DNA from: a virus
Lineage: Duplodnaviria > Caudoviricetes
Reading direction: 5' to 3' (one strand)
IMG/VR virus record: IMGVR_UViG_3300025053_000003
Coordinates: 1 to 64,000 of that record
DNA length: 64,000 bases
Below the pieces are notes generated by a model. It worked only from the letters and a program-made list of their open reading frames with translations, was not told where the DNA came from and did not search any database. Of this stretch, positions 1 to 64,000 are shown in pieces. The translations under genes and the position numbers were made by a program. Numbering within the stretch: position 1 is the stretch's first letter; every line of letters starts with the position of its first letter.

Positions 1-279
1 GTCTGTAGGCAGCGACGCAGCATTAGTTGTTCCTGCTCCTAACCCACCAACACCTGTGGCATTGAACGATTTGTCTGCGGTTGCTACCCCCAGGATAAAG
101 TAATCAGTATCCTGTGTGGGGAGCCCGCCTGCTGTACTTCCTGTTGGCTCACCGTGCGTAAGCGTACCCAGACACCCTGTCGTAGTCAGCGCAGATGTAG
201 AGTCCTGCCGATAGATCGTACCTTTTGCGGTATCGGCTGAGACTGTCGCTAAATCTGTTGTATACGAAGGAGCTGCCAT
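1..279 (-). CDS. Virion structural/fibre-like protein, 5' part (runs off the window)
   Basis: ATG at 279 gives an open frame to base 1 (MAAPSYTTDLATVSADTAKG...TTNAASLPTD); Thr/Gly/Ala-rich; follows fibre genes. Confidence 0.7.
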   Translation of the reverse strand, partial: MAAPSYTTDLATVSADTAKGTIYRQDSTSALTTTGCLGTLTHGEPTGSTAGGLPTQDTDYFILGVATADKSFNATGVGGLGAGTTNAASLPTD

Positions 280-280
280 T

Positions 281-715
281 TTATGTAATAACCCTTGCCT
301 GAGAGATTAGAGAATCGCCAGAATAATTAAAATCTATTTGCAGAGAAGCGTTATCAGACGATCGCAGGATCGTCTTACGAGTGAGGTTCTCGCCTGTGTA
401 GTTAAACGACACAGCCAACAATGCCACCACCTTCGTGTCGTCTGCATACAAGGTAAAACCATCAAGAACATCTCCTGTGTATTCAAATTCTTTGAAGAAC
501 TCAGGGTTGGCCGTTGCGATAGCCAGCTCTAATTCCAGGCTGTTTATCCTACTGTCATCTCCTGATGTCAGGGTGAGATCCACCCATGCGGTACCAGTAC
601 ACCAGTACGGCTTATTGTCTGCCGCCAACCGCAGGGTCGCCCCTGCCAAATCCGCACTTGCGGCAGGCAGGGAGGACACTACGGGAACTGTTTGTGGGCT
701 TAATAACTTACCCAA
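281..715 (-). CDS. Hypothetical virion/fibre-associated protein
   Basis: 144 aa ORF overlapping the end of the fibre gene. Confidence 0.65.
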   Translation of the reverse strand: MGKLLSPQTVPVVSSLPAASADLAGATLRLAADNKPYWCTGTAWVDLTLTSGDDSRINSLELELAIATANPEFFKEFEYTGDVLDGFTLYADDTKVVALLAVSFNYTGENLTRKTILRSSDNASLQIDFNYSGDSLISQARVIT

Positions 716-2165
716 CTATCGAAACCGCAAATTGATCAGTGGTCGGGGCAACCGAGAACCGTAAGGTCACGGTGTTGGTTGTGGTCTTCTCTACATCGAC
801 GCCAACCTCATCCCAAGGAGTAGAGTTACGGTAAACAGAAACAGCGACTCCTCTGTTGCCAAGACTATGAGTAAGAACATACGAAGTTTCCGCCCCGTCT
901 CCCACCAGGAACCCAATCCGCCGAGCAACATAGGTGTTTGCCGCGCCCAAAGCTACAGTCGGGTCAACCTTAACGCCGGTGCTGGACACGGACAAGCCGG
1001 AGGTGCCCCCGGTGTCTGGTTTTACAGAGAGGGTGTTCCCGAGCTTGTCTAAGCCGCTGCCTGCCGTAATCTGCCCGGCACCAGAGAATTGGGTGAAGGA
1101 AAGGCCAGTCGAGCCAAGGGTAATAGGATCATTCGTGGTCAGAACATACCCGGCGTCGGCACTTGCAGTGCCCTCAGAAACAAACACATACATGCCGGAG
1201 GACACCTTGGCGGTGGTGTTAGCATCAGTGGACCGAGATGCCGCCCCAGACGCAGCAACGACGTAGATACCATTCTGGCTCGCAGTGCTCTGATTTTTCA
1301 AGAGTACTCGATCGCCAGTAGCAACTACAACTTCGTCGATGGTAACTCCGTCAACCAAAGCAGAAGCGATTGTGATGTTCTCCGTGGAGGCAACCCGGAC
1401 AGAATCCTTAATATCCAGGCCCTGTTTAACCGCGTCAACATAGCCTTTGTTCGCAGCGTCAGTGTCTTCTGTACACGTAGCCAACCCGGTGATCTTCTTG
1501 TTGTTCATTGCTACGTCAGCAGAAGGCGCAGCAAACGAATTTAATGTAGTAGCGGTAGTAGCGTAATCAGTTGCAGCGGTGTAGGCTGCCGTGCCCAAGG
1601 TGCCGCCGGTACCTATCGCGAGGGTAGAACCATCGGTGCCGGAAATCGTCAGTGTGTTGTTGACAGTGAAAGTTTTTGTATCGGCAATCGTCAACGTACC
1701 GGTGGAGGTAGAAACCGTCAAACCATTGACAGTAATACCGGCCAGGGCAAGCGCCCCACTGCCGCGGTTAAGGGCTACAGAAGTCGTACCAATATAGGTA
1801 ACATCATCAGAGAACGCCAGGTTCTTTTCTGCTGATCCGTTATGGAACTTCAGCCGGTTACTGGCATTGTATACGTCGCCGCTGACTGCTGTGTTGTCCG
1901 CGCCAGCAGGCAGGTTCAAAGAGGCGGTTACTGTTGCGCTGGGGGTGGCGAGTGTCTGTTTGCCACTGAACGTGTTCGTGGCGCGAGTCGCGAGCTGTAG
2001 CCAGTCGGTGCCGTTGTAATAAGTGGGTTGGTTAATGCTGCCGGCAGTGTTGAGGTACAGTTGCCCGGTTGCGGGCGTTGCCGGAGGCGTAGCAAGGGAC
2101 TGAAGTGCTACGTTTTGAAGTTCGTTTTTGTTGAGATCGATTGATGTTAGAAACTGTTTAGCCAT
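708..2165 (-). CDS. Tail fibre-like protein
   Basis: 485 aa, T/A/G/S-rich; contains DAANKGYVD and GLDIKDSVRVASTENI...GDRVLLKNQSTASQNGIYVV motifs typical of phage fibres; RBS upstream. Confidence 0.75.
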   Translation of the reverse strand: MAKQFLTSIDLNKNELQNVALQSLATPPATPATGQLYLNTAGSINQPTYYNGTDWLQLATRATNTFSGKQTLATPSATVTASLNLPAGADNTAVSGDVYNASNRLKFHNGSAEKNLAFSDDVTYIGTTSVALNRGSGALALAGITVNGLTVSTSTGTLTIADTKTFTVNNTLTISGTDGSTLAIGTGGTLGTAAYTAATDYATTATTLNSFAAPSADVAMNNKKITGLATCTEDTDAANKGYVDAVKQGLDIKDSVRVASTENITIASALVDGVTIDEVVVATGDRVLLKNQSTASQNGIYVVAASGAASRSTDANTTAKVSSGMYVFVSEGTASADAGYVLTTNDPITLGSTGLSFTQFSGAGQITAGSGLDKLGNTLSVKPDTGGTSGLSVSSTGVKVDPTVALGAANTYVARRIGFLVGDGAETSYVLTHSLGNRGVAVSVYRNSTPWDEVGVDVEKTTTNTVTLRFSVAPTTDQFAVSIVG

Positions 2166-2183
2166 GATAGGTTCCTCTTTGTT

Positions 2184-2405
2184 TTAGATTAGACGTGCAA
2201 CCCCAGAAAAAATACCAGAGAAGGTTATAGTTAGAGAATTTGCATCTGTATGAATTATTGTACCTTCAACAGTTGTTCCTCCTGAATCCAATACTACTGC
2301 AACAGGATAACGACCTAAATTATGATTTATCACCCATTCACTTAAGGGAACGGCTTGCTCATGAACAAATCCGGCCAATCCTGGGACTATCTGTTTAGCT
2401 AACAA
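2184..2405 (-). CDS. Small fibre-associated beta-sandwich protein
   Basis: WVINHNLGRYPVAVV...NSLTITFS resembles the C-terminus of 708..2165. Confidence 0.7.
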   Translation of the reverse strand: MLAKQIVPGLAGFVHEQAVPLSEWVINHNLGRYPVAVVLDSGGTTVEGTIIHTDANSLTITFSGIFSGVARLI

Positions 2406-2476
2406 TTATTCACCCCGATATACTATAAATTTGGCCTGGTATAGCCAATACTCGTCTTAATAAAATCAAATTTGTT

Positions 2477-2803
2477 TTATCCTAAATTGTCAGCAGTCCA
2501 GAATACTTCTATCCCGTATGTTTTATTGCCAACATTTGCCCATGCAATAACAGCCTTATCACCAGCGACAAACGGCACTGGATTATCAGGAACATAAATA
2601 TAATCAGAAATAGAAGTCATATCCTGAAGGGCAAGAACAGCATCATAAGTAGCGCCAGCATTAGCATCAGTCGTAACGGTAAGATTGCCTGCGCCGCCTG
2701 CTTCACTAAGATGAACCTTAATTGCGATTAACCTAAAATTAATGCCGGGATCGATAGTTAATGATATTGCCCCAGTTTCTGCCGTTGATCTTTGTACTCT
2801 CAT
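2477..2803 (-). CDS. Hypothetical virion protein
   Basis: 108 aa beta-rich ORF with RBS in the structural operon. Confidence 0.7.
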   Translation of the reverse strand: MRVQRSTAETGAISLTIDPGINFRLIAIKVHLSEAGGAGNLTVTTDANAGATYDAVLALQDMTSISDYIYVPDNPVPFVAGDKAVIAWANVGNKTYGIEVFWTADNLG

Positions 2804-2818
2804 ATTGATTCCCCTTAA

Positions 2819-3436
2819 CTAATTATCAGCTATTGTTGACGCATTATATGCGTTGATACATAGACAGGCATCAACCGCCCCACCAGATTCATTCAAAACC
2901 CTAATTAAACAGGGTTTTATTGGAGTTAAAATTATTTCATCAGCAAATGTGCCTGCTGACCCACTGCGAGTCTGCCCTTGATGTATTCCTAAAATAGCGC
3001 ATCCTTCTTTACAAATTGCACCGGTTAAATCAATGGTAGGGTTGCGCCAGGCAGTTCCACCGAATACAATGGAAGATCCCCACTTTTTATTCACAATTAT
3101 AATCTCAGTACCTCCAGTACTCATTTCATTACTTGCCAATTCATAAACTAAAATTCTACCCTTTCCTCCTAATCGGTAGGAAATTGAAATATGCGGGTAA
3201 TTGGTTCCGGTGGCTTTAATTACAACATCCAGTGTTGCATTATTAGCCACCACCACATTCGTACTTGACCCAGTCGAATCAATATTGAACATTACTCCCT
3301 GGTGAATACGAGAATGAGGGTCATCAGCATAAGGCTTCTTACTTGCAGAAAGAGATTGTACTTGTAGAGGGTTCGAGCGATTAATAACCCCAGAACTATC
3401 TTTAAGCTCTGCGCTTTCATTAAAAATAGTTGTCAC
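2819..3436 (-). CDS. Hypothetical virion protein
   Basis: 205 aa ORF, overlap-coupled to the upstream gene. Confidence 0.7.
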   Translation of the reverse strand: MTTIFNESAELKDSSGVINRSNPLQVQSLSASKKPYADDPHSRIHQGVMFNIDSTGSSTNVVVANNATLDVVIKATGTNYPHISISYRLGGKGRILVYELASNEMSTGGTEIIIVNKKWGSSIVFGGTAWRNPTIDLTGAICKEGCAILGIHQGQTRSGSAGTFADEIILTPIKPCLIRVLNESGGAVDACLCINAYNASTIADN

Positions 3437-3726
3437 TGACTAAGCCTCACTATTGCTTCGCCGGATGTATAATTACCTTCTTTAATTCCAGCCCTGTATA
3501 CGACACCAGCTTCTGGCTCAAACCCAAACTCTTGTGCAACAATAGAGAACGATTTTACATCATACCAAGTATCGCCAGAATCAAATGAACGCTGAATAGT
3601 AACTACTCCTACAAATGTTCCAGAAATAGAGCAATTAAAATACCCTTTTAATTCAGCAGAATCAGTGAAAATATTAGAAGTAGAGATGGTTCTTTCGACT
3701 TTTTTAACTGGTCTATTGATTGCCAT
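3433..3726 (-). CDS. Hypothetical virion protein
   Basis: 97 aa; SISGTFVGVVTIQRSFDSGDTWYDV jelly-roll-like motif seen in phage structural operons. Confidence 0.7.
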   Translation of the reverse strand: MAINRPVKKVERTISTSNIFTDSAELKGYFNCSISGTFVGVVTIQRSFDSGDTWYDVKSFSIVAQEFGFEPEAGVVYRAGIKEGNYTSGEAIVRLSQ

Positions 3727-3851
3727 ATCGTTCCTTTTCTACTACTGAAGAAAATATTGGGTTCATGATACTTTTGATGTATCTATCTTCTTTAACAAAT
3801 TCAGGTTTTATAAAGAAGGATTTAATTCTATTTATTAAGTTTTTAATATAC

Positions 3852-4169
3852 TCAATCATTGACGAATTTCTCATAAAGAGACTTATGGGAATATTCAAGC
3901 AGTTCTTTTTCTTTACACGCTTTCAGTCTACCTTGAATAATGTTTAACATCTTATGGCCGATATCAATTTTCTTCGTTTCATCATTAATCCATTTTACAT
4001 TATTCTCTTCATTATGTGTAATTTGGAATTTCAGGTGTTCTTCTTCTGAAAATGATAATTCTTGAATCAAATTGTGATAACATCCATAAAGGGTTAAATC
4101 TACATCTCTAATATCCGGTAATACATTCAATAATATAATCCGGTCATAAACATTTAACTCAAAGTCCAT
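3852..4169 (-). CDS. Hypothetical protein (possible assembly chaperone)
   Basis: 105 aa helical ORF (LNVYDRIILLNVLP...LSFSEEEH). Confidence 0.6.
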   Translation of the reverse strand: MDFELNVYDRIILLNVLPDIRDVDLTLYGCYHNLIQELSFSEEEHLKFQITHNEENNVKWINDETKKIDIGHKMLNIIQGRLKACKEKELLEYSHKSLYEKFVND

Positions 4170-4785
4170 TTACTTTTCTCCCATTCTTAATCCAAGTATC
4201 TTGTGTTACGTTCAGAGTCCCGATGTGAGCGTTTGTGCAACTGGTGTCAACAAAGATCTTGTATCCTAAATTTCTCACTTTAATGCAGAATCCAAAATCT
4301 TCACTGATAACTCCATTGTGATAAGGGTAATTCATCTCGAACCACTTATTTTTATCCATTCTTTTAAATACTTCTGTCTTAACCAATAAAGAAGCTGCGC
4401 CTACTGCATCAATTTGAACTAATTCGTTCTCTTCCCATTCGGTTATGTTTTTGAATCTGTTATTTTCTTCCTTGAACATAATCGGGTCATAGGGTTCTGA
4501 CCGTCTAAAACTCAAGCCCGACACTATCTGTTTGTCGTGCTGCAATAATTTAGGAATAGTATCAGGGTGGTGGCGATGATCGGTGTCAAGGAACAGTACA
4601 TGGCTAAATGAATCGTCTTTAAGAGCTGCATGAATTATCGAATTGCGTTGGTCGTCTACTCTGCCTCGGTTCCCGATTATTACGCTGTGTTGGGGTTTCT
4701 TTAATTCTATCCATGATTCGAAGAATTGGATATTGAGGAAGTCCCAATTACAGGGGAGACCGATGGCGATGTTTAATTCTCCCAT
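4159..4785 (-). CDS. Glycosyltransferase family 2 (GT-A fold)
   Basis: QRNSII, HVLFLDTD (DxD), IVSG, DAVGAASLLVKTEVF, SEDFGFC, KIFVDTS motifs. Confidence 0.85.
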   Translation of the reverse strand: MGELNIAIGLPCNWDFLNIQFFESWIELKKPQHSVIIGNRGRVDDQRNSIIHAALKDDSFSHVLFLDTDHRHHPDTIPKLLQHDKQIVSGLSFRRSEPYDPIMFKEENNRFKNITEWEENELVQIDAVGAASLLVKTEVFKRMDKNKWFEMNYPYHNGVISEDFGFCIKVRNLGYKIFVDTSCTNAHIGTLNVTQDTWIKNGRKVNGL

Positions 4786-5516
4786 TATAGAGGCCCGTTG
4801 ATTGCTAGTTCGGGGAAGTTTAACTTATGCAGCAATCCTTCCCTTATAATGAATTTATCTCTATCTAATGCTGCATTCCGTGGAGAATTAAAACCTGCGG
4901 TAGTAAATACAACCTTGCCGTTATACATTATCCTTGCTTGAAAACTATCACTGCCTTTATGATAACTTACGCCACAATATCCACTAGAATTCGAATCTCT
5001 TAATAACCTTGAATTTAACGAATTTACTTGACAAGTAACAAACCTGCAATTCTCTGGGGAGTAAGGTCCATCATTGTCTTCCCTATCAATTTCTAATCCT
5101 TCTGAATATGCATTAACTTTACACCAACCGATAAATTTTTGTGGGTCATTCAACCATTCATCACATACATAAATACCACGACCGCCATAATCTTTGTACT
5201 GTTTTTGATTTTTATTATAACAACGTCTCTTGACACTCAACCAAAGACTATAAAACTTATCGATATTATTTCTTTGGGAGAACCCGTGTTTTGTATTTCT
5301 TTCTTTAATTTTTTCTAAATTAAAACAACCACAAGAATTCGTATGTCCTGAAGTTAAAGAATACAATAGAACCTCGACTTTTGTTTTATCAACGCAATTA
5401 CATTCGCAAAGAAATCTCCGTCTTCCCCATTTATTTTTATCAATTTCTTCGACAATTTTTAATCTACCAAATTCTTGTCCAATTACTACATTAATTCTAT
5501 TCTGCCCACCTCTCAT
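4785..5516 (-). CDS. HNH homing endonuclease with C-terminal AP2 domain
   Basis: FGRLKIVEE..CECNC..SCGC; KRRCYN..YGGRGIYVCDEW; IDREDNDGPYSPENCRFVT; NSSGYCGVSYHK..FQARI. Confidence 0.9.
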   Translation of the reverse strand: MRGGQNRINVVIGQEFGRLKIVEEIDKNKWGRRRFLCECNCVDKTKVEVLLYSLTSGHTNSCGCFNLEKIKERNTKHGFSQRNNIDKFYSLWLSVKRRCYNKNQKQYKDYGGRGIYVCDEWLNDPQKFIGWCKVNAYSEGLEIDREDNDGPYSPENCRFVTCQVNSLNSRLLRDSNSSGYCGVSYHKGSDSFQARIMYNGKVVFTTAGFNSPRNAALDRDKFIIREGLLHKLNFPELAINGPL

Positions 5517-5550
5517 AGTATTCCTCCTATGCTAATCCATTTAATAAAAA

Positions 5551-5604
5551 TTGGGGAAAAAGATGGATTAAGTCTTCTTGTCAGGTTCGAATCCCTATCC
5601 CCAA
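5551..5604 (-). ncRNA. Structured HNH-leader RNA motif, copy D
   Basis: TTGGGG-ATAGG-GATTCGAA-CCTGAC-AAGAAGA-CTTAATCCA-TCTTTTT-CCCCAA, ~35 nt upstream of the HNH start. Confidence 0.75.
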
Positions 5605-5627
5605 AATAATATAATAATTTAAACTAC

Positions 5628-5948
5628 TTATGCAGCGAACACGACTAACCCTTTTACAACATGAATATTTGTGACGGCTCCAGAACTGAAGTCAATACCG
5701 GCTGTCAGTCCTACGACATATGCGTCCGCAGAACAAGAAGTTCCAAGGTCTGCGCTCGCCCCAGTTAAAATTAATTTATCCGCTGAGGCATCCCAAGTGG
5801 CGTTGCTTGATGCAGTGTCACCATACATGATCACATCTACGCCGGAATCGTCAACGCCGAAGGATACACTTGCAGCAGTTCCTGCAACTTTCCGTTTAAA
5901 AATTAATTTTCCAGATTCCCACGTTGATTTTACATTTGTTACTGGCAT
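5628..5948 (-). CDS. Hypothetical virion protein
   Basis: 106 aa ORF with AAGGAG RBS in the head module. Confidence 0.75.
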   Translation of the reverse strand: MPVTNVKSTWESGKLIFKRKVAGTAASVSFGVDDSGVDVIMYGDTASSNATWDASADKLILTGASADLGTSCSADAYVVGLTAGIDFSSGAVTNIHVVKGLVVFAA

Positions 5949-6025
5949 AATAATCTCCTTCTCCGTACCGGCTTTTATTCCGGTTTAAGGAAGCGGTTCC
6001 CCCTATTAAATTATTTTAAAACACT

Positions 6026-6334
6026 TTAAGTTTTCTTTTTCGGCCTTCCCGCTTTCTTCTTAGGCGGAGACTGAATCATTTTGTTCATCGGTGTCTCATG
6101 AATCATTTTATCTACTTCAGGGGCATCGATACTCTTTTGCTCTTCTTGTTGCTCTTTCTTCAATTCTGGTTCTTGCGTTTGTTTTACTGGTTTAGCGGTA
6201 GACGTTGCATCTACAATTTCGGCTACTCCTCTTTGGACTAATTCAAGAGCCTTTTGCTTGATAATAGTAAAGGTGTCCGGGGGGACGCGCCCGAGCCATT
6301 CACCTTTTACCATTCTTACTTTTAAATATTCCAT
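6026..6334 (-). CDS. Hypothetical protein downstream of the capsid genes, basic C-terminus
   Basis: 102 aa; GGGAG RBS; ends KKKAGRPKKKT. Confidence 0.75.
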   Translation of the reverse strand: MEYLKVRMVKGEWLGRVPPDTFTIIKQKALELVQRGVAEIVDATSTAKPVKQTQEPELKKEQQEEQKSIDAPEVDKMIHETPMNKMIQSPPKKKAGRPKKKT

Positions 6335-6369
6335 TTGTTCTCCCGGTTAATGGATTTAATTGATTTTAG

Positions 6370-6444
6370 TGGAGGCGGGATCGGGACTTGAACCCGAATA
6401 TTTAGGATATGAGCCTAAAAAGTTAACCATTACTATATCCCGCT
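6370..6444 (-). tRNA. tRNA-Met(CAT), initiator-like
   Basis: Cloverleaf: AGCGGGA/TCCCGCC acceptor, TTAGG-CTCATAT-CCTAA anticodon arm, TCGGG-TTCAAGT-CCCGA T arm, encoded CCA. Confidence 0.9.
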
Positions 6445-6523
6445 TAAAATTGGGGCATATTTCAGCCCCGTAATTTCCGCTATGTTTTATCCCTTAACCC
6501 TTTAAAAGATTAAGGAATAAGGG

Positions 6524-7006
6524 TTAAACGATTGCGGTAGGGGTAGAAGTCCCAGCAATAGTCCGAGGAGCAGACATAATACAAGCAACACTACCGGAAA
6601 CTGGAGAATCAGTCCCTTCAGTTACAGTAAGGCGGGCGAACTTGTCAGTGCCACTAAGTTCAGAAGCATTAACTTCCACCACCACCATACTCCCGGCCCC
6701 AGCGGCAGTCGTATAGCCTACAGCCGTGGCCGCAGTAACTGCCCCAAGGGTATCGCCAGAACTCGCTACCGCGTAAACAAACGGGATGGCGGTTGCAGTG
6801 CCAGGGGCAGTAGTGTCACAACTATCAACAGTGATCGTTGCGGTGCCAGTAGCGCCTACTCCACGGGAGATAACCCAAGTCGCTCTCTCAAAGTTAGAGA
6901 GATTCACGATATCGGTTGAAAATCCACCTTCATAGAGATCATCCATTGCAGCACCAGTAGGCATTGCGTTAACAAAATGTACTTCTTCAATCAGTCTTCC
7001 ACTCAT
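6524..7006 (-). CDS. Putative capsid decoration protein
   Basis: 160 aa, A/T/G-rich (TDIVNLSNFERATWVISRGVGATGTATITV); next structural gene after the major capsid protein. Confidence 0.65.
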   Translation of the reverse strand: MSGRLIEEVHFVNAMPTGAAMDDLYEGGFSTDIVNLSNFERATWVISRGVGATGTATITVDSCDTTAPGTATAIPFVYAVASSGDTLGAVTAATAVGYTTAAGAGSMVVVEVNASELSGTDKFARLTVTEGTDSPVSGSVACIMSAPRTIAGTSTPTAIV

Positions 7007-7028
7007 GATTTTATTCCTCCGTTATTTT

Positions 7029-7973
7029 TTATTGTGAACGTGCAGCAAACCAAAAACTACTACTTGAATTAAACCATCTTTGCCAAATTTCTCTGTTGTG
7101 GTTAGTTTTACCATGACAACTAGAGCATAAAGTTATTAAATTATCATCATCCGAATCGGTCTTTATATAATTTTTATGATGAATAACTAAAAATATTTTC
7201 TTGTTCCCTTTTCTTCCACAAAGTTGGCAACGAAAGTTGTCTCGTTTCTTTATCTTCTTTTTAAGTCTTTTATTAAAACTAGGAGAATATTCACCAAAAG
7301 ATATTCCTCCTAACCAAGTTGAAGATCCTTCACCAGTTTTACCAATTGACAAGCATTCATCAGAACAGTAAAATTTAGAGTGCCTTTCTGACACTGCTTT
7401 TGTTACCATTTTCCCCTTTTCGCATACAGAACATTTTACTTCTACTTGCGAAAAATTAGGATGATTCTCTCCTTGCCAATTTAAATGTTGCCAATTGTGT
7501 AAACACTTCCTATAACAAAAACAATTTTCTTTATTCTCTAAATCTTCCGGCCTAACAAAAATAATTTCATTACAATTTATGCAATTTGTTTCTACTTTAT
7601 TCCTGATATGATTTAAATAACACTTCCTAGAACAAAAACTTCCGTTTGTCTTTTTGTGTTCGTACTCTTTTCTTTTAAAATCACTACCGCACCCATCACA
7701 GGTAAGTGTCACATTTTTATATGATGATAAACATTTACGACTACAGCAGAATCTTTTATTTTTACGCTTATCATATCTTGACTTGTGAATCATAAATACT
7801 GTTTCACAATTTTCACAAATTACTTCTACTTGTTTAAACTTATCATTATTCCTACAAGTAGTATTGCAATAAAATCTTTTTGTTTTATTGGCGTTGTATG
7901 CCCGTTCAGTAATAATCTTTGGTTTGCCGCACGTTTCACATTTTACTTCAATTTTATTCGCTCTTTTACCCAT
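7029..7973 (-). CDS. HNH endonuclease with tandem CxxC...FCSxxC zinc-finger repeats
   Basis: Repeated CxxC/FCSxxC units; C-terminal RDNFRCQLCG..IHHKNYIKTD..NLITLCSSCHGKTN. Confidence 0.9.
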   Translation of the reverse strand: MGKRANKIEVKCETCGKPKIITERAYNANKTKRFYCNTTCRNNDKFKQVEVICENCETVFMIHKSRYDKRKNKRFCCSRKCLSSYKNVTLTCDGCGSDFKRKEYEHKKTNGSFCSRKCYLNHIRNKVETNCINCNEIIFVRPEDLENKENCFCYRKCLHNWQHLNWQGENHPNFSQVEVKCSVCEKGKMVTKAVSERHSKFYCSDECLSIGKTGEGSSTWLGGISFGEYSPSFNKRLKKKIKKRDNFRCQLCGRKGNKKIFLVIHHKNYIKTDSDDDNLITLCSSCHGKTNHNREIWQRWFNSSSSFWFAARSQ

Positions 7974-8009
7974 ACATACATACTCCCACTATAATCCCGT
8001 ATGATAATC

Positions 8010-8063
8010 AGTGCGGAAGTCAATCGGGAGATATTGACTTATCGGGTGCCCCCTATCCGCACT
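8010..8063 (-). ncRNA. Structured HNH-leader RNA motif, copy A
   Basis: AGTGCGG-ATAGG-GGGCA-CCCGAT-AAGTCAAT-ATCTCCCG-ATTGACTT-CCGCACT. Confidence 0.8.
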
Positions 8064-8078
8064 AAAGTTTAACTAATC

Positions 8079-9332
8079 TTACCGAGCCTCAAGAGTTACA
8101 ATCGGGGAGATTGTAGTTGCTGTGGATTGAGGAGGTGTGACTGCTGATTTCCAGGCGCAACTTCCGTCCATTCTGAAAACGAATTTATACGCTGTTTGGT
8201 CTGCGTCGAATTTTAGATGCACAGATGAACTATAAACACCATTTGCTTCTGCGCCAGCTTTAATTGCAACATAATACTGACTCCAATCTACAAGAATGAT
8301 ATCACCAGCAGAAGAAAGTGCAGAACAATGCTTGTTATATACAACTGGAAGACCCATCAAAGTATCAAATGGGCGACCGGCGGCCCCATTAGCCGGGAGC
8401 CAGACAGGAATTCCGCCTGTTCCTACGGCCATGGACATAGTGGCAAGGGTCGGGAGGCAAGCAGGATTTACCATCCAGATAGCATTTACCTTATCATTAA
8501 TACGGGTGTACATATTAAGGATATTCTCGAAGAGAATAGTATTTGCGCCCTGCCCAGTTTCCTTAGAAACGGTAACAAGAGCAGCAGAATTTAAGATCCC
8601 TTGCGGCTTACCAGCACCTGAGCCACGAATTAGAGCATCATTCATCTCAAAAGTCAAGGCGTCACGGAAAGAATCACGAAGAATAACTTCCATGGAAGCA
8701 GGGCTATCAGAGATCATTTCGTCAGTAACGAAAGCCATCAGGCCGAGTTTCTTCAGAGAAAGCCGGAGCTTACCGAACTTCATAGAGCTACCAGTGTGGG
8801 TGTCCTCTTCGTCCATCCAGGTGGCCTGAACATTACCATAAGTCTTGCCGGAACTCTCATCAAAGCCATTTACATAAGGCATTTCGATGGTGTTACGCTG
8901 AAGGGGGACCTTCCGAGTCCGACCGAATGCAAGGTCTTCCTGCATAACGGGACGCAGGAGATCAGAACTCCACTCAGGCGGGATAAGATAAGCACCAGCT
9001 TCGTTATCAGTAACATTCTGAGACGGAGAACCAGCAGCTTTGGTTTCCCACTTCTTCAACTCTTCAGAAACATTGCCGCGATTAGCCTTATAAACGTGAA
9101 CACCGAAGTTGCTCAAAGTTTTAAAGCCAGCAGTGGGGTCTTTGTCAATAGGGTCAGCACCCACCTGAATCCGCTGTTCAATCGGCTCAACAGCCGCCTT
9201 GATCTTAGCGTCAATTTCAGTAGCAAGTGCTTCCTTAAACTTAGCAACAGCCTCATCCACAACGCCAACCGCGCCCTTCGCAATTACTTCATTCAATTCT
9301 TCAACGGTCATAGTTTTCTTTTCAGTATCCAT
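8079..9332 (-). CDS. Major capsid protein, HK97 fold
   Basis: 417 aa; coiled-coil delta domain, AGAYLIPPEW, GSGAGKPQGIL, TLMGLPVVYN, FDADQTAYKFVFRMDG. Confidence 0.95.
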   Translation of the reverse strand: MDTEKKTMTVEELNEVIAKGAVGVVDEAVAKFKEALATEIDAKIKAAVEPIEQRIQVGADPIDKDPTAGFKTLSNFGVHVYKANRGNVSEELKKWETKAAGSPSQNVTDNEAGAYLIPPEWSSDLLRPVMQEDLAFGRTRKVPLQRNTIEMPYVNGFDESSGKTYGNVQATWMDEEDTHTGSSMKFGKLRLSLKKLGLMAFVTDEMISDSPASMEVILRDSFRDALTFEMNDALIRGSGAGKPQGILNSAALVTVSKETGQGANTILFENILNMYTRINDKVNAIWMVNPACLPTLATMSMAVGTGGIPVWLPANGAAGRPFDTLMGLPVVYNKHCSALSSAGDIILVDWSQYYVAIKAGAEANGVYSSSVHLKFDADQTAYKFVFRMDGSCAWKSAVTPPQSTATTISPIVTLEAR

Positions 9333-9439
9333 TATTTAAATCTCCTTTATCTCTTTGTTCGTTTGTTTAGATCGCCTAACATCTCTTAAATGTCTCCAGC
9401 GAAAATTTTCCTTGACGGAATGCTATTTTTATCGTATTG

Positions 9440-9479
9440 TTAAAATGGGAGGGTATACTCAGTCTTCCTCCCATTTTAA
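9440..9479. terminator. 13-bp hairpin between protease and capsid genes (terminator or mRNA stabiliser)
   Basis: TTAAAATGGGAGG-N14-CCTCCCATTTTAA. Confidence 0.55.
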
Positions 9480-9491
9480 AATTAAACTATG

Positions 9492-12026
9492 TTATTCAAA
9501 CTCAATAATACCTTTAGCCATTTTAATTCTGTCTTCTACTATTTCACTGATATTAATTTTACTGAATACTTCTTTTAAATTCTTAGTAAAAATATCCTGT
9601 ACCTGTTCAGGAGTAAAATTTAATTCGGTTTCTTTTTTAGTTGAAGTTAAAAATTCTACCATTTTAGTTTCAGGCATTTGGATTTCTAATCCTTTCTTCT
9701 TATTACTTCTTACATCGATAATTAATTGCCGTTGTGCTTTCATTTGATCTAAAGATTTAACAAGCGCCTCGTCGATAGAAATGTTTAGATCTTCAGCAAT
9801 CATCTTTGCAAATTCCACTAATTCTTTTAAATGAGAACCAGAATATCCAGCAGTCTCTTCCGCAAATTTCTCTATTATTACCTTATCGGCATAATCAACA
9901 AAAAACTTTAATAATTTAATTCTATTTTCTTTATTTGGTAAAGAAAAATTTATAATATGGTGAAATCTACCTGGGCGATCAATCAATGCTTCTGGCATTT
10001 GCTCAGGAAAATTTGAAGTTAAGACAGTTAAAACGCCTTTATTGTCTCTAATCCCATCCATTTCAGTTTTGAGAAGATCAATCGTATAATCTTTCAACCA
10101 AGTATCAATATCTTCAAGAAAAAATACAGAAGGAGCAAGATCCCTTGCCATTTCAAAACCAAGAGCTAATGCACCAGCAGCCCCATATCTAAAATCTTTA
10201 GAAGATGCCCAAATAAAAGTAGTATCAGGCTGATTCATCAATACCTTACCAGTCATCGTCTTGCCTGTCCCTGGGGGGCCGATAAGCATAATCCCTCTAC
10301 TGGGGGAAGTCTTAGTAAGTCTATCAATGCTACCTTTGACTTTATTCTTCGCTTCTTCATCAGGGAAAATTACATCATCCCAACCAATTTCTTTTTTATC
10401 AAGAAATTCTCCCATAATAGAGAATTTTTCACCTTTCAGTAGATTGTTTTCTTTTACCCACTGAATGGCATCCATAGCAAATGATTTATTTAGTTCAATA
10501 TTTTTATCGGTAGTATAAATATTAATCCCATACCCACCCCAATCTGGTTCAATCTGGAATACAAATCTTTCACCAGAATCTGCTTTATAAAACTGTGTCC
10601 CTTGAGTTAAGAATTCTTCTGATCTTTTTGAATTCAACTGGATAACTGAATGGCGAAGAGGAATTTCCCCACCATTTCCATACAAATTCCTCTGATCTAA
10701 TAATTCGTGTTTAGTTAGTGAATTTCTAAAGCCAGATAAATAATTACCTTTCATTGCGCTAGGGATAAAGAAATCAGTAACAAACATATTCTTGATTTTG
10801 CAATTCAGGAATTTACAGAAGACCTTTAGTTCAAAACCAGCAGGTTCAGTTCTTACTGAAGTAATATCAAATTCTTCTTCGCCATACTGTTTTGAGATAA
10901 TTTTCTTATCTTCATCAGAAATATCTTTAATCTTGCAAGATTTCAGAATATTTGTTATTCTATCTACTTCTTCTTGAGTAACCTTTTCTACAGTCGCTAC
11001 TGATTCAATACTCTCTTCTTTTTGAACTTCTAAGATAATATCATTGATTTCTTTTTTAATGCTTTTAACTTCGTCTGTCGCTTTTTCTTCGACGACATCA
11101 ATAGTTTCTGGTTCAGCTACTTCTCCGATTTTCTCTATTTCATTAATAATTTCAAGGTCTAAACCTTTTTCTTCGGCGTCTTCAAGGACTTCCACATTTA
11201 CTATTTTTTCAATTGGTTCAGCATCTTCGACAGTCTCAGTCTCTACTACTGGTTTAGCATCGACAACTTCTTCAATCGTTTCTGATTTTTCTTCTACTGC
11301 ACCTTCGTTTTCTACGGTTTCCTGAACCTCTTGTACCTCTTCGATTACTTCTTCTGGTTCATCAAGTGATTTTTCACTGAGGTTAATAAATCCGATTACT
11401 TTTGCTTTATCTTCCATTGGGAAATCCGGTAGAGAATCCGGCTGGGTGGAGAGGAGTTCGATATATTCTGGGGAGGATTTAGCGTCTTCTGCGAAATCCA
11501 TTACACACTTAGTCTTAATCATGCCAGAAGCAGATCGTTCCACCAGCGCATTCATGTGATCAGGGACAACTGCTGCGCTTACCTCAAACAATTCCACTTT
11601 CTTGTAAACCCGATTAGGCAATTTTCCATTCCTATTATATTTAATAATATCTGCTTCTTTAAAATCTTCCCTTTCGAGATAGTCAAACGCACGGAAGCCC
11701 ACAGAGAACGCATTGAGCACCCCATCCCGGTACAGCTCATAGAATTCTTGTCCTTCCAAAGTTGAAGCGAACTTAACCTTGAATTTTAAGCCTTGTCCCG
11801 GAATTACCCGTGCCCAAAGTGCTTTACCGATAGGAGGCCTGTCATATTGATGGAACGCGGGGATAACCGGATTTTTCAAAAAGTTCTCTAAATCCCAAGC
11901 TTCGTCTTCGATAAGGTCGCCTGACCTGTCAATGGAGTCTGACTTATTTGCCCATGCAACTACTGATTTCTCTTCGTCATTCACTTCCTTTTTAAAGCAA
12001 GTGGCGAACATTTTATTTTCAATCAT
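9492..12026 (-). CDS. HK97-type prohead protease fused to an acidic linker and an AAA+ ATPase
   Basis: N-terminus FHQYDRPPIGK, LNAFSVGF, LFEVSAAVVP; Glu-rich linker; GPPGTGKT, FFLEDID, LTSNFPE, ALIDRPGRF. Confidence 0.9.
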   Translation of the reverse strand: MIENKMFATCFKKEVNDEEKSVVAWANKSDSIDRSGDLIEDEAWDLENFLKNPVIPAFHQYDRPPIGKALWARVIPGQGLKFKVKFASTLEGQEFYELYRDGVLNAFSVGFRAFDYLEREDFKEADIIKYNRNGKLPNRVYKKVELFEVSAAVVPDHMNALVERSASGMIKTKCVMDFAEDAKSSPEYIELLSTQPDSLPDFPMEDKAKVIGFINLSEKSLDEPEEVIEEVQEVQETVENEGAVEEKSETIEEVVDAKPVVETETVEDAEPIEKIVNVEVLEDAEEKGLDLEIINEIEKIGEVAEPETIDVVEEKATDEVKSIKKEINDIILEVQKEESIESVATVEKVTQEEVDRITNILKSCKIKDISDEDKKIISKQYGEEEFDITSVRTEPAGFELKVFCKFLNCKIKNMFVTDFFIPSAMKGNYLSGFRNSLTKHELLDQRNLYGNGGEIPLRHSVIQLNSKRSEEFLTQGTQFYKADSGERFVFQIEPDWGGYGINIYTTDKNIELNKSFAMDAIQWVKENNLLKGEKFSIMGEFLDKKEIGWDDVIFPDEEAKNKVKGSIDRLTKTSPSRGIMLIGPPGTGKTMTGKVLMNQPDTTFIWASSKDFRYGAAGALALGFEMARDLAPSVFFLEDIDTWLKDYTIDLLKTEMDGIRDNKGVLTVLTSNFPEQMPEALIDRPGRFHHIINFSLPNKENRIKLLKFFVDYADKVIIEKFAEETAGYSGSHLKELVEFAKMIAEDLNISIDEALVKSLDQMKAQRQLIIDVRSNKKKGLEIQMPETKMVEFLTSTKKETELNFTPEQVQDIFTKNLKEVFSKINISEIVEDRIKMAKGIIEFE
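9883..9910 (-). promoter_or_regulatory. Sigma28/FliA-type promoter inside the protease gene, facing the capsid gene
   Basis: TAAA-GTTTTTTGTTGATTAT(16)-GCCGATAA. Confidence 0.6.
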
Positions 12027-12030
12027 TATT

Positions 12031-12297
12031 TTATTCCTCCTTGTTCTCGTCTTTATCTTCTTTCTCTACTTTTCTTATTTCAACTTCTCCGTACAATTCT
12101 TCGGTTTCCAGTTCGTCATCTTTTATAATAAGTTTTCCATCTTTATCTTCTTTAAATTTAAGAATATATCCCAATTCTTCATCAGCAGTCCTACAATAAT
12201 TTACTTTAATTCCATTCAAAAATGCCGTATATTTGTAAGCCTTTGGTGTATAACCAATATCATCTTGATTTACTGATGCTCTCATTTTAAGCCTCAA
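12031..12297 (-). CDS. Hypothetical protein (likely start ATG 12285)
   Basis: ORF packed directly upstream of the protease gene. Confidence 0.65.
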   Translation of the reverse strand: MRLKMRASVNQDDIGYTPKAYKYTAFLNGIKVNYCRTADEELGYILKFKEDKDGKLIIKDDELETEELYGEVEIRKVEKEDKDENKEE

Positions 12298-12463
12298 ATT
12301 GTCCTAATTTATAATCCTTCTTCTCGTCCGTGTGCAGGCAAATACCTTTTATAATAATTGGTTTATATTCATAACTTTTATTAAAATCATATTTAATGTT
12401 ATTCGAACAATTTTCACATGCCTTTGGATTTGTATAAGGTAGAGTGCAATTACATGTTCTCAT
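12287..12463 (-). CDS. Small Cys-rich protein (58 aa, not in the ORF track)
   Basis: MRTCNCTLPYTNPKACENCSNN...; GGAGG RBS; fills the gap between neighbours. Confidence 0.6.
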   Translation of the reverse strand: MRTCNCTLPYTNPKACENCSNNIKYDFNKSYEYKPIIIKGICLHTDEKKDYKLGQFEA

Positions 12464-12464
12464 T

Positions 12465-13691
12465 TTATTCCTCCCAACTGACCCACTCTTTATTAGTTAA
12501 TTCTTTATCTTCAATTCTAATAGGCAGATTAAATGTAATACCATGAACAGGGTGTGTAATAAAGAAATTTTGGGTAGGTGGTTCAAATGGATAATTCCCC
12601 TTCGCTGCATATTCACTAAATCCAACCAATGAACCGTTGCATATACACCGTTGAGCAAATGTCATAGATTGATGGAAGTGCCCAATCAATAATACATCGT
12701 AATCTGCATTCATTGACCTAGCAGAAGAGCGTTTCTTCATGTCACCGCGCAAAATCGGTCCAAGCGCGCCGAGGATTCCGTTTCCACCGGAAAATTGCGA
12801 ACCATGTGTGATTCTATAAGTGTAATCGTACACCTTATATTGAGCATCTTCACCATCTGCAATTAAAAATTTAATTCTTTTGTCATTTTCAAAGAACTTA
12901 GCAAGGAGTTGATATTGAAGCCAGTCCATTGAATCGTATGCGTACCCCTTCGCTCTCGGTTTAAGAGTCAATCGCCCATGATTCCCGGCTACACAGGGAA
13001 CAAATACCTTCCCAAATGAATCAGCTAATTTTTTAATTGCTTCAATCATTGCATCTAAAAGTTCAAGGCTCACTTGTAATACTTCTTTTTCACCTGTTAT
13101 CTTCAATTCGTCATGAATGAGTCCAGTGCTGAGGTCACCAAGTAGAGGGACAATGATCCCTGGATACTTAGCATTAGCTATATGATTAAATGATAAATCA
13201 ATAGCTTTATCAACCACTACTTGCAATCTATGTTTAGCAATTTCAATATTGTATTTATTTACTCCGAATATCTGGTCAGGATCAACCACCTCTCCAAAAT
13301 GCAGGTCGCTAATACATAAAGTAGGTACTCCAATCGTCCCATCATTAAAATTTGACTCTTTACTTAGCCATTCTGGGATGATATGATTGGAATCTTTTAA
13401 ATTGAGAATAAATCTCTTTATATATTCAGCGGAAACGCTATTTTTATTTGCTTCCACTAATTCTTTTCTTAAGTCCTGGATTTGTGATTTAAGGATAAGT
13501 GTTTCGTTACCATTTTCTGATTGTACTTTAAAAATTTCTTTGTATCTTGTGTTGTTTTTAGCCCGCCTCAAGTGGTTGCGTACTGTTGTTCTGGGAAGGT
13601 TAAGCTCCCTGGCTGTTGCTCTGGCGTTTTTATCCAGTTTCAGGAATGTTTCAACAATCAATTCTTGGATCTCTTGTGATTCTGTAGTCAA
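12465..13691 (-). CDS. Calcineurin-like metallophosphoesterase with N-terminal HTH
   Basis: SDLHFGE, LLGD, VAGNHG, ITHG, LIGHFH; N-terminal ARATARELNLPRTTVRNHL. Confidence 0.85.
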   Translation of the reverse strand: MTTESQEIQELIVETFLKLDKNARATARELNLPRTTVRNHLRRAKNNTRYKEIFKVQSENGNETLILKSQIQDLRKELVEANKNSVSAEYIKRFILNLKDSNHIIPEWLSKESNFNDGTIGVPTLCISDLHFGEVVDPDQIFGVNKYNIEIAKHRLQVVVDKAIDLSFNHIANAKYPGIIVPLLGDLSTGLIHDELKITGEKEVLQVSLELLDAMIEAIKKLADSFGKVFVPCVAGNHGRLTLKPRAKGYAYDSMDWLQYQLLAKFFENDKRIKFLIADGEDAQYKVYDYTYRITHGSQFSGGNGILGALGPILRGDMKKRSSARSMNADYDVLLIGHFHQSMTFAQRCICNGSLVGFSEYAAKGNYPFEPPTQNFFITHPVHGITFNLPIRIEDKELTNKEWVSWEE

Positions 13692-13707
13692 AATTTTTCT
13701 CCCTTAA

Positions 13708-14655
13708 TTATGACTTATTAAAGCAATCTTTATGGGTATGATGTGAGCGACAGACTAAAATCTGGTGGCTCATATTATCCGCTTCATTTAAATATAAAGA
13801 AACCATTAAATTATGATGAATAAATAAGTCTTTCTGATCAAATTCTACACCGCAAACTTCACAAAAATTATACCCAAACTCATCTAATTGCAATTGGAGC
13901 AACATTTCTCTATTCAAATCCTGATTACACCTAGCTTGTATTATAAGATCTCTCTGCGATTTTGGCAGAAATTTTGCTTTAAAAACATCACACTCCTGCT
14001 TACATTTTTGTGAATCATATAAGTGACATTCTTTCCCATCACTAGTATTAAGTGATGTTATCCTGTTACTTACTTCCCTTACTGTAGGATAAAAATATTT
14101 ACCACATTTAAAACATTTACATAACATGAAGCCATGCTCATTTTCAATTGGAGACTCCTCAACTGTTAACCTGTCAGCAAACGTTTTAAATAACGCCTTG
14201 CCATTAGCATATTTTTTCTTTTTTAAAACCAATTCGTCTTTATTTTCAATTCTATATTTCTTATTATATTCCGATTTTTTATCTTTATTGACCTCGTATA
14301 ACTTACGCGCCGCCAATAATTTCTTCTCTCTGTTTCTATAATACGAAAGTCTTTCCTTTTCCCTTATTCTGTCTCTATTTAATTCTCTCTTTTCCTTACT
14401 TTTCTTAGAAATATATTCCTTATTCTTTTTAGTGTAATTCCTTTGTCTTTCTTTTATATATTCTGAATTTTCTAAATATACTTCTTTGCTTTTCTTCAAA
14501 AATATTTCTCTATTATTTTCATAATATTTTCTTTTATTTTTAGAACAACATTCTTTGCAGTCAGTCCTCCTCCCATCACTAGAACCTTCTCTTCTGTAAA
14601 ACTCTCTTAACTCCTTTTCTTCTCCACATTTTGTACAAACTTTCGTTTCTTCCAT
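13708..14655 (-). CDS. HNH endonuclease (N-terminal CxxC..CxxC, basic coiled coil, C-terminal HNH)
   Basis: KVCTKCGEEK..CKEC; FCEVCG..FIHHNL..NMSHQILVCRSHH. Confidence 0.85.
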   Translation of the reverse strand: MEETKVCTKCGEEKELREFYRREGSSDGRRTDCKECCSKNKRKYYENNREIFLKKSKEVYLENSEYIKERQRNYTKKNKEYISKKSKEKRELNRDRIREKERLSYYRNREKKLLAARKLYEVNKDKKSEYNKKYRIENKDELVLKKKKYANGKALFKTFADRLTVEESPIENEHGFMLCKCFKCGKYFYPTVREVSNRITSLNTSDGKECHLYDSQKCKQECDVFKAKFLPKSQRDLIIQARCNQDLNREMLLQLQLDEFGYNFCEVCGVEFDQKDLFIHHNLMVSLYLNEADNMSHQILVCRSHHTHKDCFNKS

Positions 14656-14690
14656 TTTAATACCTCCGATAGGTATCCCGAGTTAAATTA

Positions 14691-14750
14691 TTAGCACAGA
14701 AATGAGACTCGGATTTTCTCACTTGTCGGGGATCAGCCTATCTGTGCTAA
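14691..14750 (-). ncRNA. Structured HNH-leader RNA motif, copy C
   Basis: TTAGCACAG-ATAGG-CTGATC-CCCGAC-AAGTGAGA-AAATCCGAG-TCTCATTT-CTGTGCTAA. Confidence 0.8.
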
Positions 14751-14754
14751 ACTA

Positions 14755-16140
14755 TTATCTATTTAAAATTTCCTTCATCTTCTCAGGTGACGATACAACA
14801 TTCCCTTCGCCTGTGCCTTCGGCAATACTAGCTAAAAGGCCAGATGGGGTTGTAAAGTTAACTGGGATAAAAGGCTGTTTAAACACGCCACCAAGTTCAG
14901 GTAATCCAAGTTTATCTCTTTCTTCGTCTACTGAAGTGATTGAGGTTTGGATGTGTTTTACGCTTTGATTCAACTCGAACAATTTATCAGATGGTATACA
15001 ATTATCATAAGCGACGAAAAGCTTTTCGTCATAACGCCAAATCATCTTCTCATTTAGTTTTTCTTCAATCCTTCTAAGCCTTGGCTGAATAGTAAACTGC
15101 ATAAATGTCGCAATGGCAGCATCAGCATTGTTCCTATTGGCCTCTGAGCTGTACATACCCAATGCTTGCCCAAACGCATTAAGCACAGCCTCTTTGATCC
15201 TGTCGCGCCCTCCTAGGTATGACATATCCTTTGGAGAATTGTTCGTGAAAGGTTTGTACTTCAACCCATGATCAAGGAGGGGCATAGAACCACCTTTTGA
15301 CGCACCGCCTAACATTTGTTTGATCTCAATTTTCAGACGTTCAAACTCATGGTCTCCTAACTCGGAATCAGTTTCAAAAACACCATTTAGATTATTTCCC
15401 CCATTCCTGAAAATCGCGGCCTCATATTCATTAATGGATTTAGCTAATCCATATTCTTCCGCGATACTAGTGACGGGGCTACTTCCATAATATTGATTCT
15501 TTGGGTTGGGCATTTTAAAATGGATAATTGAGCGTTCTGATAAATCAATCTCTTCTGTACTTTTTATATACTTGTACCCAGATATAAACTTCTTAGCATC
15601 TGGCATTATTTTACAATTTTGAGGGGGGATCAACCAAATCTCCCTTGGGACCCCAAATTTATCCTCTAATATATGCCAGAAAGCGTTTCCTGTCAACTCC
15701 TGATACAGCTGAGTCATTTCGAACAAATCAAAGGAATTTACAAATGGGTTTACATTTGTTTTCAGATCTAAAAACGGATGGTCAAGCACCTCTTCGAAGG
15801 ATGATGCCTTTCTAATAGCAGGAATATTGTTCAGGAATGGATTTTCTCTTATGAATCTTTCCTGTTTTATGTCAACTGCTTTCGTTTGTACTCGTTTTAC
15901 CCTTTGGCTTTTGTTGTTCTTCGCAACATAAAGTCTCAATGGTGTATTCGCTACAGTCGAAGCATTCTTATTCGATGCTACATAAATCCACGACCTGTAG
16001 CTGTTTATCATTGCATAAAAATCTTCATCACTATGCAACTCTCTCCCATATTGATAGGGATACAGGTAAGGAAGCAAAGCCCCCTTCCTCTTTCCCCCGG
16101 CAGCCTTTAACTGTACTTCATATGAAAATGGATTAGCCAT
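14755..16140 (-). CDS. Portal protein, HK97 family
   Basis: 461 aa; YQELTGNAFW, SIIHFKMPNPKNQYYGSSPV, FRNGG, PLLDHGLKY; position after terL. Confidence 0.95.
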   Translation of the reverse strand: MANPFSYEVQLKAAGGKRKGALLPYLYPYQYGRELHSDEDFYAMINSYRSWIYVASNKNASTVANTPLRLYVAKNNKSQRVKRVQTKAVDIKQERFIRENPFLNNIPAIRKASSFEEVLDHPFLDLKTNVNPFVNSFDLFEMTQLYQELTGNAFWHILEDKFGVPREIWLIPPQNCKIMPDAKKFISGYKYIKSTEEIDLSERSIIHFKMPNPKNQYYGSSPVTSIAEEYGLAKSINEYEAAIFRNGGNNLNGVFETDSELGDHEFERLKIEIKQMLGGASKGGSMPLLDHGLKYKPFTNNSPKDMSYLGGRDRIKEAVLNAFGQALGMYSSEANRNNADAAIATFMQFTIQPRLRRIEEKLNEKMIWRYDEKLFVAYDNCIPSDKLFELNQSVKHIQTSITSVDEERDKLGLPELGGVFKQPFIPVNFTTPSGLLASIAEGTGEGNVVSSPEKMKEILNR

Positions 16141-16143
16141 ATG

Positions 16144-16923
16144 TTATCCTTCGATTGTATTTGGTATAATTTGAGTATTGTTGATTCTATCTTTAGCTAT
16201 ATTAAAATAGGTTAAATCTTTTTCTATTCCTATAAATTTTCTACTTAAGTTTTTACATGCTACGCCTGTTGTGCCACTGCCCATTGTAAAATCTAATACG
16301 GTTTCTGATTCATTTGTATAAGTTTTAATTAAGTATTCCATTAATGCTACTGGTTTTTGGGTGGGGTGAATAGTCTTACCTTCGCTTTTTATTTCTATTA
16401 CACAAGTGGGATAATTTTCATTTTTACATGTATATCCAGAAGTATGGTTAGTTTGTGATTCTCTATGATATTTAAGATCGCTTGTGTTCTTGTTTTGTTT
16501 AACAATCGTAGTTCCTGGCCTTATTCCTTGAGGATTATAATTCATTCTCTTTTCCCCGGCTTGCAATAAGTGTCCAATAATTCCCTTAGAAAATACACAA
16601 ATATTCTCGGTTATTTTTAATGGCATATTAGGAGCATGTGGAAAATTACTCCCTTTGCTTTTCTTCCACACCCAATCATATTTGTACATTTTTATATTAC
16701 TCATCCGTAATGCACTACTAAACGGTTCACTGCCGAACAATACAATAGCACCATTAGGTTTAATAACCCTCTTTAGCTGCTCCCACATAGCCTCAAACGG
16801 GATAACTGAATCCCATTTACAAGCAGTAGTCCCGTAAGGAGGATCGGTGATAATAGCATCTACACTCCCATCAGGAATGCCTTTCATTACTTCTAAACAA
16901 TCACCTTGATATAGATTTATCAT
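16144..16923 (-). CDS. N6-adenine/N4-cytosine DNA methyltransferase (beta class)
   Basis: GDCLEVM, TDPPYG, HPTQKPV, VLDFTMGSGTTG. Confidence 0.92.
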   Translation of the reverse strand: MINLYQGDCLEVMKGIPDGSVDAIITDPPYGTTACKWDSVIPFEAMWEQLKRVIKPNGAIVLFGSEPFSSALRMSNIKMYKYDWVWKKSKGSNFPHAPNMPLKITENICVFSKGIIGHLLQAGEKRMNYNPQGIRPGTTIVKQNKNTSDLKYHRESQTNHTSGYTCKNENYPTCVIEIKSEGKTIHPTQKPVALMEYLIKTYTNESETVLDFTMGSGTTGVACKNLSRKFIGIEKDLTYFNIAKDRINNTQIIPNTIEG

Positions 16924-17355
16924 TTACTGTTCCATGATTTTCTTAAATTGATTAAATCTATTACGGACAAAATCTTCGTGCATTATTTTCTCATTCCAAA
17001 TTTTACTTTCAATATCATAATATTCGCAAACAACCGATATTTTATCTTCGTTGTAATTTAAAGAGCATTCGCCGTATTCGTTCTGGCAGAAGTCTTTGAT
17101 ATAAAAATTTATTCCTTCATATACAAACATTAACCCTTTAGGGAATTCCATTTCAAGTCGTTTAGCGAAGAAATAAAAGTTATCTTCTTTGTTGTTCAGG
17201 AGGATAGTTAAATTAAAAGTTAAGTAGTTAAATACTTTAATTAACCTTTGTGTTATAAGTTGGAGTGGTTTTAATAACTTGTTTGTTATATTTGTTAAGT
17301 TTTTGGTTTTCAATCGATCATCCTTATGTGTGGAACGGCTGGGGAGTAGAAACAC
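16924..17355 (-). CDS. Hypothetical protein (true start probably ~17150)
   Basis: The 5' part of the ORF overlaps the terL tail; the 3' half abuts the MTase. Confidence 0.45.
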   Translation of the reverse strand: MFLLPSRSTHKDDRLKTKNLTNITNKLLKPLQLITQRLIKVFNYLTFNLTILLNNKEDNFYFFAKRLEMEFPKGLMFVYEGINFYIKDFCQNEYGECSLNYNEDKISVVCEYYDIESKIWNEKIMHEDFVRNRFNQFKKIMEQ

Positions 17356-19058
17356 ATTCTTAAAGCGGCAAATTTATCATCACTTTTGCCGCTTAATTTC
17401 TTCTTAATCGTTTTTTTATCACTTACTTTGATTTTGCCAGAATTAGGATCTTCTTTATAGTCATAACATAACATCTGACAAAATCATTCTGCATCTTCAG
17501 GTAACATAGCTGCTGGTTCTTTTTTTAACCATTCAGCCACCGCCCATGCAAGTTCATCCCTTGTCAGGGCCAGCTTTCCAAATTCACACTTTTTATTACT
17601 TGGAGAACTGACATATACCTTTCTAATGTTGAAATGAAGTCTCTTCATTTCTTTGTGACACATAGGACATTGAAATATTGTAGTATCAAGATAGGTTTTA
17701 TTAACTCCTTCGCAACTAATATTTTCACACTGCCAATAAAACATTGAGCTTACTTTCGGCGGAATAGCTGCACCGATACCATCTGCCTCAACCTGCGCCT
17801 GTAATGCATTAAGATCACAATAAGTTTGAGCTAATCTATCCGCAGATCTATCAAGATTTATCCCAGACCACGGAATAAAACTAGAAACAAAATTTCCATA
17901 TTTTATTGCAATACACGAGTCATCTGCGCCTTCATCTGCGACATCCATCCCGAGTATGGGTCTAATTCCATTTGTTGCCTGATCGCCATATTGCGCTTTA
18001 TACAATTTCCATCTTGTAAACGCATTATCAATGTCAACTTCATTAAATAGTGCATTTTGACTAGCGGCAGGGTATCGACCTAGTGTAATCGTTGCAAATT
18101 GAGAATCTTTTATTCTTCTCCATCCTCCCTCCAATGGTGGGTAAATTTTACCTGAGCTTGAAACACCTACAGCGCCTACTAGGCAAGATGGAACTTCAAA
18201 ACAATTAATCTCATCGGGTTCTTCATCTTCTCTAACTGGAACAGTCCATTCCATAATACGTTGAATCGTTTTATCCCGGCTAACTGCCCCATGTATTACT
18301 TCTTCACCAGTGACAACATTCGGGTGATTCAGTGCATTTAAATGAACTATATGTCCTAATTTATCTTTCCAAACCTTATAAGTATAACCAGATTTTTGGC
18401 GGGGGTTATATAACATTAAAAGACGAACGTGACTACCGCTAAGGCAGCCGTCAATCGCTTCAAAAATTTCATCGGGACACCCGTCAGCCTCATCTACTAT
18501 GTACAGTTGGTATTTGGCGTGCTTGCCGCTGAAGGACGCTTTTCTGCGTTCTGGGGTTCCAGATGTAGGTATTGCCTTCCCGATTAAAAAATGTTTTAAA
18601 TTTATATCATCGTCATCATCCTTTGCATTAACATCATCAGTTATTTTTAACGTAGTCAATACATGATTTTTAAATAATGATTTTTTATACCTATAAAAAA
18701 CATTTGCTATTTCACTAAACAACCCCTGTTTTAAATTTTCTTCTGGTGGAGCCGCAGCACAAATTACCTGAGAATCAGGGAAGCATAAATAAAACCAAGC
18801 TGCCAAATGAGAAGCGATAAATGTTTTGCCAGTCCCATTCGATGACATAGCCAAGGTAATTTTATTGTCCTTTACACTATTTGCCACCCGAATTAAATCA
18901 TCATATAAATTTTTAACACCTAATTCTTTTTCTAAAAATTCAATCGGATTTTCTTGGTATTTTTTTAAGTCTCCATGGAGTAAATTAGCTACTTGGTCTT
19001 CTCCAAATGCACTTATTAAATAATCTAATGCTTGATCGTCTAAATTTGTCATTAACAA
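17310..19058 (-). pseudogene. terL: Large terminase with an in-frame TGA at 17484-17486
   Basis: SSNGTGKT, IVDEADG, LYNP, GMDVADEGADDS; frame stays open after the TGA for 57 codons including GKIKVSDKK..SDDKFAAL. Confidence 0.85.
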
Positions 19059-19907
19059 CCTTTATGTTCATGGCATTCATCACATACTATTATTTGATGG
19101 CTCATATCATCAGCCATTGTATGGTCTTTGCCAACCATTATGTTGTGATGGATGATTAATTCTTCTCGCGGAAGAGGCCTGCCGCATTTTTCACAGTAGG
19201 TATAGCCAAATTCGTCTTCTTGGTTATCCAGTAATGCTTTGCGATTAATGGGCTGGTTGCAACGTGCTCTTTTTGTTATATTCCTCAATTCTCTTGGCGT
19301 TGTTCTTGCTCTGTATACGCCACACGATAATTTATGCTCATCACAACAATATAAATGAATTTCTTTCCCATCGTTATTATTATTTAACGAATTAAGTCTA
19401 TTTGATACCTGTCCGTTATTTGGGATAAAATACTCTTTGCAATGATAACATCTACACATAATAAATCCGTTTTCATCGCAAATTGGCTCCTCATCAATTG
19501 TTAATTTATTTTTATATGTTTCATAAAGAGCTGAGCTATTCCTATATTTTTTAGATCTCTATAGCACATATTCCTTGTTATTTTCGTAATATTTTTTACC
19601 TCTTTCTTGGAATAAACTTTTATTCTCTTCTCTTCTCTTCTCTTCTAATTTTTTCATCACTTAATATCTTATCTCTATTTTTCTCGTACCACTTCTTACC
19701 GCCTATTTTATGCTTTTCTTTATTATTTTCGTAATATTTTTTACCGCTATCAGACTTATGAACATTTGGAGAACTTTTTAAATAAATTTGTCTACATTCT
19801 TTACATAAAGTGTCCTTTCCAAATTTACAGCCTTTATGATTGACAAAAGCATCTAATTCCTTTTCTTCACCACAAACTCTGCACTTCTTCGTTTTAATCT
19901 CTTCCAT
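19052..19907 (-). pseudogene. Disrupted HNH endonuclease, paralog of 13708..14655
   Basis: Frameshift in (GAAGA)4 at 19623-19646 plus in-frame TAG at 19559-19561; joined halves match the 13708 architecture. Confidence 0.85.
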
Positions 19908-19940
19908 CTACGCCTCCTTCAAGCGTTCCTTATTACTAAA

Positions 19941-19991
19941 AGTGGAAATAGAGCAAGGATTTCTCTACTTGTCGGGTGCCCCCTATCCACT
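19941..19991 (-). ncRNA. Structured HNH-leader RNA motif, copy B
   Basis: AGTGG-ATAGG-GGGCA-CCCGAC-AAGTAGAG-AAATCCTTG-CTCTATTT-CCACT. Confidence 0.8.
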
Positions 19992-20011
19992 ACACCATAC
20001 ACCTACCAAAT

Positions 20012-20188
20012 CTACCTATAATTCACAACTAAATGAATTCCATTCTTCACCGCAACTTGACACCACAACGCCTCATCAGCAGTCTTATGACCACCCTGGC
20101 ACTCACACAATCGCTCAGTTCTATCTTCAGTACAGAAGAACGATCTAAAATAATCCCCAATCTTACAAGTGGAAATAATATAATCCAT
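20012..20188 (-). CDS. Small hypothetical protein (58 aa, not in track)
   Basis: ATG overlaps the terS stop (ATGA); MDYIISTCKIGDYF... Confidence 0.55.
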   Translation of the reverse strand: MDYIISTCKIGDYFRSFFCTEDRTERLCECQGGHKTADEALWCQVAVKNGIHLVVNYR

Positions 20189-20841
20189 CATTTCTTTTGA
20201 CCTATTCTCTTCGCCATCCCAACGCGAATATTTTCTTGAATTTCAGGAGGCAACAAAGCACAGAACTGCTTAAAATCAACAGGCAACGTCCTTTCTGAAT
20301 CCTTATCAAACATCCCAAGCGTCTTAGACAAAGCATCTAATGCTACAGTCTTCCCGATAAGTTTATATCCCTTTATATTTCCTCTGCGGTCATAGACAAT
20401 ATCCTGAATTGCCGCTGCGTGTTCTCTGTCCAGTAGATGAATCGGGATTAGCTTCCCTTCTTCGTCATAATAATTTGCAAAATTGCTATATCCAACGTGC
20501 GCGTATTCAGCTAGGACTCTTTCTTGGGTAATTTGTAATTTTTTAGTGATTTTCTTTTGGAGGCGTTCAATTTCTTTCTGAACGAGCCGATTGGCGAGGA
20601 GTCTAGCTCCAAATACTTGAGCATTCCAAGGAGGATACCCTACTGCTCTTGCGGCTTTTTCACCGCTATATGAACTGACATACTCAGCGCAAAATCTTTG
20701 AACTCTAACTGGAAGATCTTCGTCTTCTTTAATTGTCGATAGTTCTTTCAAGGCTGAATTGTACTCGTCAACGCTAAAATCAGTATTTTGCACTAATTCA
20801 AGCGAATCCTGCATAAATCGTTCTTTTTCTTCTGAGTTCAT
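20188..20841 (-). CDS. terS: Small terminase subunit (Terminase_2-like)
   Basis: FCAEY..AARAVGY..GARLL..VQKEI; ITQERVLAEY; LDALSKTLGMF. Confidence 0.88.
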   Translation of the reverse strand: MNSEEKERFMQDSLELVQNTDFSVDEYNSALKELSTIKEDEDLPVRVQRFCAEYVSSYSGEKAARAVGYPPWNAQVFGARLLANRLVQKEIERLQKKITKKLQITQERVLAEYAHVGYSNFANYYDEEGKLIPIHLLDREHAAAIQDIVYDRRGNIKGYKLIGKTVALDALSKTLGMFDKDSERTLPVDFKQFCALLPPEIQENIRVGMAKRIGQKK

Positions 20842-20848
20842 AGTTATT

Positions 20849-21025
20849 TTAACTAAATTCTTCTATAATTTCGTCTAAATATTCAATAAACTCAGTAATT
20901 TGATCGTTTTTTATCGCAATTATCGCCTCTGATTCAGGGAAAAATTCAATAAAATCGTCGTTATTACTCAATTCATCTTGTAATGAATATTTAACTTCTT
21001 TTAGTCTTTCGATTATTTCTTGCAT
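20849..21025 (-). CDS. Small acidic helical protein (58 aa, not in track)
   Basis: MQEIIERLKEVKYSLQDELS...; downstream of a sigma28-type promoter. Confidence 0.55.
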   Translation of the reverse strand: MQEIIERLKEVKYSLQDELSNNDDFIEFFPESEAIIAIKNDQITEFIEYLDEIIEEFS

Positions 21026-21062
21026 TTTAGTTTATTTTGGACCTCTTTAGTCTTAAATTTCC

Positions 21063-21090
21063 TTATCGGCATAATTAAGTAAAAACTTTA
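21063..21090 (-). promoter_or_regulatory. Sigma28-type promoter upstream of the terS operon
   Basis: TAAA-GTTTTTACTTAATTAT(16)-GCCGATAA. Confidence 0.65.
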
Positions 21091-21096
21091 ATTATT

Positions 21097-21285
21097 TTAT
21101 TCAATATCCTCTTTACCTTTCCAATACTTGTCGATTTGCTCCAGCGCCTTGTTGTCTTCTTGTTTATATTTCTGTATTTTACTATATCTATCCCTCAATT
21201 CTTTTGTTTTCTTTCCATCTTTTTTGTGATTACGTTTTTTACCTTTACTGAATAAATCATCTTCATCAAATTTTGTTGCGTTCAT
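21097..21285 (-). CDS. Small basic hypothetical protein
   Basis: 62 aa, AGGAAAAGGG RBS. Confidence 0.6.
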   Translation of the reverse strand: MNATKFDEDDLFSKGKKRNHKKDGKKTKELRDRYSKIQKYKQEDNKALEQIDKYWKGKEDIE

Positions 21286-21324
21286 TCCCTTTTCCTGAAA
21301 TATTTAGTTTAATTGCGTTACAGC

Positions 21325-21354
21325 ATAATATAATCACGTTTATTAATTTGTCAA
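21325..21354 (-). promoter_or_regulatory. Leftward sigma70 promoter
   Basis: TTGACA-N18-TATTAT. Confidence 0.55.
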
Positions 21355-21368
21355 GTGATTATATTTAC

Positions 21369-21396
21369 TTATCGGCGCGGAACCGAAATAACTTTA
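21369..21396 (-). promoter_or_regulatory. Leftward sigma28-type promoter
   Basis: TAAA-GTTATTTCGGTTCCGC(16)-GCCGATAA. Confidence 0.6.
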
Positions 21397-21461
21397 ACAA
21401 TTTTAGTTGATACAACAAGGAATGCGAATAGTTGAAACAAAATGATTGAAAATAGTAGCAC

Positions 21462-21501
21462 ACGACGCATAGCGTCGTCACTTGGTTGCGTTAGCAACCA
21501 A
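21462..21501. repeat. Twin short-loop hairpins in the divergent intergenic region
   Basis: ACGACGC-ATA-GCGTCGT and TTGGTTGC-GTTA-GCAACCAA. Confidence 0.7.
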
Positions 21502-21746
21502 CGCTATGGTTAAGGTGTGATATTATATTTGCGTTATGTATTTAGTTGTTGAATTATGCGTGTTACGATTTTAATTTTCGTGCTATTCGCTATATTCTTT
21601 TTAGAATAAAAAGAAGTAACAGTTATTCGTAATAATTACACCTTATATAGTATAACAGTTTGGTAGACACAAAAGTCGAGAGCTATAAAAACATACCTTT
21701 GTCTATAGTAAAAGACGTAGATGTCTATTTATTTTCACCTAACACC

Positions 21747-21775
21747 TTGACATTTTCAGGCACATGTTTTATAGT
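21747..21775 (+). promoter_or_regulatory. Rightward sigma70 promoter
   Basis: TTGACA-N17-TATAGT. Confidence 0.7.
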
Positions 21776-21828
21776 ATCGGCTTACAAAGTGATCTCAAAT
21801 TTAACAAAGGATAAACAGGATAAACAGG

Positions 21829-22239
21829 ATGAGCAGAAACAAAGTACCACAATTTTTATCGGTTCCGATTGAACTTCATTTTAACTTAAATTTAACATCT
21901 GGGGCAAAATCATTATTTTCTATTTTTTATTTATTCCATAATTCCGATAAGGGTTGTTACGCTGCGAACCACTATTTATCTAGAATGACTGGGTTAGACG
22001 AGAGAAGTATTACGAGAAATATTAAGCTATTGGAAGAATTAAAATATATTATAGTAAAAAATAAAAAATCAACTTCTAAAAGAAGAATCTTTATGAACAA
22101 TTATAAAGAAATTTACTTTTCTGCTGCTGAAAAAATATATTCAAATAATCGCTCTCCAGAAAAATTTAATTCAGAGGAATATAAAATTCTTTTTACTGAA
22201 GCATTAAATAATTATATTAATAAAAATTTAGAGGTTTAA
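21829..22239 (+). CDS. Winged-helix (HTH_36-like) protein resembling a replication-initiator N-terminus
   Basis: LTSGAKSLF..GCYAANHYLSRMTGLDERSITRNIKLLEELKYI. Confidence 0.8.
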   Translation: MSRNKVPQFLSVPIELHFNLNLTSGAKSLFSIFYLFHNSDKGCYAANHYLSRMTGLDERSITRNIKLLEELKYIIVKNKKSTSKRRIFMNNYKEIYFSAAEKIYSNNRSPEKFNSEEYKILFTEALNNYINKNLEV

Positions 22240-22324
22240 TTTTGGTCACGAAATCTACTTCATTACCAAATGCCTATATGTTATAATTTTAATAACTTAA
22301 ATAACTTAAAAACAGAGGAAAATC

Positions 22325-23161
22325 ATGAGCAATAGAAATGCAGAAGGTACTCACTTTGGATATGAAACGTATTGTGCAGAACCGGATGAAGAATATGCCT
22401 ACGACAATTATAGATTTGTCGACACCAACGAATCAATCTATAATCACAACAGGAAGTGCCCTAAATGCCAGCAGAATGAAACAACAGAAGGTCACGACCC
22501 TTGTCTCCAAAATCTTCCCGGCGTCCGTTACGCCTGTTGTTCTCACGGTAAAGGGAAAGGGTACGTTATGTTCACCGATGGGACAGTCATCAGGGGGAAG
22601 TTTAAAGTCGAAAGAGGGCAGTACCCCAACTCAACAAATCCACTAAAGCAAGAATGGGATTTAAATTATAACAAAGCACTTAGGCATTGTGAATACCACC
22701 TTGATAAAGGAAGAAGAGTAGAAGAACCTTACGAAGAAGAATTTTATAAATTACTGGATGCTTTACTTGAGACAGATGAAAATCCTTGGTCGTTTATGCC
22801 ACCTGGATATGAAGAATCATTTTCTAACCCATTTGGTTCTGACGCATTTTTAGGCGAATTATACCATTCGATGATTGACGATGGAGAAATTTGTTTTATT
22901 TCGCACGAAAATTATAATCCTAAAATTTTATTTTTGAATATGTACTGTGATAAGAAAAGGATTGAAGAGTTCATCAAGAAGGATTATTCTGCTCATTTCA
23001 GAGCAAATGAAATTAAGGCAAAAATAGTCGATAATTATAAAGTAAAGGATTTTGAAATTCATAGTAGCGTAGATCAGTTTATTCAGGAATTAAAAATTAG
23101 ACCAGTTGAACATTTAAAATTGATCAAGGAGAACGAAGAATGGATAAAATCAGTGAAATAG
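22325..23161 (+). CDS. Hypothetical protein with a Cys/His-rich N-terminal domain
   Basis: CPKC..GHDPCLQNLPGVRYACCSHG. Confidence 0.75.
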   Translation: MSNRNAEGTHFGYETYCAEPDEEYAYDNYRFVDTNESIYNHNRKCPKCQQNETTEGHDPCLQNLPGVRYACCSHGKGKGYVMFTDGTVIRGKFKVERGQYPNSTNPLKQEWDLNYNKALRHCEYHLDKGRRVEEPYEEEFYKLLDALLETDENPWSFMPPGYEESFSNPFGSDAFLGELYHSMIDDGEICFISHENYNPKILFLNMYCDKKRIEEFIKKDYSAHFRANEIKAKIVDNYKVKDFEIHSSVDQFIQELKIRPVEHLKLIKENEEWIKSVK

Positions 23162-23189
23162 CCAATATCCCAAACTTACCCGATATAAT

Positions 23190-23262
23190 CGATTCTAAAC
23201 GACTTTCAACCTGAACCATAGTCAGGTATGCCCGGCACCCTGAATCGCGCTAATTTAGCCGC
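23190..23262 (+). repeat. Degenerate ~70-bp dispersed intergenic element, copy 1
   Basis: CGATTCTAAAC..TTTCA..CCATAGTCAGGTAT..TGAATCGCGCTAATTTAG; relatives at 29116, 48143 (minus), 53917. Confidence 0.5.
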
Positions 23263-23301
23263 TATACACCCTAAAATTCTGAAATTAAGAAGGAGGACTA
23301 A

Positions 23302-23487
23302 TTGAGATTTATACTTTTCGACGAACCAGATGAAAATGGAGATAATATCAGAGTAAAATTAACCGAAGAGGAAGCAATCAAGAGACAACACCAAAGAGGG
23401 CTATTTCATAATTACGCTTATAAAAATGACGAAGATGCTTTATCTGATTTTATAATTAATAATTGGGCATGGATTGAAGGGGAGTAA
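23302..23487 (+). CDS. Hypothetical protein
   Basis: AAGGAGG RBS, TTG start. Confidence 0.65.
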   Translation: MRFILFDEPDENGDNIRVKLTEEEAIKRQHQRGLFHNYAYKNDEDALSDFIINNWAWIEGE

Positions 23488-24321
23488 ATGAATAAACAAC
23501 TTTTAAAACATACGCAAGACACTATCGATTGCTGGGTTGAATCATGGGGAGTTGAAAATGTCTATGTGGCCTTTTCGGGGGGGGCAGATTCGACAGTCCT
23601 TCTGGATATCGCAAGAAGATTATACCCAGAGATTAAAGCTGTATTTAATAATACAGGGTTAGAATTGCCAGAAATTGTTAGATTCGTAAAAACATTTTAT
23701 AATGTAGATACTCTTTATCCTAAAATCCCTTTTCATAAAGTAATCGAAAAGTATGGTTGGCCAGTTGTTTCTAAAGAACAATCACAGTTCTTATCTGAGA
23801 TAAGAACGACTAAATCTGAAAAACTTTTAAATATTAGATTAAACGGAAATAAATACAACAGAGGAAAAGTCAGTGATAAATGGAGATTCTTAATTGACGC
23901 TCCATTTAAAATCAGTCATCAATGTTGTAATAAACTTAAAAAAGAACCAGCTAAAAGATATGAGAAAGAAACGGGAAGGCATCCTATCCTTGGTATAATG
24001 GCAGAAGAGTCTGCCTTGAGGAAGCAAGCGCACTCATGCAATGTTTACGATTCAAAGAGACCCATTAGCAAGCCATTATTCCACTGGACGAAAAAAAAGA
24101 TATTTGGAATTATATAAGAGAAAACAATGTAAAATATTGTGAAGTTTATGATAAAGGGTGGGATCGGACAGGTTGTATATTTTGTCTTTATGAGATACAC
24201 AGGCAATCTTTCTAACCTGTTAGAAAGATTGCATGAATTACATCCTAAATTATATGATTTTGTCATTAATAAATTAGGCGCAAAAGAAATTCTGGAATAT
24301 ATAGGAGTTAAATATGAATAA
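23488..24321 (+). pseudogene. PAPS-reductase-family protein with two compensating frameshifts
   Basis: VAFSGGADS, FNNTGLE, CCNKLKKEP; -1 shift at the A8 tract 24091-98 (DIWNYI..RTGCIFC frame), return to the original frame near 24195 (LHPKLY). Confidence 0.85.
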
Positions 24322-24331
24322 GGAGACCAGA

Positions 24332-24433
24332 ATGTTTAATTACTTATGCAGGAAATGTAATTTAATCTTTTTATCGTCACAAGGGACAGTAGCAAATATC
24401 TGTCCTGATTGTGGTGGTGATGCAGTGAGGTAG
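24332..24433 (+). CDS. Tiny zinc-ribbon protein (33 aa)
   Basis: YLCRKC..CPDCGG; AAGGAG RBS. Confidence 0.55.
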   Translation: MFNYLCRKCNLIFLSSQGTVANICPDCGGDAVR

Positions 24434-24437
24434 AATA

Positions 24438-24677
24438 ATGGAAAAGAATTATAAAATAGAACCATTTATTATTAGAGAAATAACTATTTCAAAAAATTTG
24501 GTAAAAGCCACAGAAATTATCTTTGGAATTGTAAAAAGTATAACTGATAAACCTGTACTTGTCGGAAATCAGCGCATCTCTGGACTTTGTGAAAATGTAG
24601 TTATGGTCATTGCTAAAGGAGGAGACATCAATGGGACAACTTTTGAAATTTTTAATATTGAATTTGACAAAATATAA
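24438..24677 (+). CDS. Hypothetical protein
   Basis: 79 aa, operon packing. Confidence 0.6.
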   Translation: MEKNYKIEPFIIREITISKNLVKATEIIFGIVKSITDKPVLVGNQRISGLCENVVMVIAKGGDINGTTFEIFNIEFDKI

Positions 24678-24742
24678 TTAATTAAAATTAATAAAATGCC
24701 GATAAGGACAGAAACAGTTCCTTATTAACCCCTATAGCAGAG

Positions 24743-25486
24743 GTGAAAATGGCGAAGAAATTAGTAAAGCTAATTAAACAGATAGACGAAATACAAAAAG
24801 AAACGAAAAAATCCTTCTCCCCAAAACTGAGGCCACAGGATTTAAGAGAGTTTTACCCTTTAACAAAAACCCAAGAACACTTTTACAATATCTACATGGA
24901 CTCTGAGTTTACAGCATTACATGGTGTAGCAGGGACAGGCAAAACATTTATTGCTCTGTACAAAGCATTAGAAGACGTTCTATCTAAATCAATCTTTAAA
25001 AAGATTATAATCATCAGGTCATGTGTCCAATCAAGAGACATGGGATATCTTCCTGGTGACGAAAAAGATAAAATGGACAGGTACGCTTTACCGTATAAAC
25101 AAATCTGCTCCCGTCTTTTCGAGAACAAAGAAGCTTGGAATCTTTTAGAAGAAAATAATTTAATTGAATTTATGTCAACTTCTTTTCTAAGAGGAACATC
25201 TTACAACAATTCAATAATTCTCTTGGATGAATTTCAGAATTGCAATTATGAGGAATTAGCAACTGTTATTACTAGAGTAGGAGACAATTCCAAAATCATT
25301 TTCTGCGGCGATATTAGACAGACTGATTTAAGGAAAGCAAACGACCCTTCTGGATTACGCAAATTTTTCCAGATAGCTTCTTCAGTAAATGCCTTTAATA
25401 GAATTGAATTTGGAATTGAGGATATTTGTAGATCAGATCTTGTTAAGGAATGGATTATAGCTGAATTAGACTGGAAGGAGAAATGA
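24743..25486 (+). CDS. phoH: PhoH-family ATPase
   Basis: GVAGTGKT, RDMGYLPG, FLRGTSY, LLDEFQN, TRVGDNSKIIFCGDIRQTDL. Confidence 0.93.
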   Translation: MKMAKKLVKLIKQIDEIQKETKKSFSPKLRPQDLREFYPLTKTQEHFYNIYMDSEFTALHGVAGTGKTFIALYKALEDVLSKSIFKKIIIIRSCVQSRDMGYLPGDEKDKMDRYALPYKQICSRLFENKEAWNLLEENNLIEFMSTSFLRGTSYNNSIILLDEFQNCNYEELATVITRVGDNSKIIFCGDIRQTDLRKANDPSGLRKFFQIASSVNAFNRIEFGIEDICRSDLVKEWIIAELDWKEK

Positions 25487-26016
25487 TGGGAGGAGAAAGG
25501 ATGGAAGGAGTTAAACATATTAATAAAATTAGAGAATATTGTGATTACGTTGAAGAGCATTTACTTAATGTAGAAAGATCATGGTTTATTCTTCAATCCA
25601 CTTGTAAAGATATGCCCATAATTTATGATGATTACTGCTATTGGTATATTGATGCAATGGTTAAAAATCATGATGTCAGTAAAATGTCAACTGAAGAATT
25701 TATTCCATATCAGCGTAATTTTTACCCGGTAGATGAGAAAGACAACGCTATTTTCGGTATAGCATGGCAGCACCATTTAATACATAATCCGCACCACTGG
25801 GAAAATTGGACTAATATAAAAGAGAAATTTCCCAATGAGCAAGCATGTCATTGTGTATGCATGGTGATCGACTGGATGGCTATGGGTATGAAATTTGGTG
25901 ACACAGCAGAAGAATATTATAACGCTAATAAACACAAAATAAATATACCTGGATGGTCTGTTGAATTTATAAATGAAATTTTTAAAAAGTTGAGAGACTG
26001 GAAGGAGAACAAATGA
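25483..26016 (+). CDS. HD-like hypothetical protein (DUF5662-like)
   Basis: HDVSK, AWQHHLIHNPHHWE, MVIDWMAM. Confidence 0.65.
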   Translation: MMGGERMEGVKHINKIREYCDYVEEHLLNVERSWFILQSTCKDMPIIYDDYCYWYIDAMVKNHDVSKMSTEEFIPYQRNFYPVDEKDNAIFGIAWQHHLIHNPHHWENWTNIKEKFPNEQACHCVCMVIDWMAMGMKFGDTAEEYYNANKHKINIPGWSVEFINEIFKKLRDWKENK

Positions 26017-26384
26017 AAATAGTAACAGAACTGGACTTTAGAATGCCTGAATTTAAGGACGCAGACCCTAATGATTATGAATTCAGAGACGACGGGAAAA
26101 TAGTCAGGAAAGACAGATGGGAACAAGGTATAAGGAATATAGCTGGTATCCTTAAATTCGATATAAGAGAAGGATTTGAAGTTGAAGACGTTATTAATTG
26201 TGTTCAGTATTTAAAGGGAACTTCTAATCCAATGCTAAAAATCCTGAAAATTGTTTATAGTGATAAAGAAGGAGAGGGTTTACACCATAATTTTAAGATT
26301 ACATCCCCGCTTTCAACTTTTGATGATACTTTAATAGTCCATGTATCATTGGATTCAGTTAATGAATTACTAGAGGCGGATTAA
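26013..26384 (+). CDS. Hypothetical protein
   Basis: 123 aa, ATGA-coupled. Confidence 0.7.
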   Translation: MKIVTELDFRMPEFKDADPNDYEFRDDGKIVRKDRWEQGIRNIAGILKFDIREGFEVEDVINCVQYLKGTSNPMLKILKIVYSDKEGEGLHHNFKITSPLSTFDDTLIVHVSLDSVNELLEAD

Positions 26385-26551
26385 TGAACCAACTAGATCA
26401 ACGGTGCAATTTCTGCGGAAGGAGGAAATCCCAAAATCTTAAACTAACTTTCATCCAAGGTAAAACTAAATCAACTATTTGTAGTATTTGTATTAATGAA
26501 TTTAAAATTAGGTTAGATTACGAAGAAGAGTTAAATATTCATAAGGATTAG
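26384..26551 (+). CDS. ClpX-C4-type zinc-finger peptide (55 aa, not in track)
   Basis: RCNFCGRR..FIQG..STICSICI. Confidence 0.6.
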   Translation: MNQLDQRCNFCGRRKSQNLKLTFIQGKTKSTICSICINEFKIRLDYEEELNIHKD

Positions 26552-26616
26552 AATTCAGTCGCAATTAGCTTTATTTAATGTAGTGTTTAGGGAACAGAAT
26601 ATAATTAAGGAGAAAG

Positions 26617-27175
26617 ATGAAAGTTTTGATAGCGTGTGAATTTAGTGGAATTATAAGAGAGGCCTTTAAAAGAAAAGGCCATGATGCTTGGAGCTGCGAT
26701 TTGTTAGATACTGAGATTTCTGGGAACCATATAATCGGTGATATTTTCCCAGTGCTGTAACAGCACTGGGATTTAATGATCTGCCATCCACCATGTACTC
26801 ATTTAGCTGTTAGCGGAGCAAGGTATTTTAAAGAGAAAATTGAAAGTGGAGTCCAACAAGAGGCATTAGATTTTGTTGAATTGTTACTCGAAGCGAATAT
26901 AAATAAAATATGCCTTGAAAATCCTATTAGTATTATTTCAACTAAAATAAGAAAACCAGACCAAATAATTCAACCTTGGCAATTTGGACATGGAGAAACA
27001 AAAGCAACTTGTTTATGGCTAAAGAATTTACCTAAATTAATTCCAACAAATATAGTCGAAGGAAGAGAAGACAGAAGACAGAATACATAAAATGGCACCA
27101 AATAAAGATAGATGGAAAAATAGGAGTAGAACATATCAAGGAATTGCTGATGCTATGGCAGAACAATGGGGATAA
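26617..27175 (+). pseudogene. Phage DNA cytosine methyltransferase-like gene, disrupted
   Basis: MKVLIACEFSG..HPPCTHLAVSGA..CLENP..IIQPWQFG; in-frame TAA at 26758-60; 7-bp duplication GAAGACA at 27067-80 shifts off the YQGIADAMAEQWG tail. Confidence 0.88.
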
Positions 27176-27236
27176 TACAATTATTGTTCTGGAAATAAAA
27201 GTTAATAATTCAATAATCCAAACGAAGGAGGACAAA

Positions 27237-27404
27237 ATGACAAGTATCAATTTTAAAAACGAGTTCGGAAGTTATACCATTGAAATCAATAAAGACGGAA
27301 TGACAATCGATGAAGTTTTTGAAGATTTAATTACTCCAGTATTGCTCGCAGCAGGTTACTAAAGTAAAAATATTGAAGATCGGATTTGTGATGGATGCGG
27401 TTGA
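27237..27404 (+). pseudogene. Small ORF with a probable premature TAA (27360-62)
   Basis: MTSINF..VLLAAGY*SKNIEDRICDGCG*; AAGGAGG RBS. Confidence 0.45.
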
Positions 27405-27514
27405 AATAAGTTTTAATATTTACTCTTAAAATTTAATATATAATATTTTTGAAATAAGGAGTTGAGTTCTGGATTAGATTCTATTAAATGACCCCTATCC
27501 CCTTAGTATTACTT

Positions 27515-27553
27515 AATGCGCTTACTTGTTAAATCAGGTGGCGCATTTTTGTT
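27515..27553 (+). terminator. Rho-independent terminator
   Basis: AATGCGC..GCGCATT stem followed by TTTTGTTT. Confidence 0.6.
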
Positions 27554-27594
27554 TGTGGAGTAGTAACGTAAAAGTTGCTTAGTAACAATTGAAA

Positions 27595-27643
27595 TGTTAC
27601 TTGTGTAGGAGTTGTGTTACTTGTGTAGGAGTTGTGTTACTTG
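27595..27643 (+). repeat. 20-bp tandem repeat x2.5
   Basis: TGTTACTTGTGTAGGAGTTG. Confidence 0.9.
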
Positions 27644-27853
27644 GGTTGGGATTAAGTGTTATGAATAAATTAGAATTAATAAATTTTGGGTCGAGTATAA
27701 GAGCTTGTATCAGGTGTAATTGTTGAGAAAGTGTAGAGGGAAAAGGAAGGGTGGATTGGTGTTAGGATTTAGTTGAAAATTTTAAAATCTTAAGCGTGAT
27801 ACTCGACCTGCCTAACAGGGGTATGGGGTCGCCTAAAATCGTACCGGCTATCC

Positions 27854-27948
27854 CCACGCCACCACGTCACCACGTCACCACGCCACCACGTCACCACGCC
27901 ACCACGTCACCACGCCACCACGCCACCACGTCACCACGTCACCACGCC
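27854..27948 (+). repeat. Octamer array (CCACGYCA) x ~12
   Basis: 11 full units plus a 7/8 unit; Y alternates C/T. Confidence 0.97.
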
Positions 27949-28048
27949 TGATCTATTTCATTTATTTTTCACTTTTACTTCTACTTCATTATTTTAAACT
28001 ATTTTTATTTGTCTTTTTAAATCAGATACTTACAATAGCATTATTTAT

Positions 28049-28378
28049 TTGACTTATTGTTTTAATAGTTGTATTTTAATTTATATGATTTATTTTATTA
28101 ACTCACACAAGGAGATTATGATAATGACACAGATCACGATCAGCTACACCACATCAGTTTTCACGCCAGCGGGTTGGCGTAATGAGACAGTAACCGCAAC
28201 GGTGGAGGTAATCAGTCCAAAACGGGGGCGTGTGCTATGCGTCCAAGATATTGGCGGTAATGGCAACTCCGGTTATGGTAGCCGGACCGGGGCAAAGCGG
28301 CAAGCATATCACGTGGGAGGGATTGCTATGCGGGAGCAAGGCAAAATCAAAAACCTATCAGCTTGTTGTATACTCTAA
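28049..28378 (+). CDS. Hypothetical early protein (likely start 28118/28124)
   Basis: AAGGAG RBS before ATG 28118. Confidence 0.7.
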   Translation: MTYCFNSCILIYMIYFINSHKEIMIMTQITISYTTSVFTPAGWRNETVTATVEVISPKRGRVLCVQDIGGNGNSGYGSRTGAKRQAYHVGGIAMREQGKIKNLSACCIL

Positions 28379-28509
28379 CACTAACGCATCATTGCCTATA
28401 ATCCGGCAAAGGATTGTTATCTTTGCCGCACCGGAAAAACTCAAGAGGTGTTCTGGGCCGATGAATTGGCGGACTTCTACAATTAAACTACTACTACAAT
28501 AAAGGAAAG

Positions 28510-28761
28510 GTGATGAACCTGAAAAATACACAATGGGGAATAGCTACGGAATATACAAAAGATATTTTACCCGGAGCTATTCTGGAAAAGATTATTCGTG
28601 GGCCTGTTTCCGGTGCCATTCACGAGTTTACAATCTGCTATGTTTGGGGCAGATATATCCCGGTTCATGGCATGGTAAAAATGGCCCCTTGTGATACAGA
28701 AAAACAGGCAAAGAGGGTGTTAAAAAACTATTGGGATAATTTGAAGGATAACGAAAAATGA
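28510..28761 (+). CDS. Hypothetical protein
   Basis: 83 aa, RBS. Confidence 0.65.
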   Translation: MMNLKNTQWGIATEYTKDILPGAILEKIIRGPVSGAIHEFTICYVWGRYIPVHGMVKMAPCDTEKQAKRVLKNYWDNLKDNEK

Positions 28762-28789
28762 CAATCAAATTACTTGTATACCGGCTGTT

Positions 28790-29098
28790 ATGCGCATTGG
28801 CAATAGTTGCCACCTTGAGTATAGATATATAAGAGGGGAAAGTATGAAAATAAAATCAGAGCATTACCAATACATGAAAAACGCGATAATTGAAAAGCAT
28901 AAATTCATGCTTGAAAATCATAAAACTGATTATATAAAGTACAGGAATGCTGGCCACTCAAAGGAGCTGATCTTATGGGATCTACTACATGCTTCTGGTT
29001 TAACTCCTTGGGTATGTTCAATGCTATACTTGGATAAAAAGGATTCGCATATTGAAACGGCTTTAAAGTCAATCTGGCAAGATATCCGCATGGATTGA
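28790..29098 (+). CDS. Hypothetical protein (likely start ~28844)
   Basis: GAGGGG RBS before MKIKSEHY; WDLLHASG..SHIETALKSI. Confidence 0.7.
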   Translation: MRIGNSCHLEYRYIRGESMKIKSEHYQYMKNAIIEKHKFMLENHKTDYIKYRNAGHSKELILWDLLHASGLTPWVCSMLYLDKKDSHIETALKSIWQDIRMD

Positions 29099-29684
29099 AA
29101 ATAAGCACTACAGTCAATTTTAAGCCGTGTTCAGGCCTTGCCATAGAAAGGTATACCTTAAGCTCTAATCAGGGCAAGGTGACGCCATAGAACGCTAAAT
29201 TTCAAGGGATAAAACTATGCAAGCAATAGGATACTACAATCTCGGTTTGGGGGTGGGGATGGTCAAAAAGCTGGTGTGTTGGGTTGGGGGGGCGAAGAAA
29301 GAAAACTACGCGTTTTGTTTTTCTGGTGGAAAAATTCGGTTCTTATGTTTGGTTTGGTGTTGGGGGGGTGTTGTATTGAAATAGCTTAATATCGCCTTAT
29401 ACAATTTTATATCGCCCTATATCACTTCCCTTTAATACCAAGGGAATACGGGCAATCATGCATAAAAACAGGCAAGAAAAACTCACTTGTACATAAGATA
29501 TTTCTCAAAAATAGTATATTATAACTACTTGATAATATAAGGAAAGTGAGTAAATTCAAGAGAATAGGCGATATAAAGAGATAATTATAATTTACCTTCC
29601 ACCAATAAAACCGTCTATATGCTCAGGGCAATGCTTTTCCAGATATAGCAATAAGACTTCCAGAATTGAGAAAGGGCAGGCGTA

Positions 29685-29764
29685 GGGTGCAAGGGTGCAA
29701 GGGTGCAAGGGTGCAAGGGTGCAAGGGTGCAAGGGTGCAAGGGTGCAAGGGTGCAAGGGTGCAA
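29685..29764 (+). repeat. Perfect octamer array (GGGTGCAA) x10
   Basis: 10 exact units; matches a G3-N5 quadruplex pattern. Confidence 0.98.
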
Positions 29765-29830
29765 GGTTTGTTTCAATTAATTCTTTTAATTCTTTTAATT
29801 TGAGAAAAGGGGTTGAGTAAAACAGGAAAC

Positions 29831-29975
29831 GCCATACGTATGGCCCAACCTATACAGTATACCCTATACAGCTTATTTGCTAAACAATTAAAAGTCTAAT
29901 CCTAACAAAAGATATTAACAACAACACGTACGCAATAACGTACTACTTTTTACACGTACGGAAAATCGTACGCAT
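29831..29975. repeat. Palindrome/direct-repeat cluster
   Basis: GCCATACGTATGGC (perfect 14 bp), CCTATACAG x2, CGTAC(G) x4. Confidence 0.7.
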
Positions 29976-30034
29976 GAATTTACCTATTCCAGAAAAACAA
30001 TTTTTAGGATTTTTCTAATTGTATAACTTTATCC

Positions 30035-30199
30035 TTTACATTAGTTCAAATTATTTGTATTATCTATTTAACAGTTGAGATCAAGAAGTTATTAACTCAA
30101 AACACAAGAGGCCAAAAAATGGGTATATAACAAAAGGTAATAAAATGTTTTAAATTATCAAAAATAAATCTTGTATAATTAGAAAATCATTTATATAAA
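30035..30199 (+). promoter_or_regulatory. Tandem sigma70 promoters for the early cluster
   Basis: TTTACA-17-TATTAT (30035-63); TTGTAT-17-TATAAA (30171-99). Confidence 0.6.
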
Positions 30200-30247
30200 G
30201 AATCATCGAAGTTAAGTTTTACAAAATATCAAAAAGGAGAAAAGATC

Positions 30248-31234
30248 ATGGCCGCAAATATGGATCTTCAGCTTTTTGCTTCAAAAAATGCCGCTGCATG
30301 GTGGTGGAATGATTCTATGGAAAACCATGTATTCCCCAACGCCACTAACCGGGAGCTGTTTGAGTTGAGCAAAGCAGACTTTCCGGTTGAAATTGTTCCG
30401 ATTTTCAAAAAAGACGGTTCCGAAATTCCCGGCTATTTTATCCTGGAAAATACCAGAACGGGGGCAGCGTTGAGGATGGCAAAGAGTCGTTTTCAGGCCT
30501 TGCAAAGTGAAACGCTTTTTGAGAAACTGGACCAGCTTGGAAACATTACCGATATCGGGGCCATCGGTCAAGGCGAAAAGGTGTTCTTCTCTCTTGATGC
30601 CGGTCAATTTGAGATAGGGGAAGGTAATACCCATAAACAATTTATTAATGCAGTTCTTCCCCATGACGGAACAATGAAGATTACGCTAGGTTTAGGCGAT
30701 TTCAGGATCGAGTGTCAAAACACCTTTAATCTTTGGAAACGGTCACTTGATAGTACTGAAATATTAGCTTGTAAGCAGACTGCCAACGCAGAGGCGAAAA
30801 TTGACGGCTGGGTCAAGGCATTCCAGGAAATGCAAGCCGAAAATGAGACATTGAAAGAGAAATTCAAGCGACTGGCAAGCATGAAATTTTCCGCTGAAAG
30901 TCAAGCCGGGATCATTGGCAAGTTGTTTGGCGGAGACAAAGACAAGCCGTCAACCAGGAGCATTAATACACAAAAGATGCTGGCGGAAATCATCGCCGAT
31001 AATGCAAGTAATGTGAGCCAGGATGTCCGGGGCACTGGTTACGATCTTTTTAACGGCCTAACGTACTGGACTAGCCGGGGAATGGGACTCAAGGCAAACA
31101 CCTCAGCACTGGAGTCCGTCATGTTTGGAAGTGGCCAGAAGTTGGCGGAAACGGCTCTAAATTTGATTCTGGAAAGTATCCCGGATGGTATCATACCGAA
31201 CCGTGAAAACCTTGTCAGAACGATAACCGTGTAG
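30248..31234 (+). CDS. DUF932/DUF945 (LGT_TIGR03299-like) protein
   Basis: GAIGQGEKVFF, VLPHDGTM, RIECQNTF, GTGYDLFNGLTYW, SVMFGSG. Confidence 0.85.
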   Translation: MAANMDLQLFASKNAAAWWWNDSMENHVFPNATNRELFELSKADFPVEIVPIFKKDGSEIPGYFILENTRTGAALRMAKSRFQALQSETLFEKLDQLGNITDIGAIGQGEKVFFSLDAGQFEIGEGNTHKQFINAVLPHDGTMKITLGLGDFRIECQNTFNLWKRSLDSTEILACKQTANAEAKIDGWVKAFQEMQAENETLKEKFKRLASMKFSAESQAGIIGKLFGGDKDKPSTRSINTQKMLAEIIADNASNVSQDVRGTGYDLFNGLTYWTSRGMGLKANTSALESVMFGSGQKLAETALNLILESIPDGIIPNRENLVRTITV

Positions 31235-31334
31235 GTTAATTTGTTGATTGCTTGAGCCGGTAAGGAATAAAGGAAACTTTACCGGCTTTCTGGAATTAAT
31301 AAACATCAAAACACCAACTCAAGAGGCTAAAAAA

Positions 31335-31505
31335 ATGGACGAAATCAAATGGATAAAAAGTCCCTTCTACCAGGCAAGAATTCGCTGTGAAGATATTTGG
31401 GTAAGGACAATAGGTTTTTGTCCTGCAAAAAATTGGTATTTGTGCCGGAGCGGGAAAGAGAAAGAAATCTTTTTCGCTGATGAATTGGTAGAATTTTGTG
31501 AATAG
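31335..31505 (+). CDS. Small hypothetical protein
   Basis: GAGG RBS; 3' part of track ORF 31248. Confidence 0.5.
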   Translation: MDEIKWIKSPFYQARIRCEDIWVRTIGFCPAKNWYLCRSGKEKEIFFADELVEFCE

Positions 31506-31615
31506 GTGAAAAGATGCTAAAATATTGGTTGAAAAATTTTGGGATTGCTGGTTTAATTATTTCTGGTTTTTACGTTTTCTTTTTATTAATTTATGTTATT
31601 TTTTGAGGTGAAAAG

Positions 31616-32161
31616 ATGAATACTGCTGTTCCTCTTTACAAAGTTTTGACCCCTGAAAATACTGGAGGATATTCGGATTTTGTTTGGCCTTTACCTATTA
31701 ATGGAAAACCTGGAAAATGGGTAAAGATAGAAAACGATCTTAAAATGTGTTCTAACGGGTTTCATCTAACTGCGAATCCAGAAAGGTGGTGGAAGCATGG
31801 TGCAAGGATTTTCCGGGCTGAGTACAAGGGCGAAATACTGGTTGAAAACTCAAATAAAATTTGTTGCCGGGAAGCAAGGTTAATTTGTGAAATTACAGAA
31901 AATGATCCTTGTTTTCTAATTAATTCCCTCATCCGTTGTTATGTTTTAATCGGGATGAAACAAAGAGGGGAAATTGAACAAATTGACCTGGAAGGCGCAG
32001 ACCTGTATGGCGCAAACCTGAGAAACGCAGACCTGAGAAACGCAAACCTGAGAAACGCAGACCTGAGAAACGCAAACCTGAGAGGCGCAAACCTGGAAGG
32101 CGCAGACCTGTATGGCGCAAACCTGAGAGGCGCAATAAATTATAAAGAGGCCAAAAAATGA
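31616..32161 (+). CDS. Pentapeptide-repeat protein with a CSNGFH N-terminal domain
   Basis: Tandem A(D/N)LxG/xN units encoded by 15-bp repeats at ~31985-32135. Confidence 0.88.
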
Positions 32162-33540
32162 ACCTGACAAATTACTGCAAGGCCGGTTTTCCTTTACTCT
32201 CAATCCAGACAGAAGAGGTCAAGAGATGCGTTCAGTCTATCAGTACCGATGCTCCCTTTACCGTCAACAGGTGGAACGCTGTTGACGGTATCAGAGGAGA
32301 ATACAAGAAAATTCCTGACCTGATAGAATACAGTACCACCTTAAGTCAATCCATTTTAATTCTTGAGAATTTCAACTGGTTTTTTGAAGACAAGGGAATT
32401 CTTCAGGTAATAAGCAATAATCTCGAATTGTATAAAAACAATCAAGTCACTTTGGTTATTGTTGGCAAAGATAAAATCAATCCCTTTTTCGACAAAGCGG
32501 CCTGTACAGTAGATTTCCGGTTGCCGGTTGCGAATGATTTTTTGCCGATGATCTTAAATTTTGCTGGCCAGATCGGGCAAAATATCGCGCTTGGTGAGCA
32601 AAGAAATATCGCTGAGAATTGTCTTGGTTTGAGCTATGATGAAGCGGAAAACGCTATTGCACTTGAGATTGTCAAGAGCGGCAAAATTACAGTAGAGGCG
32701 GTTTATCGGGCAAAAGAAGGGATAATTAATAATTCGGGGTTGATGCAGATTCAGAAACCCGAAAGTTTAGAAAACATCGGCGGTCTTGAGCCGTTAAAAA
32801 AGTATTTTGAAGCACGATTACAAGCATACCAGATGGGCAATGAGCATATGCCAAAGCTGAAAGCAATTTTGCTTGTTGGAACACCTGGTTGTGGGAAAAG
32901 CCTCTTCAGCAAGGCACTTGCAAGCGTTTTCAATCGGCTACTGATTTCCGCTAATATTAATAATTTGAAAGATAGCTTAGTGGGGAATACGGAAAAACGA
33001 ACAAAGCAATTTACGGAAATAGTTGACAGTATAGGGGACTGTATCGTTCACCTTGACGAGATTGACCGGATGTTTAGCAATGGCCAAGGTGATTCAGGGA
33101 CAAGTAAAGGCCAGCTCGGAGCGTTTCTTACATGGATGAACGACAGATCGAGTTCAGCAATTATCGTAGCTACCAGCAACAACCTTTCAGACCTTCCTGC
33201 TGAGTTCTTGCGTTCTGGCCGGTGGGATTGTATTTTTTTCGTTGACTATCCGAACCTTGAAGAGAGAAAAATCATCATCGAAATTATGAACCGGAAACAC
33301 CACGCCAGTTTGCCGTTTAGCCTTGCAGAAAAGCTTGAGTCGTGGAGTGGAGCCGAAATCGAACAGCTTGCAAAAGATTCTCACTTCGATGATATCGATT
33401 ACCTTGTCAAGAACCAACCCGTTTTGTGGAAAACGAACCGGGACAAAATCGAGAAAATAAAAGAGCTTGCAAAAAATTACAGAAGGGCCAATGGCAAGCC
33501 GGTTACTGATATCACTCAAATTCGGAAAATTGGAGGTTGA
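32158..33540 (+). CDS. AAA+ ATPase, Ycf46-like
   Basis: [44 protein letters not shown]. Confidence 0.88.
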
Positions 33541-33716
33541 AATATGAAACCTCTAACCGTCTACGCAAAGAAAGAACCAACAAAAAGGAATAAGAAAGTC
33601 ACTATAAATTGTTTTAATTGGATTCTCAAGTGGAGGGATTAGAGATGGAACATACATCTGGACCATGGAAAATAAGGTTATGACCGAGATTAATAAAACA
33701 ACAGGAGAATAAGACA

Positions 33717-34004
33717 ATGCAAAATAAATGGTACGCTGCAAAAACCGGAAACCACCAAGGACTTGTCATTGACGAAAAGACAGGCTATAATATAGCCGTA
33801 GCATATGACAAAAAGCACACTAGCTTACTCGCCGCTGCTCCTGACCTGCTGAAACTTGCTAAAGCTTTTGAACAGGTTGTCATGGAAAGCGGAAACAACT
33901 TACTTTCAACGGCGACAAAAGAAGAGAAAAATAGATTTATATCAAGTATAGTTTTCGCATGGAATGATAACTGCCAGGCTCTTGACGGCTTTGAAAACGC
34001 TTGA
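33717..34004 (+). CDS. Hypothetical protein (LLAAAPDLL motif)
   Basis: AGGAG RBS; common phage motif. Confidence 0.7.
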   Translation: MQNKWYAAKTGNHQGLVIDEKTGYNIAVAYDKKHTSLLAAAPDLLKLAKAFEQVVMESGNNLLSTATKEEKNRFISSIVFAWNDNCQALDGFENA

Positions 34005-34029
34005 CAAAGACGAAAATATTTAATAAAAT
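34001..34029 (+). promoter_or_regulatory. Sigma70 promoter
   Basis: TTGACA-17-TAAAAT. Confidence 0.75.
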
Positions 34030-34052
34030 TCACTTAAATCAAGAAAGGCATT

Positions 34053-34316
34053 GTGCAAAATTTTTCAGGAGGCCAAAACATGAACGTAAACCATCAAAGA
34101 AAAGTAGCGGAGCTTGTTGACTCTTTTTCCGCAATTCTCAAGATCGAGTGCGAAAAGCTTTACAGATCAAACATGGTCGAGGTGGAATCTTTTTCACCTG
34201 ATGAGTATATCCTTGCCAAAATCCTTGTTTCAGCAGCGATTGAAAGGGAAGGAAAGGGCTACTACCCAAGAGACAAGAAACAGATCAAAGAAGTTAAAAA
34301 TCTGGTTTTGAGATAG
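34053..34316 (+). CDS. Hypothetical protein (likely start 34080)
   Basis: AGGAGG RBS. Confidence 0.7.
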   Translation: MQNFSGGQNMNVNHQRKVAELVDSFSAILKIECEKLYRSNMVEVESFSPDEYILAKILVSAAIEREGKGYYPRDKKQIKEVKNLVLR

Positions 34317-34324
34317 GTGCCAAA

Positions 34325-34588
34325 ATGAAAAGAGGACAATGGAATTTAAATTTTGATGGTGTCGATGAATTGACGGATTCAGACCAAGAACATATCGCAA
34401 ATTTAATTAAAGAAGGATATACAAGCGGCGAAATTCTCCAAGAGGAGGAACACGATTTAATTATTATTTCTCTCTTCGATGCAGAGGCAGAATGTTCTTG
34501 CGGAAATTGGCATTATTGTTTTACCGGCTCAAGAACAAAAGAAGAAATTAACGAAGAATTCCAGAAACATCTTGAATGGTATAATTGA
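34325..34588 (+). CDS. Hypothetical protein with CSCG motif
   Basis: AECSCGNW..HLEW. Confidence 0.65.
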   Translation: MKRGQWNLNFDGVDELTDSDQEHIANLIKEGYTSGEILQEEEHDLIIISLFDAEAECSCGNWHYCFTGSRTKEEINEEFQKHLEWYN

Positions 34589-34597
34589 GGTAAAACT

Positions 34598-34789
34598 ATG
34601 AAATGCAAAGCATGTAAATACGAATTTGTTGAAAAGCATAATAGAGAAGAAGGGAAAGGGTATGAAGAAGAAAAGTTTAGGAAAATTAATGGGAATTTTA
34701 CAATTAAGGGGACAGGGTGGAATGAAGCGATTACAGAAGTTTGGATTTTTGCCTGCCCTAAATTCTGGACATTGAAGGCATTTATTTAA
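34598..34789 (+). CDS. Small zinc-ribbon-like protein
   Basis: MKCKAC..FACPK. Confidence 0.6.
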   Translation: MKCKACKYEFVEKHNREEGKGYEEEKFRKINGNFTIKGTGWNEAITEVWIFACPKFWTLKAFI

Positions 34790-34798
34790 GGTGACAAA

Positions 34799-35506
34799 AT
34801 GTCCAGAATTTTTTTGACTGGCGATATTCACGGCGAAATATCCGTCAATCGTCTCTCTGGCAAAAACTGGCCGGAAGGCCGAAAACTATCTAAACAGGAT
34901 TATTTAATTATCCTTGGCGATTTCGGCTTACTCTGGAAAATGCAACCTGACAGAAATGAGGTTTACTGGCTCAACTGGTTGCAAAGTAGAAGCTGGACTA
35001 CTCTTTTTATTCCTGGAAACCACGAGAATTATTTTAGACTTAAACAATTAGAAAATGTCAAGATGTTTGGCTCAGAAGCTCAAAAAGTAAGCGATTCCGT
35101 TTTTATGCTGAAACGGGGTGAAGTTTATACAATCGAGAATAAGAAATTTTTCTGCATGGGTGGCGCAAGGAGCCACGACAAAGCATACAGAAGAGAATTT
35201 ATTTCGTGGTGGCCGGAAGAAGAGCCTAGTCAAGCAGAATGCGAAAAGGGACTACAGAACCTTCAGGATCACAAAAACAAAGTAGACTACATATTAGGGC
35301 ATACATCGTCAACGTCAGCAGTTAAGAGACTTGGCGAAATTTGTGGCCAGGATTTTAGCAGTAAATCAGAAAACCTTAACAAATATTTTGATGTAGTTTG
35401 CGAGATGGTAAAATTCAAGAAATTTTTCTTTGGGCACTTTCATGTGGATGAGAATATTGACGGGATTTTTCACTGTTTATATAAAGATATAATTGAAATC
35501 GGATAA
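34799..35506 (+). CDS. Calcineurin-like metallophosphoesterase
   Basis: TGDIHG, LGDFG, PGNHEN, ILGHT, FFGHFH. Confidence 0.92.
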   Translation: MSRIFLTGDIHGEISVNRLSGKNWPEGRKLSKQDYLIILGDFGLLWKMQPDRNEVYWLNWLQSRSWTTLFIPGNHENYFRLKQLENVKMFGSEAQKVSDSVFMLKRGEVYTIENKKFFCMGGARSHDKAYRREFISWWPEEEPSQAECEKGLQNLQDHKNKVDYILGHTSSTSAVKRLGEICGQDFSSKSENLNKYFDVVCEMVKFKKFFFGHFHVDENIDGIFHCLYKDIIEIG

Positions 35507-35515
35507 GGGGAAAAT

Positions 35516-35737
35516 ATGAAAAGGACCATTTACCTTCCATCAATTTCCAGAAGTGTCACTCTAAGGGAATACAATCAAGCAATTAAACTAGCTAAGAAAA
35601 ATCCTGATGTTGAGTTCAAGTATGGCCTTTCTTGTTGGTGGCCGTGTTCAGGAAGGGAGATTATGCGTCAATTCTTTGACGGACTTCAAGACCGGATCAA
35701 TAGTAAAATTCCCTATATACAGAGAGGGATAAAATAA
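35516..35737 (+). CDS. Hypothetical protein
   Basis: 73 aa with RBS. Confidence 0.7.
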   Translation: MKRTIYLPSISRSVTLREYNQAIKLAKKNPDVEFKYGLSCWWPCSGREIMRQFFDGLQDRINSKIPYIQRGIK

Positions 35738-35740
35738 TTG

Positions 35741-35769
35741 TTGCAATTAGGTCAAATTATTAGTAAGAT
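35741..35769 (+). promoter_or_regulatory. Sigma70 promoter
   Basis: TTGCAA-17-TAAGAT. Confidence 0.65.
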
Positions 35770-35807
35770 GTGTTTGCGATGAAGAAAAATCTTCCAGGAG
35801 GCGGGAA

Positions 35808-35945
35808 ATGTGGCAGACAAAAGTTTTCAAGACCAAAAAAAAGATGCTTGCTTTCCTGGAGAAAAATCAGAATATCCAGCACCAGGAAATTTTCGTGAAT
35901 AACGCTTACGGGATCGAGTACCGGAAACTCAACAAAGTATATTGA
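35808..35945 (+). CDS. Small protein (45 aa, not in track)
   Basis: MWQTKVFKT..EIFVNNAYGIEYRKL; AGGAGG RBS. Confidence 0.65.
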   Translation: MWQTKVFKTKKKMLAFLEKNQNIQHQEIFVNNAYGIEYRKLNKVY

Positions 35946-36118
35946 AAGGTCAAAACATGAACCAAATCGAAGCAGTGACCAAAGCTAAGGAGTCAGCCGA
36001 AACTCTTGTAAACGATCTAAGAGAAGCGGTTAGGGGTGAGAATTTTCTCCTTTCTCATATGGTTTGAACTGAAACAAATCGAAAATCTAATTGAAACAAA
36101 TTAAAGGGAGAAAACAAA

Positions 36119-36277
36119 ATGACGATTGACAAGATCATGGGTATGAAAAATCAGGAATTCGCAAAAACCGTCAAGAGCTTCCAGGATGCTTGTGAAAAGG
36201 CTGGAATTCCGCCTACGAAGCGGCAGGCAAGCAAATGGCGGAATAAGAAGGGGATAGCTTTCTTGGGGAAGAAATAA
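36119..36277 (+). CDS. Small basic protein (52 aa, not in track)
   Basis: ACEKAGIPPTKRQASKWRNKKG; GGGAG RBS. Confidence 0.65.
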   Translation: MTIDKIMGMKNQEFAKTVKSFQDACEKAGIPPTKRQASKWRNKKGIAFLGKK

Positions 36278-36453
36278 ATATGAAAACGCCACAAGATGTC
36301 GGGAGGTTCAGGATCGGGATTATCAAGAAAATGATGAAGGGAGACTTGCCACCAGAACAAGCCATCAATATTCAGAAAATGACAGACAGGGAATTGTTGC
36401 ATTTAATTAGAAGTAATCAAGAAACAAACTAAAACAAATTAAGAGGTAGCAAA

Positions 36454-36939
36454 ATGGAACTTACGGCAAAGCAGTTGGCAGAAAGATTTACGAATGCAGG
36501 GATTAGTATCAGTATCGTTGAGGCAAGTGGTTTCCTTCGTATCGGGAAAGCAAATGGAGCCGTAACGGAATCAGGGCGAGTTCCAAAAGTTCCAGGGCAG
36601 CGGGGCAGGAAGGAAGTGATCTGGAGCATTCCTGATTCCTTCACAATCACAATGCCGGTTATTGCACAAGAAGCAAAACAGCCGGAAATCGTGAAGGTTA
36701 AGACAATCGAAGCCATAGAAGTTAAACCCGAAATGCCGATTATTGAAAAGGCAATGGCCGAAGTAGAACCAGTAAAGAGAACGATGAAAATTGTTACAAG
36801 TACAAAGAGAGAAACCCCTAAAACTGGCTTGAAGAAAGCACAAGAAGAGATCAAGGCTCAAGTGAAGAAAGGAACACCGAAGGCTGTAAAGAAACAAACT
36901 ACTACAAAGAAGCCGGAAGGGAAACAGTTATCGGCTTAA
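36454..36939 (+). CDS. Hypothetical protein with a Lys-rich tail
   Basis: 161 aa, GAGG RBS. Confidence 0.75.
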   Translation: MELTAKQLAERFTNAGISISIVEASGFLRIGKANGAVTESGRVPKVPGQRGRKEVIWSIPDSFTITMPVIAQEAKQPEIVKVKTIEAIEVKPEMPIIEKAMAEVEPVKRTMKIVTSTKRETPKTGLKKAQEEIKAQVKKGTPKAVKKQTTTKKPEGKQLSA

Positions 36940-37127
36940 TTCTGGACAAATGCTCTGACATTTTGTATATTAAATCAAGAAATTGGGACCTGCTTAAATT
37001 TGCATGTTACAGCGTTCAAGGTGGCGTTTTTGGGAGTTGGTGTAGGGTGGCATGGCAAAGGATGTAAACGTGGCGTGGCGGTGTTACTGACAGCTTTCTC
37101 AGCGATATTAAACAAAAGGGTGGTAAA

Positions 37128-37988
37128 ATGAGTAAGACTCCGAAAATTAAAACTGAGAAAGGTGGTGTTGTGAGTCCAGTATCCTCAAATGCTGAATCCG
37201 TCAAAGAGGATACGGGAATAGTAAATGAGGGGTCTGGGGGTGGGAATCCAGGGGCTGCTAATGCTGAATCCGTCAAAGAGGATACGGGAAATTCAGTATC
37301 CGCCAATCAGAATGCGGGAGAAAACTCCGCCAATAAGGATGCGGGGTCTGGGGGTGGTGGAGGGGGACCTATTCTTAAGATGGTGTTTGGTGAAGGCGGT
37401 AACAGGGTTGCCGGATTGGCTGGTATTGGCTCAAGTGGTAAGACTAATTCAATAATGTATCTGCTGAAAAATTTCCATGATCTTTGCCCAAGTGTCCAAA
37501 TTTATACTTATGGATTGACGGAGAGAACACAAGAATGGGCAACTAAAAATCTGAAAGCGATTGAAGTTTCTTGTATTTCTCATTTAAGTGATAAATCTAA
37601 TTCTATTTTTTTTCTGGATGAAGTGCATTTGCTTGGATTATCGGACAGAACTAAGGTGTCTGAAGTAAAAGCGTTTGCCTCTTTTCTCAACCATAGTAAC
37701 AATTATGTCATACTTTCGACATCTAATATAAAAGAGTATAATTCGACCCTCTGTTCAATAATTAATGTTTGGCTTTTGAAAACCGTAAAAATCAATATGA
37801 CCACGAATGGGACGGACTTAAAAAGATCCATAAGAGACTATAGGGGGAGATATAAGAGGCTTGACGATGTAATTTTACCAGTTAATAAACTTTTAGTTCT
37901 ATCAGACCAGAGAGAATTAGTAATTGATATTGAGTATATCCCAGAAATTGATGGGAAGGCGGAATTACCAGACTTATTCGCCTGCTAA
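37128..37988 (+). CDS. P-loop NTPase with a low-complexity repeat N-terminus
   Basis: GIGSSGKT, IFFLDEVH; 31-bp direct repeat at 37188-37218 and 37260-37290. Confidence 0.7.
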   Translation: MSKTPKIKTEKGGVVSPVSSNAESVKEDTGIVNEGSGGGNPGAANAESVKEDTGNSVSANQNAGENSANKDAGSGGGGGGPILKMVFGEGGNRVAGLAGIGSSGKTNSIMYLLKNFHDLCPSVQIYTYGLTERTQEWATKNLKAIEVSCISHLSDKSNSIFFLDEVHLLGLSDRTKVSEVKAFASFLNHSNNYVILSTSNIKEYNSTLCSIINVWLLKTVKINMTTNGTDLKRSIRDYRGRYKRLDDVILPVNKLLVLSDQRELVIDIEYIPEIDGKAELPDLFAC

Positions 37989-38192
37989 ATTGTTGAGGAA
38001 ATTGTTGAGGAAATTGTTGAGAAATCTAAATTAGAAAATGGAAATTGGGAAGATGGCTTCATTGACCAGTTTGGGGATTTTTTAACAAGACAAGAAGCGA
38101 TGAAAATTGCAATTGCGGCTGGGCAGAAGGCTGATATTAAACGGGGTTGTGGCGGGGATAAAGGAATTCTTTACAGTGAAGGTCTTTATTAA
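37989..38192 (+). pseudogene. Headless gene fragment behind a 12-bp repeat x3
   Basis: (AAATTGTTGAGG)x3, then ..WEDGFIDQFGDFLTRQEAMKIAIAAGQ..LYSEGLY* with no start codon or RBS. Confidence 0.6.
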
Positions 38193-38203
38193 GGAGAACT
38201 AAA

Positions 38204-38426
38204 ATGAAAACTCAATCGCACCAGATAAACTACGACGATATTATTTGTACAGTATTTAAGCAAGAAATAGCCGGTTTTTTATGGCAATGATTCATATAAA
38301 ACCCTTCAACTTTGTACCGATATTGAAAAGATGGATACGTTCTTTGAGGTGGAAGACGGGAATAATGAAGTTTGCGCTTTCAATTCATTACCAGAGGCGA
38401 TAGATAAATACAATTCTCTCAATTAA
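38204..38426 (+). pseudogene. Small gene with a +1 frameshift in a T6 tract
   Basis: AAGGAG RBS; removing one T at 38275-80 gives a continuous ~73-aa ORF. Confidence 0.55.
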
Positions 38427-38430
38427 TACC

Positions 38431-38459
38431 TTGCCAAATACCTAAATATTTAGTAATAT
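38431..38459 (+). promoter_or_regulatory. Sigma70 promoter
   Basis: TTGCCA-17-TAATAT. Confidence 0.6.
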
Positions 38460-38498
38460 ATAATTGTCCTGAATAGTTCAGGGCTAAGAATCCGGTTC

Positions 38499-39569
38499 TT
38501 GGAGCCGGTAGGAAATCTTGGATTTCTTAAATTCACAGGAGGTAGTAAAATGAAAGTTCAAATCGAAAGAAGCAAAGAATTTGTAGCAAAGTTGATGATC
38601 GAGACAGGTGCAAATCATCCACAGCTTGTCATTATAGAGGTTGACCCGGCTCTTCTCTCAAAAGAGGTAAGGGCGGCAATTATCACTAACAGGGGAGGCT
38701 ATCCAGATACAATAACTTCTTTCTGGTATGATAAAATGGGTGATCTTTTATCGCCAGGAAAAATGAATGAAGGGAGTCAATTTTTCTATCTTGACGCAAG
38801 GGAAGAAGATATTACGCAGGAAGATGTTAATATCGTTCTCCTGGAGGCTCTTGACAAGATCAAGAATGAAATCAAACCAAAACTAATTGAAAAAGAAAAC
38901 AAAAAGAAACAGGAATTCGAGCAGAGAATCACTGATTTTTTGAATAATAAGGATATTAGGGTAAATAATATCTGGGCAGAATATGTTGATCTCCCTTATG
39001 TCGGGAGAATTGATGCTAAAAATTGCACCAGATATAACGAAGTTCGAGAAGTAGCGGAGAATCACCTTGCTGGAATTAAAGCGATGAACGAAGAACGTAA
39101 CCGGATTGAAGAAGAGAAGAACAAGAAAATTGCCCAGGAAAAGAGAGATACAATTAATGCTTGGGTAGAAAAATTCGGGAATGATAATCAAAGGGGCCGT
39201 TTGAAGTTGAACCTTCTCCCTGATGATGAAATTCTCGCCGAAATCAGAGGTACTGTATTTGAGGAACTGTCCAGTTTCCCGCGATACGAGAAGATCAGGA
39301 GCAATGAGATTAAATGTTCATGTGAGTACGACGATCAAGAAATTGAATTTAATGTAACGGATTCTGATTCAGCGACTCCAGAAAATTTTGAATTGTTGAA
39401 TAAGATTATGGGGATTATGCCCAGTGCAAAGGTTGTTCTCCGTGACCATATCGGGTTTTGTGAACGGTGCCATAATAACGATTTAGAAGATGGTGAAATC
39501 CAGAGGAAGTCGATACTGGCAACAGTTGAACATGGTGGTTTTACTTTTAGCAGGGAGTTTGCTGTTTAA
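38499..39569 (+). CDS. Hypothetical protein (likely start 38550)
   Basis: AGGAGG RBS before MKVQIER. Confidence 0.8.
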   Translation: MEPVGNLGFLKFTGGSKMKVQIERSKEFVAKLMIETGANHPQLVIIEVDPALLSKEVRAAIITNRGGYPDTITSFWYDKMGDLLSPGKMNEGSQFFYLDAREEDITQEDVNIVLLEALDKIKNEIKPKLIEKENKKKQEFEQRITDFLNNKDIRVNNIWAEYVDLPYVGRIDAKNCTRYNEVREVAENHLAGIKAMNEERNRIEEEKNKKIAQEKRDTINAWVEKFGNDNQRGRLKLNLLPDDEILAEIRGTVFEELSSFPRYEKIRSNEIKCSCEYDDQEIEFNVTDSDSATPENFELLNKIMGIMPSAKVVLRDHIGFCERCHNNDLEDGEIQRKSILATVEHGGFTFSREFAV

Positions 39570-39580
39570 TCGCTTTAGTG

Positions 39581-39609
39581 TTGACTTGATTGTTAATAAT
39601 TAGTAAAGT
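39581..39609 (+). promoter_or_regulatory. Sigma70 promoter
   Basis: TTGACT-17-TAAAGT. Confidence 0.65.
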
Positions 39610-39612
39610 GAA

Positions 39613-39760
39613 TTTGTGAGATAGGTCATGGTTCAAGTCCCTACTATCTCACAAAGCCGGGACACAAAGCGGCTATAAATAAAAGCGTGCGTGTTTAGTC
39701 TGCTGACAGTAGGCTTTCGCGGCTGGGACGAAACGCCAGCGCCGGAGTCGTAACCGGTAT
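39613..39760 (+). ncRNA. Candidate structured RNA: T-loop minihelix plus GC hairpins
   Basis: TTTGTGAGATAG/CTATCTCACAAA enclosing GG-TTCAAGT-CC; then GCCG..CGGC, GCTGG..CCAGC, CCGG..CCGG. Confidence 0.5.
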
Positions 39761-39787
39761 CTTCTAAATTAAACAAAGGAGAAAATA

Positions 39788-39976
39788 ATGAACGAAATCA
39801 AGAGGCCGGAAGGATGTACTGATGAGCATTTGTGTTATCTTGACGATCTAAGGGAGTCAGGAGCGTGCAATATGTTTGGTGCTTCGGCTTTCCTTGTTGA
39901 TGAATTCGGAATCAGTAAAAAATTAGCGATTGAAATAGTCGGGTATTGGATGAAAACTTTCGACCCGAATAAATAG
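39788..39976 (+). CDS. Hypothetical protein
   Basis: YLDDLRESGACNMFGA motif common in phages. Confidence 0.8.
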   Translation: MNEIKRPEGCTDEHLCYLDDLRESGACNMFGASAFLVDEFGISKKLAIEIVGYWMKTFDPNK

Positions 39977-39979
39977 AAT

Positions 39980-40195
39980 TTGTTTAAAGGAGAAATGAAA
40001 ATGCAAAAACTTAGCACGGGTGATGATGCAACACTTGGCAACTACCGTAAACTGGCAACTGCATTTTTTGGTGAAGAAAGTAAGGCTGTTGAGTTTCTTA
40101 ATGAGAAAATAGCAGAGATCCCAAACGGAGAAAATGAAGAAGTGATTGCAGCCGAATCCCAGATGGTATATTTACTCGGGACGATGGCTAACTAA
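39980..40195 (+). CDS. Hypothetical protein
   Basis: AAGGAG RBS, internal ATG start. Confidence 0.7.
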   Translation: MFKGEMKMQKLSTGDDATLGNYRKLATAFFGEESKAVEFLNEKIAEIPNGENEEVIAAESQMVYLLGTMAN

Positions 40196-40409
40196 TAGAG
40201 GCAAACAATGCTTAATCCAATCCTATATTGGTTAGACGGCATAAATAAGTACGGATGGCTGTTCATTTATGCTCATTTCTTTTCTGTATCGTTTAAACAG
40301 GATATTTATTTCCAAAACAAGGGATATGATATCCTCTCATTGAATAAACATCCAGGATATACAACTTGCCGATTCCAAGACAACCCTTATTATTTATAGG
40401 AGAACTAAA

Positions 40410-40793
40410 ATGAACAAGAAAGAAGTAACCTCATTAGTGGACACCGCCGCAGAACTTGACAACCAAATCAAAGAGCTTGAAACTAAAATCAAGCCACTAA
40501 AGGAAAAGATTAAACAGCTTGCCGAAAAGGATTACACCGAATCGGAACTGAAGAGTGGCGTTACTATTCTCGGAAATAATGCTGTAGTTAAAATTACAGG
40601 TGCCGAAAAGAGGGAAGAGGCTGACCCGGAAACTGTATTTAATTTTCTGCTTAAACGGAAATTGGAGCATAGGTTTATCGACGTGGTAAAAATTGAAGTA
40701 AAATCCCTTTCTACGATTATCGGGGATGAAGAATCAAAGAAACTCAGGCCCGTGGTTGGGTTGACGTTACGGCAATCTTTCAGTAAGAGGTAG
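40410..40793 (+). CDS. Coiled-coil hypothetical protein
   Basis: 127 aa, AGGAG RBS. Confidence 0.75.
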   Translation: MNKKEVTSLVDTAAELDNQIKELETKIKPLKEKIKQLAEKDYTESELKSGVTILGNNAVVKITGAEKREEADPETVFNFLLKRKLEHRFIDVVKIEVKSLSTIIGDEESKKLRPVVGLTLRQSFSKR

Positions 40794-40796
40794 GAT

Positions 40797-41051
40797 ATGA
40801 AATTCGATAAACCAAGGGGACAAAGGTTGCATAAGCAATTTATTTGGATTACGAATCACGACAATTTGTGGTATGTAGATTCTGAAAAGAGGTGGATGTG
40901 TCATGATGAAATTCCAGAATTAGTATGTTACTCGACGTGTTGTGATTGTAGATCGATCAAGGCTTTTAAGCGTCATTTAAGAAAACATCCTGAAATTAGG
41001 GGAAAGGCAATTCTGGTATCCAGGTTCAAAGGCTTTAATGTTTATGCTTAA
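40797..41051 (+). CDS. Hypothetical protein
   Basis: 84 aa, GAGG RBS. Confidence 0.7.
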   Translation: MKFDKPRGQRLHKQFIWITNHDNLWYVDSEKRWMCHDEIPELVCYSTCCDCRSIKAFKRHLRKHPEIRGKAILVSRFKGFNVYA

Positions 41052-41135
41052 TTTGTACTAAAACTTCAAAACTGTCGGTGAAATTCCACAGAAATTGTTC
41101 CATAAATTGTCCAAATTAAAATATAGGTATTTAAA

Positions 41136-41345
41136 ATGGATGAAATAATCCTATATTGTGCTGGTTGTAACATCAAAGTTGCTACCGTTAAGAAAGGGGC
41201 GATGAAGATGAAATCAGGAGCGGTGCTTATTTGCGACTCCTGCGATTGGAAACGTAAAGCCTCTGATCTTTCAAATAAAACAAAACAATCTAAGCCAGCA
41301 GATATGCCGGATTTCTTTAAAGACATTTTCGGAGGCAAAATATGA
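41136..41345 (+). CDS. CxxC-CxxC protein
   Basis: YCAGC..ICDSC. Confidence 0.65.
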   Translation: MDEIILYCAGCNIKVATVKKGAMKMKSGAVLICDSCDWKRKASDLSNKTKQSKPADMPDFFKDIFGGKI

Positions 41346-42109
41346 ATGCTTATAACTATCCTTCTCCTCTGTTTGAGACTCATACAGTCGAAGAAAATTG
41401 GGAAAATGGTAAAAGGACAGTTAAGGGCAAAACAAAACTCGTTAAATCTGAAACGATTAAAAAGAAAGCACAAAGGATCGTTAAAGAAATCGGGGCCAGT
41501 TCTAGTATCGTCCAAAACAAGAAATTGTTTATCCAGATAGAGAACACAGAGTATAACCTGGAATTGACATATTTTGGTATTCCTGAAGATACCCCAGAGG
41601 GAACAGGAATCAATTTAATCCCAGAAGAAACAGAAAAATGTCAATACCGGAATCTCAATTTTAGAAAACTTAATTTTGAGAAAATATTTTATTCTCCTGA
41701 GTGGTGGGGAAACGGACAATTTATTCTGAAGGGAGAAAAGCCTAAAAATAACGAAGGGTACGATGAACAGGAAATAGACATGGATTTTCTTGTTAAGAAT
41801 CTCCCGATGACAGACCATCTTAGCTGGGATAATATTGTCCGATTGGGTGAAGAGGTAGGCGATGACTTACTTAAATTTGCAGAAAACATTTATCTCAGGA
41901 CAAAATTTGTTCAATTCATCGAAAAGAATACAACAGGGACACTGACTTTTAAAATTAAATATGATAAAATAGGGAATAACGATTGGCGTAGTCCTGTTTA
42001 CGTTTATTCTGACGGTTCGATAGTTGCCCTGATTATGTGCTATCAGGCGAGTGATATAAAGATTGACAATATCGGGATTCTAAATTATAAACCATCAAGA
42101 AAGTTTTAA
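41342..42109 (+). CDS. Hypothetical protein
   Basis: 255 aa, GGAGG RBS, ATGA coupling. Confidence 0.75.
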   Translation: MNAYNYPSPLFETHTVEENWENGKRTVKGKTKLVKSETIKKKAQRIVKEIGASSSIVQNKKLFIQIENTEYNLELTYFGIPEDTPEGTGINLIPEETEKCQYRNLNFRKLNFEKIFYSPEWWGNGQFILKGEKPKNNEGYDEQEIDMDFLVKNLPMTDHLSWDNIVRLGEEVGDDLLKFAENIYLRTKFVQFIEKNTTGTLTFKIKYDKIGNNDWRSPVYVYSDGSIVALIMCYQASDIKIDNIGILNYKPSRKF

Positions 42110-42123
42110 GGGGAGAGCAGTAA

Positions 42124-42318
42124 GTGAAGAAACCAGTTAGATTACAGACGGAAACGATGGAAGAATACGGTTATATTATTTGTCCAAATTGTGGGAATGA
42201 TTTAATTTGGGCTGAAGACGATCTTTATGAAAATGAATTCGAGGTGGTCCAATGTTCATTTTGTGATTTTGTATTTGAAGTTAAAAAAGGAACAAGAACA
42301 TTTTATACCATAAAATAA
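42124..42318 (+). CDS. Zinc-ribbon protein
   Basis: ICPNCG..QCSFC. Confidence 0.7.
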   Translation: MKKPVRLQTETMEEYGYIICPNCGNDLIWAEDDLYENEFEVVQCSFCDFVFEVKKGTRTFYTIK

Positions 42319-42329
42319 TTGAGTTAGAA

Positions 42330-42676
42330 ATGAAAATTTCCAATAAAGTGATGAAAATCGGTGAGTGGGAGAATCCACCTACGGTCATGTATCGGCTGGG
42401 CTGTGACTGCAATTCCCCCATTGTGGGTTAGTTTGCGATTTTGAGGTCGATCATGATTATCTTACATTAAATTTTTACAAAACTTTAGTTTCTGTAAATT
42501 ATTCCGATAGTAGATTCAAGAATTTCTGCTGGAGGATTCGGTCAGCGTTGAAAATTCTATTTATTGGTCGGATCGAGGTAGAAGAATGTTTGATGCTCAG
42601 GGGCGAAGAACATATCAATTCCTTTATCCAGGCATTGGAAGAAGCAAGGGCGTTTATTAAGGAGAATCAGAAATGA
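42330..42676 (+). pseudogene. Gene with a -1 frameshift in a C5 tract (42415-19)
   Basis: Adding one C joins MKISNK..CDCNSP to an 85-codon open frame ending at the next ATG. Confidence 0.55.
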
Positions 42677-42906
42677 AAACCGCAAGATTCTATACAACCG
42701 ATAGGAATAAACTAAAAGCACTATGGGTTCAGGTGGAAGGTCAAAGGCCCCTTAATATCTGGGATGTATCAGAGAAGGAATTGACAAAAGATGTAGAATT
42801 GGCTATAATTTCAGCATTTCAGAGGGGTTGCGAAGCAAAAGAAGAGGAAGATATTCGAGCTGTTAGAAATAGTATTATTCCTGAATTATTCTTTTCGGTG
42901 GAGTAG
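42673..42906 (+). CDS. Hypothetical protein
   Basis: 77 aa, AAGGAG RBS. Confidence 0.7.
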   Translation: MKTARFYTTDRNKLKALWVQVEGQRPLNIWDVSEKELTKDVELAIISAFQRGCEAKEEEDIRAVRNSIIPELFFSVE

Positions 42907-42908
42907 AT

Positions 42909-43245
42909 ATGAGAATGTGGATGCTTGATCCAAAACTGTTATGTCGCAATCATCTACTCGGGGAACATTCATAAACACCGTCATAACTTCGAGAAAAAGC
43001 ATTCTATCGCTGGTAGGGTATCATCAGTTGTCCAGATTGAGCCTGAATCTATGCAAACTATGCATGATGAATTAGTGGCTGAAATGATTAGGCGTGGAGG
43101 GAATCATAAATCACCTTATACTCAACCTAATTTAGATTATTTGCCAAGTGAGCATCGTTATGCGGTTGTTGATCGCGAAGTGAGTACAAGGGATCTGAAG
43201 TCTAGGTGTTTGGGTTGTCTCCAAAACGAACTGGAATTAGATTAA
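42909..43245 (+). pseudogene. Pyrimidine-dimer DNA glycosylase (T4 endonuclease V-like), frameshifted
   Basis: MRMWMLDPKLLCRNHLLGEH then a shift at ~42969; continues HKH..HDELVAEMIRRGGNHKSP in the +1 frame. Confidence 0.85.
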
Positions 43246-43255
43246 AGGATATAGA

Positions 43256-43450
43256 TTGATGATGAATAAATATAAAACTTTTTCGGCTGTCAAGGATCGT
43301 AAAAGGGATAAGAAGTGTTCGAATAAGCGACGATATGATACTGAACAAGACGCTTACCAAAATGGACAGCTTATCTATTATTGTAACATTTGCGGAGGAT
43401 ATCACAGGAGCGGGAGCCTAATTGCTACTGTTCGGGGATACTACAGGTAG
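43256..43450 (+). CDS. Small zinc-finger protein
   Basis: CSNKRRY..YYCNICGGYH. Confidence 0.7.
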   Translation: MMMNKYKTFSAVKDRKRDKKCSNKRRYDTEQDAYQNGQLIYYCNICGGYHRSGSLIATVRGYYR

Positions 43451-43453
43451 ATT

Positions 43454-43855
43454 ATGAAACATAATGATATCTCAAAACTATACAGGGAAGAATTAGAGAA
43501 AAGAAAACTTGACCCGAAGAATTGGGATTCAGAAGGATATAAATTTGCAGACACTTATAACGGATCAGAAAAAGACGTTATATTTTATATTAATGAAAAT
43601 ATCGATTTTGAATTGAATAATTACAGAAGAAAATTCGATTTTAGAAAAGGGTTAGCTTTTTGCCCTCAATGTAATTATGCAATTTCTTTGACACAAATAG
43701 ATTCTTGTGTTATAGACTTTATATGCCCTAATTGCAAATTGAGCAGTATCAGTAATTTTTATTCTATCAATTCCACAAAGCATCATAAAATACTTGACGG
43801 GTCAGCCTTGCAATCGTCTCCAAATGGGACATTTATAACACCACCACAATTATAG
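43454..43855 (+). CDS. Hypothetical protein with CxxC pairs
   Basis: CPQC..CPNC. Confidence 0.7.
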   Translation: MKHNDISKLYREELEKRKLDPKNWDSEGYKFADTYNGSEKDVIFYINENIDFELNNYRRKFDFRKGLAFCPQCNYAISLTQIDSCVIDFICPNCKLSSISNFYSINSTKHHKILDGSALQSSPNGTFITPPQL

Positions 43856-43862
43856 GTGCTAA

Positions 43863-45509
43863 ATGAAAACAATCGGTTATAGGAATTGGTCAAAGGGTTG
43901 CACTTTCTGGGTGGCTAATTTAAAGGGGAAAATAGGTGATTGGGGTTATACTACTGATTCTAAACAAGCGATCAACCTAATACCATACTGGCAGAAGCGA
44001 TTTTCTGCTGATTGCAAACAGGCAGGAGTAGAAGCTATATTTGTTAATGTAAAGGAGAAATTATAATGAATGATAAAGATCTTTATGATGTTGATAATAA
44101 AGACAGAAACGAATCGGCTATAGGTGTTGAAATTTATGTAAAAGAAGATGGTAGTATAGCCAAGTCAACTTGGAATGAAGGAAGTTATGATAATGTAAAA
44201 ATTATGATTATGGAATTGCAAAATATTTTAAACGAATTCCTTATGGATTACGCAGAAGGATTGAGATTAACTAAAGAGTAAGCGTAAAGGAGGAAGAATG
44301 AAATATATCTTACTTATTTTAGTTCTGCTATTGACTTGTTCCTGTGCTAAAACTATGACAAGACAAGAAGTTATTTCAGCATCAAAGGAATGTCAAGATG
44401 CAGGTATGGAGGCGGTCTTAATGATGGATAATATATTTTCAATGAGAATAACAAGAGTTGATTGCTGGCCAAAGGTGAAATAATGTATTTAATTGATGCC
44501 TTAAAATGTTACGGAATATCAGAAGAGGACGTAAATAAACATATTCAATGCCCGTGGTGTAAGAGTATCGGGGCTATGCTTCGTGACGATTCTATCCCTT
44601 TCGCTATTAATTACCAATGTTCAGAATGTGGCGTTTCTTCACCTTATGGAGAAAATAGAAAAGTAGCATTTCAATTATTAAGTGATTTTTGCCGGATGTT
44701 TGACGATAGAGAAATTAAATGAAAGACAAAGATATAATTAAAGGGACGAAGCCAATGAATTGTTCTTGTGGTGGAAAACCAGTAGGGAGAGGTCGTTCTG
44801 TTTCTTGTGGTATTTGTAATAGAGTTGTCCAAAAGAAAACCAGAAATGAGGCAATTGAACGATGGAATGAATCTATTAGAGATCTATACGATACGGAATA
44901 ATTAAATGAAACAGACCGTAACATTCTGGGAAACGGGCTACCAGCTATACTTAATCCCGTATAAAATGAAAGCACACTGTAGTCAATCGCCAAGAGACAT
45001 TCTTCCTGAATTCAGATCCGGCTGGTATCAGGTTCAGGATTTAATTAATTTAAATTTACATGCTGGTGAATGGTGTGAAGAAGAAATTGATATCTTGGAT
45101 TATTTGAGCCAGTGACAGGAGAAGGAATTACAGATTAAGAGAAACGAATTAAATAGGAATATTAAAGAAACAATCCAGGGAATTCAGTGGCTATATAGTG
45201 ATCTTATCAAGAAGATGGGGAATTAAAGTGATGAAAATTAAACCATTGAACGATTCCCAACTGCATCCAGATTGGGTTAGCTGGGAAAATTTTCTAACTC
45301 AATGTGAAGTTAGAGATACTTATGAAGGAATAATTTATTACGGGATGACAAATTGTAATTACATTTTATTTCCTACTGGAGATTTAATTGAGAATTATGG
45401 GTATAATGGTCATGGATTAATGTATAGGATTAGGGAAGAGGGTGCAGAGAAAGTTTTAAATAAGATGAAAGAAAATAGGGCTGAAATTAAAAGGATAATT
45501 GGTAATTAA
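43863..45509 (+). other. Run of tightly packed small hypothetical ORFs (43863, 44066, 44298, 44483, 44719, 44906, 45198)
   Basis: RBS and stop/start coupling; 44483 and 44719 are Lar-like zinc ribbons; 44298 has a lipobox-like signal. Confidence 0.65.
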
Positions 45510-46874
45510 ATGATTGAGATTAAGAATATTGATCCTACTGTAATCCAGCTTATGAATTTTGAGACGGTGGAATTGGGGAGGAAATTGACGACATATAAAT
45601 GCGAATTCTGGAAACCAGGCCCAAGAGGGAAAGTACGCAAGGAATATGACAAAGACTTTGTTTCTGGGAGCCAGAGAACAGGGTGGTTTTTGTACGCCGG
45701 TTTCAAGAATAGGATTAAAGAATACTGTGAAGTTAAGGGTCTTGAGTTCCGGGAGACGGGGGAAGAGTTGAGGATAGAGCCGGTAAGGGAGCCGGGGTTG
45801 GCAGGGGTGGAGATTCGGGACTACCAATTAGAAGCCATTAAATCGATTATAGAAAAACAACGTGGCATCGTACATGCCGCTACACGCTCAGGAAAGTCGA
45901 TCATAGCGATTGGAGCTGCGTCATGCTTCCCAAAACCAAAACTATTATATCTTGCGCCGTCCATTGATATAGTCAACGAGATCCATGGGAAATTTGTTGA
46001 ATGCGGCTTTAAGGCATGTAAACTAGGTGGAGGGCAAAAGGATATAACAGAAGATATTGTTGTTTCAACTCTCCAAACCTATGTTCGCTTAGATTTAATT
46101 AAACTGTCCAATAAATTTGACATAATTTTCTGCGACGAAATTCATTTGTCCTCGGAACCAGGATCTGCTTTAGAGAAGATACTGTCAAAGAACCTATCAA
46201 TAGTAAGAGTGGGCTTCACAGCTACTATCCCAACAGAGCCTAGCAAAAAATTAACACTTCAAGGATTATTTGGTGATAAAATTATGGAATTAAGCGTTAA
46301 GGATGGAATTGAAAAACACGGGGTTCTTGCAAAACCGAGAATTGAATTACTTGCTGTCTCCGAATCAAAAGAAATAAATTTATGCAAAACCTATCATGAG
46401 ATCTATGATTTGGCTATTTGCAGAAATAAAATTAGGAACAGGCTTATTGCTAAATATGCAAAAACTGTTGCTGATGAAAATGGTACAGTTTTGATTTTTT
46501 GCGTGAACTTAATTCATATTGAATTACTTTCTAAAGAATTAGATTTACTAAGTGTTGAGCATGAAATTGTAGAAGGAAAAGTTAGCGGTGATGATAGAAC
46601 TATATCTAAAGAGAAAATGAAGAGTGGTAAATTAAATGTAATTATTAGCTCAAATTGCTGGGCCGAAGGGGTAACTTTGCCAGCCCTTTCTCACGTTATT
46701 AATGCCTCGGGAATGAAGTCAGAAAGCAGACTTTTGCAGAAAATGGGCAGGGGACTGGGCAAAGTAGAAGGTAAAGAAGAAATTGTCCTTGTCGATTTTC
46801 TGGACCCCTATAAACATCTTGCGCAACATTCGATCGCTCGGCTCTGTGTTTATAAAAATATGGGCTGGTTATAA
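45510..46874 (+). CDS. SF2 DNA helicase (UvsW/XPB-like)
   Basis: IRDYQ, AATRSGKS, CDEIH, GFTAT, CWAEGVTLP, QKMGRGL. Confidence 0.92.
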   Translation: MIEIKNIDPTVIQLMNFETVELGRKLTTYKCEFWKPGPRGKVRKEYDKDFVSGSQRTGWFLYAGFKNRIKEYCEVKGLEFRETGEELRIEPVREPGLAGVEIRDYQLEAIKSIIEKQRGIVHAATRSGKSIIAIGAASCFPKPKLLYLAPSIDIVNEIHGKFVECGFKACKLGGGQKDITEDIVVSTLQTYVRLDLIKLSNKFDIIFCDEIHLSSEPGSALEKILSKNLSIVRVGFTATIPTEPSKKLTLQGLFGDKIMELSVKDGIEKHGVLAKPRIELLAVSESKEINLCKTYHEIYDLAICRNKIRNRLIAKYAKTVADENGTVLIFCVNLIHIELLSKELDLLSVEHEIVEGKVSGDDRTISKEKMKSGKLNVIISSNCWAEGVTLPALSHVINASGMKSESRLLQKMGRGLGKVEGKEEIVLVDFLDPYKHLAQHSIARLCVYKNMGWL

Positions 46875-47048
46875 TTTTTATTGCCTGAGAAGGAATCAAA
46901 ATGAAAACATGCCAGAACGACCACCAGATGATTGTTTTCGATTCAGAAAAATGTCCACTCTGCAAAGCTCTTGACGAAATCAGTAATCTTGAGGACATGT
47001 TAAAAGAAGCCGAAGATCTAAATAAGAATTTAGGAACAGTTACGCCAG

Positions 47049-47378
47049 TTGAAAAATTCAACAAGGGGAACTAAAATGAAGAAAATTATTGTTATTTCAA
47101 TGATGCTTTGTTTGCTTTCGACTCCAGTTATAGCAGATGAATATTGTGAATCAATCGGAAGACTCGCTGCTGCAATTATGGAAAGTAGGCAAGCAGGCGT
47201 TTCTGCTGATAAATCTGTAGAGGCAAGTAGAGGGAACCCAATAAGCCTTGAGATGATTATTGAAGCCCATGAAACGCCAAGATTTCATAGTTACCGTTAT
47301 GAACGAGCGAGTGTTGAAGATTTCAAAAATAGATGGTATTTGAAGTGTATTAAGGCAAGAATGAATCAAGGAGAATAG
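47049..47378 (+). CDS. Secreted helical protein, paralog 1 (likely start 47076)
   Basis: MKKIIVISMMLCLLSTPVIA signal; YC..AAAIMESRQAG..C. Confidence 0.75.
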   Translation: MKNSTRGTKMKKIIVISMMLCLLSTPVIADEYCESIGRLAAAIMESRQAGVSADKSVEASRGNPISLEMIIEAHETPRFHSYRYERASVEDFKNRWYLKCIKARMNQGE

Positions 47379-47422
47379 ATGTAATATAATTCCGCTTGTC
47401 GTAATTTAACGGAAGAGATAAA

Positions 47423-47725
47423 ATGAAAAAAATTATTCTAACCGCAATGGTGCTTTGCCTGTTTTCAACTCCAGCAATAGCGGAAGATTTTTGTGAAATT
47501 TTAGGAAACACAGCAGGGACTATCATGAAGGCAAGACAGATGAGCTACCCTGCTTCAAAAGTAATAGGGGCATTTCATCATGACGAAGGGATAAAAGTAA
47601 TAGTCCTTGATGCTTACTCGGAACCAAGGTACGGGACTGAAAAGTTCATCCAAATGAGTATTTCTGACTTCAAGAATAAGTGGTACATTGAATGTGTTAA
47701 AGGTGGCTGGGGGAAGGGGAAATGA
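47423..47725 (+). CDS. Secreted helical protein, paralog 2
   Basis: MKKIILTAMVLCLFSTPAIA; FC..AGTIMKARQ..FKNKWYIEC. Confidence 0.75.
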   Translation: MKKIILTAMVLCLFSTPAIAEDFCEILGNTAGTIMKARQMSYPASKVIGAFHHDEGIKVIVLDAYSEPRYGTEKFIQMSISDFKNKWYIECVKGGWGKGK

Positions 47726-49926
47726 ATTATATTATCAGTTGTTCAGAAAAACAATTTAAGACTATTTCGTTAGCTTGTGAAATTTTAGCAAGACTGCAAT
47801 GTGGTCACTTGTCGGCTGTATTTGACCAGTGTAAAAACGAGAAAGGAGAATCGTTTTGTATTCCTTACGAATTGACTCGTGAAGTAGAAAAGATTATTAA
47901 ACCCATTCTCGGGATAGAATTGAATGCCCATTATGGAGTAGGTAAATTTGATTCTGCGGATATTTCTTGGGATATTTATCAGGTAATTAGGCACCAGATT
48001 TGGGATGACCGGACAGATGACAAATTGGATTATACAGTTGATGCTTCTCCAGCTCTAAAATTCGGATCAGAAGAATTGATTAAGGTTGAAAAAGTTTCGG
48101 ATTAAGGTTACAATCTAATTTCAAAATTTTGGCGTGTGGTGAGACTGAATTAGCGTGATTTAGAAGTTTGACGTAGGGCAGGCTGGTAAGCGTCGAAGTC
48201 GGCTAATTTGATGCTATGTAATTATAAATTTAAAGGATGTAAAATGGAAATTAAAATTCAGATTTTTGGTTCTACTTGTACTGGCAAAACAACAATAGGG
48301 GAATTAATTAAAAATACCCTTGAGTCTAAGGGGATCATATGTAAAATGATTGATGAACCAGATGGCCTTCGTGAATTTGATTTGGAGCGAACCGAAAGAT
48401 GCCTGAAAAGAATCGTAGAAAAGAATATGAGTGTCTTAATTGAAACTATTCAGGTAGTTAAGAATAACGCATCTTGATTTAAAAGGAACAAAATGAAACT
48501 ACTCCAGGACGAATTTAACAAAAGAGGATTTTGTTACAAACTAATCCAGAAGAGCGATTCCGCTTTTCTTTACTCAATTAGCGAAGGGAAAGAATTAAGA
48601 GGATTTGAAGTGTTCCGAAAAAGAATCTCTAAAGCATCTGTTTTAATTTATAATGGGGTAGAAGTAATCAGGGAAGAACAAGAAACATTCCCCGGAAATA
48701 GCGATTTTGGCACCTGGGCGTGGGCTTATATTACTTTGCCCTTCGCAATGAAGAAATTTGAATCGATTGGTGTGTAAAAATGGAAGTTTCTAATACGAAT
48801 AACATAGAAGGGAAACAAGTCCACGTAAGGGCTACCATAGCTTTGACTAAATTCGGGGATATTGGGGAGATAATCTATCGAATAAAGTATAATCTATCGC
48901 GTCAGATAGTTGATAAAATACTTGAAGACAAACAATTTTTCTGGTCTGGCACAGAGGATATTATGGGGGTCAAGACATTTCTAAATTATGGCGCAGATTG
49001 TGTTTTAATGACGACAGAGGAAGTTGCAGCCCTAAAAAAGAAATCTTTCACAGAAGGTATGCAACATGCGAGTGGTTTCTTACCACCAAGATGGGATGCT
49101 AATGAGTAAGAAATTCTATGCAGTTAATCGTGAAACAGGAGAACGCTGGAAGCCTAAGTCAGATCCGGATTATAACAGTTACCTTGTCATGTATGATAGT
49201 GGTTATCTTGCAGTAGTTGAAGATTCAGGATGGAGAACTTATATTACTCCATTGAATCCTAAAATCTGGGAGAAAGAGTAATGAGTGATATTCTTAAAAT
49301 GGATTATATAAATAGCCTTCCTCAACCATTTATTGCCCGTTTTATTGGAGGTAGTGAATATCCTATTTATGACATTGATGTTGAAACAGGATTAATGAGA
49401 GTTGACGTTATGGGAAAATTAGACGTTACTCATATAAGTGAAGTAAATTATTTCCTTGATATGGACGGTGTTAAGCATGATCCAGAAACTTTTTATTGTG
49501 AGGTTTAAATATGAAGATTGAAACGATTGAATCCCAGAGCAGAAGAGACTTTTATGCTGTTTATGTTTGTGAACACTGCGGGCATAAAAAGAAAGGGTCA
49601 GGTTATGATGATGACAATTTTCACCGAAATGTAATTCCTTCAATGGAATGTCCTTCATGTGGGAAATGTGCTGATTCTGATTATAAGCCAAGAGATACGA
49701 AATACAAGGCATATGAGGTGGTGTGATGGGAAAGAATACAAGATCGTGTGATGAGTGTAAATATTTTTTACTCATTGATGAAGAAGGGGAAGAAGGTTGT
49801 TCTGAAGGAATGTGTAGACGTTTCCCTCCTGTATTAGCATTACCAGATATAAAAAACTATACTGATGGTTGGGATCAGCCAATGGTTAGAGGACATTGTT
49901 ATTGTGGTGAATTTAGAAAAGTTTAA
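47722..49926 (+). other. Run of small hypothetical ORFs (47722, 48240, 48493, 48780, 49099, 49281, 49511, 49723)
   Basis: RBS/overlaps; 48240 has GSTCTGKT; 49511 has CxxC pairs. Confidence 0.65.
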
Positions 49927-49932
49927 GAGTTG

Positions 49933-50018
49933 GCCGCCTTAGTTCAGTTGGTAGAACACCTGATAAATGACTTTATGTAATCAGGTTGTCGTGGGTTCGA
50001 TTCCTACAGGCGGCTCCA
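49933..50018 (+). tRNA. tRNA-Thr(TGT)-like with a 17-nt anticodon loop
   Basis: GCCGCCT/AGGCGGC acceptor, GTTC/GAAC D stem, CCTGA/TCAGG stem, GTGGG-TTCGATT-CCTAC, CCA; loop TAAATGACTTTATGTAA. Confidence 0.8.
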
Positions 50019-50068
50019 GAAAAGATAGTTGTAAATATAAAAAAGTTTGTCTTAGAGTTAAATAACCT

Positions 50069-50095
50069 TAAAGTTTTCTGAAATTATGCCGATAA
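50069..50095 (+). promoter_or_regulatory. Sigma28/FliA consensus promoter
   Basis: TAAAGTTT-N11-GCCGATAA. Confidence 0.75.
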
Positions 50096-50113
50096 GGTAT
50101 AAGGAGGAAGTCA

Positions 50114-50293
50114 ATGACCGGCGAAGAAATGGATGTTATTAGAAAGAAGAAAGGTTGGAACAAAATAGAATTGTCAAAAAGATTAGGACTGAGCAATATC
50201 ACAATTAGTAAATATATTAACAACAAATCTCAAATTCCTAAATTGGTTGAAATAGCTATGAATAATTATGAAAGGGAGTGTAAGGAGGAGTAG
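50114..50293 (+). CDS. Cro/XRE-like HTH protein (59 aa, not in track)
   Basis: IRKKKGWNKIELSKRLGLSNITISKYIN; AAGGAGG RBS. Confidence 0.8.
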   Translation: MTGEEMDVIRKKKGWNKIELSKRLGLSNITISKYINNKSQIPKLVEIAMNNYERECKEE

Positions 50294-51802
50294 ATGAACA
50301 CAGATAACAAGAAAGCGAAGAATGTATTCCCAGATGCAAGAAATTGCTCTGTTAAAAATAATTATACACAAATATCTAACAATTTAATTAGGGATAAAAG
50401 GCTTTCTTATAAAGCAAGAGGAATCCTAATTCTTTTATTGAGCCACCAAGAAGGGTGGGTTTCTATTATGGAAACGCTATGCGATAATTTTAGCGAACCT
50501 GATGGGAGAACTTCTGTTGAAAGTGGAATGAAAGAATTAGAAAAATTTGGATACTTAGATAAAAAGATATTTAAGAAAAAAGGAAATCAAACCATAGTTG
50601 GGTCTTTCATAGCATACACAGATGTGCCATTTACTTTTAATTTTGAAGGGCATAAAAAATTTGCAGATGATAGCGGATGGGAAATAGGAGACCATCCGCA
50701 AAGGAAGAATATGAGTATTGGAAACCCTGCGATGGAAAAGCCATCGGCGGAAAACCCATCGGCGGAAAACCCTGCGATGGAAAATCAACAGCTAATAATA
50801 CCAATAAATAATAATACCAATTATAATAACACTAATTTTAATAAATCTTTTTCTTACGAAAAAGAAGTTATAGATTCTGACGAATCTATTGAACCTCATT
50901 CACAACATGTTGAGTCAACTGTTTGTCCCGTCACTGAACAAGAACATAATACAGTTGCTCAAACAAGCGTAGCGCCAGACACTGTTGAACAAAATAATAT
51001 TAATGTTCCGCCGCCCCGCCCGACAAGAACACTGAAGAACCCAATTTACGCGACCCCGAAACCTACCCCTAAAATAAAAAAGAATATTGTTTCGCTGATT
51101 GATTATTGGAACAGTCTTAAAATAGTCCAACACCGAGCAGGAACAAAAACTTATAATGAAATTGCGATTTGTTTAAATAAACTCATGGCGGGTAAATTCT
51201 TTGATAAAAATGGTCCTTTCAAAAAGTATGCTGATTATAAATTCACAGAACAAGAAATTACCAACACAATGAATAGGTTCTCCTTGGCCGCTACTGATTT
51301 TAATTATGAACCTACGAATGGGTATAAGAAAACGCTCAAAGGAACGGGCATTGTGCATTTTCTGCATAATCCTTTCGGGGAGAAAGAAAAATCATTATTC
51401 CTGGAATACTTTGAAAATGAACCTGTTGCAGTAAAAGAAACAATGCGAATGATTGAAGACATTGATTCTAACATGACTGAAATCATTAAAGATGTCTGGG
51501 TAAAAAAAGTGATGAATAAATATGTTCCAAAGAGTTATTCAAAAAATGATGAAAATAATTTCAGACGAGCGACAAAAGAATTTCATCGCTGGTTCAATGA
51601 AAATAACAAAAGAATCCATCCTCAGTTCGGGACAAGGGGAGCAGATGCTCAATCAAAAAGGAAAAGAGTTGAACTATTTGTTGAAATGCTTTTAAAAACA
51701 ACATTGACTACAAGTAAGATTCAGATCAGTTGGCTTTGTTCTTCTTATAATTGGGAACATGCGTTCCCGAAGTGGTGTAACGACCAGGGTATTATGAATT
51801 GA
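50294..51802 (+). CDS. Phage replication initiator (replisome organiser-like)
   Basis: NNYTQISNNLIRDKRLSYKARGIL..SVESGMKELEKFGY; internal iterons. Confidence 0.8.
   Translation: MNTDNKKAKNVFPDARNCSVKNNYTQISNNLIRDKRLSYKARGILILLLSHQEGWVSIMETLCDNFSEPDGRTSVESGMKELEKFGYLDKKIFKKKGNQTIVGSFIAYTDVPFTFNFEGHKKFADDSGWEIGDHPQRKNMSIGNPAMEKPSAENPSAENPAMENQQLIIPINNNTNYNNTNFNKSFSYEKEVIDSDESIEPHSQHVESTVCPVTEQEHNTVAQTSVAPDTVEQNNINVPPPRPTRTLKNPIYATPKPTPKIKKNIVSLIDYWNSLKIVQHRAGTKTYNEIAICLNKLMAGKFFDKNGPFKKYADYKFTEQEITNTMNRFSLAATDFNYEPTNGYKKTLKGTGIVHFLHNPFGEKEKSLFLEYFENEPVAVKETMRMIEDIDSNMTEIIKDVWVKKVMNKYVPKSYSKNDENNFRRATKEFHRWFNENNKRIHPQFGTRGADAQSKRKRVELFVEMLLKTTLTTSKIQISWLCSSYNWEHAFPKWCNDQGIMN
50720..50850 (+). 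other. Probable replication origin: 4.5 x 15-bp iterons plus an AT-rich tract
   Basis: GAAAACCCTGCGATG / GAAAACCCATCGGCG units followed by (AAT)-rich DNA. Confidence 0.7.
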
Positions 51803-51819
51803 TTATAAAATAAATATAC

Positions 51820-51848
51820 TTGACACTTTAGTCGATAATTTGTATTAT
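51820..51848 (+). promoter_or_regulatory. Sigma70 promoter
   Basis: TTGACA-17-TATTAT. Confidence 0.7.
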
Positions 51849-51889
51849 GAATCATAATGATTGTATGGTGAAATAAGTTAAGGAGGCGC

Positions 51890-53241
51890 ATGCAAACATT
51901 CACACTTTCGACGCTAGGGATTGACAGAGAAAATAAAATGATGGAATTAATCAACAATCAGAAAGCTATTTGTTTTACTCATGCCGCCGAGATTGTTCTT
52001 TCTAAAGAGTTCAATGTTCCATATTTCTGCTACGGCGGAACACCAGTGATGCCAATTGCAGAATTTAGGCCAATGATACAAAGTAAAGGAGAAATAAAAT
52101 GAACCCAAACGTCGAGAAAATTCTAACAGTTATCGAAATCCTTGAAGAAATGCAGAAGGGAAAGAACAGCTTCAGGGTCAGGGGTATGCTAGTAAGGGCT
52201 ATACCATTTTTATACAACATAATTGACGTTATGGAAGAGGAGAGTTGAATGAAAATTTACGTAGAATTGGAAGTTCCTAGTGATTTTGCTAAAGGTCAGA
52301 TGCGCCAAACAATCGAAAAAGAAATCGCCGCAGGTCGATGGACTTGGCGTCAGGCTGCCAAGAATGAGAATAAATTAAACCAAAATGACGATAAAGATCC
52401 GATTGTTGACATTAAGGTCATCGAGGAAGATCATAAAGATCGTGTTTTTGTCTTTAAAGAGTCAACTAAGGGAGAGTCTTCACGGCCTATCTTGTATGCA
52501 ATCCCTGAGAGGGGTATTGTCAGCGTAAAAAGCCAAACAGGGAGCGAAAATTACTATTTGAACGTCAACGGAATTAATGTCCAGGGTTCATTTGAAGAAT
52601 TTATAAAATTGATCGGAGAGCGCGTTGATATTGAGTAAAGGAATAAGATGAATTACATCATTGCGAAAGCCCAAGATAACCCTGGATTCTATGTCATTCC
52701 TAGCGAGTTATATCAAGTGTTTAAGGATATAACAACCGGAGGCCAGTCGCGGCAGTTGAGGATTAAGGGTAGCACGCACAAAGAGGTTGAAGCGCAAATG
52801 GATAATCTTTTGAAAACTACGCTTCTAATCGTCCGTGATGCTGCTTACATGAAGAGAGCTTGAAATGAAAATTACTCCTGGATCTGAATATTTTGACGAA
52901 GTGTCGTTTGCATGGATTCCTATCCCTTTCCATTGGATTGGTGACGATACAAGGGCACATAGTCATAAAATCAGGGTTATGCCTGAGCCTAAAGTCAAAG
53001 ACATTAAGGTGAAGAAATGAAAACAATCAAAGATCACCTAAGAGACGCCACCACTCTTGCAATGGACAAGCGGGAAATGGAGAAGCACTGCGGAAACGCA
53101 TTATCTGAGATCATCAGGCTGGAAGGAATCCTTGATTGCGTCCTTGCTGAGTTTTGCTCATATAGGGATTATTATACAGGAGAGTTTGCAGATGATAGGT
53201 TAAGGAAATTAATGTTGAATAAGAGGAATAAACTATGTTAA
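51890..53241 (+). other. Run of small hypothetical ORFs (51890, 52249, 52648, 53017)
   Basis: RBS and tight packing. Confidence 0.65.
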
Positions 53242-53447
53242 ACTACAAGGGGTATACCGGCACTGGACGGGTAAATACTGAAACACTTCTCCTTCGAGGA
53301 GAAGTGGATGACGTTGATCTTTACACTCCTTATTCTGGTGTAACAGTATTTGAATTGACAACTAATTTCCGTTTAGCAGTTGATGAATTTATTACGGGGA
53401 GAACATTTGCTGGAGTTGCTAAACCTGAGGTGGGAAGATGTTCTTAA
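53235..53447 (+). CDS. Solo HicB-like domain protein
   Basis: MLNYKGYTG..LRGEV..YSGVTVFELTTNFRLAVDEFI. Confidence 0.65.
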   Translation: MLNYKGYTGTGRVNTETLLLRGEVDDVDLYTPYSGVTVFELTTNFRLAVDEFITGRTFAGVAKPEVGRCS

Positions 53448-53924
53448 ATGTTTCAAATTGGATTATAATTGGGTACATAATTTTCGGAGCAATTATGGGA
53501 TTCAGATTGATCCCAATGGCAAAAACAAAAACAGAAAGGATACTAACCCTCATAGTTAGTGGTCCTGTTATTTGGGTTTTGTTTAGTTTTTATTATATTC
53601 GTGAAGTAGTAAAGAAAATAAAAGAGGTGTATTAAAATGAAATTGACTCAAGTTTGCAGATGTGGAGAAGAAATCTCATTTGAATTAGCTACTGACGAAA
53701 TTCTGTCAAGTTTGGCTAAATGGTTCATAACAGAAAAATTAAAAGCATCTGGGTGGGAGGTCACTAAACGAGATATTCTTTGTCCTGATTGTTTACTTTC
53801 TATAAAAGAAGATGAAAAGTTTGACGAGAAATATGCAAGGCAGATTAAAGAAACTGATGATTATGACTATTTAAGATTCGCAACAGATCATATCAGAAAA
53901 TTTGGTGCAGGGGCCACGATTTAA
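53438..53924 (+). other. Two small ORFs (membrane protein 53438..53635; CxC/CxxC protein 53637..53924)
   Basis: ORF track, RBS. Confidence 0.65.
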
Positions 53925-54025
53925 GCTGTTTTCAGTCGTTACTGTATTGGGTATTTAAAAAGGTCTAATCGCGGCTTAGTGAGCGCAGGGAACGGTAAAT
54001 TTAGGTATCTGGGAGAAGAGAGTAA

Positions 54026-55630
54026 ATGAAAATAGCAAAACTTGTCCGAAAATTAAAAGATAACGACCAGGATATGGAGTTCTACCCGACTTCTGACAAA
54101 ATTATATCCATTATCAAAACAAAGTTAAATTCAGAACACGAATCAATCCTTGATTGTGGTGCTGGGAATGGAGCAACGCTATCTAAGCTAACACAAGGGA
54201 AGAAATATGCCATTGAGAAGAGCCAGATTCTCGTAAAAGAAATGCCATCTGATATCTTTATTATAGGGTGTGATTTTTACGAGAACGTCCTGATAGATAA
54301 GAAAGTTGATGTCGTATTCTGTAATCCTCCTTATTCTGAATATAAGGAATGGGCAATAAAGATTATCAATGAAGCTAATGCAGCTAAGATTTTTCTTGTT
54401 ATTCCTGATCGCTGGAAGAATCAACCAGAAATCTTAGCTACGATTAAAGACCGCGAAGCGAAATACAATATTATTGGGAACACCGATTTCCTTGATGCAG
54501 AGCGGGCAGCAAGGTGTAACGTAGACATCATCGAAATTCTATTAACCAGCTCAAGTTATCACAGCAGGAATTCAACTCCCGATGTTGACCCTTTCTTTTT
54601 GTGGGTTCAGAAGGAATTTCCTATTAATACAAGGAAAGAAGATAAAGCAGAGTATAAGGATTTTTCTAAGAAGATCAATGAACTTGTCCCAGTTAGGGGC
54701 TTAATTCTCGCTTTGGTTGAATTGTACAACGATGACCTTTTTAAACTCCAGTTAAACTTCAAAGCAATCTCCGAATTAGATCAATCTATATTCAATGAAC
54801 TCCAAATTGATTTTAAATCAGTCGTAAATTTACTGCAAAGGAGGATTATTGGCTTAAAGGAAAAGTATTGGCGGGAACTATTTAAAAATCTCAATACAAT
54901 CACCGATAGGCTAACAAAGAAAAGCAGAGAAAAATTGCTAAAAACACTAACGGATAATATAAGTGTTGACTTTCAGGAGTCAAATATTTATAGTGTTGTC
55001 ATCTGGGCGATCAAAAATGCTAATAGCTATTTCGATTCTCAATTAATTGATGTTTTTATGGATTTGTCCGATAAGGCTAATTTGGTTCTGTATAAATCGA
55101 ATCAGAGTACATGGGGAAAAGATAAGTGGCGGTTCAGGGAGGAGATGAGGGAAGGAAAGATAAAGAATTTTGGATTGGATTATAGATGTGTAATTTCTTG
55201 TCATAATACTTTTAACCCATCCTCTTATGGGCGTTATGAATATGAAAATGGCATTCACAATAGTGTGAATTCAAGGCTGAATGATATTTTGACCATCGCC
55301 CACAATTTGTCCTTTCTCACAACCTCATCAGAAAAGTCAGATCAGAAACAATGGGAGCCGGGAAAAGAGCAAATTTTCTTGATGAATGATGGTGAAATAC
55401 TAATGTCAGTTAGAGTATACATGAATGGCAATTTGCATATTAAGTTCAATCAGAAATTTCTGAGAAATCTTAACGTCGAATTCGGGCGATTAAAAGGCTG
55501 GCTCAGAAGTAGTTCCGAAGCTTCAGAAGAATTAAATATCCCGGAGGAAGAAGCTAAGATGTATTTTAAGACTAATTATGTTTTGGAAGGATCAAGTTTG
55601 CCAATGTTAGAATACAGGGAGGCAATATGA
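54026..55630 (+). CDS. N6-adenine methyltransferase with DUF4942 domain
   Basis: EFYPT, LDCGAGNG, CNPPYS; C-terminal NGNLHIKFN..VEFGRLKGWL. Confidence 0.85.
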   Translation: MKIAKLVRKLKDNDQDMEFYPTSDKIISIIKTKLNSEHESILDCGAGNGATLSKLTQGKKYAIEKSQILVKEMPSDIFIIGCDFYENVLIDKKVDVVFCNPPYSEYKEWAIKIINEANAAKIFLVIPDRWKNQPEILATIKDREAKYNIIGNTDFLDAERAARCNVDIIEILLTSSSYHSRNSTPDVDPFFLWVQKEFPINTRKEDKAEYKDFSKKINELVPVRGLILALVELYNDDLFKLQLNFKAISELDQSIFNELQIDFKSVVNLLQRRIIGLKEKYWRELFKNLNTITDRLTKKSREKLLKTLTDNISVDFQESNIYSVVIWAIKNANSYFDSQLIDVFMDLSDKANLVLYKSNQSTWGKDKWRFREEMREGKIKNFGLDYRCVISCHNTFNPSSYGRYEYENGIHNSVNSRLNDILTIAHNLSFLTTSSEKSDQKQWEPGKEQIFLMNDGEILMSVRVYMNGNLHIKFNQKFLRNLNVEFGRLKGWLRSSSEASEELNIPEEEAKMYFKTNYVLEGSSLPMLEYREAI

Positions 55631-55826
55631 GAATTATGTTGGGAAATTCGACGGGAAGAGATCTGAAGAAACTTTCATTTATTTAGATCGGGATGAAGCG
55701 TTAATGATTATTCAGAATCTTGCAGAAAAATCAAGATACATTAATTCTGGATCATTTGAGATTAATGATACAAATAGTGGCGAAACTTTTTCTGTATTTG
55801 TCCATGAAGAATGTGACGGTCTATAA
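55627..55826 (+). pseudogene. Small gene with a -1 frameshift after codon 3
   Basis: GGGAGG RBS, ATG AGA ATT, then a 64-codon open alternative frame (YVGKFDGKRSEE..). Confidence 0.5.
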
Positions 55827-55835
55827 GGAGATAAT

Positions 55836-57333
55836 ATGAAAGGGTCATACATGGAAGAGAACGAAATGAAACAGCTCGAAGAATTGTTGAGTCATTCACT
55901 TAAGGATACTATGAGCTGTTGGGTAGCGACTAGAATTAATGGAGCAAGTGCATCTATGGCTTGCGATGGCAATGTTTGTATTCCTCTCATTAAAGCATTC
56001 GATACTATCTCAAATAAAATTAAGGAGAACTAAAATGACCCAGAAAGACCGAGATTTCAATGATAGTGCTAACGTATTTGGAAGTAGTTTTTTTGATGTA
56101 ATATTCGGAAGTCCTAATATGTCATATGCAGATCCACAAGATAAGACAATGAACAACATTATTATTAAATACATTCGCAAGAAGGACAATACACCAATCG
56201 CTTGCCTGATTGCGGTAAAGATCAATGATGAAGTAAAAATCGGGTGGAGTATGTTTCACTCAAAGGAGGAGGTCATTCCCTTCAGCAAAGAGAAAGCTAA
56301 GAAACTTGCCCTGAGTAGAGCGAGAAACTCTGATCTCTATACTGAGCACCTTGAGTATAATCAAAAGTGGAAGGAATACTCCAGCACGATTGTTCCTAAT
56401 TTTCCTTCTTCCTTGAAAAGCGAAATGGAAATGTTTATGGAGCGGGCAAGGAGGTATTTTGATGTAGAACACATTCAGAACTATTCCTGTTGTAAAATGC
56501 ATAATAAGAAGGATTGTTTGTATGGTGATAATGGTGGAATTCTTATCCCTAATAAATTTTTTACCGGCAAAGGATTGTTTGTTAAAGATAAATCCTCTTT
56601 AATTTGGGGTGGAATAAATAATGATTAATTACATAACAATAAATAAGCCAATGCAGTATATCGAATCAGTTACTTGTGATATTTGCAAAACAGAATATAA
56701 ACACACAGACTCATATGATATGGAAATTCAAGAATTCCTCCATATTGATTTTATTGGTGGTTATAGTTCAATTTTCGGTGACGGTTCTTTCGTTAGAGGA
56801 AATATTTGCCAATATTGCCTCCAGAAGAAACTCGGAGAATTTTTGAGAATCGGAGACCCAGAAGATGAATAACATCTATCCAGTTCTGGAAAATCTCGAA
56901 GAAGATCGCTATCATGAATCAGATATTATTGCTTTTAGTCTAAAGTACTTAAAAAATTATCTCGATACTGGTCATGAATTGGTATCGAGAAATTATACAA
57001 TTAATCAAATTAAAGAAATTTTCGAGAATTACGAACCTTACTTTGAAGAAGGAGAACAAAATGAAATCAAGAACAATGTGGTTGACCTTCATAGTAGCAT
57101 TGTGGTTTGTGATTCTAATATCACTACTATGGCTCAGTAGAGATGTTAAGGCTTCAGAATTTCAAGCGGCTAAGTTGCTTGACTGTCAAGCTATAATCGT
57201 TGATGAATCATTTATCCCTAAGGGAACCAAAACTCATGATGTTATTTGCTTTTGGAAGGTCGAAGTAAGCGGCAGAAATGTGATAATGTGGAAAAAAGTG
57301 GGGTCAAAAGAATGTGGTTTTTTATATGAATAA
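55836..57333 (+). other. Run of hypothetical ORFs (55836, 56035, 56621, 56865, 57061)
   Basis: RBS/overlaps; 56621 has CDIC..ICQYC; 57061 has a signal peptide. Confidence 0.65.
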
Positions 57334-57482
57334 GAATAAAGAATTACTAATTTTCGGGATCATTTTTTATGTTATAATTACAATCGGATTTATCCAAGCA
57401 GAAAGAAAAGCCGATAAACTTAAAGATCAAGTACAATCTCTTACCAATGAACTCGATAACCTTGACTTTTAATAGTCATAAA

Positions 57483-58667
57483 TCATTGATATGATTCACT
57501 TTGTTCGTTAAAGGAACTATAAATGCCTCTATTGTGAATATTAATTGCGCCATTTGTATCGGCGTCAATTAACAACCCACAAGACGTACATTGATAAGTT
57601 TCACCACGACGGTTCGACTTATCAATGATGCCACAACCTGAACAGGTCTGGGATGTATATGCTGGATCGACGGATAGAAGAAAGAAACCTTCCTCTTCAG
57701 ACCGTAAAGCCAGCTTCGCCAGAACCTGTTTGTAAGACCAATATTGAAGTTTATTATTGAATTTGGTTGAGAACTTTGACTTATGTTTTACGTTTTTGAG
57801 ATCTTCTACCACGACGAGACTGTATGGGTCAAGATTAATTGAATTTACTATTTGATTAGTGAGATTCTTTTTGTATTGTAATAATCGTTTATGGCTTTTT
57901 GAACCTCTCCGCTTGTTGGCTAATTTGATATAAACCTGTTTAAGCTCTTCCCCATAATGAACGCCATTAGAATCTGAAATTAATTTATTGTAACCACAAT
58001 CAAGGCCAATGGATTTACCTTGTTGTTTAACTTGACATTTTTCTTTTTCATAAATTAACGTAATATAAAAGTTGCCATTAATTTTATTTAATTGGATTGT
58101 ATTTTTGCGTGTCCAATCTTTGAATTTTAAGCTGTGTTTATGTTGTTTGATAGGGACGTTGATATTGAGGTATTTTCTTTCAAACCCTTCAATTTTATAA
58201 GGAGTATATATTCTGATAAACGAGTCGAATAAATTACTTTCTTTGATATTAAATAAGTGGGAGCTTAAATTTATTGAAACGGTTTTTATATCAATTTTAA
58301 TACGTTTTAAGTAGTTGATACTTAATTCTGAATATTTCTTATTCAAGAATGGTTTATGAATATTCTGCTCTTTACATTTAGCATATAATTTCTGGTATCG
58401 TTTAAATGTTTTATTTTTAGTGTGTTTAAGATTTGACCGAACGATGCCAGAAGCTGTTCTGTAAGCTATCCCTTTCCAGTCAGCGTGGCATATAACATTG
58501 TTCGGGAGTAATTTACAAGATACATTTGTCTTCAGAGGGAGATCACCCTTAAGAATTAAATCAATATACAAAATTACACAGCTCTTGAAATCCTCATAAA
58601 TCCTTTCGAGGACATCAAGCTTGTGTTTATTTGCGAATTTAAGGGTGTGTTTGGAAACTCTGATCAT
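57483..58667 (-). CDS. tnpB: TnpB RNA-guided nuclease
   Basis: RuvC IGLDCG, VVEDL, DADTNGAINI; zinc finger TSQTCSGCG..CTSC. Confidence 0.93.
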   Translation of the reverse strand: MIRVSKHTLKFANKHKLDVLERIYEDFKSCVILYIDLILKGDLPLKTNVSCKLLPNNVICHADWKGIAYRTASGIVRSNLKHTKNKTFKRYQKLYAKCKEQNIHKPFLNKKYSELSINYLKRIKIDIKTVSINLSSHLFNIKESNLFDSFIRIYTPYKIEGFERKYLNINVPIKQHKHSLKFKDWTRKNTIQLNKINGNFYITLIYEKEKCQVKQQGKSIGLDCGYNKLISDSNGVHYGEELKQVYIKLANKRRGSKSHKRLLQYKKNLTNQIVNSINLDPYSLVVVEDLKNVKHKSKFSTKFNNKLQYWSYKQVLAKLALRSEEEGFFLLSVDPAYTSQTCSGCGIIDKSNRRGETYQCTSCGLLIDADTNGAINIHNRGIYSSFNEQSESYQ

Positions 58668-58706
58668 ATTATTATTGACTTGTGTTGAATTAGTTGTTAT
58701 AGTACC

Positions 58707-58733
58707 TTATCGGTATAAATTCGTAAAACTTTA
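58707..58733 (-). promoter_or_regulatory. Sigma28-type promoter for tnpB
   Basis: TAAAGTTT-N11-ACCGATAA, 40 nt before the ATG. Confidence 0.65.
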
Positions 58734-58747
58734 ATAAATAATGACAA

Positions 58748-59164
58748 TTGATGAATAAAATGTTGGTTATTTTTTTGGTTTGTTTATATACTTTAATTCT
58801 GTCTTGTTTTATCAAAGTAAAGATGGATTATTTAAATGAGGAGATAGAAAATCTTAAAAACCAAAGTAAAATATCAGTATTAACAATGACAGTCACCGCG
58901 TTTACTTTATCAAGTAATGAATGTGGAGGGAATACCAAAAATACTTCTTTAATGACAAAGCCCAAATCAGGTTGGACTGTAGCTGTATCACCTGACAATA
59001 TGCATATGCTTGGAAAAAAAGTGTATATTGAAGGTTATGGGATCAGAAAAGTAGAATCATTAACTTCTAAGGTCTGCGAAAATACGATTGATATTTTAGT
59101 ATCGTCAGTGGAAGAAGCGAAAGAAATAGGGCGGAAAGAAACTAAAATAGTCCTGCTAAAGTAG
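58748..59164 (+). CDS. Membrane-anchored 3D-domain protein
   Basis: TM helix; MTVTAF, TVAVSPD, GKKVYIEGYG, IDI. Confidence 0.8.
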   Translation: MMNKMLVIFLVCLYTLILSCFIKVKMDYLNEEIENLKNQSKISVLTMTVTAFTLSSNECGGNTKNTSLMTKPKSGWTVAVSPDNMHMLGKKVYIEGYGIRKVESLTSKVCENTIDILVSSVEEAKEIGRKETKIVLLK

Positions 59165-59195
59165 GTTTAAGAAGAAAAGAGTTGGGCTAAATACG

Positions 59196-59738
59196 GTGAT
59201 CCGATTATTAAGATTGGGAAGCATATTTTCTATAAGAGTTAAAGGAGAATTTATGGCACAAAATATTATAACGGCAATAGGTTTGTTCATTGGAATTTGG
59301 TTCACTTTTGTGAATGTTTCTAGGATTTTCCTTAAAGTAAAAGTCCCTTCGATTAACTTCATTATTATGGCGTTAGGGTGGACGGTTTTCATTGCGATGA
59401 TGTGGGTGTTTTAGAATATGGAACGTGGTGAAATAGGAATGAAATTAGAAGCAGGCGAAATAGTCTATACTTCAACAGGGAGAGAAACTACTCCCTTCCC
59501 TAAAATTGACTGCGCCTCAAACAGAAAAGCTATTAACACCTTAAAGAGAATCGACAACTGGCTTATATTGAATGCGATCCAAGAAGCAGAATCAAGGTGT
59601 GACAATTTTAACCTTAGCCAATTTTTAGCAAATACAATTCAGCCGAATCAGGCAGACAAAGATTCGGCTGAATTGTATTTGTTCGGGGATTTTATCCCTC
59701 CTGTTGTATTGAAGCCTATATTGAAAAAGTTAATTTAA
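59196..59738 (+). other. Two hypothetical ORFs (membrane protein ~59232..59414; 59418..59738)
   Basis: ORF track, RBS. Confidence 0.65.
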
Positions 59739-60180
59739 ATGGGGCGATAAATGGCTTAAGCCTTCACCACCCAAATTAAAATCAAGGATTAATGCATTAG
59801 AAAAACCGAATAGGTTTGAACAACATTATTTGTATTGTTTTGATGAATGTAAGCATAGCTGCCCATTATTTAATTTGCGTTCTGACCCATTTAAAAGTGT
59901 AATTCAGAATTTTACATCTGGAGAACTTAAAGTTTTTGCTGATGAGGTAAAACATCGTCAATTTTTAGAATACGGTCACAACTTCTGTGAACTAGGCGAT
60001 TGTGAAGATGATAAAGAAGGGCCGTACCACGCACATCATGTAATCCCGAAATCAGTAGAATGGATATTTGGGCTTGACCCTGACAATGGGATTGTTGTAT
60101 GCCAGAAATGCCACGACAAGTTGCATAAGGGCGAGTGTAGTACAGGTGCACTAGCTCATAGAAATAAATGCAAGGAATAG
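59739..60180 (+). pseudogene. 5'-truncated HNH endonuclease, paralog of 13708 and 19052
   Basis: Open frame upstream of TTG 59830 (KWGDKWLKP..KSRINAL..HYLYCFDECKHSC), then HAHHVIP..DNGIVVCQKCH; no RBS or leader. Confidence 0.65.
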
Positions 60181-60187
60181 GAGATTT

Positions 60188-61732
60188 ATGTCAAGTATTA
60201 GAATAAAAAAAAGTGAAATAGAAAAGTCAATAGAAAAAAACATAATCACTCAGATGATTATAGATGATAGTGTATGTAGTGCTATTGTTGGGATAGCAAA
60301 GCCAGAGCATTTTGAAATATCTCATCTAAAAATTTTGCTGGTATGGATAAAAAACTACCATGAATCTTTTGGCCAAGCCCCGAACGACCAGATTCAGGAC
60401 GTTTTTAGAGTAAATTCAAGGAATATTTCATCTGAAGATGCAGAAATAATCCAAGATTTATTGATTGAATTATCTGACCAATACGTTAGTAAAAAAGAAA
60501 ATAAAAATTCTCAATTTTATATCAACGAGGCACTTGCTTATATCAAGAAACAATCATACCTTCGATTAAGTGAAAGAATTTCAAGTTTTGTGAAATTGGA
60601 TCAAGTTCAAGAAGCAGAGCAGGAATTAATTAAGCATAAGAATATCAGTGTTAAAACATCCGGTTGTATTAATCCAGATGACGAAGATTTTGTTATTCAA
60701 ACAATGTCTAATAGAAAAACTGATTTTCTTTTCACAATTCCTGGGCCATTAGGGGAATTGGTGCGCCCGGAGCGGGGGAGACTCTTTTCAGTTTTAGCGC
60801 CGCCAAAAACGGGCAAGACATTTTTTTTGAACAACCTCGGATTTTTAGCTCGAATGGAAAGATTAAAAGTTTTTGAATGTAATTGTGAAATGTCGGCAAC
60901 TAAATTGCATTATCGAACTCTAAAAAGAATGACAGGATGTTCTGAAGAAGCAGGTAAGTATACTATTCCAATTTCAGACTGTAAGGCAAATCAGATCGGA
61001 GTTTGTCAGAAAAGAGAGCGTGTTAATAAAATTAAAGTAATTAATAATGTTGGCGATATCGTACCATTTTCTGACGCTCCAATTGGTTATACCACTTGTA
61101 CGGCATGTAAAGACACTAAAAACAATAAAGATTTTAAATTGGCTATTTGGTATGAAGAAATAGAAAGACCAGCACTAACTTTAGATAGGGCAGTAAAAGC
61201 GACCAAATCATTAAATTTAATGTATGGAAGAGATACTTACCGGTTGAAAAGCTACCCGAAATTTTCCGCGACGGTACAGGATATTATCAATGATCTCGAC
61301 TTCTTAGCTTATTCTGAGGGGTTCTACCCAGACGTTCTTATAGTAGACTATGCAGATATTCTAAAACCTATTGATTCAAGAAGCGAAAATCGTTTTGCCT
61401 TGGATGAAATATGGAAAAACCTGGGGCGTATCGCTACAGAGAGAAATATCTTTGTAGCTACTGCAAGCCAAACAAATAGAACTGGTTCACAACAAAAGAA
61501 TATTGATGGGAGTGTCATAGCCGAGGCATTTTCAAAGGCCGCCCACGTAGATTCCTTCTGTGCTCTCGTTTCGACACCAATAGAAAAAACGAATGGATTG
61601 CTTAGAGTATCAAACATTTATAACCGCGATGGAGAGGCTGACCCGCATAAACAAGTTCTCCTCTTCCAAAACCTGGCACTCGGCCAACCGTTCCTCAATT
61701 CCGAATGGGTCGGAGAATATGATTCAGATTAA
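60188..61732 (+). CDS. DnaB-like (SF4) replicative helicase
   Basis: APPKTGKT, FECNCEM, IVDYAD, TASQTNR, AHVDSF, IYNRDG. Confidence 0.9.
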   Translation: MSSIRIKKSEIEKSIEKNIITQMIIDDSVCSAIVGIAKPEHFEISHLKILLVWIKNYHESFGQAPNDQIQDVFRVNSRNISSEDAEIIQDLLIELSDQYVSKKENKNSQFYINEALAYIKKQSYLRLSERISSFVKLDQVQEAEQELIKHKNISVKTSGCINPDDEDFVIQTMSNRKTDFLFTIPGPLGELVRPERGRLFSVLAPPKTGKTFFLNNLGFLARMERLKVFECNCEMSATKLHYRTLKRMTGCSEEAGKYTIPISDCKANQIGVCQKRERVNKIKVINNVGDIVPFSDAPIGYTTCTACKDTKNNKDFKLAIWYEEIERPALTLDRAVKATKSLNLMYGRDTYRLKSYPKFSATVQDIINDLDFLAYSEGFYPDVLIVDYADILKPIDSRSENRFALDEIWKNLGRIATERNIFVATASQTNRTGSQQKNIDGSVIAEAFSKAAHVDSFCALVSTPIEKTNGLLRVSNIYNRDGEADPHKQVLLFQNLALGQPFLNSEWVGEYDSD

Positions 61733-61804
61733 CCCTTGACCCCAACTAATATATTTGATATATTAACTGAAAGAAGTTGATTAAACAAAACTAAGGAGAG
61801 CAAA

Positions 61805-63173
61805 ATGTGGATGATTCTTGTAGCAATTATTGTAGCGACTGTTATTTCTGGGTTTTTAATGTTTAAAGGGGATGATGAATTTTCAACGCTCTTTCTGCTT
61901 TCCGGCCTTTTGCTTGCTTGCGGTGCTGGCCTTGCGGCTGTTGTATTCGCCATTCAGGGTTGGGGTTATATCGGTGCTATGCACAAAGCTAATATTATCA
62001 ATCGTGAGTATAACACCAATTATACTCAAGCGGAAGTATTTTACGCCAGTGGCGTAATCGATACCATTAGACAGCTTAACCGCCAGAGAATTGAACTTCA
62101 ACGGGAACATCATGTAGAATAAGGAGAAGTAATGTTTGAATGGATAGAAAAGATTATTCAAAATAGAAAAGAAATTAAGAAATTGATTATAGAAGAAAAA
62201 GAAAAGCTAAGGGAATTAGAATTAGATAACAAAAATAAGCGACTCGAAGATTTAACTATTTCAATGACTTCTAAACCTTGCGCAGTTCGTCAAAATGAAT
62301 GGAATTGTTATACTCAGTGTGTTCATTTTAAGAAAGGGTATGTAGGTTGTTCAGAATGGGATGGAAAGAATACCTACTATATAGAAGGGCCAACATGTAA
62401 GCTATGGAAGAGCTGAAATGAAAATCTCAAACGGATTTGAAATCGTAACTACACCATCAGCAGACGGTAAAATTTATCAAGAAACATTCAGCATTGAGAA
62501 CGACATCAGAAGAGTTTTAGTTAAACAAGTATCGGACACTAAAGAACAACAATTCCGAGAAGCACTGATTAAACTTGGTTGGACACCACCAGAAAACGAA
62601 ATCTGGAATGATGTAAAGAAATACTATATAGAGGATAGATAATGAAAATTACCACATTATATTTATTAAATTTTCTAACTTTTATAGCAATTTGGATATT
62701 TGGTTGTTTCCTTGTAGAAAATGTATTGAAAATTAAATCAACCTCTTGGATTATGTTCTGGGGTTATTGTTTTGGATTCTTTGGAATGAATATTGCTGAT
62801 TATTGCTTTTAGCTACCTGTAGAGATAGCATGAAAAAGTTGAATAGTCATAAATCATATCAATGCCCATTTCACTATGATAGGAAGCCAGAATGAAGAAG
62901 ATTAAGAAAGAAGACCATTTAACTATTTCACTGATTACAATTGCTTGCACCGTAGGTGTCTTTTGTGCATTGAACGGTAATTATACTGCTGCAATTTTGA
63001 CAATTACGATTTTAATCCAAATTCACACTATTATTGAAGATAAAAGTATTATTAAAACGATAGCAACTTCAATAAATTTAATAAATTTAATAAATAGACT
63101 CAAAGAGGACAAGTCCGAATTGAAGAAGGTAGTTAGAGAACATAAAGATAGACTTAACTTAATAAAATCTTAA
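61805..63173 (+). other. Run of small ORFs (61805, 62132, 62418, 62892 and others), several membrane-bound
   Basis: RBS, TM segments. Confidence 0.65.
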
Positions 63174-63363
63174 TCTAATAGATTTAACACTAAAGGAACA
63201 AAATGCCGATTGGACTTTGTTACTCAACCCGTTATAGTAATTTCTGGTGGAAGTGTATGGACTCAAAAAATGAATATGACCGGAAACCACTAAAGGACTG
63301 GATGGTCGAGGTGCAGATGTATTATATAATGGATGTTGGATTAGAATAATAAATAGGTGATTT

Positions 63364-63543
63364 ATGAAAACGGAAGACATAAGAATAGAAACCTACACAA
63401 GTTCGTCTCCTAAAATCACAATAAGGATGTTTCATATCCCAACTGGCGTCCATGTCGAAGAGACAGGAATAAGTAGCTATGTAATTAAAAATGAATTAAT
63501 TAAAAAGTTAGAAATGAAAATCAAAAAACTTTGGCTGGCATAA
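63364..63543 (+). CDS. Mini class-I release-factor-like domain lacking GGQ (59 aa, not in track)
   Basis: EDIRIETY..TIRMFHIPTGVHVE..KNELIKKL. Confidence 0.55.
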   Translation: MKTEDIRIETYTSSSPKITIRMFHIPTGVHVEETGISSYVIKNELIKKLEMKIKKLWLA

Positions 63544-63555
63544 TCAGGCAATATA

Positions 63556-63987
63556 ATGAACGAAAGTTGGGATGATATCGAAAATTGGGGATTAACTATG
63601 GAAGATTTTACTGATTTAAATAAGAAAACATCTTTTCGAAGGCAAGAAAGAATTTCATCTTACAACCTTGTTTCGGTTTTGTTTGCGAAAGAAAAGATTG
63701 TCTGTGTTGGTATACATAATTTAATTACAGGAAAAGAATGTAATGGAGAAATACAGAATATTTCCCCTACGGGCATAAAGATTTTGATTAAAGATGCTTG
63801 TTTTGTTATTTCTGATATATTAAGAATTTCTCTTGTTATAGGGACAAGGAAGATTTTTTGCAAAGCAAAAGTTGTGTGGATGGAAGAAGTTGACCATATA
63901 TCTTCTGTTGGGATAAAATTTACATCTATTTCAGAACCTGACGCAGATTTTATTAATAGCTTGCATTTAGCAATCCATTTGAAATAA
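63556..63987 (+). CDS. PilZ-domain protein
   Basis: RRQER (RxxxR), NISPTG (D/NxSxxG), AKVVW, VGIKF. Confidence 0.85.
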   Translation: MNESWDDIENWGLTMEDFTDLNKKTSFRRQERISSYNLVSVLFAKEKIVCVGIHNLITGKECNGEIQNISPTGIKILIKDACFVISDILRISLVIGTRKIFCKAKVVWMEEVDHISSVGIKFTSISEPDADFINSLHLAIHLK

Positions 63988-64000
63988 CCATTGACATGTC

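Follow-up and report, generated by a model that had tools for sequence, protein, structure and literature searches.

What is the function of a structured RNA leader that a groundwater phage (IMGVR_UViG_3300025053_000003) carries four times, each time in front of one HNH/EndoVII-type nuclease gene in its packaging/head operon? In the analysed stretch of 64,000 nt of this record, referred to as the window, the four leaders A to D are all encoded on the minus strand, comprise ca. 52 nt and adopt a predicted three-way junction. Their core pattern GATAGG..GAYAAG occurs four times compared to an expectation of 0.14, and our own covariance model R1 retrieved exactly these copies from the window. Megablast of positions 5400–20200 against GenBank phages gave no match. 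In a full sigma-70 promoter scan of positions 5400–20300 the sites were not above those of shuffled sequences, and none was located directly 5′ of the four leaders.

Leader A (8011–8062), assigned like the others by sequence, fold and R1 score (55.7 bits, E 1.7e-14), is composed of P1 (8062–8057 with 8016–8011), AUA (8056–8054), P2 (8053–8044), GAU (8043–8041) and P3 (8040–8033 with 8024–8017), the latter capped by the loop L3 (8032–8025; AUCUCCCG). The following expression platform (7971–8010) contains a linker, site 1 (CGGGA, 7999–7995) and site 2, the SD (UGGGAG, 7988–7983), and extends to the ATG (7973–7971) of an HNH gene (7029–7973). Leader B (19940–19992; 55.6 bits) is built from P1 (19991–19987 with 19945–19941), P2 (19983–19974), P3 (19970–19963 with 19953–19946) and L3 (19962–19954; AAAUCCUUG); its platform (19905–19939) comprises site 1 (UAAGGA, 19932–19927) and a hairpin P4 (19926–19910) with the SD (GAAGGAGG, 19920–19913) in and beside the P4 loop, followed by a 95-aa ORF (19620–19907; ATG 19907–19905). 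Leader C (14694–14747; 44.8 bits) has P1 (14747–14742 with 14699–14694), P2 (14738–14728, GAUC in the loop), P3 (14724–14717 with 14707–14700) and L3 (14716–14708; AAAUCCGAG) and, in its platform (14653–14693), site 1 (CUCGGGA, 14682–14676), hairpin P4 (14677–14659) and the SD (AUCGGAGG, 14670–14663) in front of a 315-aa nuclease gene (13708–14655; ATG 14655–14653). Leader D (5551–5604; 46.9 bits) consists of P1 (5604–5599 with 5556–5551), P2 (5595–5583, UUCGAA in the loop), P3 (5579–5573 with 5563–5557) and L3 (5572–5564; CUUAAUCCA), and its platform (5514–5550) carries site 1 (UGGAUUAG, 5539–5532), which forms eight pairs with L3, and the SD (AGGAGG, 5528–5523), preceding an HNH gene (4785–5516; ATG 5516–5514).

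In all four copies L3 is complementary both to site 1, located 7–10 nt past the leader, and to the SD region, the latter match being weak for copy D (−3.7 kcal/mol against its own SD). An earlier note on this DNA had located the loops and targets in this manner, which a check of the minus-strand sequence confirmed; for copy D the adjacency of site 1 and SD stands, but they are separated by 3 nt instead of the 4 nt given there. The evidence from within the window is modest because there are only four copies, loop A pairs equally well with the targets of C as with its own, and the SD pairing of D is weak.

That loop and targets change together, as the same note had claimed, is borne out by the homologues. 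Among 38 distinct viral-contig homologues the mean Watson-Crick run between each L3 and its own site-1 region amounts to 5.47 compared to 3.38 with permuted loops (z = 13.7), and that between L3 and the SD region to 4.92 compared to 3.58 (z = 9.0). None of 10,000 loop permutations reached the observed value at either site, and codons 2–7, serving as control, yielded a z of 1.2. The result was replicated in 46 bacterial-genome homologues with z values of 9.0 (site 1), 7.6 (SD) and 0.5 (control), again with 0/10,000 permutations attaining the observed value for either site. Even the SD flanks outside the canonical sequence track the loop, as GCCUU is found with AAGGCGG and UGUCC with AAGGACA. 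L3 is the only leader strand that covaries with the downstream region (z = 15.3; others ≤1.8), and the same test revealed no alternative partners for the strands of P1, P2 and P3. The pairings of L3 with site 1 and with the SD have on average 4.4 loop bases in common and thus exclude each other.

The fold is supported by covariation in P1 and P3, where 96.5% of the cells are paired and 162 double changes are present, matched by none of 500 shuffles, while slid controls collapse; in the orthologue L247, GGG/CCC of P2 is replaced by GGA/UCC, a compensatory change. In 75 of 81 sequences the SD lies within hairpin P4 (mean z −1.65 relative to shuffles, t = −10.5), which begins 0–2 nt past site 1 in 53 of these 75. 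A good P4 hairpin was not found in copies A and D which, together with the weak SD match of D, indicates that SD pairing is not universal; of the two contacts, the pairing with site 1 is better conserved. The linker between P1 and site 1 is AU-rich, poor in G (7% versus 26% in the flanks) and 7–10 nt long in 45 of 59 sequences, its length being uncorrelated with that of P3. In 58 of the 59 sequences the start codon lies 28–45 nt past P1, and in the remaining one at 46 nt. A search for an upstream target comparable to seqA of the P4 CI system gave nothing significant (z 1.8 and 0.1). Both the constrained, G-poor linker of 7–10 nt and the lack of an upstream target favour an action in cis. If P1 and P3 stack on one axis, such a linker would barely reach L3 in the predicted cis pseudoknot.

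Judged from sequence and fold, the window leaders are divergent members of the catalogued int-alpA RNA family (Rfam RF02996) and not a new family. The motif reportedly stems from the survey of Weinberg et al. 2017; Rfam types it as a candidate sRNA and assigns no function, and our literature search retrieved no functional study. Of 18 homologue loci, nine score 36–44.5 bits with the RF02996 model, above its gathering threshold of 35.8 bits. The four window copies gave no match to the Rfam int-alpA model either at the gathering score or at E ≤ 10; R1, whose seeds include the Rfam-positive sequences L040, L076 and L119, scores them at 44.8–55.7 bits compared to 56.7 bits for L040 and 58.3 bits for L076. 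The int-alpA consensus and the window copies have the same junction with the core ..UAG[P2]CGAnAAG[P3].., namely P1 followed by UA, a P2 hairpin rich in G, and CGAnAAG as entry to P3, which passes straight into P1′. Moreover, the Rfam model extends 14 nt past P1 to a conserved AgGG, which is site 1 here, and a purine-rich tail complementary to the P3 loop is present ca. 10 nt past P1 in all four window copies. Copy B and L076 agree in junction core and P2 hairpin and possess very similar loops (AAAUCCUUG and UUUCCUUG), but differ in the stem sequences of P1 and P3. In contrast to int-alpA, the window copies have AU-rich stems and precede HNH/EndoVII genes in a phage late operon; the location between integrase gene and alpA in prophages and satellites, to which the family owes its name, was found for none of them. 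Low-GC members escape the Rfam model, and the int-alpA family is larger than its catalogue entry.

Rfam searches at gathering score (window) and at E ≤ 10 (copy A and L001–L004) and literature searches in full text, covering the core sequence and RNA motifs associated with HEGs, returned nothing relevant, and an 86-nt leader of the Proteobacterial type had no blastn match in E. coli genomes. The single echo, a weak alpha_tmRNA hit on copy D (21.5 bits), remained below the cut-off and was attributed to the UUCGAA in the P2 loop of this copy. Hammerhead, twister, pistol, hatchet and HDV-like ribozymes, considered on account of the junction layout, were rejected as their core motifs are absent and Rfam hits were not obtained.

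Occlusion of the RBS, which the earlier note put forward as pseudoknot-type, is the most economical reading, with the loop contacting the tail as a pseudoknot or by kissing, since loop and targets including the SD flanks change together as selection for pairing predicts; the weak SD match of copy D speaks against it. Not noticed there were the int-alpA membership, the genes other than nucleases, the SD in the P4 loop and the mutually exclusive pairings. We consider it fairly probable that each leader is a divergent int-alpA member acting in cis on the mRNA of the downstream gene and limiting its translation initiation. In the corresponding scenario, the rigid three-way junction (P1 – AUA – P2 – GAY – P3) would display L3, which resembles an anti-Shine-Dalgarno sequence. 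L3 might pair as a pseudoknot with site 1, a decoy 7–10 nt past P1, and the resulting helix would adjoin hairpin P4 with the RBS in its loop. Alternatively, L3 might grip the SD itself (site 2) in a loop-loop contact which excludes the decoy pairing. As a net effect, initiation would be limited, and perhaps gated, for a gene inside a strongly expressed late operon, the governed genes being four selfish nucleases here and presumably regulators of satellites and prophages, integrases and replication genes elsewhere. We infer this translational control from the observed fold, two-site covariation of L3, hairpin P4, linker constraint and family link; pairing would lower translation, either state might be the active one, and a trigger, if there is any, may flip between them.

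The junction might also act in trans, as do the C4-type RNAs, regulators of early or replication genes in mobile elements; in P1 c4 one target overlaps a ribosome-binding site. The analogy to P4 CI and P1 c4 drawn in the earlier note is apt with respect to the architecture, because the C4 RNA of P4 (Rfam RF01695) likewise forms a three-way junction, in which the first hairpin is short and capped and the second carries the antisense loop, and the transcript with the P4 CI RNA contains two repeats, seqA and seqC, to which this RNA pairs (PMC4825925), in line with the two complementary targets per window leader. Accordingly, a freed 52-nt junction could serve as an immunity-type antisense RNA against site 1 and the SD, both in its own transcript and in sister ones, once released by a transcript start or RNase P cleavage at P1 and by RNase E cleavage in the AU-rich, G-poor linker. 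Consistent with this possibility, bacterial homologues precede satellite/prophage early genes encoding integrases, replication proteins (DnaD/primase/helicase) and wHTH proteins, which also implies that the family is not specific to nucleases or homing endonucleases. In addition, a −10 box peak is found 5–8 nt 5′ of P1 in 26 of 82 homologues, suggesting that the RNA often begins at +1, and the sRNA typing by Rfam points in the same direction. However, the C4 RNA has its own wiring with a 17-bp P1, no J1/2 or J2/3 and a 7-nt J3/1; at E ≤ 10 its model finds no match in or around the four copies although it detects P4 CI at 74.9 bits, and R1 does not detect P4 CI RNA. In P4 one target is upstream, whereas both targets of the window leaders are downstream within 45 nt, and no terminator follows P1. 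The fixed linker length and the abutment of hairpin P4 on site 1 suggest a single folded cis domain, contacts of five to seven base pairs are weak for trans action, and four loops in one phage would require four separate trans regulators. RNase P processes the C4 RNAs, which are trans-acting; for the window leaders we regard release and action in trans as rather unlikely.

Further alternatives arise from the conservation of the junction. Approximately 22 junction nucleotides (GGAUAGGG..CCCGACAAG..UUUCC) are near-invariant across phages and bacteria of 39–80% GC while the stems are free to vary, part of this invariance being imposed by the search patterns used to collect the homologues, and the P2 loop is enriched in palindromes. 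A simple anti-SD lock accounts for neither feature, and both are hints of a factor binding to the leader or of RNA dimers. Moreover, the block 8086–7977 with leader A is ca. 95% identical to that of L247, the closest capsid relative, which carries leader and nuclease at the same place, compared to 52% identity between the capsid and 31% between the HNH proteins, which speaks for constraint on the leader and also supports the cis model. A relative devoid of the nuclease gene, sought for defining the cassette borders, was not found, as L247 contains it and L248 is too distant. Such conservation, combined with two mutually exclusive pairings, would suit a true riboswitch or protein-responsive switch, in which the junction binds either a small molecule or a universal factor of the host or helper phage and its occupancy sets L3 on the decoy (on) or the SD (off). 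The strands of P1 and P3, however, have no alternative partners, in contrast to those of common riboswitch platforms, no metabolic theme unites the downstream genes, and the search patterns contributed to the invariance, so that we judge a sensor function as very unlikely. Finally, the leader might be a processing or stability device, i.e. a structure that cleaves itself or recruits an RNase, or a fold that protects the 5′ end, and the L3–site 1 pseudoknot would then be purely architectural. The stronger and more universal site-1 pairing, the position of the fold at the 5′ end of many transcripts and the weak tRNA-clan echo of copy D are compatible with this idea, but the covariation of the SD flanks with L3 goes beyond the GGA core common to them, which is not needed for architecture, and no Rfam ribozyme family matches, rendering it highly improbable.

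With respect to translational control in cis, the leaders are comparable to the RBS-sequestering hairpins on the T-even homing-endonuclease genes I-TevI, I-TevII/III, Aeh1 mobE and segB, where an RNA structure at the RBS restrains a selfish nuclease inside essential, highly transcribed phage genes (PMC3014915), as predicted for the window. Those hairpins, however, are simple and local, do not belong to a family conserved in sequence, and their effect is lifted by a late promoter that they contain (PMC3014915), whereas the window leaders have a conserved junction scaffold, a loop pairing at a distance with two sites and no evident promoter inside the structure.

The two-site covariation provides the orphan Rfam family int-alpA with a concrete, testable mechanism, for which the cultured carriers Aeromonas phage 62AhydR11PP, Vibrio phage phiV208 and Curvibacter phage P26059A offer experimental systems. 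The same leader is found on homing-endonuclease genes of lytic-type phages and on integrase, replication and regulator genes of integrated elements, and in view of such varied genes one RNA device may set mobile-element gene expression across phyla. We further envisage, as a clearly unlikely extension, that the int-alpA leader governs translation in mobile elements generally and across phyla, sensing RNA dosage or a partner RNA. The palindromic P2 loops may then allow two leaders to kiss, similar to retroviral dimerisation loops, and in the dimer each L3 may quit its own decoy and grip the SD loop of the other molecule. If this were true, translation of nucleases, integrases and satellite switch genes (alpA) would proceed while transcripts are rare and cease once copies build up. 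This would amount to a counterpart of c4/CI immunity made of RNA alone, reaching from Firmicute-type phages to Proteobacterial satellites.

The window comes from an IMG/VR phage contig 74.7 kb in length, obtained from groundwater metagenomes, and between 4.1 and 21 kb of the window all genes lie on the minus strand. Four nuclease genes are interspersed there among those encoding the small terminase (20188-20841), the large terminase (17484-19058), the portal (14755-16140), a protease-AAA fusion (9492-12026; an 844-aa ORF joining a prohead protease domain, Peptidase_S78, to an AAA+ ATPase) and the major capsid protein (8079-9332). Nuclease genes A (7029-7973) and D (4785-5516; phrog_374) encode HNH proteins, and gene C (13708-14655) combines an N-terminal EndoVII/Zn-ribbon with an HNH-like C-terminus. 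Gene B (19620-19907 and 19052-19459, together spanning 19052-19907) is split into two ORFs; the 95-aa ORF (19620-19907) shares 37% identity with the N-terminus of nuclease C and the 135-aa ORF (19052-19459) 48% identity with its residues 178-311. The two ORFs are separated by a gap of ca. 160 nt; gene B is thus a paralogue of gene C that is either decaying or made up of two parts. A tRNA gene (6373-6444, minus strand) separates the cassettes of nucleases A and D, and another is found at 49933-50015 on the plus strand.

The ca. 52-nt elements preceding the four nuclease genes have a common layout, P1 - AUA - P2 (GGG..CCC) - GAY - P3 (beginning with AAG and ending with YUU) - P1′, in which P1′ denotes the 3′ strand of P1. 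This core pattern occurs four times in the window against an expectation of 0.14, and the covariance model R1 built in this analysis, run unfiltered over the 64 kb, recovered the four copies and no other match. The P3 loop (L3) words and their downstream complements lie on the minus strand at the positions reported in the earlier note for all four copies, and its observation is confirmed. For its further claim of a joint change of loop and target between copies, the window alone shows only moderate loop-target specificity; loop A fits the targets of copy C no worse than its own, and L3 of copy D matches its own Shine-Dalgarno (SD) sequence poorly, yet forms 8 pairs with its own site 1, the candidate decoy after P1. 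Evidence from beyond the window was therefore needed.

Pattern scans of IMG/VR provided 120 loci, about half of them with the full P1/P3 fold, and scans of bacterial and archaeal genomes a further 120, of which 58 carry the P1/P3 fold. A model-fitted alignment, comprising 43 distinct sequences, shows strong covariation in P1 and P3, with 96.5% of cells paired and 162 double changes; none of 500 shuffles attained this covariation and slid controls dropped to 38-55%. That the invariant junction acts as a sensor appears improbable to us. L3 was compared by permutation with its own downstream region and with the regions of other family members. Among 38 distinct viral leaders, L3 matched its own site-1 region with z = 13.7 and its own SD region with z = 9.0, values attained in 0 of 10,000 permutations, compared with z = 1.2 for codons 2-7 as a coding control. 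An independent set of 46 leaders from bacterial genomes gave 9.0, 7.6 and 0.5, respectively. The co-change of loop and target is thus present in homologues at both sites, and the sequences flanking the SD track the loop as well (loop/target GCCUU/AAGGCGG, UGUCC/AAGGACA and UCCCUG/CAGGGA). In the family homologues neither a distant covarying partner for leader strands other than L3 nor a target upstream of the leader was found. A purely processing or stability-related role of the leader is regarded as the remotest of the explanations considered.

The pairings of L3 with site 1 and with the SD have on average 4.4 loop bases in common (at least 2 in 55 of 56 leaders), the bases used by site 1 lying slightly more 3′; since the same L3 bases are used, the two pairings are mutually exclusive. 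In 75 of 81 leaders the SD is enclosed by a hairpin, termed P4, with a stability above that of shuffled sequences (mean z -1.65, t = -10.5). Within the window a good P4 hairpin is present in B and C, not in A and D. Across the family, 53 of 75 P4 hairpins start within 0-2 nt of the end of site 1, so that an L3-site 1 helix would abut the hairpin. For 45 of 59 leaders the linker between P1′ and site 1 measures 7-10 nt, and its G content is 7% compared with 26% in the flanks, as is characteristic of a geometric constraint acting within a single molecule.

Based on these features, control of translation initiation in cis is the best-supported reading and, in our view, a probable one. A rigid scaffold would present L3 as an anti-SD-like loop, which might either pair with the decoy and stack onto the P4 hairpin or, alternatively, grip the SD in the hairpin loop. 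Both states might obstruct the 30S subunit, or the decoy state may be the permissive one. The earlier proposal of ribosome-binding-site occlusion is partly supported. T-even phages provide a precedent, in that expression of homing-endonuclease genes is often repressed at the level of the ribosome-binding site (PMC3014915).

A hexamer agreeing with TATAAT at 5 or more of its 6 positions precedes P1 in 26 of 82 homologues, its end lying 5-8 nt upstream of the stem in a sharp positional peak; many leaders are therefore predicted to begin at the transcript +1 position. Window copies C and D carry a hexamer matching TATAAT at 5 of 6 positions and ending 6 nt before P1, copies A and B only weaker -10-like hexamers, and a full promoter scan for the window leaders was negative. 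The upstream stop codon mostly lies 6-14 nt before P1 in the family and 7-23 nt before it in the window. A c4/CI-like action in trans, for which this predicted start at P1 speaks together with the topology shared with Rfam C4 (RF01695) in phage P4, the pair of repeated targets of the phage P4 CI RNA (PMC4825925) and the satellite and prophage contexts of the family, nevertheless seems unlikely to us in view of the linker constraint, the abutment of the P4 hairpin on site 1 and the shortness of the contacts. Palindromes of at least 4 nt occur in 33 of 42 distinct P2 loops (13.8 in shuffles) and 6-nt palindromes in 20 of 42 (2.4 in shuffles), which suggests kissing dimers or a role at the DNA level. 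Copies C (GAUC, 14736-14730) and D (UUCGAA, 5592-5586, both minus strand) have such loops, as do other members with CUGCAG, UCGCGA, GAGCUC or GGCC; the loop of copies A and B, GGCA, is non-palindromic and the commonest in the family.

No match to the leaders emerged when the window itself was scanned with Rfam. However, 9 of 18 homologue loci scanned with Rfam attained the gathering score of int-alpA (RF02996), a candidate sRNA family, whose 71-position model comprises the junction described here, followed by a tail of 14 nt; the conserved AgGG at the end of this tail corresponds to site 1. Against the window copies this model gave no match even at E <= 10, which we attribute to their AU-rich stems. 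Copy B and the Rfam-positive locus L076 have an identical junction core and P2 hairpin and closely similar loops (AAAUCCUUG and UUUCCUUG), but differ in their P1 and P3 stem sequences, and the R1 scores of the window copies are on par with those of Rfam-positive members. Because of these resemblances and the common junction, we file the window leaders, which stay below the formal Rfam threshold, as putative divergent int-alpA-type leaders and thus as low-GC variants within an orphan family that is already catalogued; our literature search found no functional study of int-alpA, only mentions of the name. The region around copy D (1490-1618, minus strand, of locus L001) weakly matches alpha_tmRNA, which belongs to the tRNA clan, with a sub-threshold score of 21.5 bits (E 0.004); we attribute this match to the T-loop-like GGGAUUCGAACCU of P2. 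One viral contig, L099, carries three leaders, two of which are divergent (3264-3318 and 1183-1236, both minus strand; R1 29-31 bits), indicating that lower-scoring variants exist beyond the reach of pattern scans.

Leader A is embedded in a sharply bordered block of ca. 110 nt, which begins 24 nt upstream of P1, extends to the start codon (8086-7977, minus strand) and is ca. 95% identical to positions 5264-5373 of contig L247. The flanking proteins share only 52% (capsid) and 31% (HNH) identity, so that either a very strong constraint or a separate exchange of the leader has to be assumed. L3 and both targets are identical in the two; among the few differences are a compensatory exchange in P2 (GGG/CCC to GGA/UCC) and a newly palindromic loop. 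The HNH gene of L247 is likewise found in two ORFs (91 and 225 aa).

Good leader copies are also present in cultured phages, each in an unannotated intergenic gap: before hypothetical genes in Aeromonas phage 62AhydR11PP (57 bits; L250:1498-1549) and Vibrio phage phiV208 (37 bits; L249:836-887), and before a putative endonuclease gene in Curvibacter phage P26059A (42 bits; L125:2497-2546). On viral contigs the downstream genes mostly encode HNH, GIY-YIG, EndoVII or other homing-type nucleases, the remainder including some helicases, glycosyltransferases and unknown proteins. In bacterial genomes they encode integrases, DnaD/primase/helicase proteins, winged-helix regulators and unknowns, and HNH in only one case. 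A tRNA gene, a frequent companion of integrated elements, is also present at several of the Rfam-scanned loci. Since the downstream gene classes differ between viral and bacterial settings, the int-alpA-type RNA is a general leader of mobile-element genes and not specific to nucleases. For this catalogued orphan family, the two-site anti-SD pairing offers a concrete and testable mechanism.

Follow-up and report, generated by a model that had tools for sequence, protein, structure and literature searches.

A three-way-junction RNA leader of the int-alpA type precedes phage nuclease genes and may gate their translation

Four copies of one small folded RNA leader were detected on the minus strand of an uncultured groundwater phage, in a stretch of 64,000 nucleotides (hereafter the window) of a 74.7-kb record. 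On balance, comparison of sequences leads us to favour the view that this leader is a cis-acting translation gate which accompanies nuclease genes and belongs to an int-alpA-type RNA family; it probably controls the amount of nuclease made. The main clue to its function is the predicted pairing of one loop (L3, the loop of stem P3) with a decoy and with the Shine-Dalgarno (SD) region of the downstream gene.

Four leaders in the phage window

All four copies share one architecture, a three-way junction composed of P1, AUA, P2, GAYAAG-P3 and P1'. P2 is a short GGG/CCC hairpin projecting from the junction, and P3 runs straight into P1, the spacer between P3' and P1' being zero. Among the family sequences described below, the AUA and GAYAAG letters are nearly fixed, in contrast to the stems, whose sequence is free to vary. 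This degree of junction conservation is overstated, because the family was collected via a sequence pattern and its alignment was fitted to a model. The pattern ATAGG-N3-10-CCYGAYAAG matched exactly these four leaders, against a chance expectation of 0.02. R1, a covariance model built in this analysis, recovered them with E-values of 1.6e-15 to 4.4e-6 (28.7-60.1 bits). The next-best R1 match in the window had an E-value of only 1.7, and no fifth copy was found by R1 in the whole record. The four copies reported in a preliminary description of this DNA were thus all recovered, by the pattern as well as by the model.

Predicted folds of copies B, C and D contained P1, P2 and P3, and those of C and D also a downstream hairpin, P4 (Table 1). 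As described earlier, the sequences of P1 and P3 differ in every copy with pairing intact. The sharing of GGATAGGGGGCACCCGA, previously attributed to copies A and B, was assigned to the wrong pair; the real sharers are the copies at 8011-8062 and 19941-19991. In all four cases P1' is followed after 33-36 nt by the ATG of a His-Me/HNH nuclease gene, so that the fixed distance to the start codon stood, with the exact figure (34-37 nt) in need of correction. The three nuclease architectures were borne out by PHROGs (4785-5516; 7029-7973; the pair 13708-14655 and 19052-19907). The genes behind leaders A and B encode HNH nucleases and that behind leader C a protein with an HNH-like motif; the fourth is a broken gene, of which the 95-aa ORF at 19620-19907 is devoid of the HNH part. 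A fifth HNH gene (about 59737-60180, plus strand) indeed has no leader. Upstream of the leaders lie the capsid gene, the portal gene, a small ORF that comes after TerS, and an unknown ORF. Coupling to upstream translation was rejected as a general rule, since the gaps between upstream stop codon and P1 vary from 4 to 23 nt.

Table 1. Leaders, their downstream sites and nuclease genes in the window
Feature	Position	Strand	Description
Leader A, three-way junction	5551..5604	-	R1 29.7 bits, E 2e-6
Leader A, stems	P1 5599-5604 with 5551-5556; P3 5573-5579 with 5557-5563	-	
Leader A, P2 and L3	P2 5584-5595; L3 5564-5572	-	UUCGAA palindrome in P2 loop
Leader A, downstream sites	5522..5539	-	S1 TGGATTAG, 5532-5539, 8 bp with L3
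Leader A, SD region	5523-5528	-	AGGAGG; only weak 4-nt match to L3
Nuclease A	4785..5516	-	243 aa, HNH endonuclease; phrog_374, E 3e-58
Leader B, three-way junction	8011..8062	-	R1 60.1 bits; minimum-energy fold is P1, P2, P3
Leader B, P1 extension and L3	P1 extendable to 8008-8065; L3 8025-8032	-	
Leader B, downstream sites	7983..7999	-	S1 CGGGA 7995-7999; S2 is SD TGGGAG 7983-7988; both complementary to L3
Nuclease B	7029..7973	-	314 aa; C-terminal HNH domain PF01844
Leader C, three-way junction	14691..14750	-	9-bp P1; R1 and folding
Leader C, L3 and P2 loop	L3 14708-14716	-	GAUC in P2 loop
Leader C, downstream sites	14659..14682	-	S1 CTCGGG 14677-14682; hairpin P4 14659-14677
Leader C, S2	14665-14669	-	TCGGA, within P4, overlapping SD GGAGG 14663-14667
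Nuclease C	13708..14655	-	315 aa; N-terminal CxxC zinc ribbons, C-terminal HNH-like motif
Leader D, three-way junction	19941..19991	-	R1 49.7 bits, folding; L3 19954-19962
Leader D, downstream sites	19910..19932	-	S1 TAAGGA 19927-19932; hairpin P4 19910-19926
Leader D, S2	19913-19919	-	SD AAGGAGG, carried by P4
Nuclease D, broken gene	19052..19907	-	two ORFs
Nuclease D, N-terminal part	19620-19907	-	95 aa, zinc ribbon
Nuclease D, C-terminal part	19052-19459	-	135 aa, HNH-like

Relation to int-alpA RNA

Judged by sequence and predicted fold, the window leaders are a divergent, AT-rich branch of the int-alpA RNA family (RF02996), which Rfam types as 'Gene; sRNA' with no function given. The motif reportedly originated in the 224-motif survey of Weinberg et al. 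in 2017. The main text of this survey (PMC5737381) does not discuss it. None of the four window copies matched RF02996, even at E<=10. About one third of the tested family members, however, pass its gathering score (35.8 bits, Infernal), including seven relatives (L012 46.7, L120 42.6, L001 42.3, L088 40.4, L013 38.5, L004 36.3 and L068 35.9 bits), in which the match coincides exactly with the R1 coordinates. Conversely, R1 gave Rfam-passing members 26.2-66.4 bits, a range comprising that of the window copies, and 98% of the cells were paired when both groups were placed in a single alignment. The preliminary description could not assign the leader to a named family, and had stated that a match to an existing Rfam family removes its novelty; as the relatives match RF02996, the claim of novelty falls by its own measure.

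The likeness to int-alpA extends over P1, (C/A)UA, the short G/C hairpin, GA(A/Y)AAG, P3 and a P1' without real spacer. The junction in its general form (NUA, short G/C hairpin, GANAAG, P1' directly after P3') is present in all four window copies. In the Rfam consensus, the 3' tail AgGG pairs with CCuU of the P3 loop, and an equivalent loop-tail pseudoknot can be drawn in each window copy via the site S1. On the other hand, P1 and P3 of the window copies are AT-rich, unlike the RF02996 model, which in turn lacks the SD-complementary site S2 and hairpin P4. While the name int-alpA implies integrase or alpA neighbours, the window copies precede nuclease genes in a structural operon; the Rfam-passing L088, L068 and L120 are likewise followed by HNH or GIY-YIG genes. 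We found no functional study of the leader or of int-alpA in the literature, and two catalogues of unnamed RNAs (PMC10690425, PMC8040213) may include the family.

Occurrence and covariation in other phages

Beyond the record, R1 matched about 60 sites in contigs of uncultured phages, and cultured phages contributed four more, namely Escherichia phage Bas81, Vibrio phage phiV208, Aeromonas phage 62AhydR11PP and Klebsiella phage KLPPOU148. In Bas81, the leader occupies positions 458-521 of the record, has CUA and GAAAAG as junction letters and precedes an HNH gene adjoining the large terminase. Carrier phages span 33% to 80% G+C. No match to the Bas81 leader was returned by BLAST from E. coli genomes, and a scan of genome contigs with a pattern derived from the Rfam consensus gave almost nothing but chance hits, with two R1 matches among 100 loci.

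The claim of a covarying three-way-junction RNA was substantiated with 43 distinct family sequences. Pairing was observed in 98.2% of cells compared with 73.7% after shuffling, and double-sided changes numbered 164 compared with 43; when partners were slid out of register, only 43-55% remained paired. At the third pairing position of P3, 26 sequences have G-U and 16 have G-C, a pattern compatible with the gene strand alone. Placement relative to genes, on which the cis-regulatory model had been staked, was not random either: 48 of 59 matches have an ORF beginning 26-49 nt past P1', on the same strand every time, and in 35 of the 45 cases with an upstream ORF found, the leader begins 1-27 nt past its stop codon.

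The genes after the leader encode mostly HNH, GIY-YIG and other nucleases, some helicases and glycosyltransferases, one resolvase and one MerR-type protein. The RNA thus recurs beside unrelated nuclease families in many phages, in keeping with the earlier proposal that it travels with nucleases, although its supposed specificity for HNH genes has to be abandoned. This variety also rules out simple autoregulation by the nuclease, given the helicase, glycosyltransferase and MerR-type genes.

In related phages, too, leader and nuclease gene are found together at the same sites, the nuclease genes there differing in size. One relative with a 90% identical TerL (L130) has an intact gene of 446 aa at the site orthologous to the broken nuclease D. 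In its orthologous leader, P1 (A-U to U-A) and P4 (C-G to U-A) carry compensatory changes, and the P2 module GGCTGATCCCC is shared with window copy C. A TerL search of metagenome contigs did not find a relative. Comparison of such contigs with the region gave three candidate joints (19055->19982, 4773->5946 and 7144->7911), whose sides measure no more than 26-44 nt and are 80% alike. The first of these is more plausibly another allele of the nuclease, as in L130, than an empty site; none of the three was taken as evidence.

Two alternatives bear on these observations. Of 20 distinct types of P2 loop, 11 contain a 6-nt palindrome, where 1.9 would be expected; such loops could pair between molecules, as a trans-acting small RNA of the kind implied by the Rfam label might do. 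We regard such a role as very unlikely, because the leader keeps a constant orientation and distance relative to the next start codon, L3 co-varies with the SD of its own downstream gene (see below) and no terminator follows P1'. The Rfam typing as an sRNA gene also speaks against the gate model. The same palindromes, the P2 module common to copy C and the ortholog of copy D, and, weakly, one variant contig that departs from the window inside leader D could instead point to a DNA-level signal, for example a promoter at the edge of the nuclease cassette or a site used in recombination or homing. This is highly improbable: read from the opposite strand, G-U pairs become A-C mismatches, RNA helices are preserved by compensatory changes, and every copy lies on the coding strand.

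Complementarity of the P3 loop to two downstream sites

Two words further downstream, S1 and S2, are complementary to L3; S1 is a putative decoy and S2 lies in the SD region. The preliminary description did not mention this complementarity. The best complementary run averaged 5.9 nt, whereas shuffled or permuted loops gave 4.3-4.5 nt and never exceeded 4.8 nt in 200 trials. Of 39 members, 29 had two distinct sites of 5 nt or more, compared with 5.4 (maximum 10) when loops were permuted. S1 is located 3-16 nt past P1' in all measured members but one, mostly at 5-11 nt, and all window copies possess S1 sites of 5-8 nt. S2 is at or overlaps the SD, 4-10 nt ahead of the start codon, in most members, and lies in the loop of hairpin P4 in 27 of 37, this display usually falling 5-10 nt ahead of the start. 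The energies of the two duplexes are similar (-7.2 kcal/mol for L3:S1 and -6.1 kcal/mol for L3:S2).

A model of translation gating and its alternatives

According to the gate model, the element would form the 5' leader of each nuclease mRNA, and L3 would hold one word at a time, either S1 or S2. Pairing of L3 with S2 would mask the ribosome site, and the L3:S1 pseudoknot would free it. The leader could thereby set or switch how fast translation is initiated on the message of a nuclease which may be harmful and is transcribed within a strongly expressed structural operon. The balance might be shifted by the order of folding, by a ligand or factor binding to the conserved junction, or by dimerisation via the often palindromic P2 loop. 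There are weak points: the L3-SD match of copy A comprises 4 nt only, and where P1 is long and the linker measures 4-6 nt, P3 would have to fold back along P1 for L3:S1 to form in cis. Such a fold-back is unusual for a junction without a P3'/P1' spacer.

In riboswitches of the preQ1-II and SAM-II type, loop-to-downstream pseudoknot pairing holds the SD as the expression platform. The leader resembles them in that its loop pairs downstream including the SD, yet it has no known ligand and no Rfam match to them, and its downstream genes are non-metabolic. A ligand- or factor-sensing switch, in which junction and L3:S1 pseudoknot form the sensor and binding stabilises the pseudoknot and frees the SD, would account for near-invariant junction letters amid variable stems, for two mutually exclusive pairings of similar energy and for the inclusion of the S1 tail in the Rfam consensus. 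With no common metabolic theme downstream and no ligand candidate, we consider it unlikely.

Exonuclease-resistant viral RNAs resemble the leader in topology, with a three-way junction, loop pairing just downstream and a hairpin. This likeness, the start of most leaders shortly after an upstream stop codon, and the direct passage of P3' into P1', reminiscent of the T and acceptor stems of tRNA, would suit an element of RNA processing or stability: once the late polycistronic transcript has been cut, it would label or shield the nuclease mRNA at its 5' end, be it as a nuclease-resistant knot or a tRNA-like signal. Such an element is decidedly unlikely, as it leaves the tracking of the SD word by L3 unexplained and Rfam families of xrRNAs, tRNAs and tRNA-like RNAs, and self-cleaving ribozymes had no match on the window leaders. 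A hammerhead-like core and a tRNA-like fold were both rejected for want of a matching model; ARAGORN reported two true tRNAs only in the window.

Among known systems, a near counterpart is found in T-even phages, where structure at the 5' end of the mRNA can occlude the ribosome-binding site of homing endonuclease genes such as I-TevI and so limit nuclease synthesis from read-through transcripts (PMC2988022). Those structures are simple local hairpins without shared sequence or junction, and a late promoter lying within the hairpin relieves them. The present family, in contrast, has a conserved multi-helix three-way junction and a putative decoy site, and is spread over many phage groups. More far-reaching, and in our opinion doubtful, is the idea that int-alpA-type leaders are true two-state switches across phage diversity, gating selfish nucleases and other genes of mobile elements, with the P3 loop flipping between decoy and ribosome site in response to a host or phage signal sensed by a junction pocket or to leader pairing via the P2 palindromes.

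Conclusions

The RNA family itself was already known as RF02996; S2, P4 and the AT-rich branch are not in the Rfam model, which misses that part of the family. An orphan Rfam entry, typed as sRNA and unstudied in function, is suggested by the present evidence to be a cis-acting leader. It precedes homing endonuclease genes in many unrelated phages, with a loop matched to the ribosome site of each gene. Because the cultured phages named above carry the leader, the model is directly testable. If true, it would represent a widely shared means by which selfish nucleases are tolerated in highly expressed phage operons.

Structured leaders in front of nuclease genes

The degenerate junction pattern ATAGG-N3-10-CCYGAYAAG was found four times in 64 kb (0.02 expected), each time in one of the four minus-strand leaders (A to D) of the preliminary description, whose positions are confirmed. 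All four share the layout P1, AUA, short GG(G)/CC(C) hairpin, GAY, P3 and P1', with P3 of 7-8 bp starting with the letters AAG and P1' (the 3' partner strand of P1) directly 3' of P3'. As described earlier, the stems are divergent in sequence yet paired, P1 and P3 being kept in every copy despite copy-specific sequences, and no spacer separates P3' from P1'. The minimum-energy fold (ViennaRNA) of copies B, C and D includes P1, P2 and P3, the stems of a three-way junction; in copy A, where P1 is weaker, another fold is predicted.

The start codon follows P1' by 33-36 nt. According to PHROGs, all four genes behind the leaders encode His-Me finger nucleases, and the three architectures ascribed to them were also seen in the domain layout. 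Upstream of the leaders lie genes for the major capsid protein and the portal, an ORF of 59 aa that follows the small terminase, and an unknown ORF of 106 aa. The fifth HNH gene indeed lacks a leader. Two tRNA genes were also called, tRNA-Met between leaders A and B and tRNA-His (ARAGORN) with the anticodon given as atg (unusual A34).

Features of the window and of related contigs (window coordinates unless a contig is named; L3, loop of P3; S1 and S2, downstream words complementary to L3; SD, Shine-Dalgarno)
Feature	Position	Strand	Remarks
Leader A	5551-5604	minus	L3:S1 of 8 bp; L3 match to SD weak
Leader B	8011-8062	minus	L3 AUCUCCCG; S1 CGGGA; S2 UGGGAG
Leader C	14691-14750	minus	L3 AAAUCCGAG; S1 CUCGGG; S2 UCGGA
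Leader D	19941-19991	minus	L3 AAAUCCUUG; S1 UAAGGA; S2 AAGGA
P2 hairpin with palindromic loop, leader A	5584-5595
P2 hairpin with palindromic loop, leader C	14728-14738		P2 module GGCTGATCCCC
P2 module, leader D	19974-19983		GGGGGCACCC
Nuclease behind leader A	4785-5516	minus	phrog_374 match
Nuclease behind leader B	7029-7973	minus	C-terminal PF01844 domain
Nuclease behind leader C	13708-14655	minus	N-terminal CxxC ribbons, C-terminal HNH-like motif
Nuclease behind leader D	19052-19907	minus	type as behind leader C; split into 95-aa and 135-aa ORFs
Fifth HNH gene	~59737-60180	plus
Large terminase ORF	17484-19058	minus	stops at residue 524
Adjoining ORF	17310-17474	minus
Site variable among contigs	17478-17485
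tRNA-Met	6370-6444	minus
tRNA-His	49933-50018	plus
Leader D ortholog	L130:5568-5619
Decayed leader	L262:4299-4352
RAGATH-18 RNA	L019:2344-2415

Covariation and family membership

Scanning of IMG/VR with GATAGG-N3-10-CCCGAYAAG yielded 118 loci, 53 of which contained the complete fold without P3'/P1' spacer by a simple descriptor. A covariance model (R1) built from ten sequences matched only the four leaders in the window and nothing more in the 74.7-kb record outside it. Elsewhere it gave 50 and then 10 more matches in viral loci, and four in cultured phages (Escherichia phage Bas81, Vibrio phage phiV208, Aeromonas phage 62AhydR11PP and Klebsiella phage KLPPOU148). The AT-rich contig L113 contains three matches, which indicates that several leader copies per genome, as in the window, occur in other phages too.

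In the R1 alignment of 43 distinct sequences, 98.2% of paired cells were complementary (73.7% when shuffled), double-sided changes numbered 164 cells (43 in shuffles), and pairing fell to 43-55% once the 3' partners were displaced by 1-3 columns. The compensatory covariation proposed for the stems is thus borne out, and we regard the structured leader as real and well supported. P3 has G-U as its third pair in 26 sequences and G-C in another 16, so that the gene strand is the strand of the RNA. Conservation of the junction letters resembles that of a binding pocket, their invariance being overstated because the set was gathered by sequence pattern and its alignment fitted to R1; the junction of Bas81 deviates (CUA and GAAAAG).

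The earlier statement that the leader could not be assigned to a named family does not hold. Although Rfam produced no match on the window leaders, whether at the gathering threshold or with E relaxed to 10, in relatives RF02996 (int-alpA RNA, 'Gene; sRNA') coincided exactly with R1 matches. Its gathering score (35.8 bits) was reached in L012 (46.7), L120, i.e. Bas81 (42.6), L001, L088, L013, L004 and L068, and narrowly missed in L042, L050 and L064. About one third of the tested loci pass, while AT-rich members, those of the window included, fail; R1 scores of both groups span a common range. The RF02996 consensus has the same helix order, and its 3' tail, AgGG opposite CCuU of the P3 loop, corresponds to S1. 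From this coincidence and the similar R1 scores, it follows that the window leaders are divergent members of RF02996. L019 additionally carries a RAGATH-18 RNA (69.5 bits).

An ORF starts 26-49 nt past P1' in 48 of 59 matches, so the set distance before start codons extends to the family. Among 45 downstream ORFs, Pfam detected HNH_3 (10), HNH (3), HNH_5 (1), GIY-YIG (3) and a few other nuclease folds, besides two helicases, two glycosyltransferases, one resolvase and one MerR-type protein; most remaining ORFs were HNH or homing endonucleases by PHROGs. RF02996-passing members likewise precede HNH_3 or GIY-YIG genes. Given such varied gene types, autoregulation by the encoded protein is unlikely.

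Complementarity of the P3 loop

A feature overlooked in the preliminary description is that L3 is complementary to two downstream words. S1 lies 3-16 nt past P1' in all measured members but one (mostly 5-11 nt), and S2 mostly 4-10 nt before the start codon, at or overlapping the SD sequence; a small hairpin (P4) displays S2 in its loop in 27 of 37 members. The longest L3-complementary run averaged 5.9 nt, compared with 4.3-4.5 when the loops were shuffled or permuted (never above 4.8 in 200 trials), and 29 of 39 members had two distinct sites, each of 5 nt or more (5.4 with permuted loops, maximum 10). Predicted duplex energies are alike, -7.2 (L3 with S1) and -6.1 kcal/mol (L3 with S2). Even if the word near the SD position does not resemble an SD (e.g. 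GTCAA, TATTCAA), S1 repeats it, indicating that the constraint is pairing to L3.

This tracking of the SD word, together with the G-U pairs, speaks against two other readings: that the leader is a trans-acting sRNA, which we consider improbable, and that it is a signal at the DNA level, for which the chances appear slimmer still.

Leaders and nucleases at shared sites

In L130 (TerL 90% identical), a leader D ortholog occupies the same site, with compensatory changes in P1 and P4, and is followed by an intact 446-aa nuclease; the window gene, whose two ORFs are separated by 160 nt, has the appearance of a homing endonuclease in decay. The P2 module of this ortholog is that of window copy C, and leaders B and D have a common module, which suggests that leader segments were exchanged between copies. 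At the positions of copies A and B, L259 has leaders followed by genes of nuclease size. In L119 (TerL 48% identical), TerS directly adjoins TerL and the portal directly adjoins the next gene, with neither leader nor nuclease present. That the leader travels with the nuclease, as had been supposed, agrees with these sites. In L262 (capsid 68% identical), no nuclease follows the capsid gene and a decayed leader stays (R1 17.9 bits), its P1, P3 and L3:S1 intact, its junction and P2 degenerate; this suggests that the nuclease ORF alone was lost. Judging from these four contigs, leader and nuclease share the same sites, and nuclease loss can leave a leader remnant.

The window's large terminase ORF is shorter than those of close relatives (578-579 aa), and the adjoining ORF may represent the lost C-terminal ~54 aa. 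At the variable site, further metagenome contigs show substitutions and a one-base shift relative to the window; this is either a frameshift in the window record or an assembly variant.

Possible role of the leaders

Fold, strand, fixed place before start codons and double L3 complementarity are established. Pairing of L3 with S2 would mask the ribosome site and pairing with S1 would release it, so that the leader would set or switch nuclease translation. Besides the pocket-like conservation of the junction, two features bear on what would trigger such a switch. In members with long P1 and short linker, L3:S1 pairing in cis requires that P3 bend back alongside P1. The loop of P2 is often a perfect palindrome (CTGCAG, CTCGAG, TCTAGA, TTCGAA, TGGCCA, AGCT, GATC), palindromes of 6 nt occurring in 11 of 20 distinct P2 types (1.9 expected from shuffles, maximum 6), in the window in copies A and C and not in B and D; loop-loop dimers would therefore be possible. 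A processing or stability element is another reading of the leader, one we hold to be unlikely.

We found no functional study of int-alpA in the literature. RF02996 is thus a catalogued but unstudied family, of which the window leaders are divergent members, and it is plausible, and testable, that the leader gates the translation of nuclease genes in phages.
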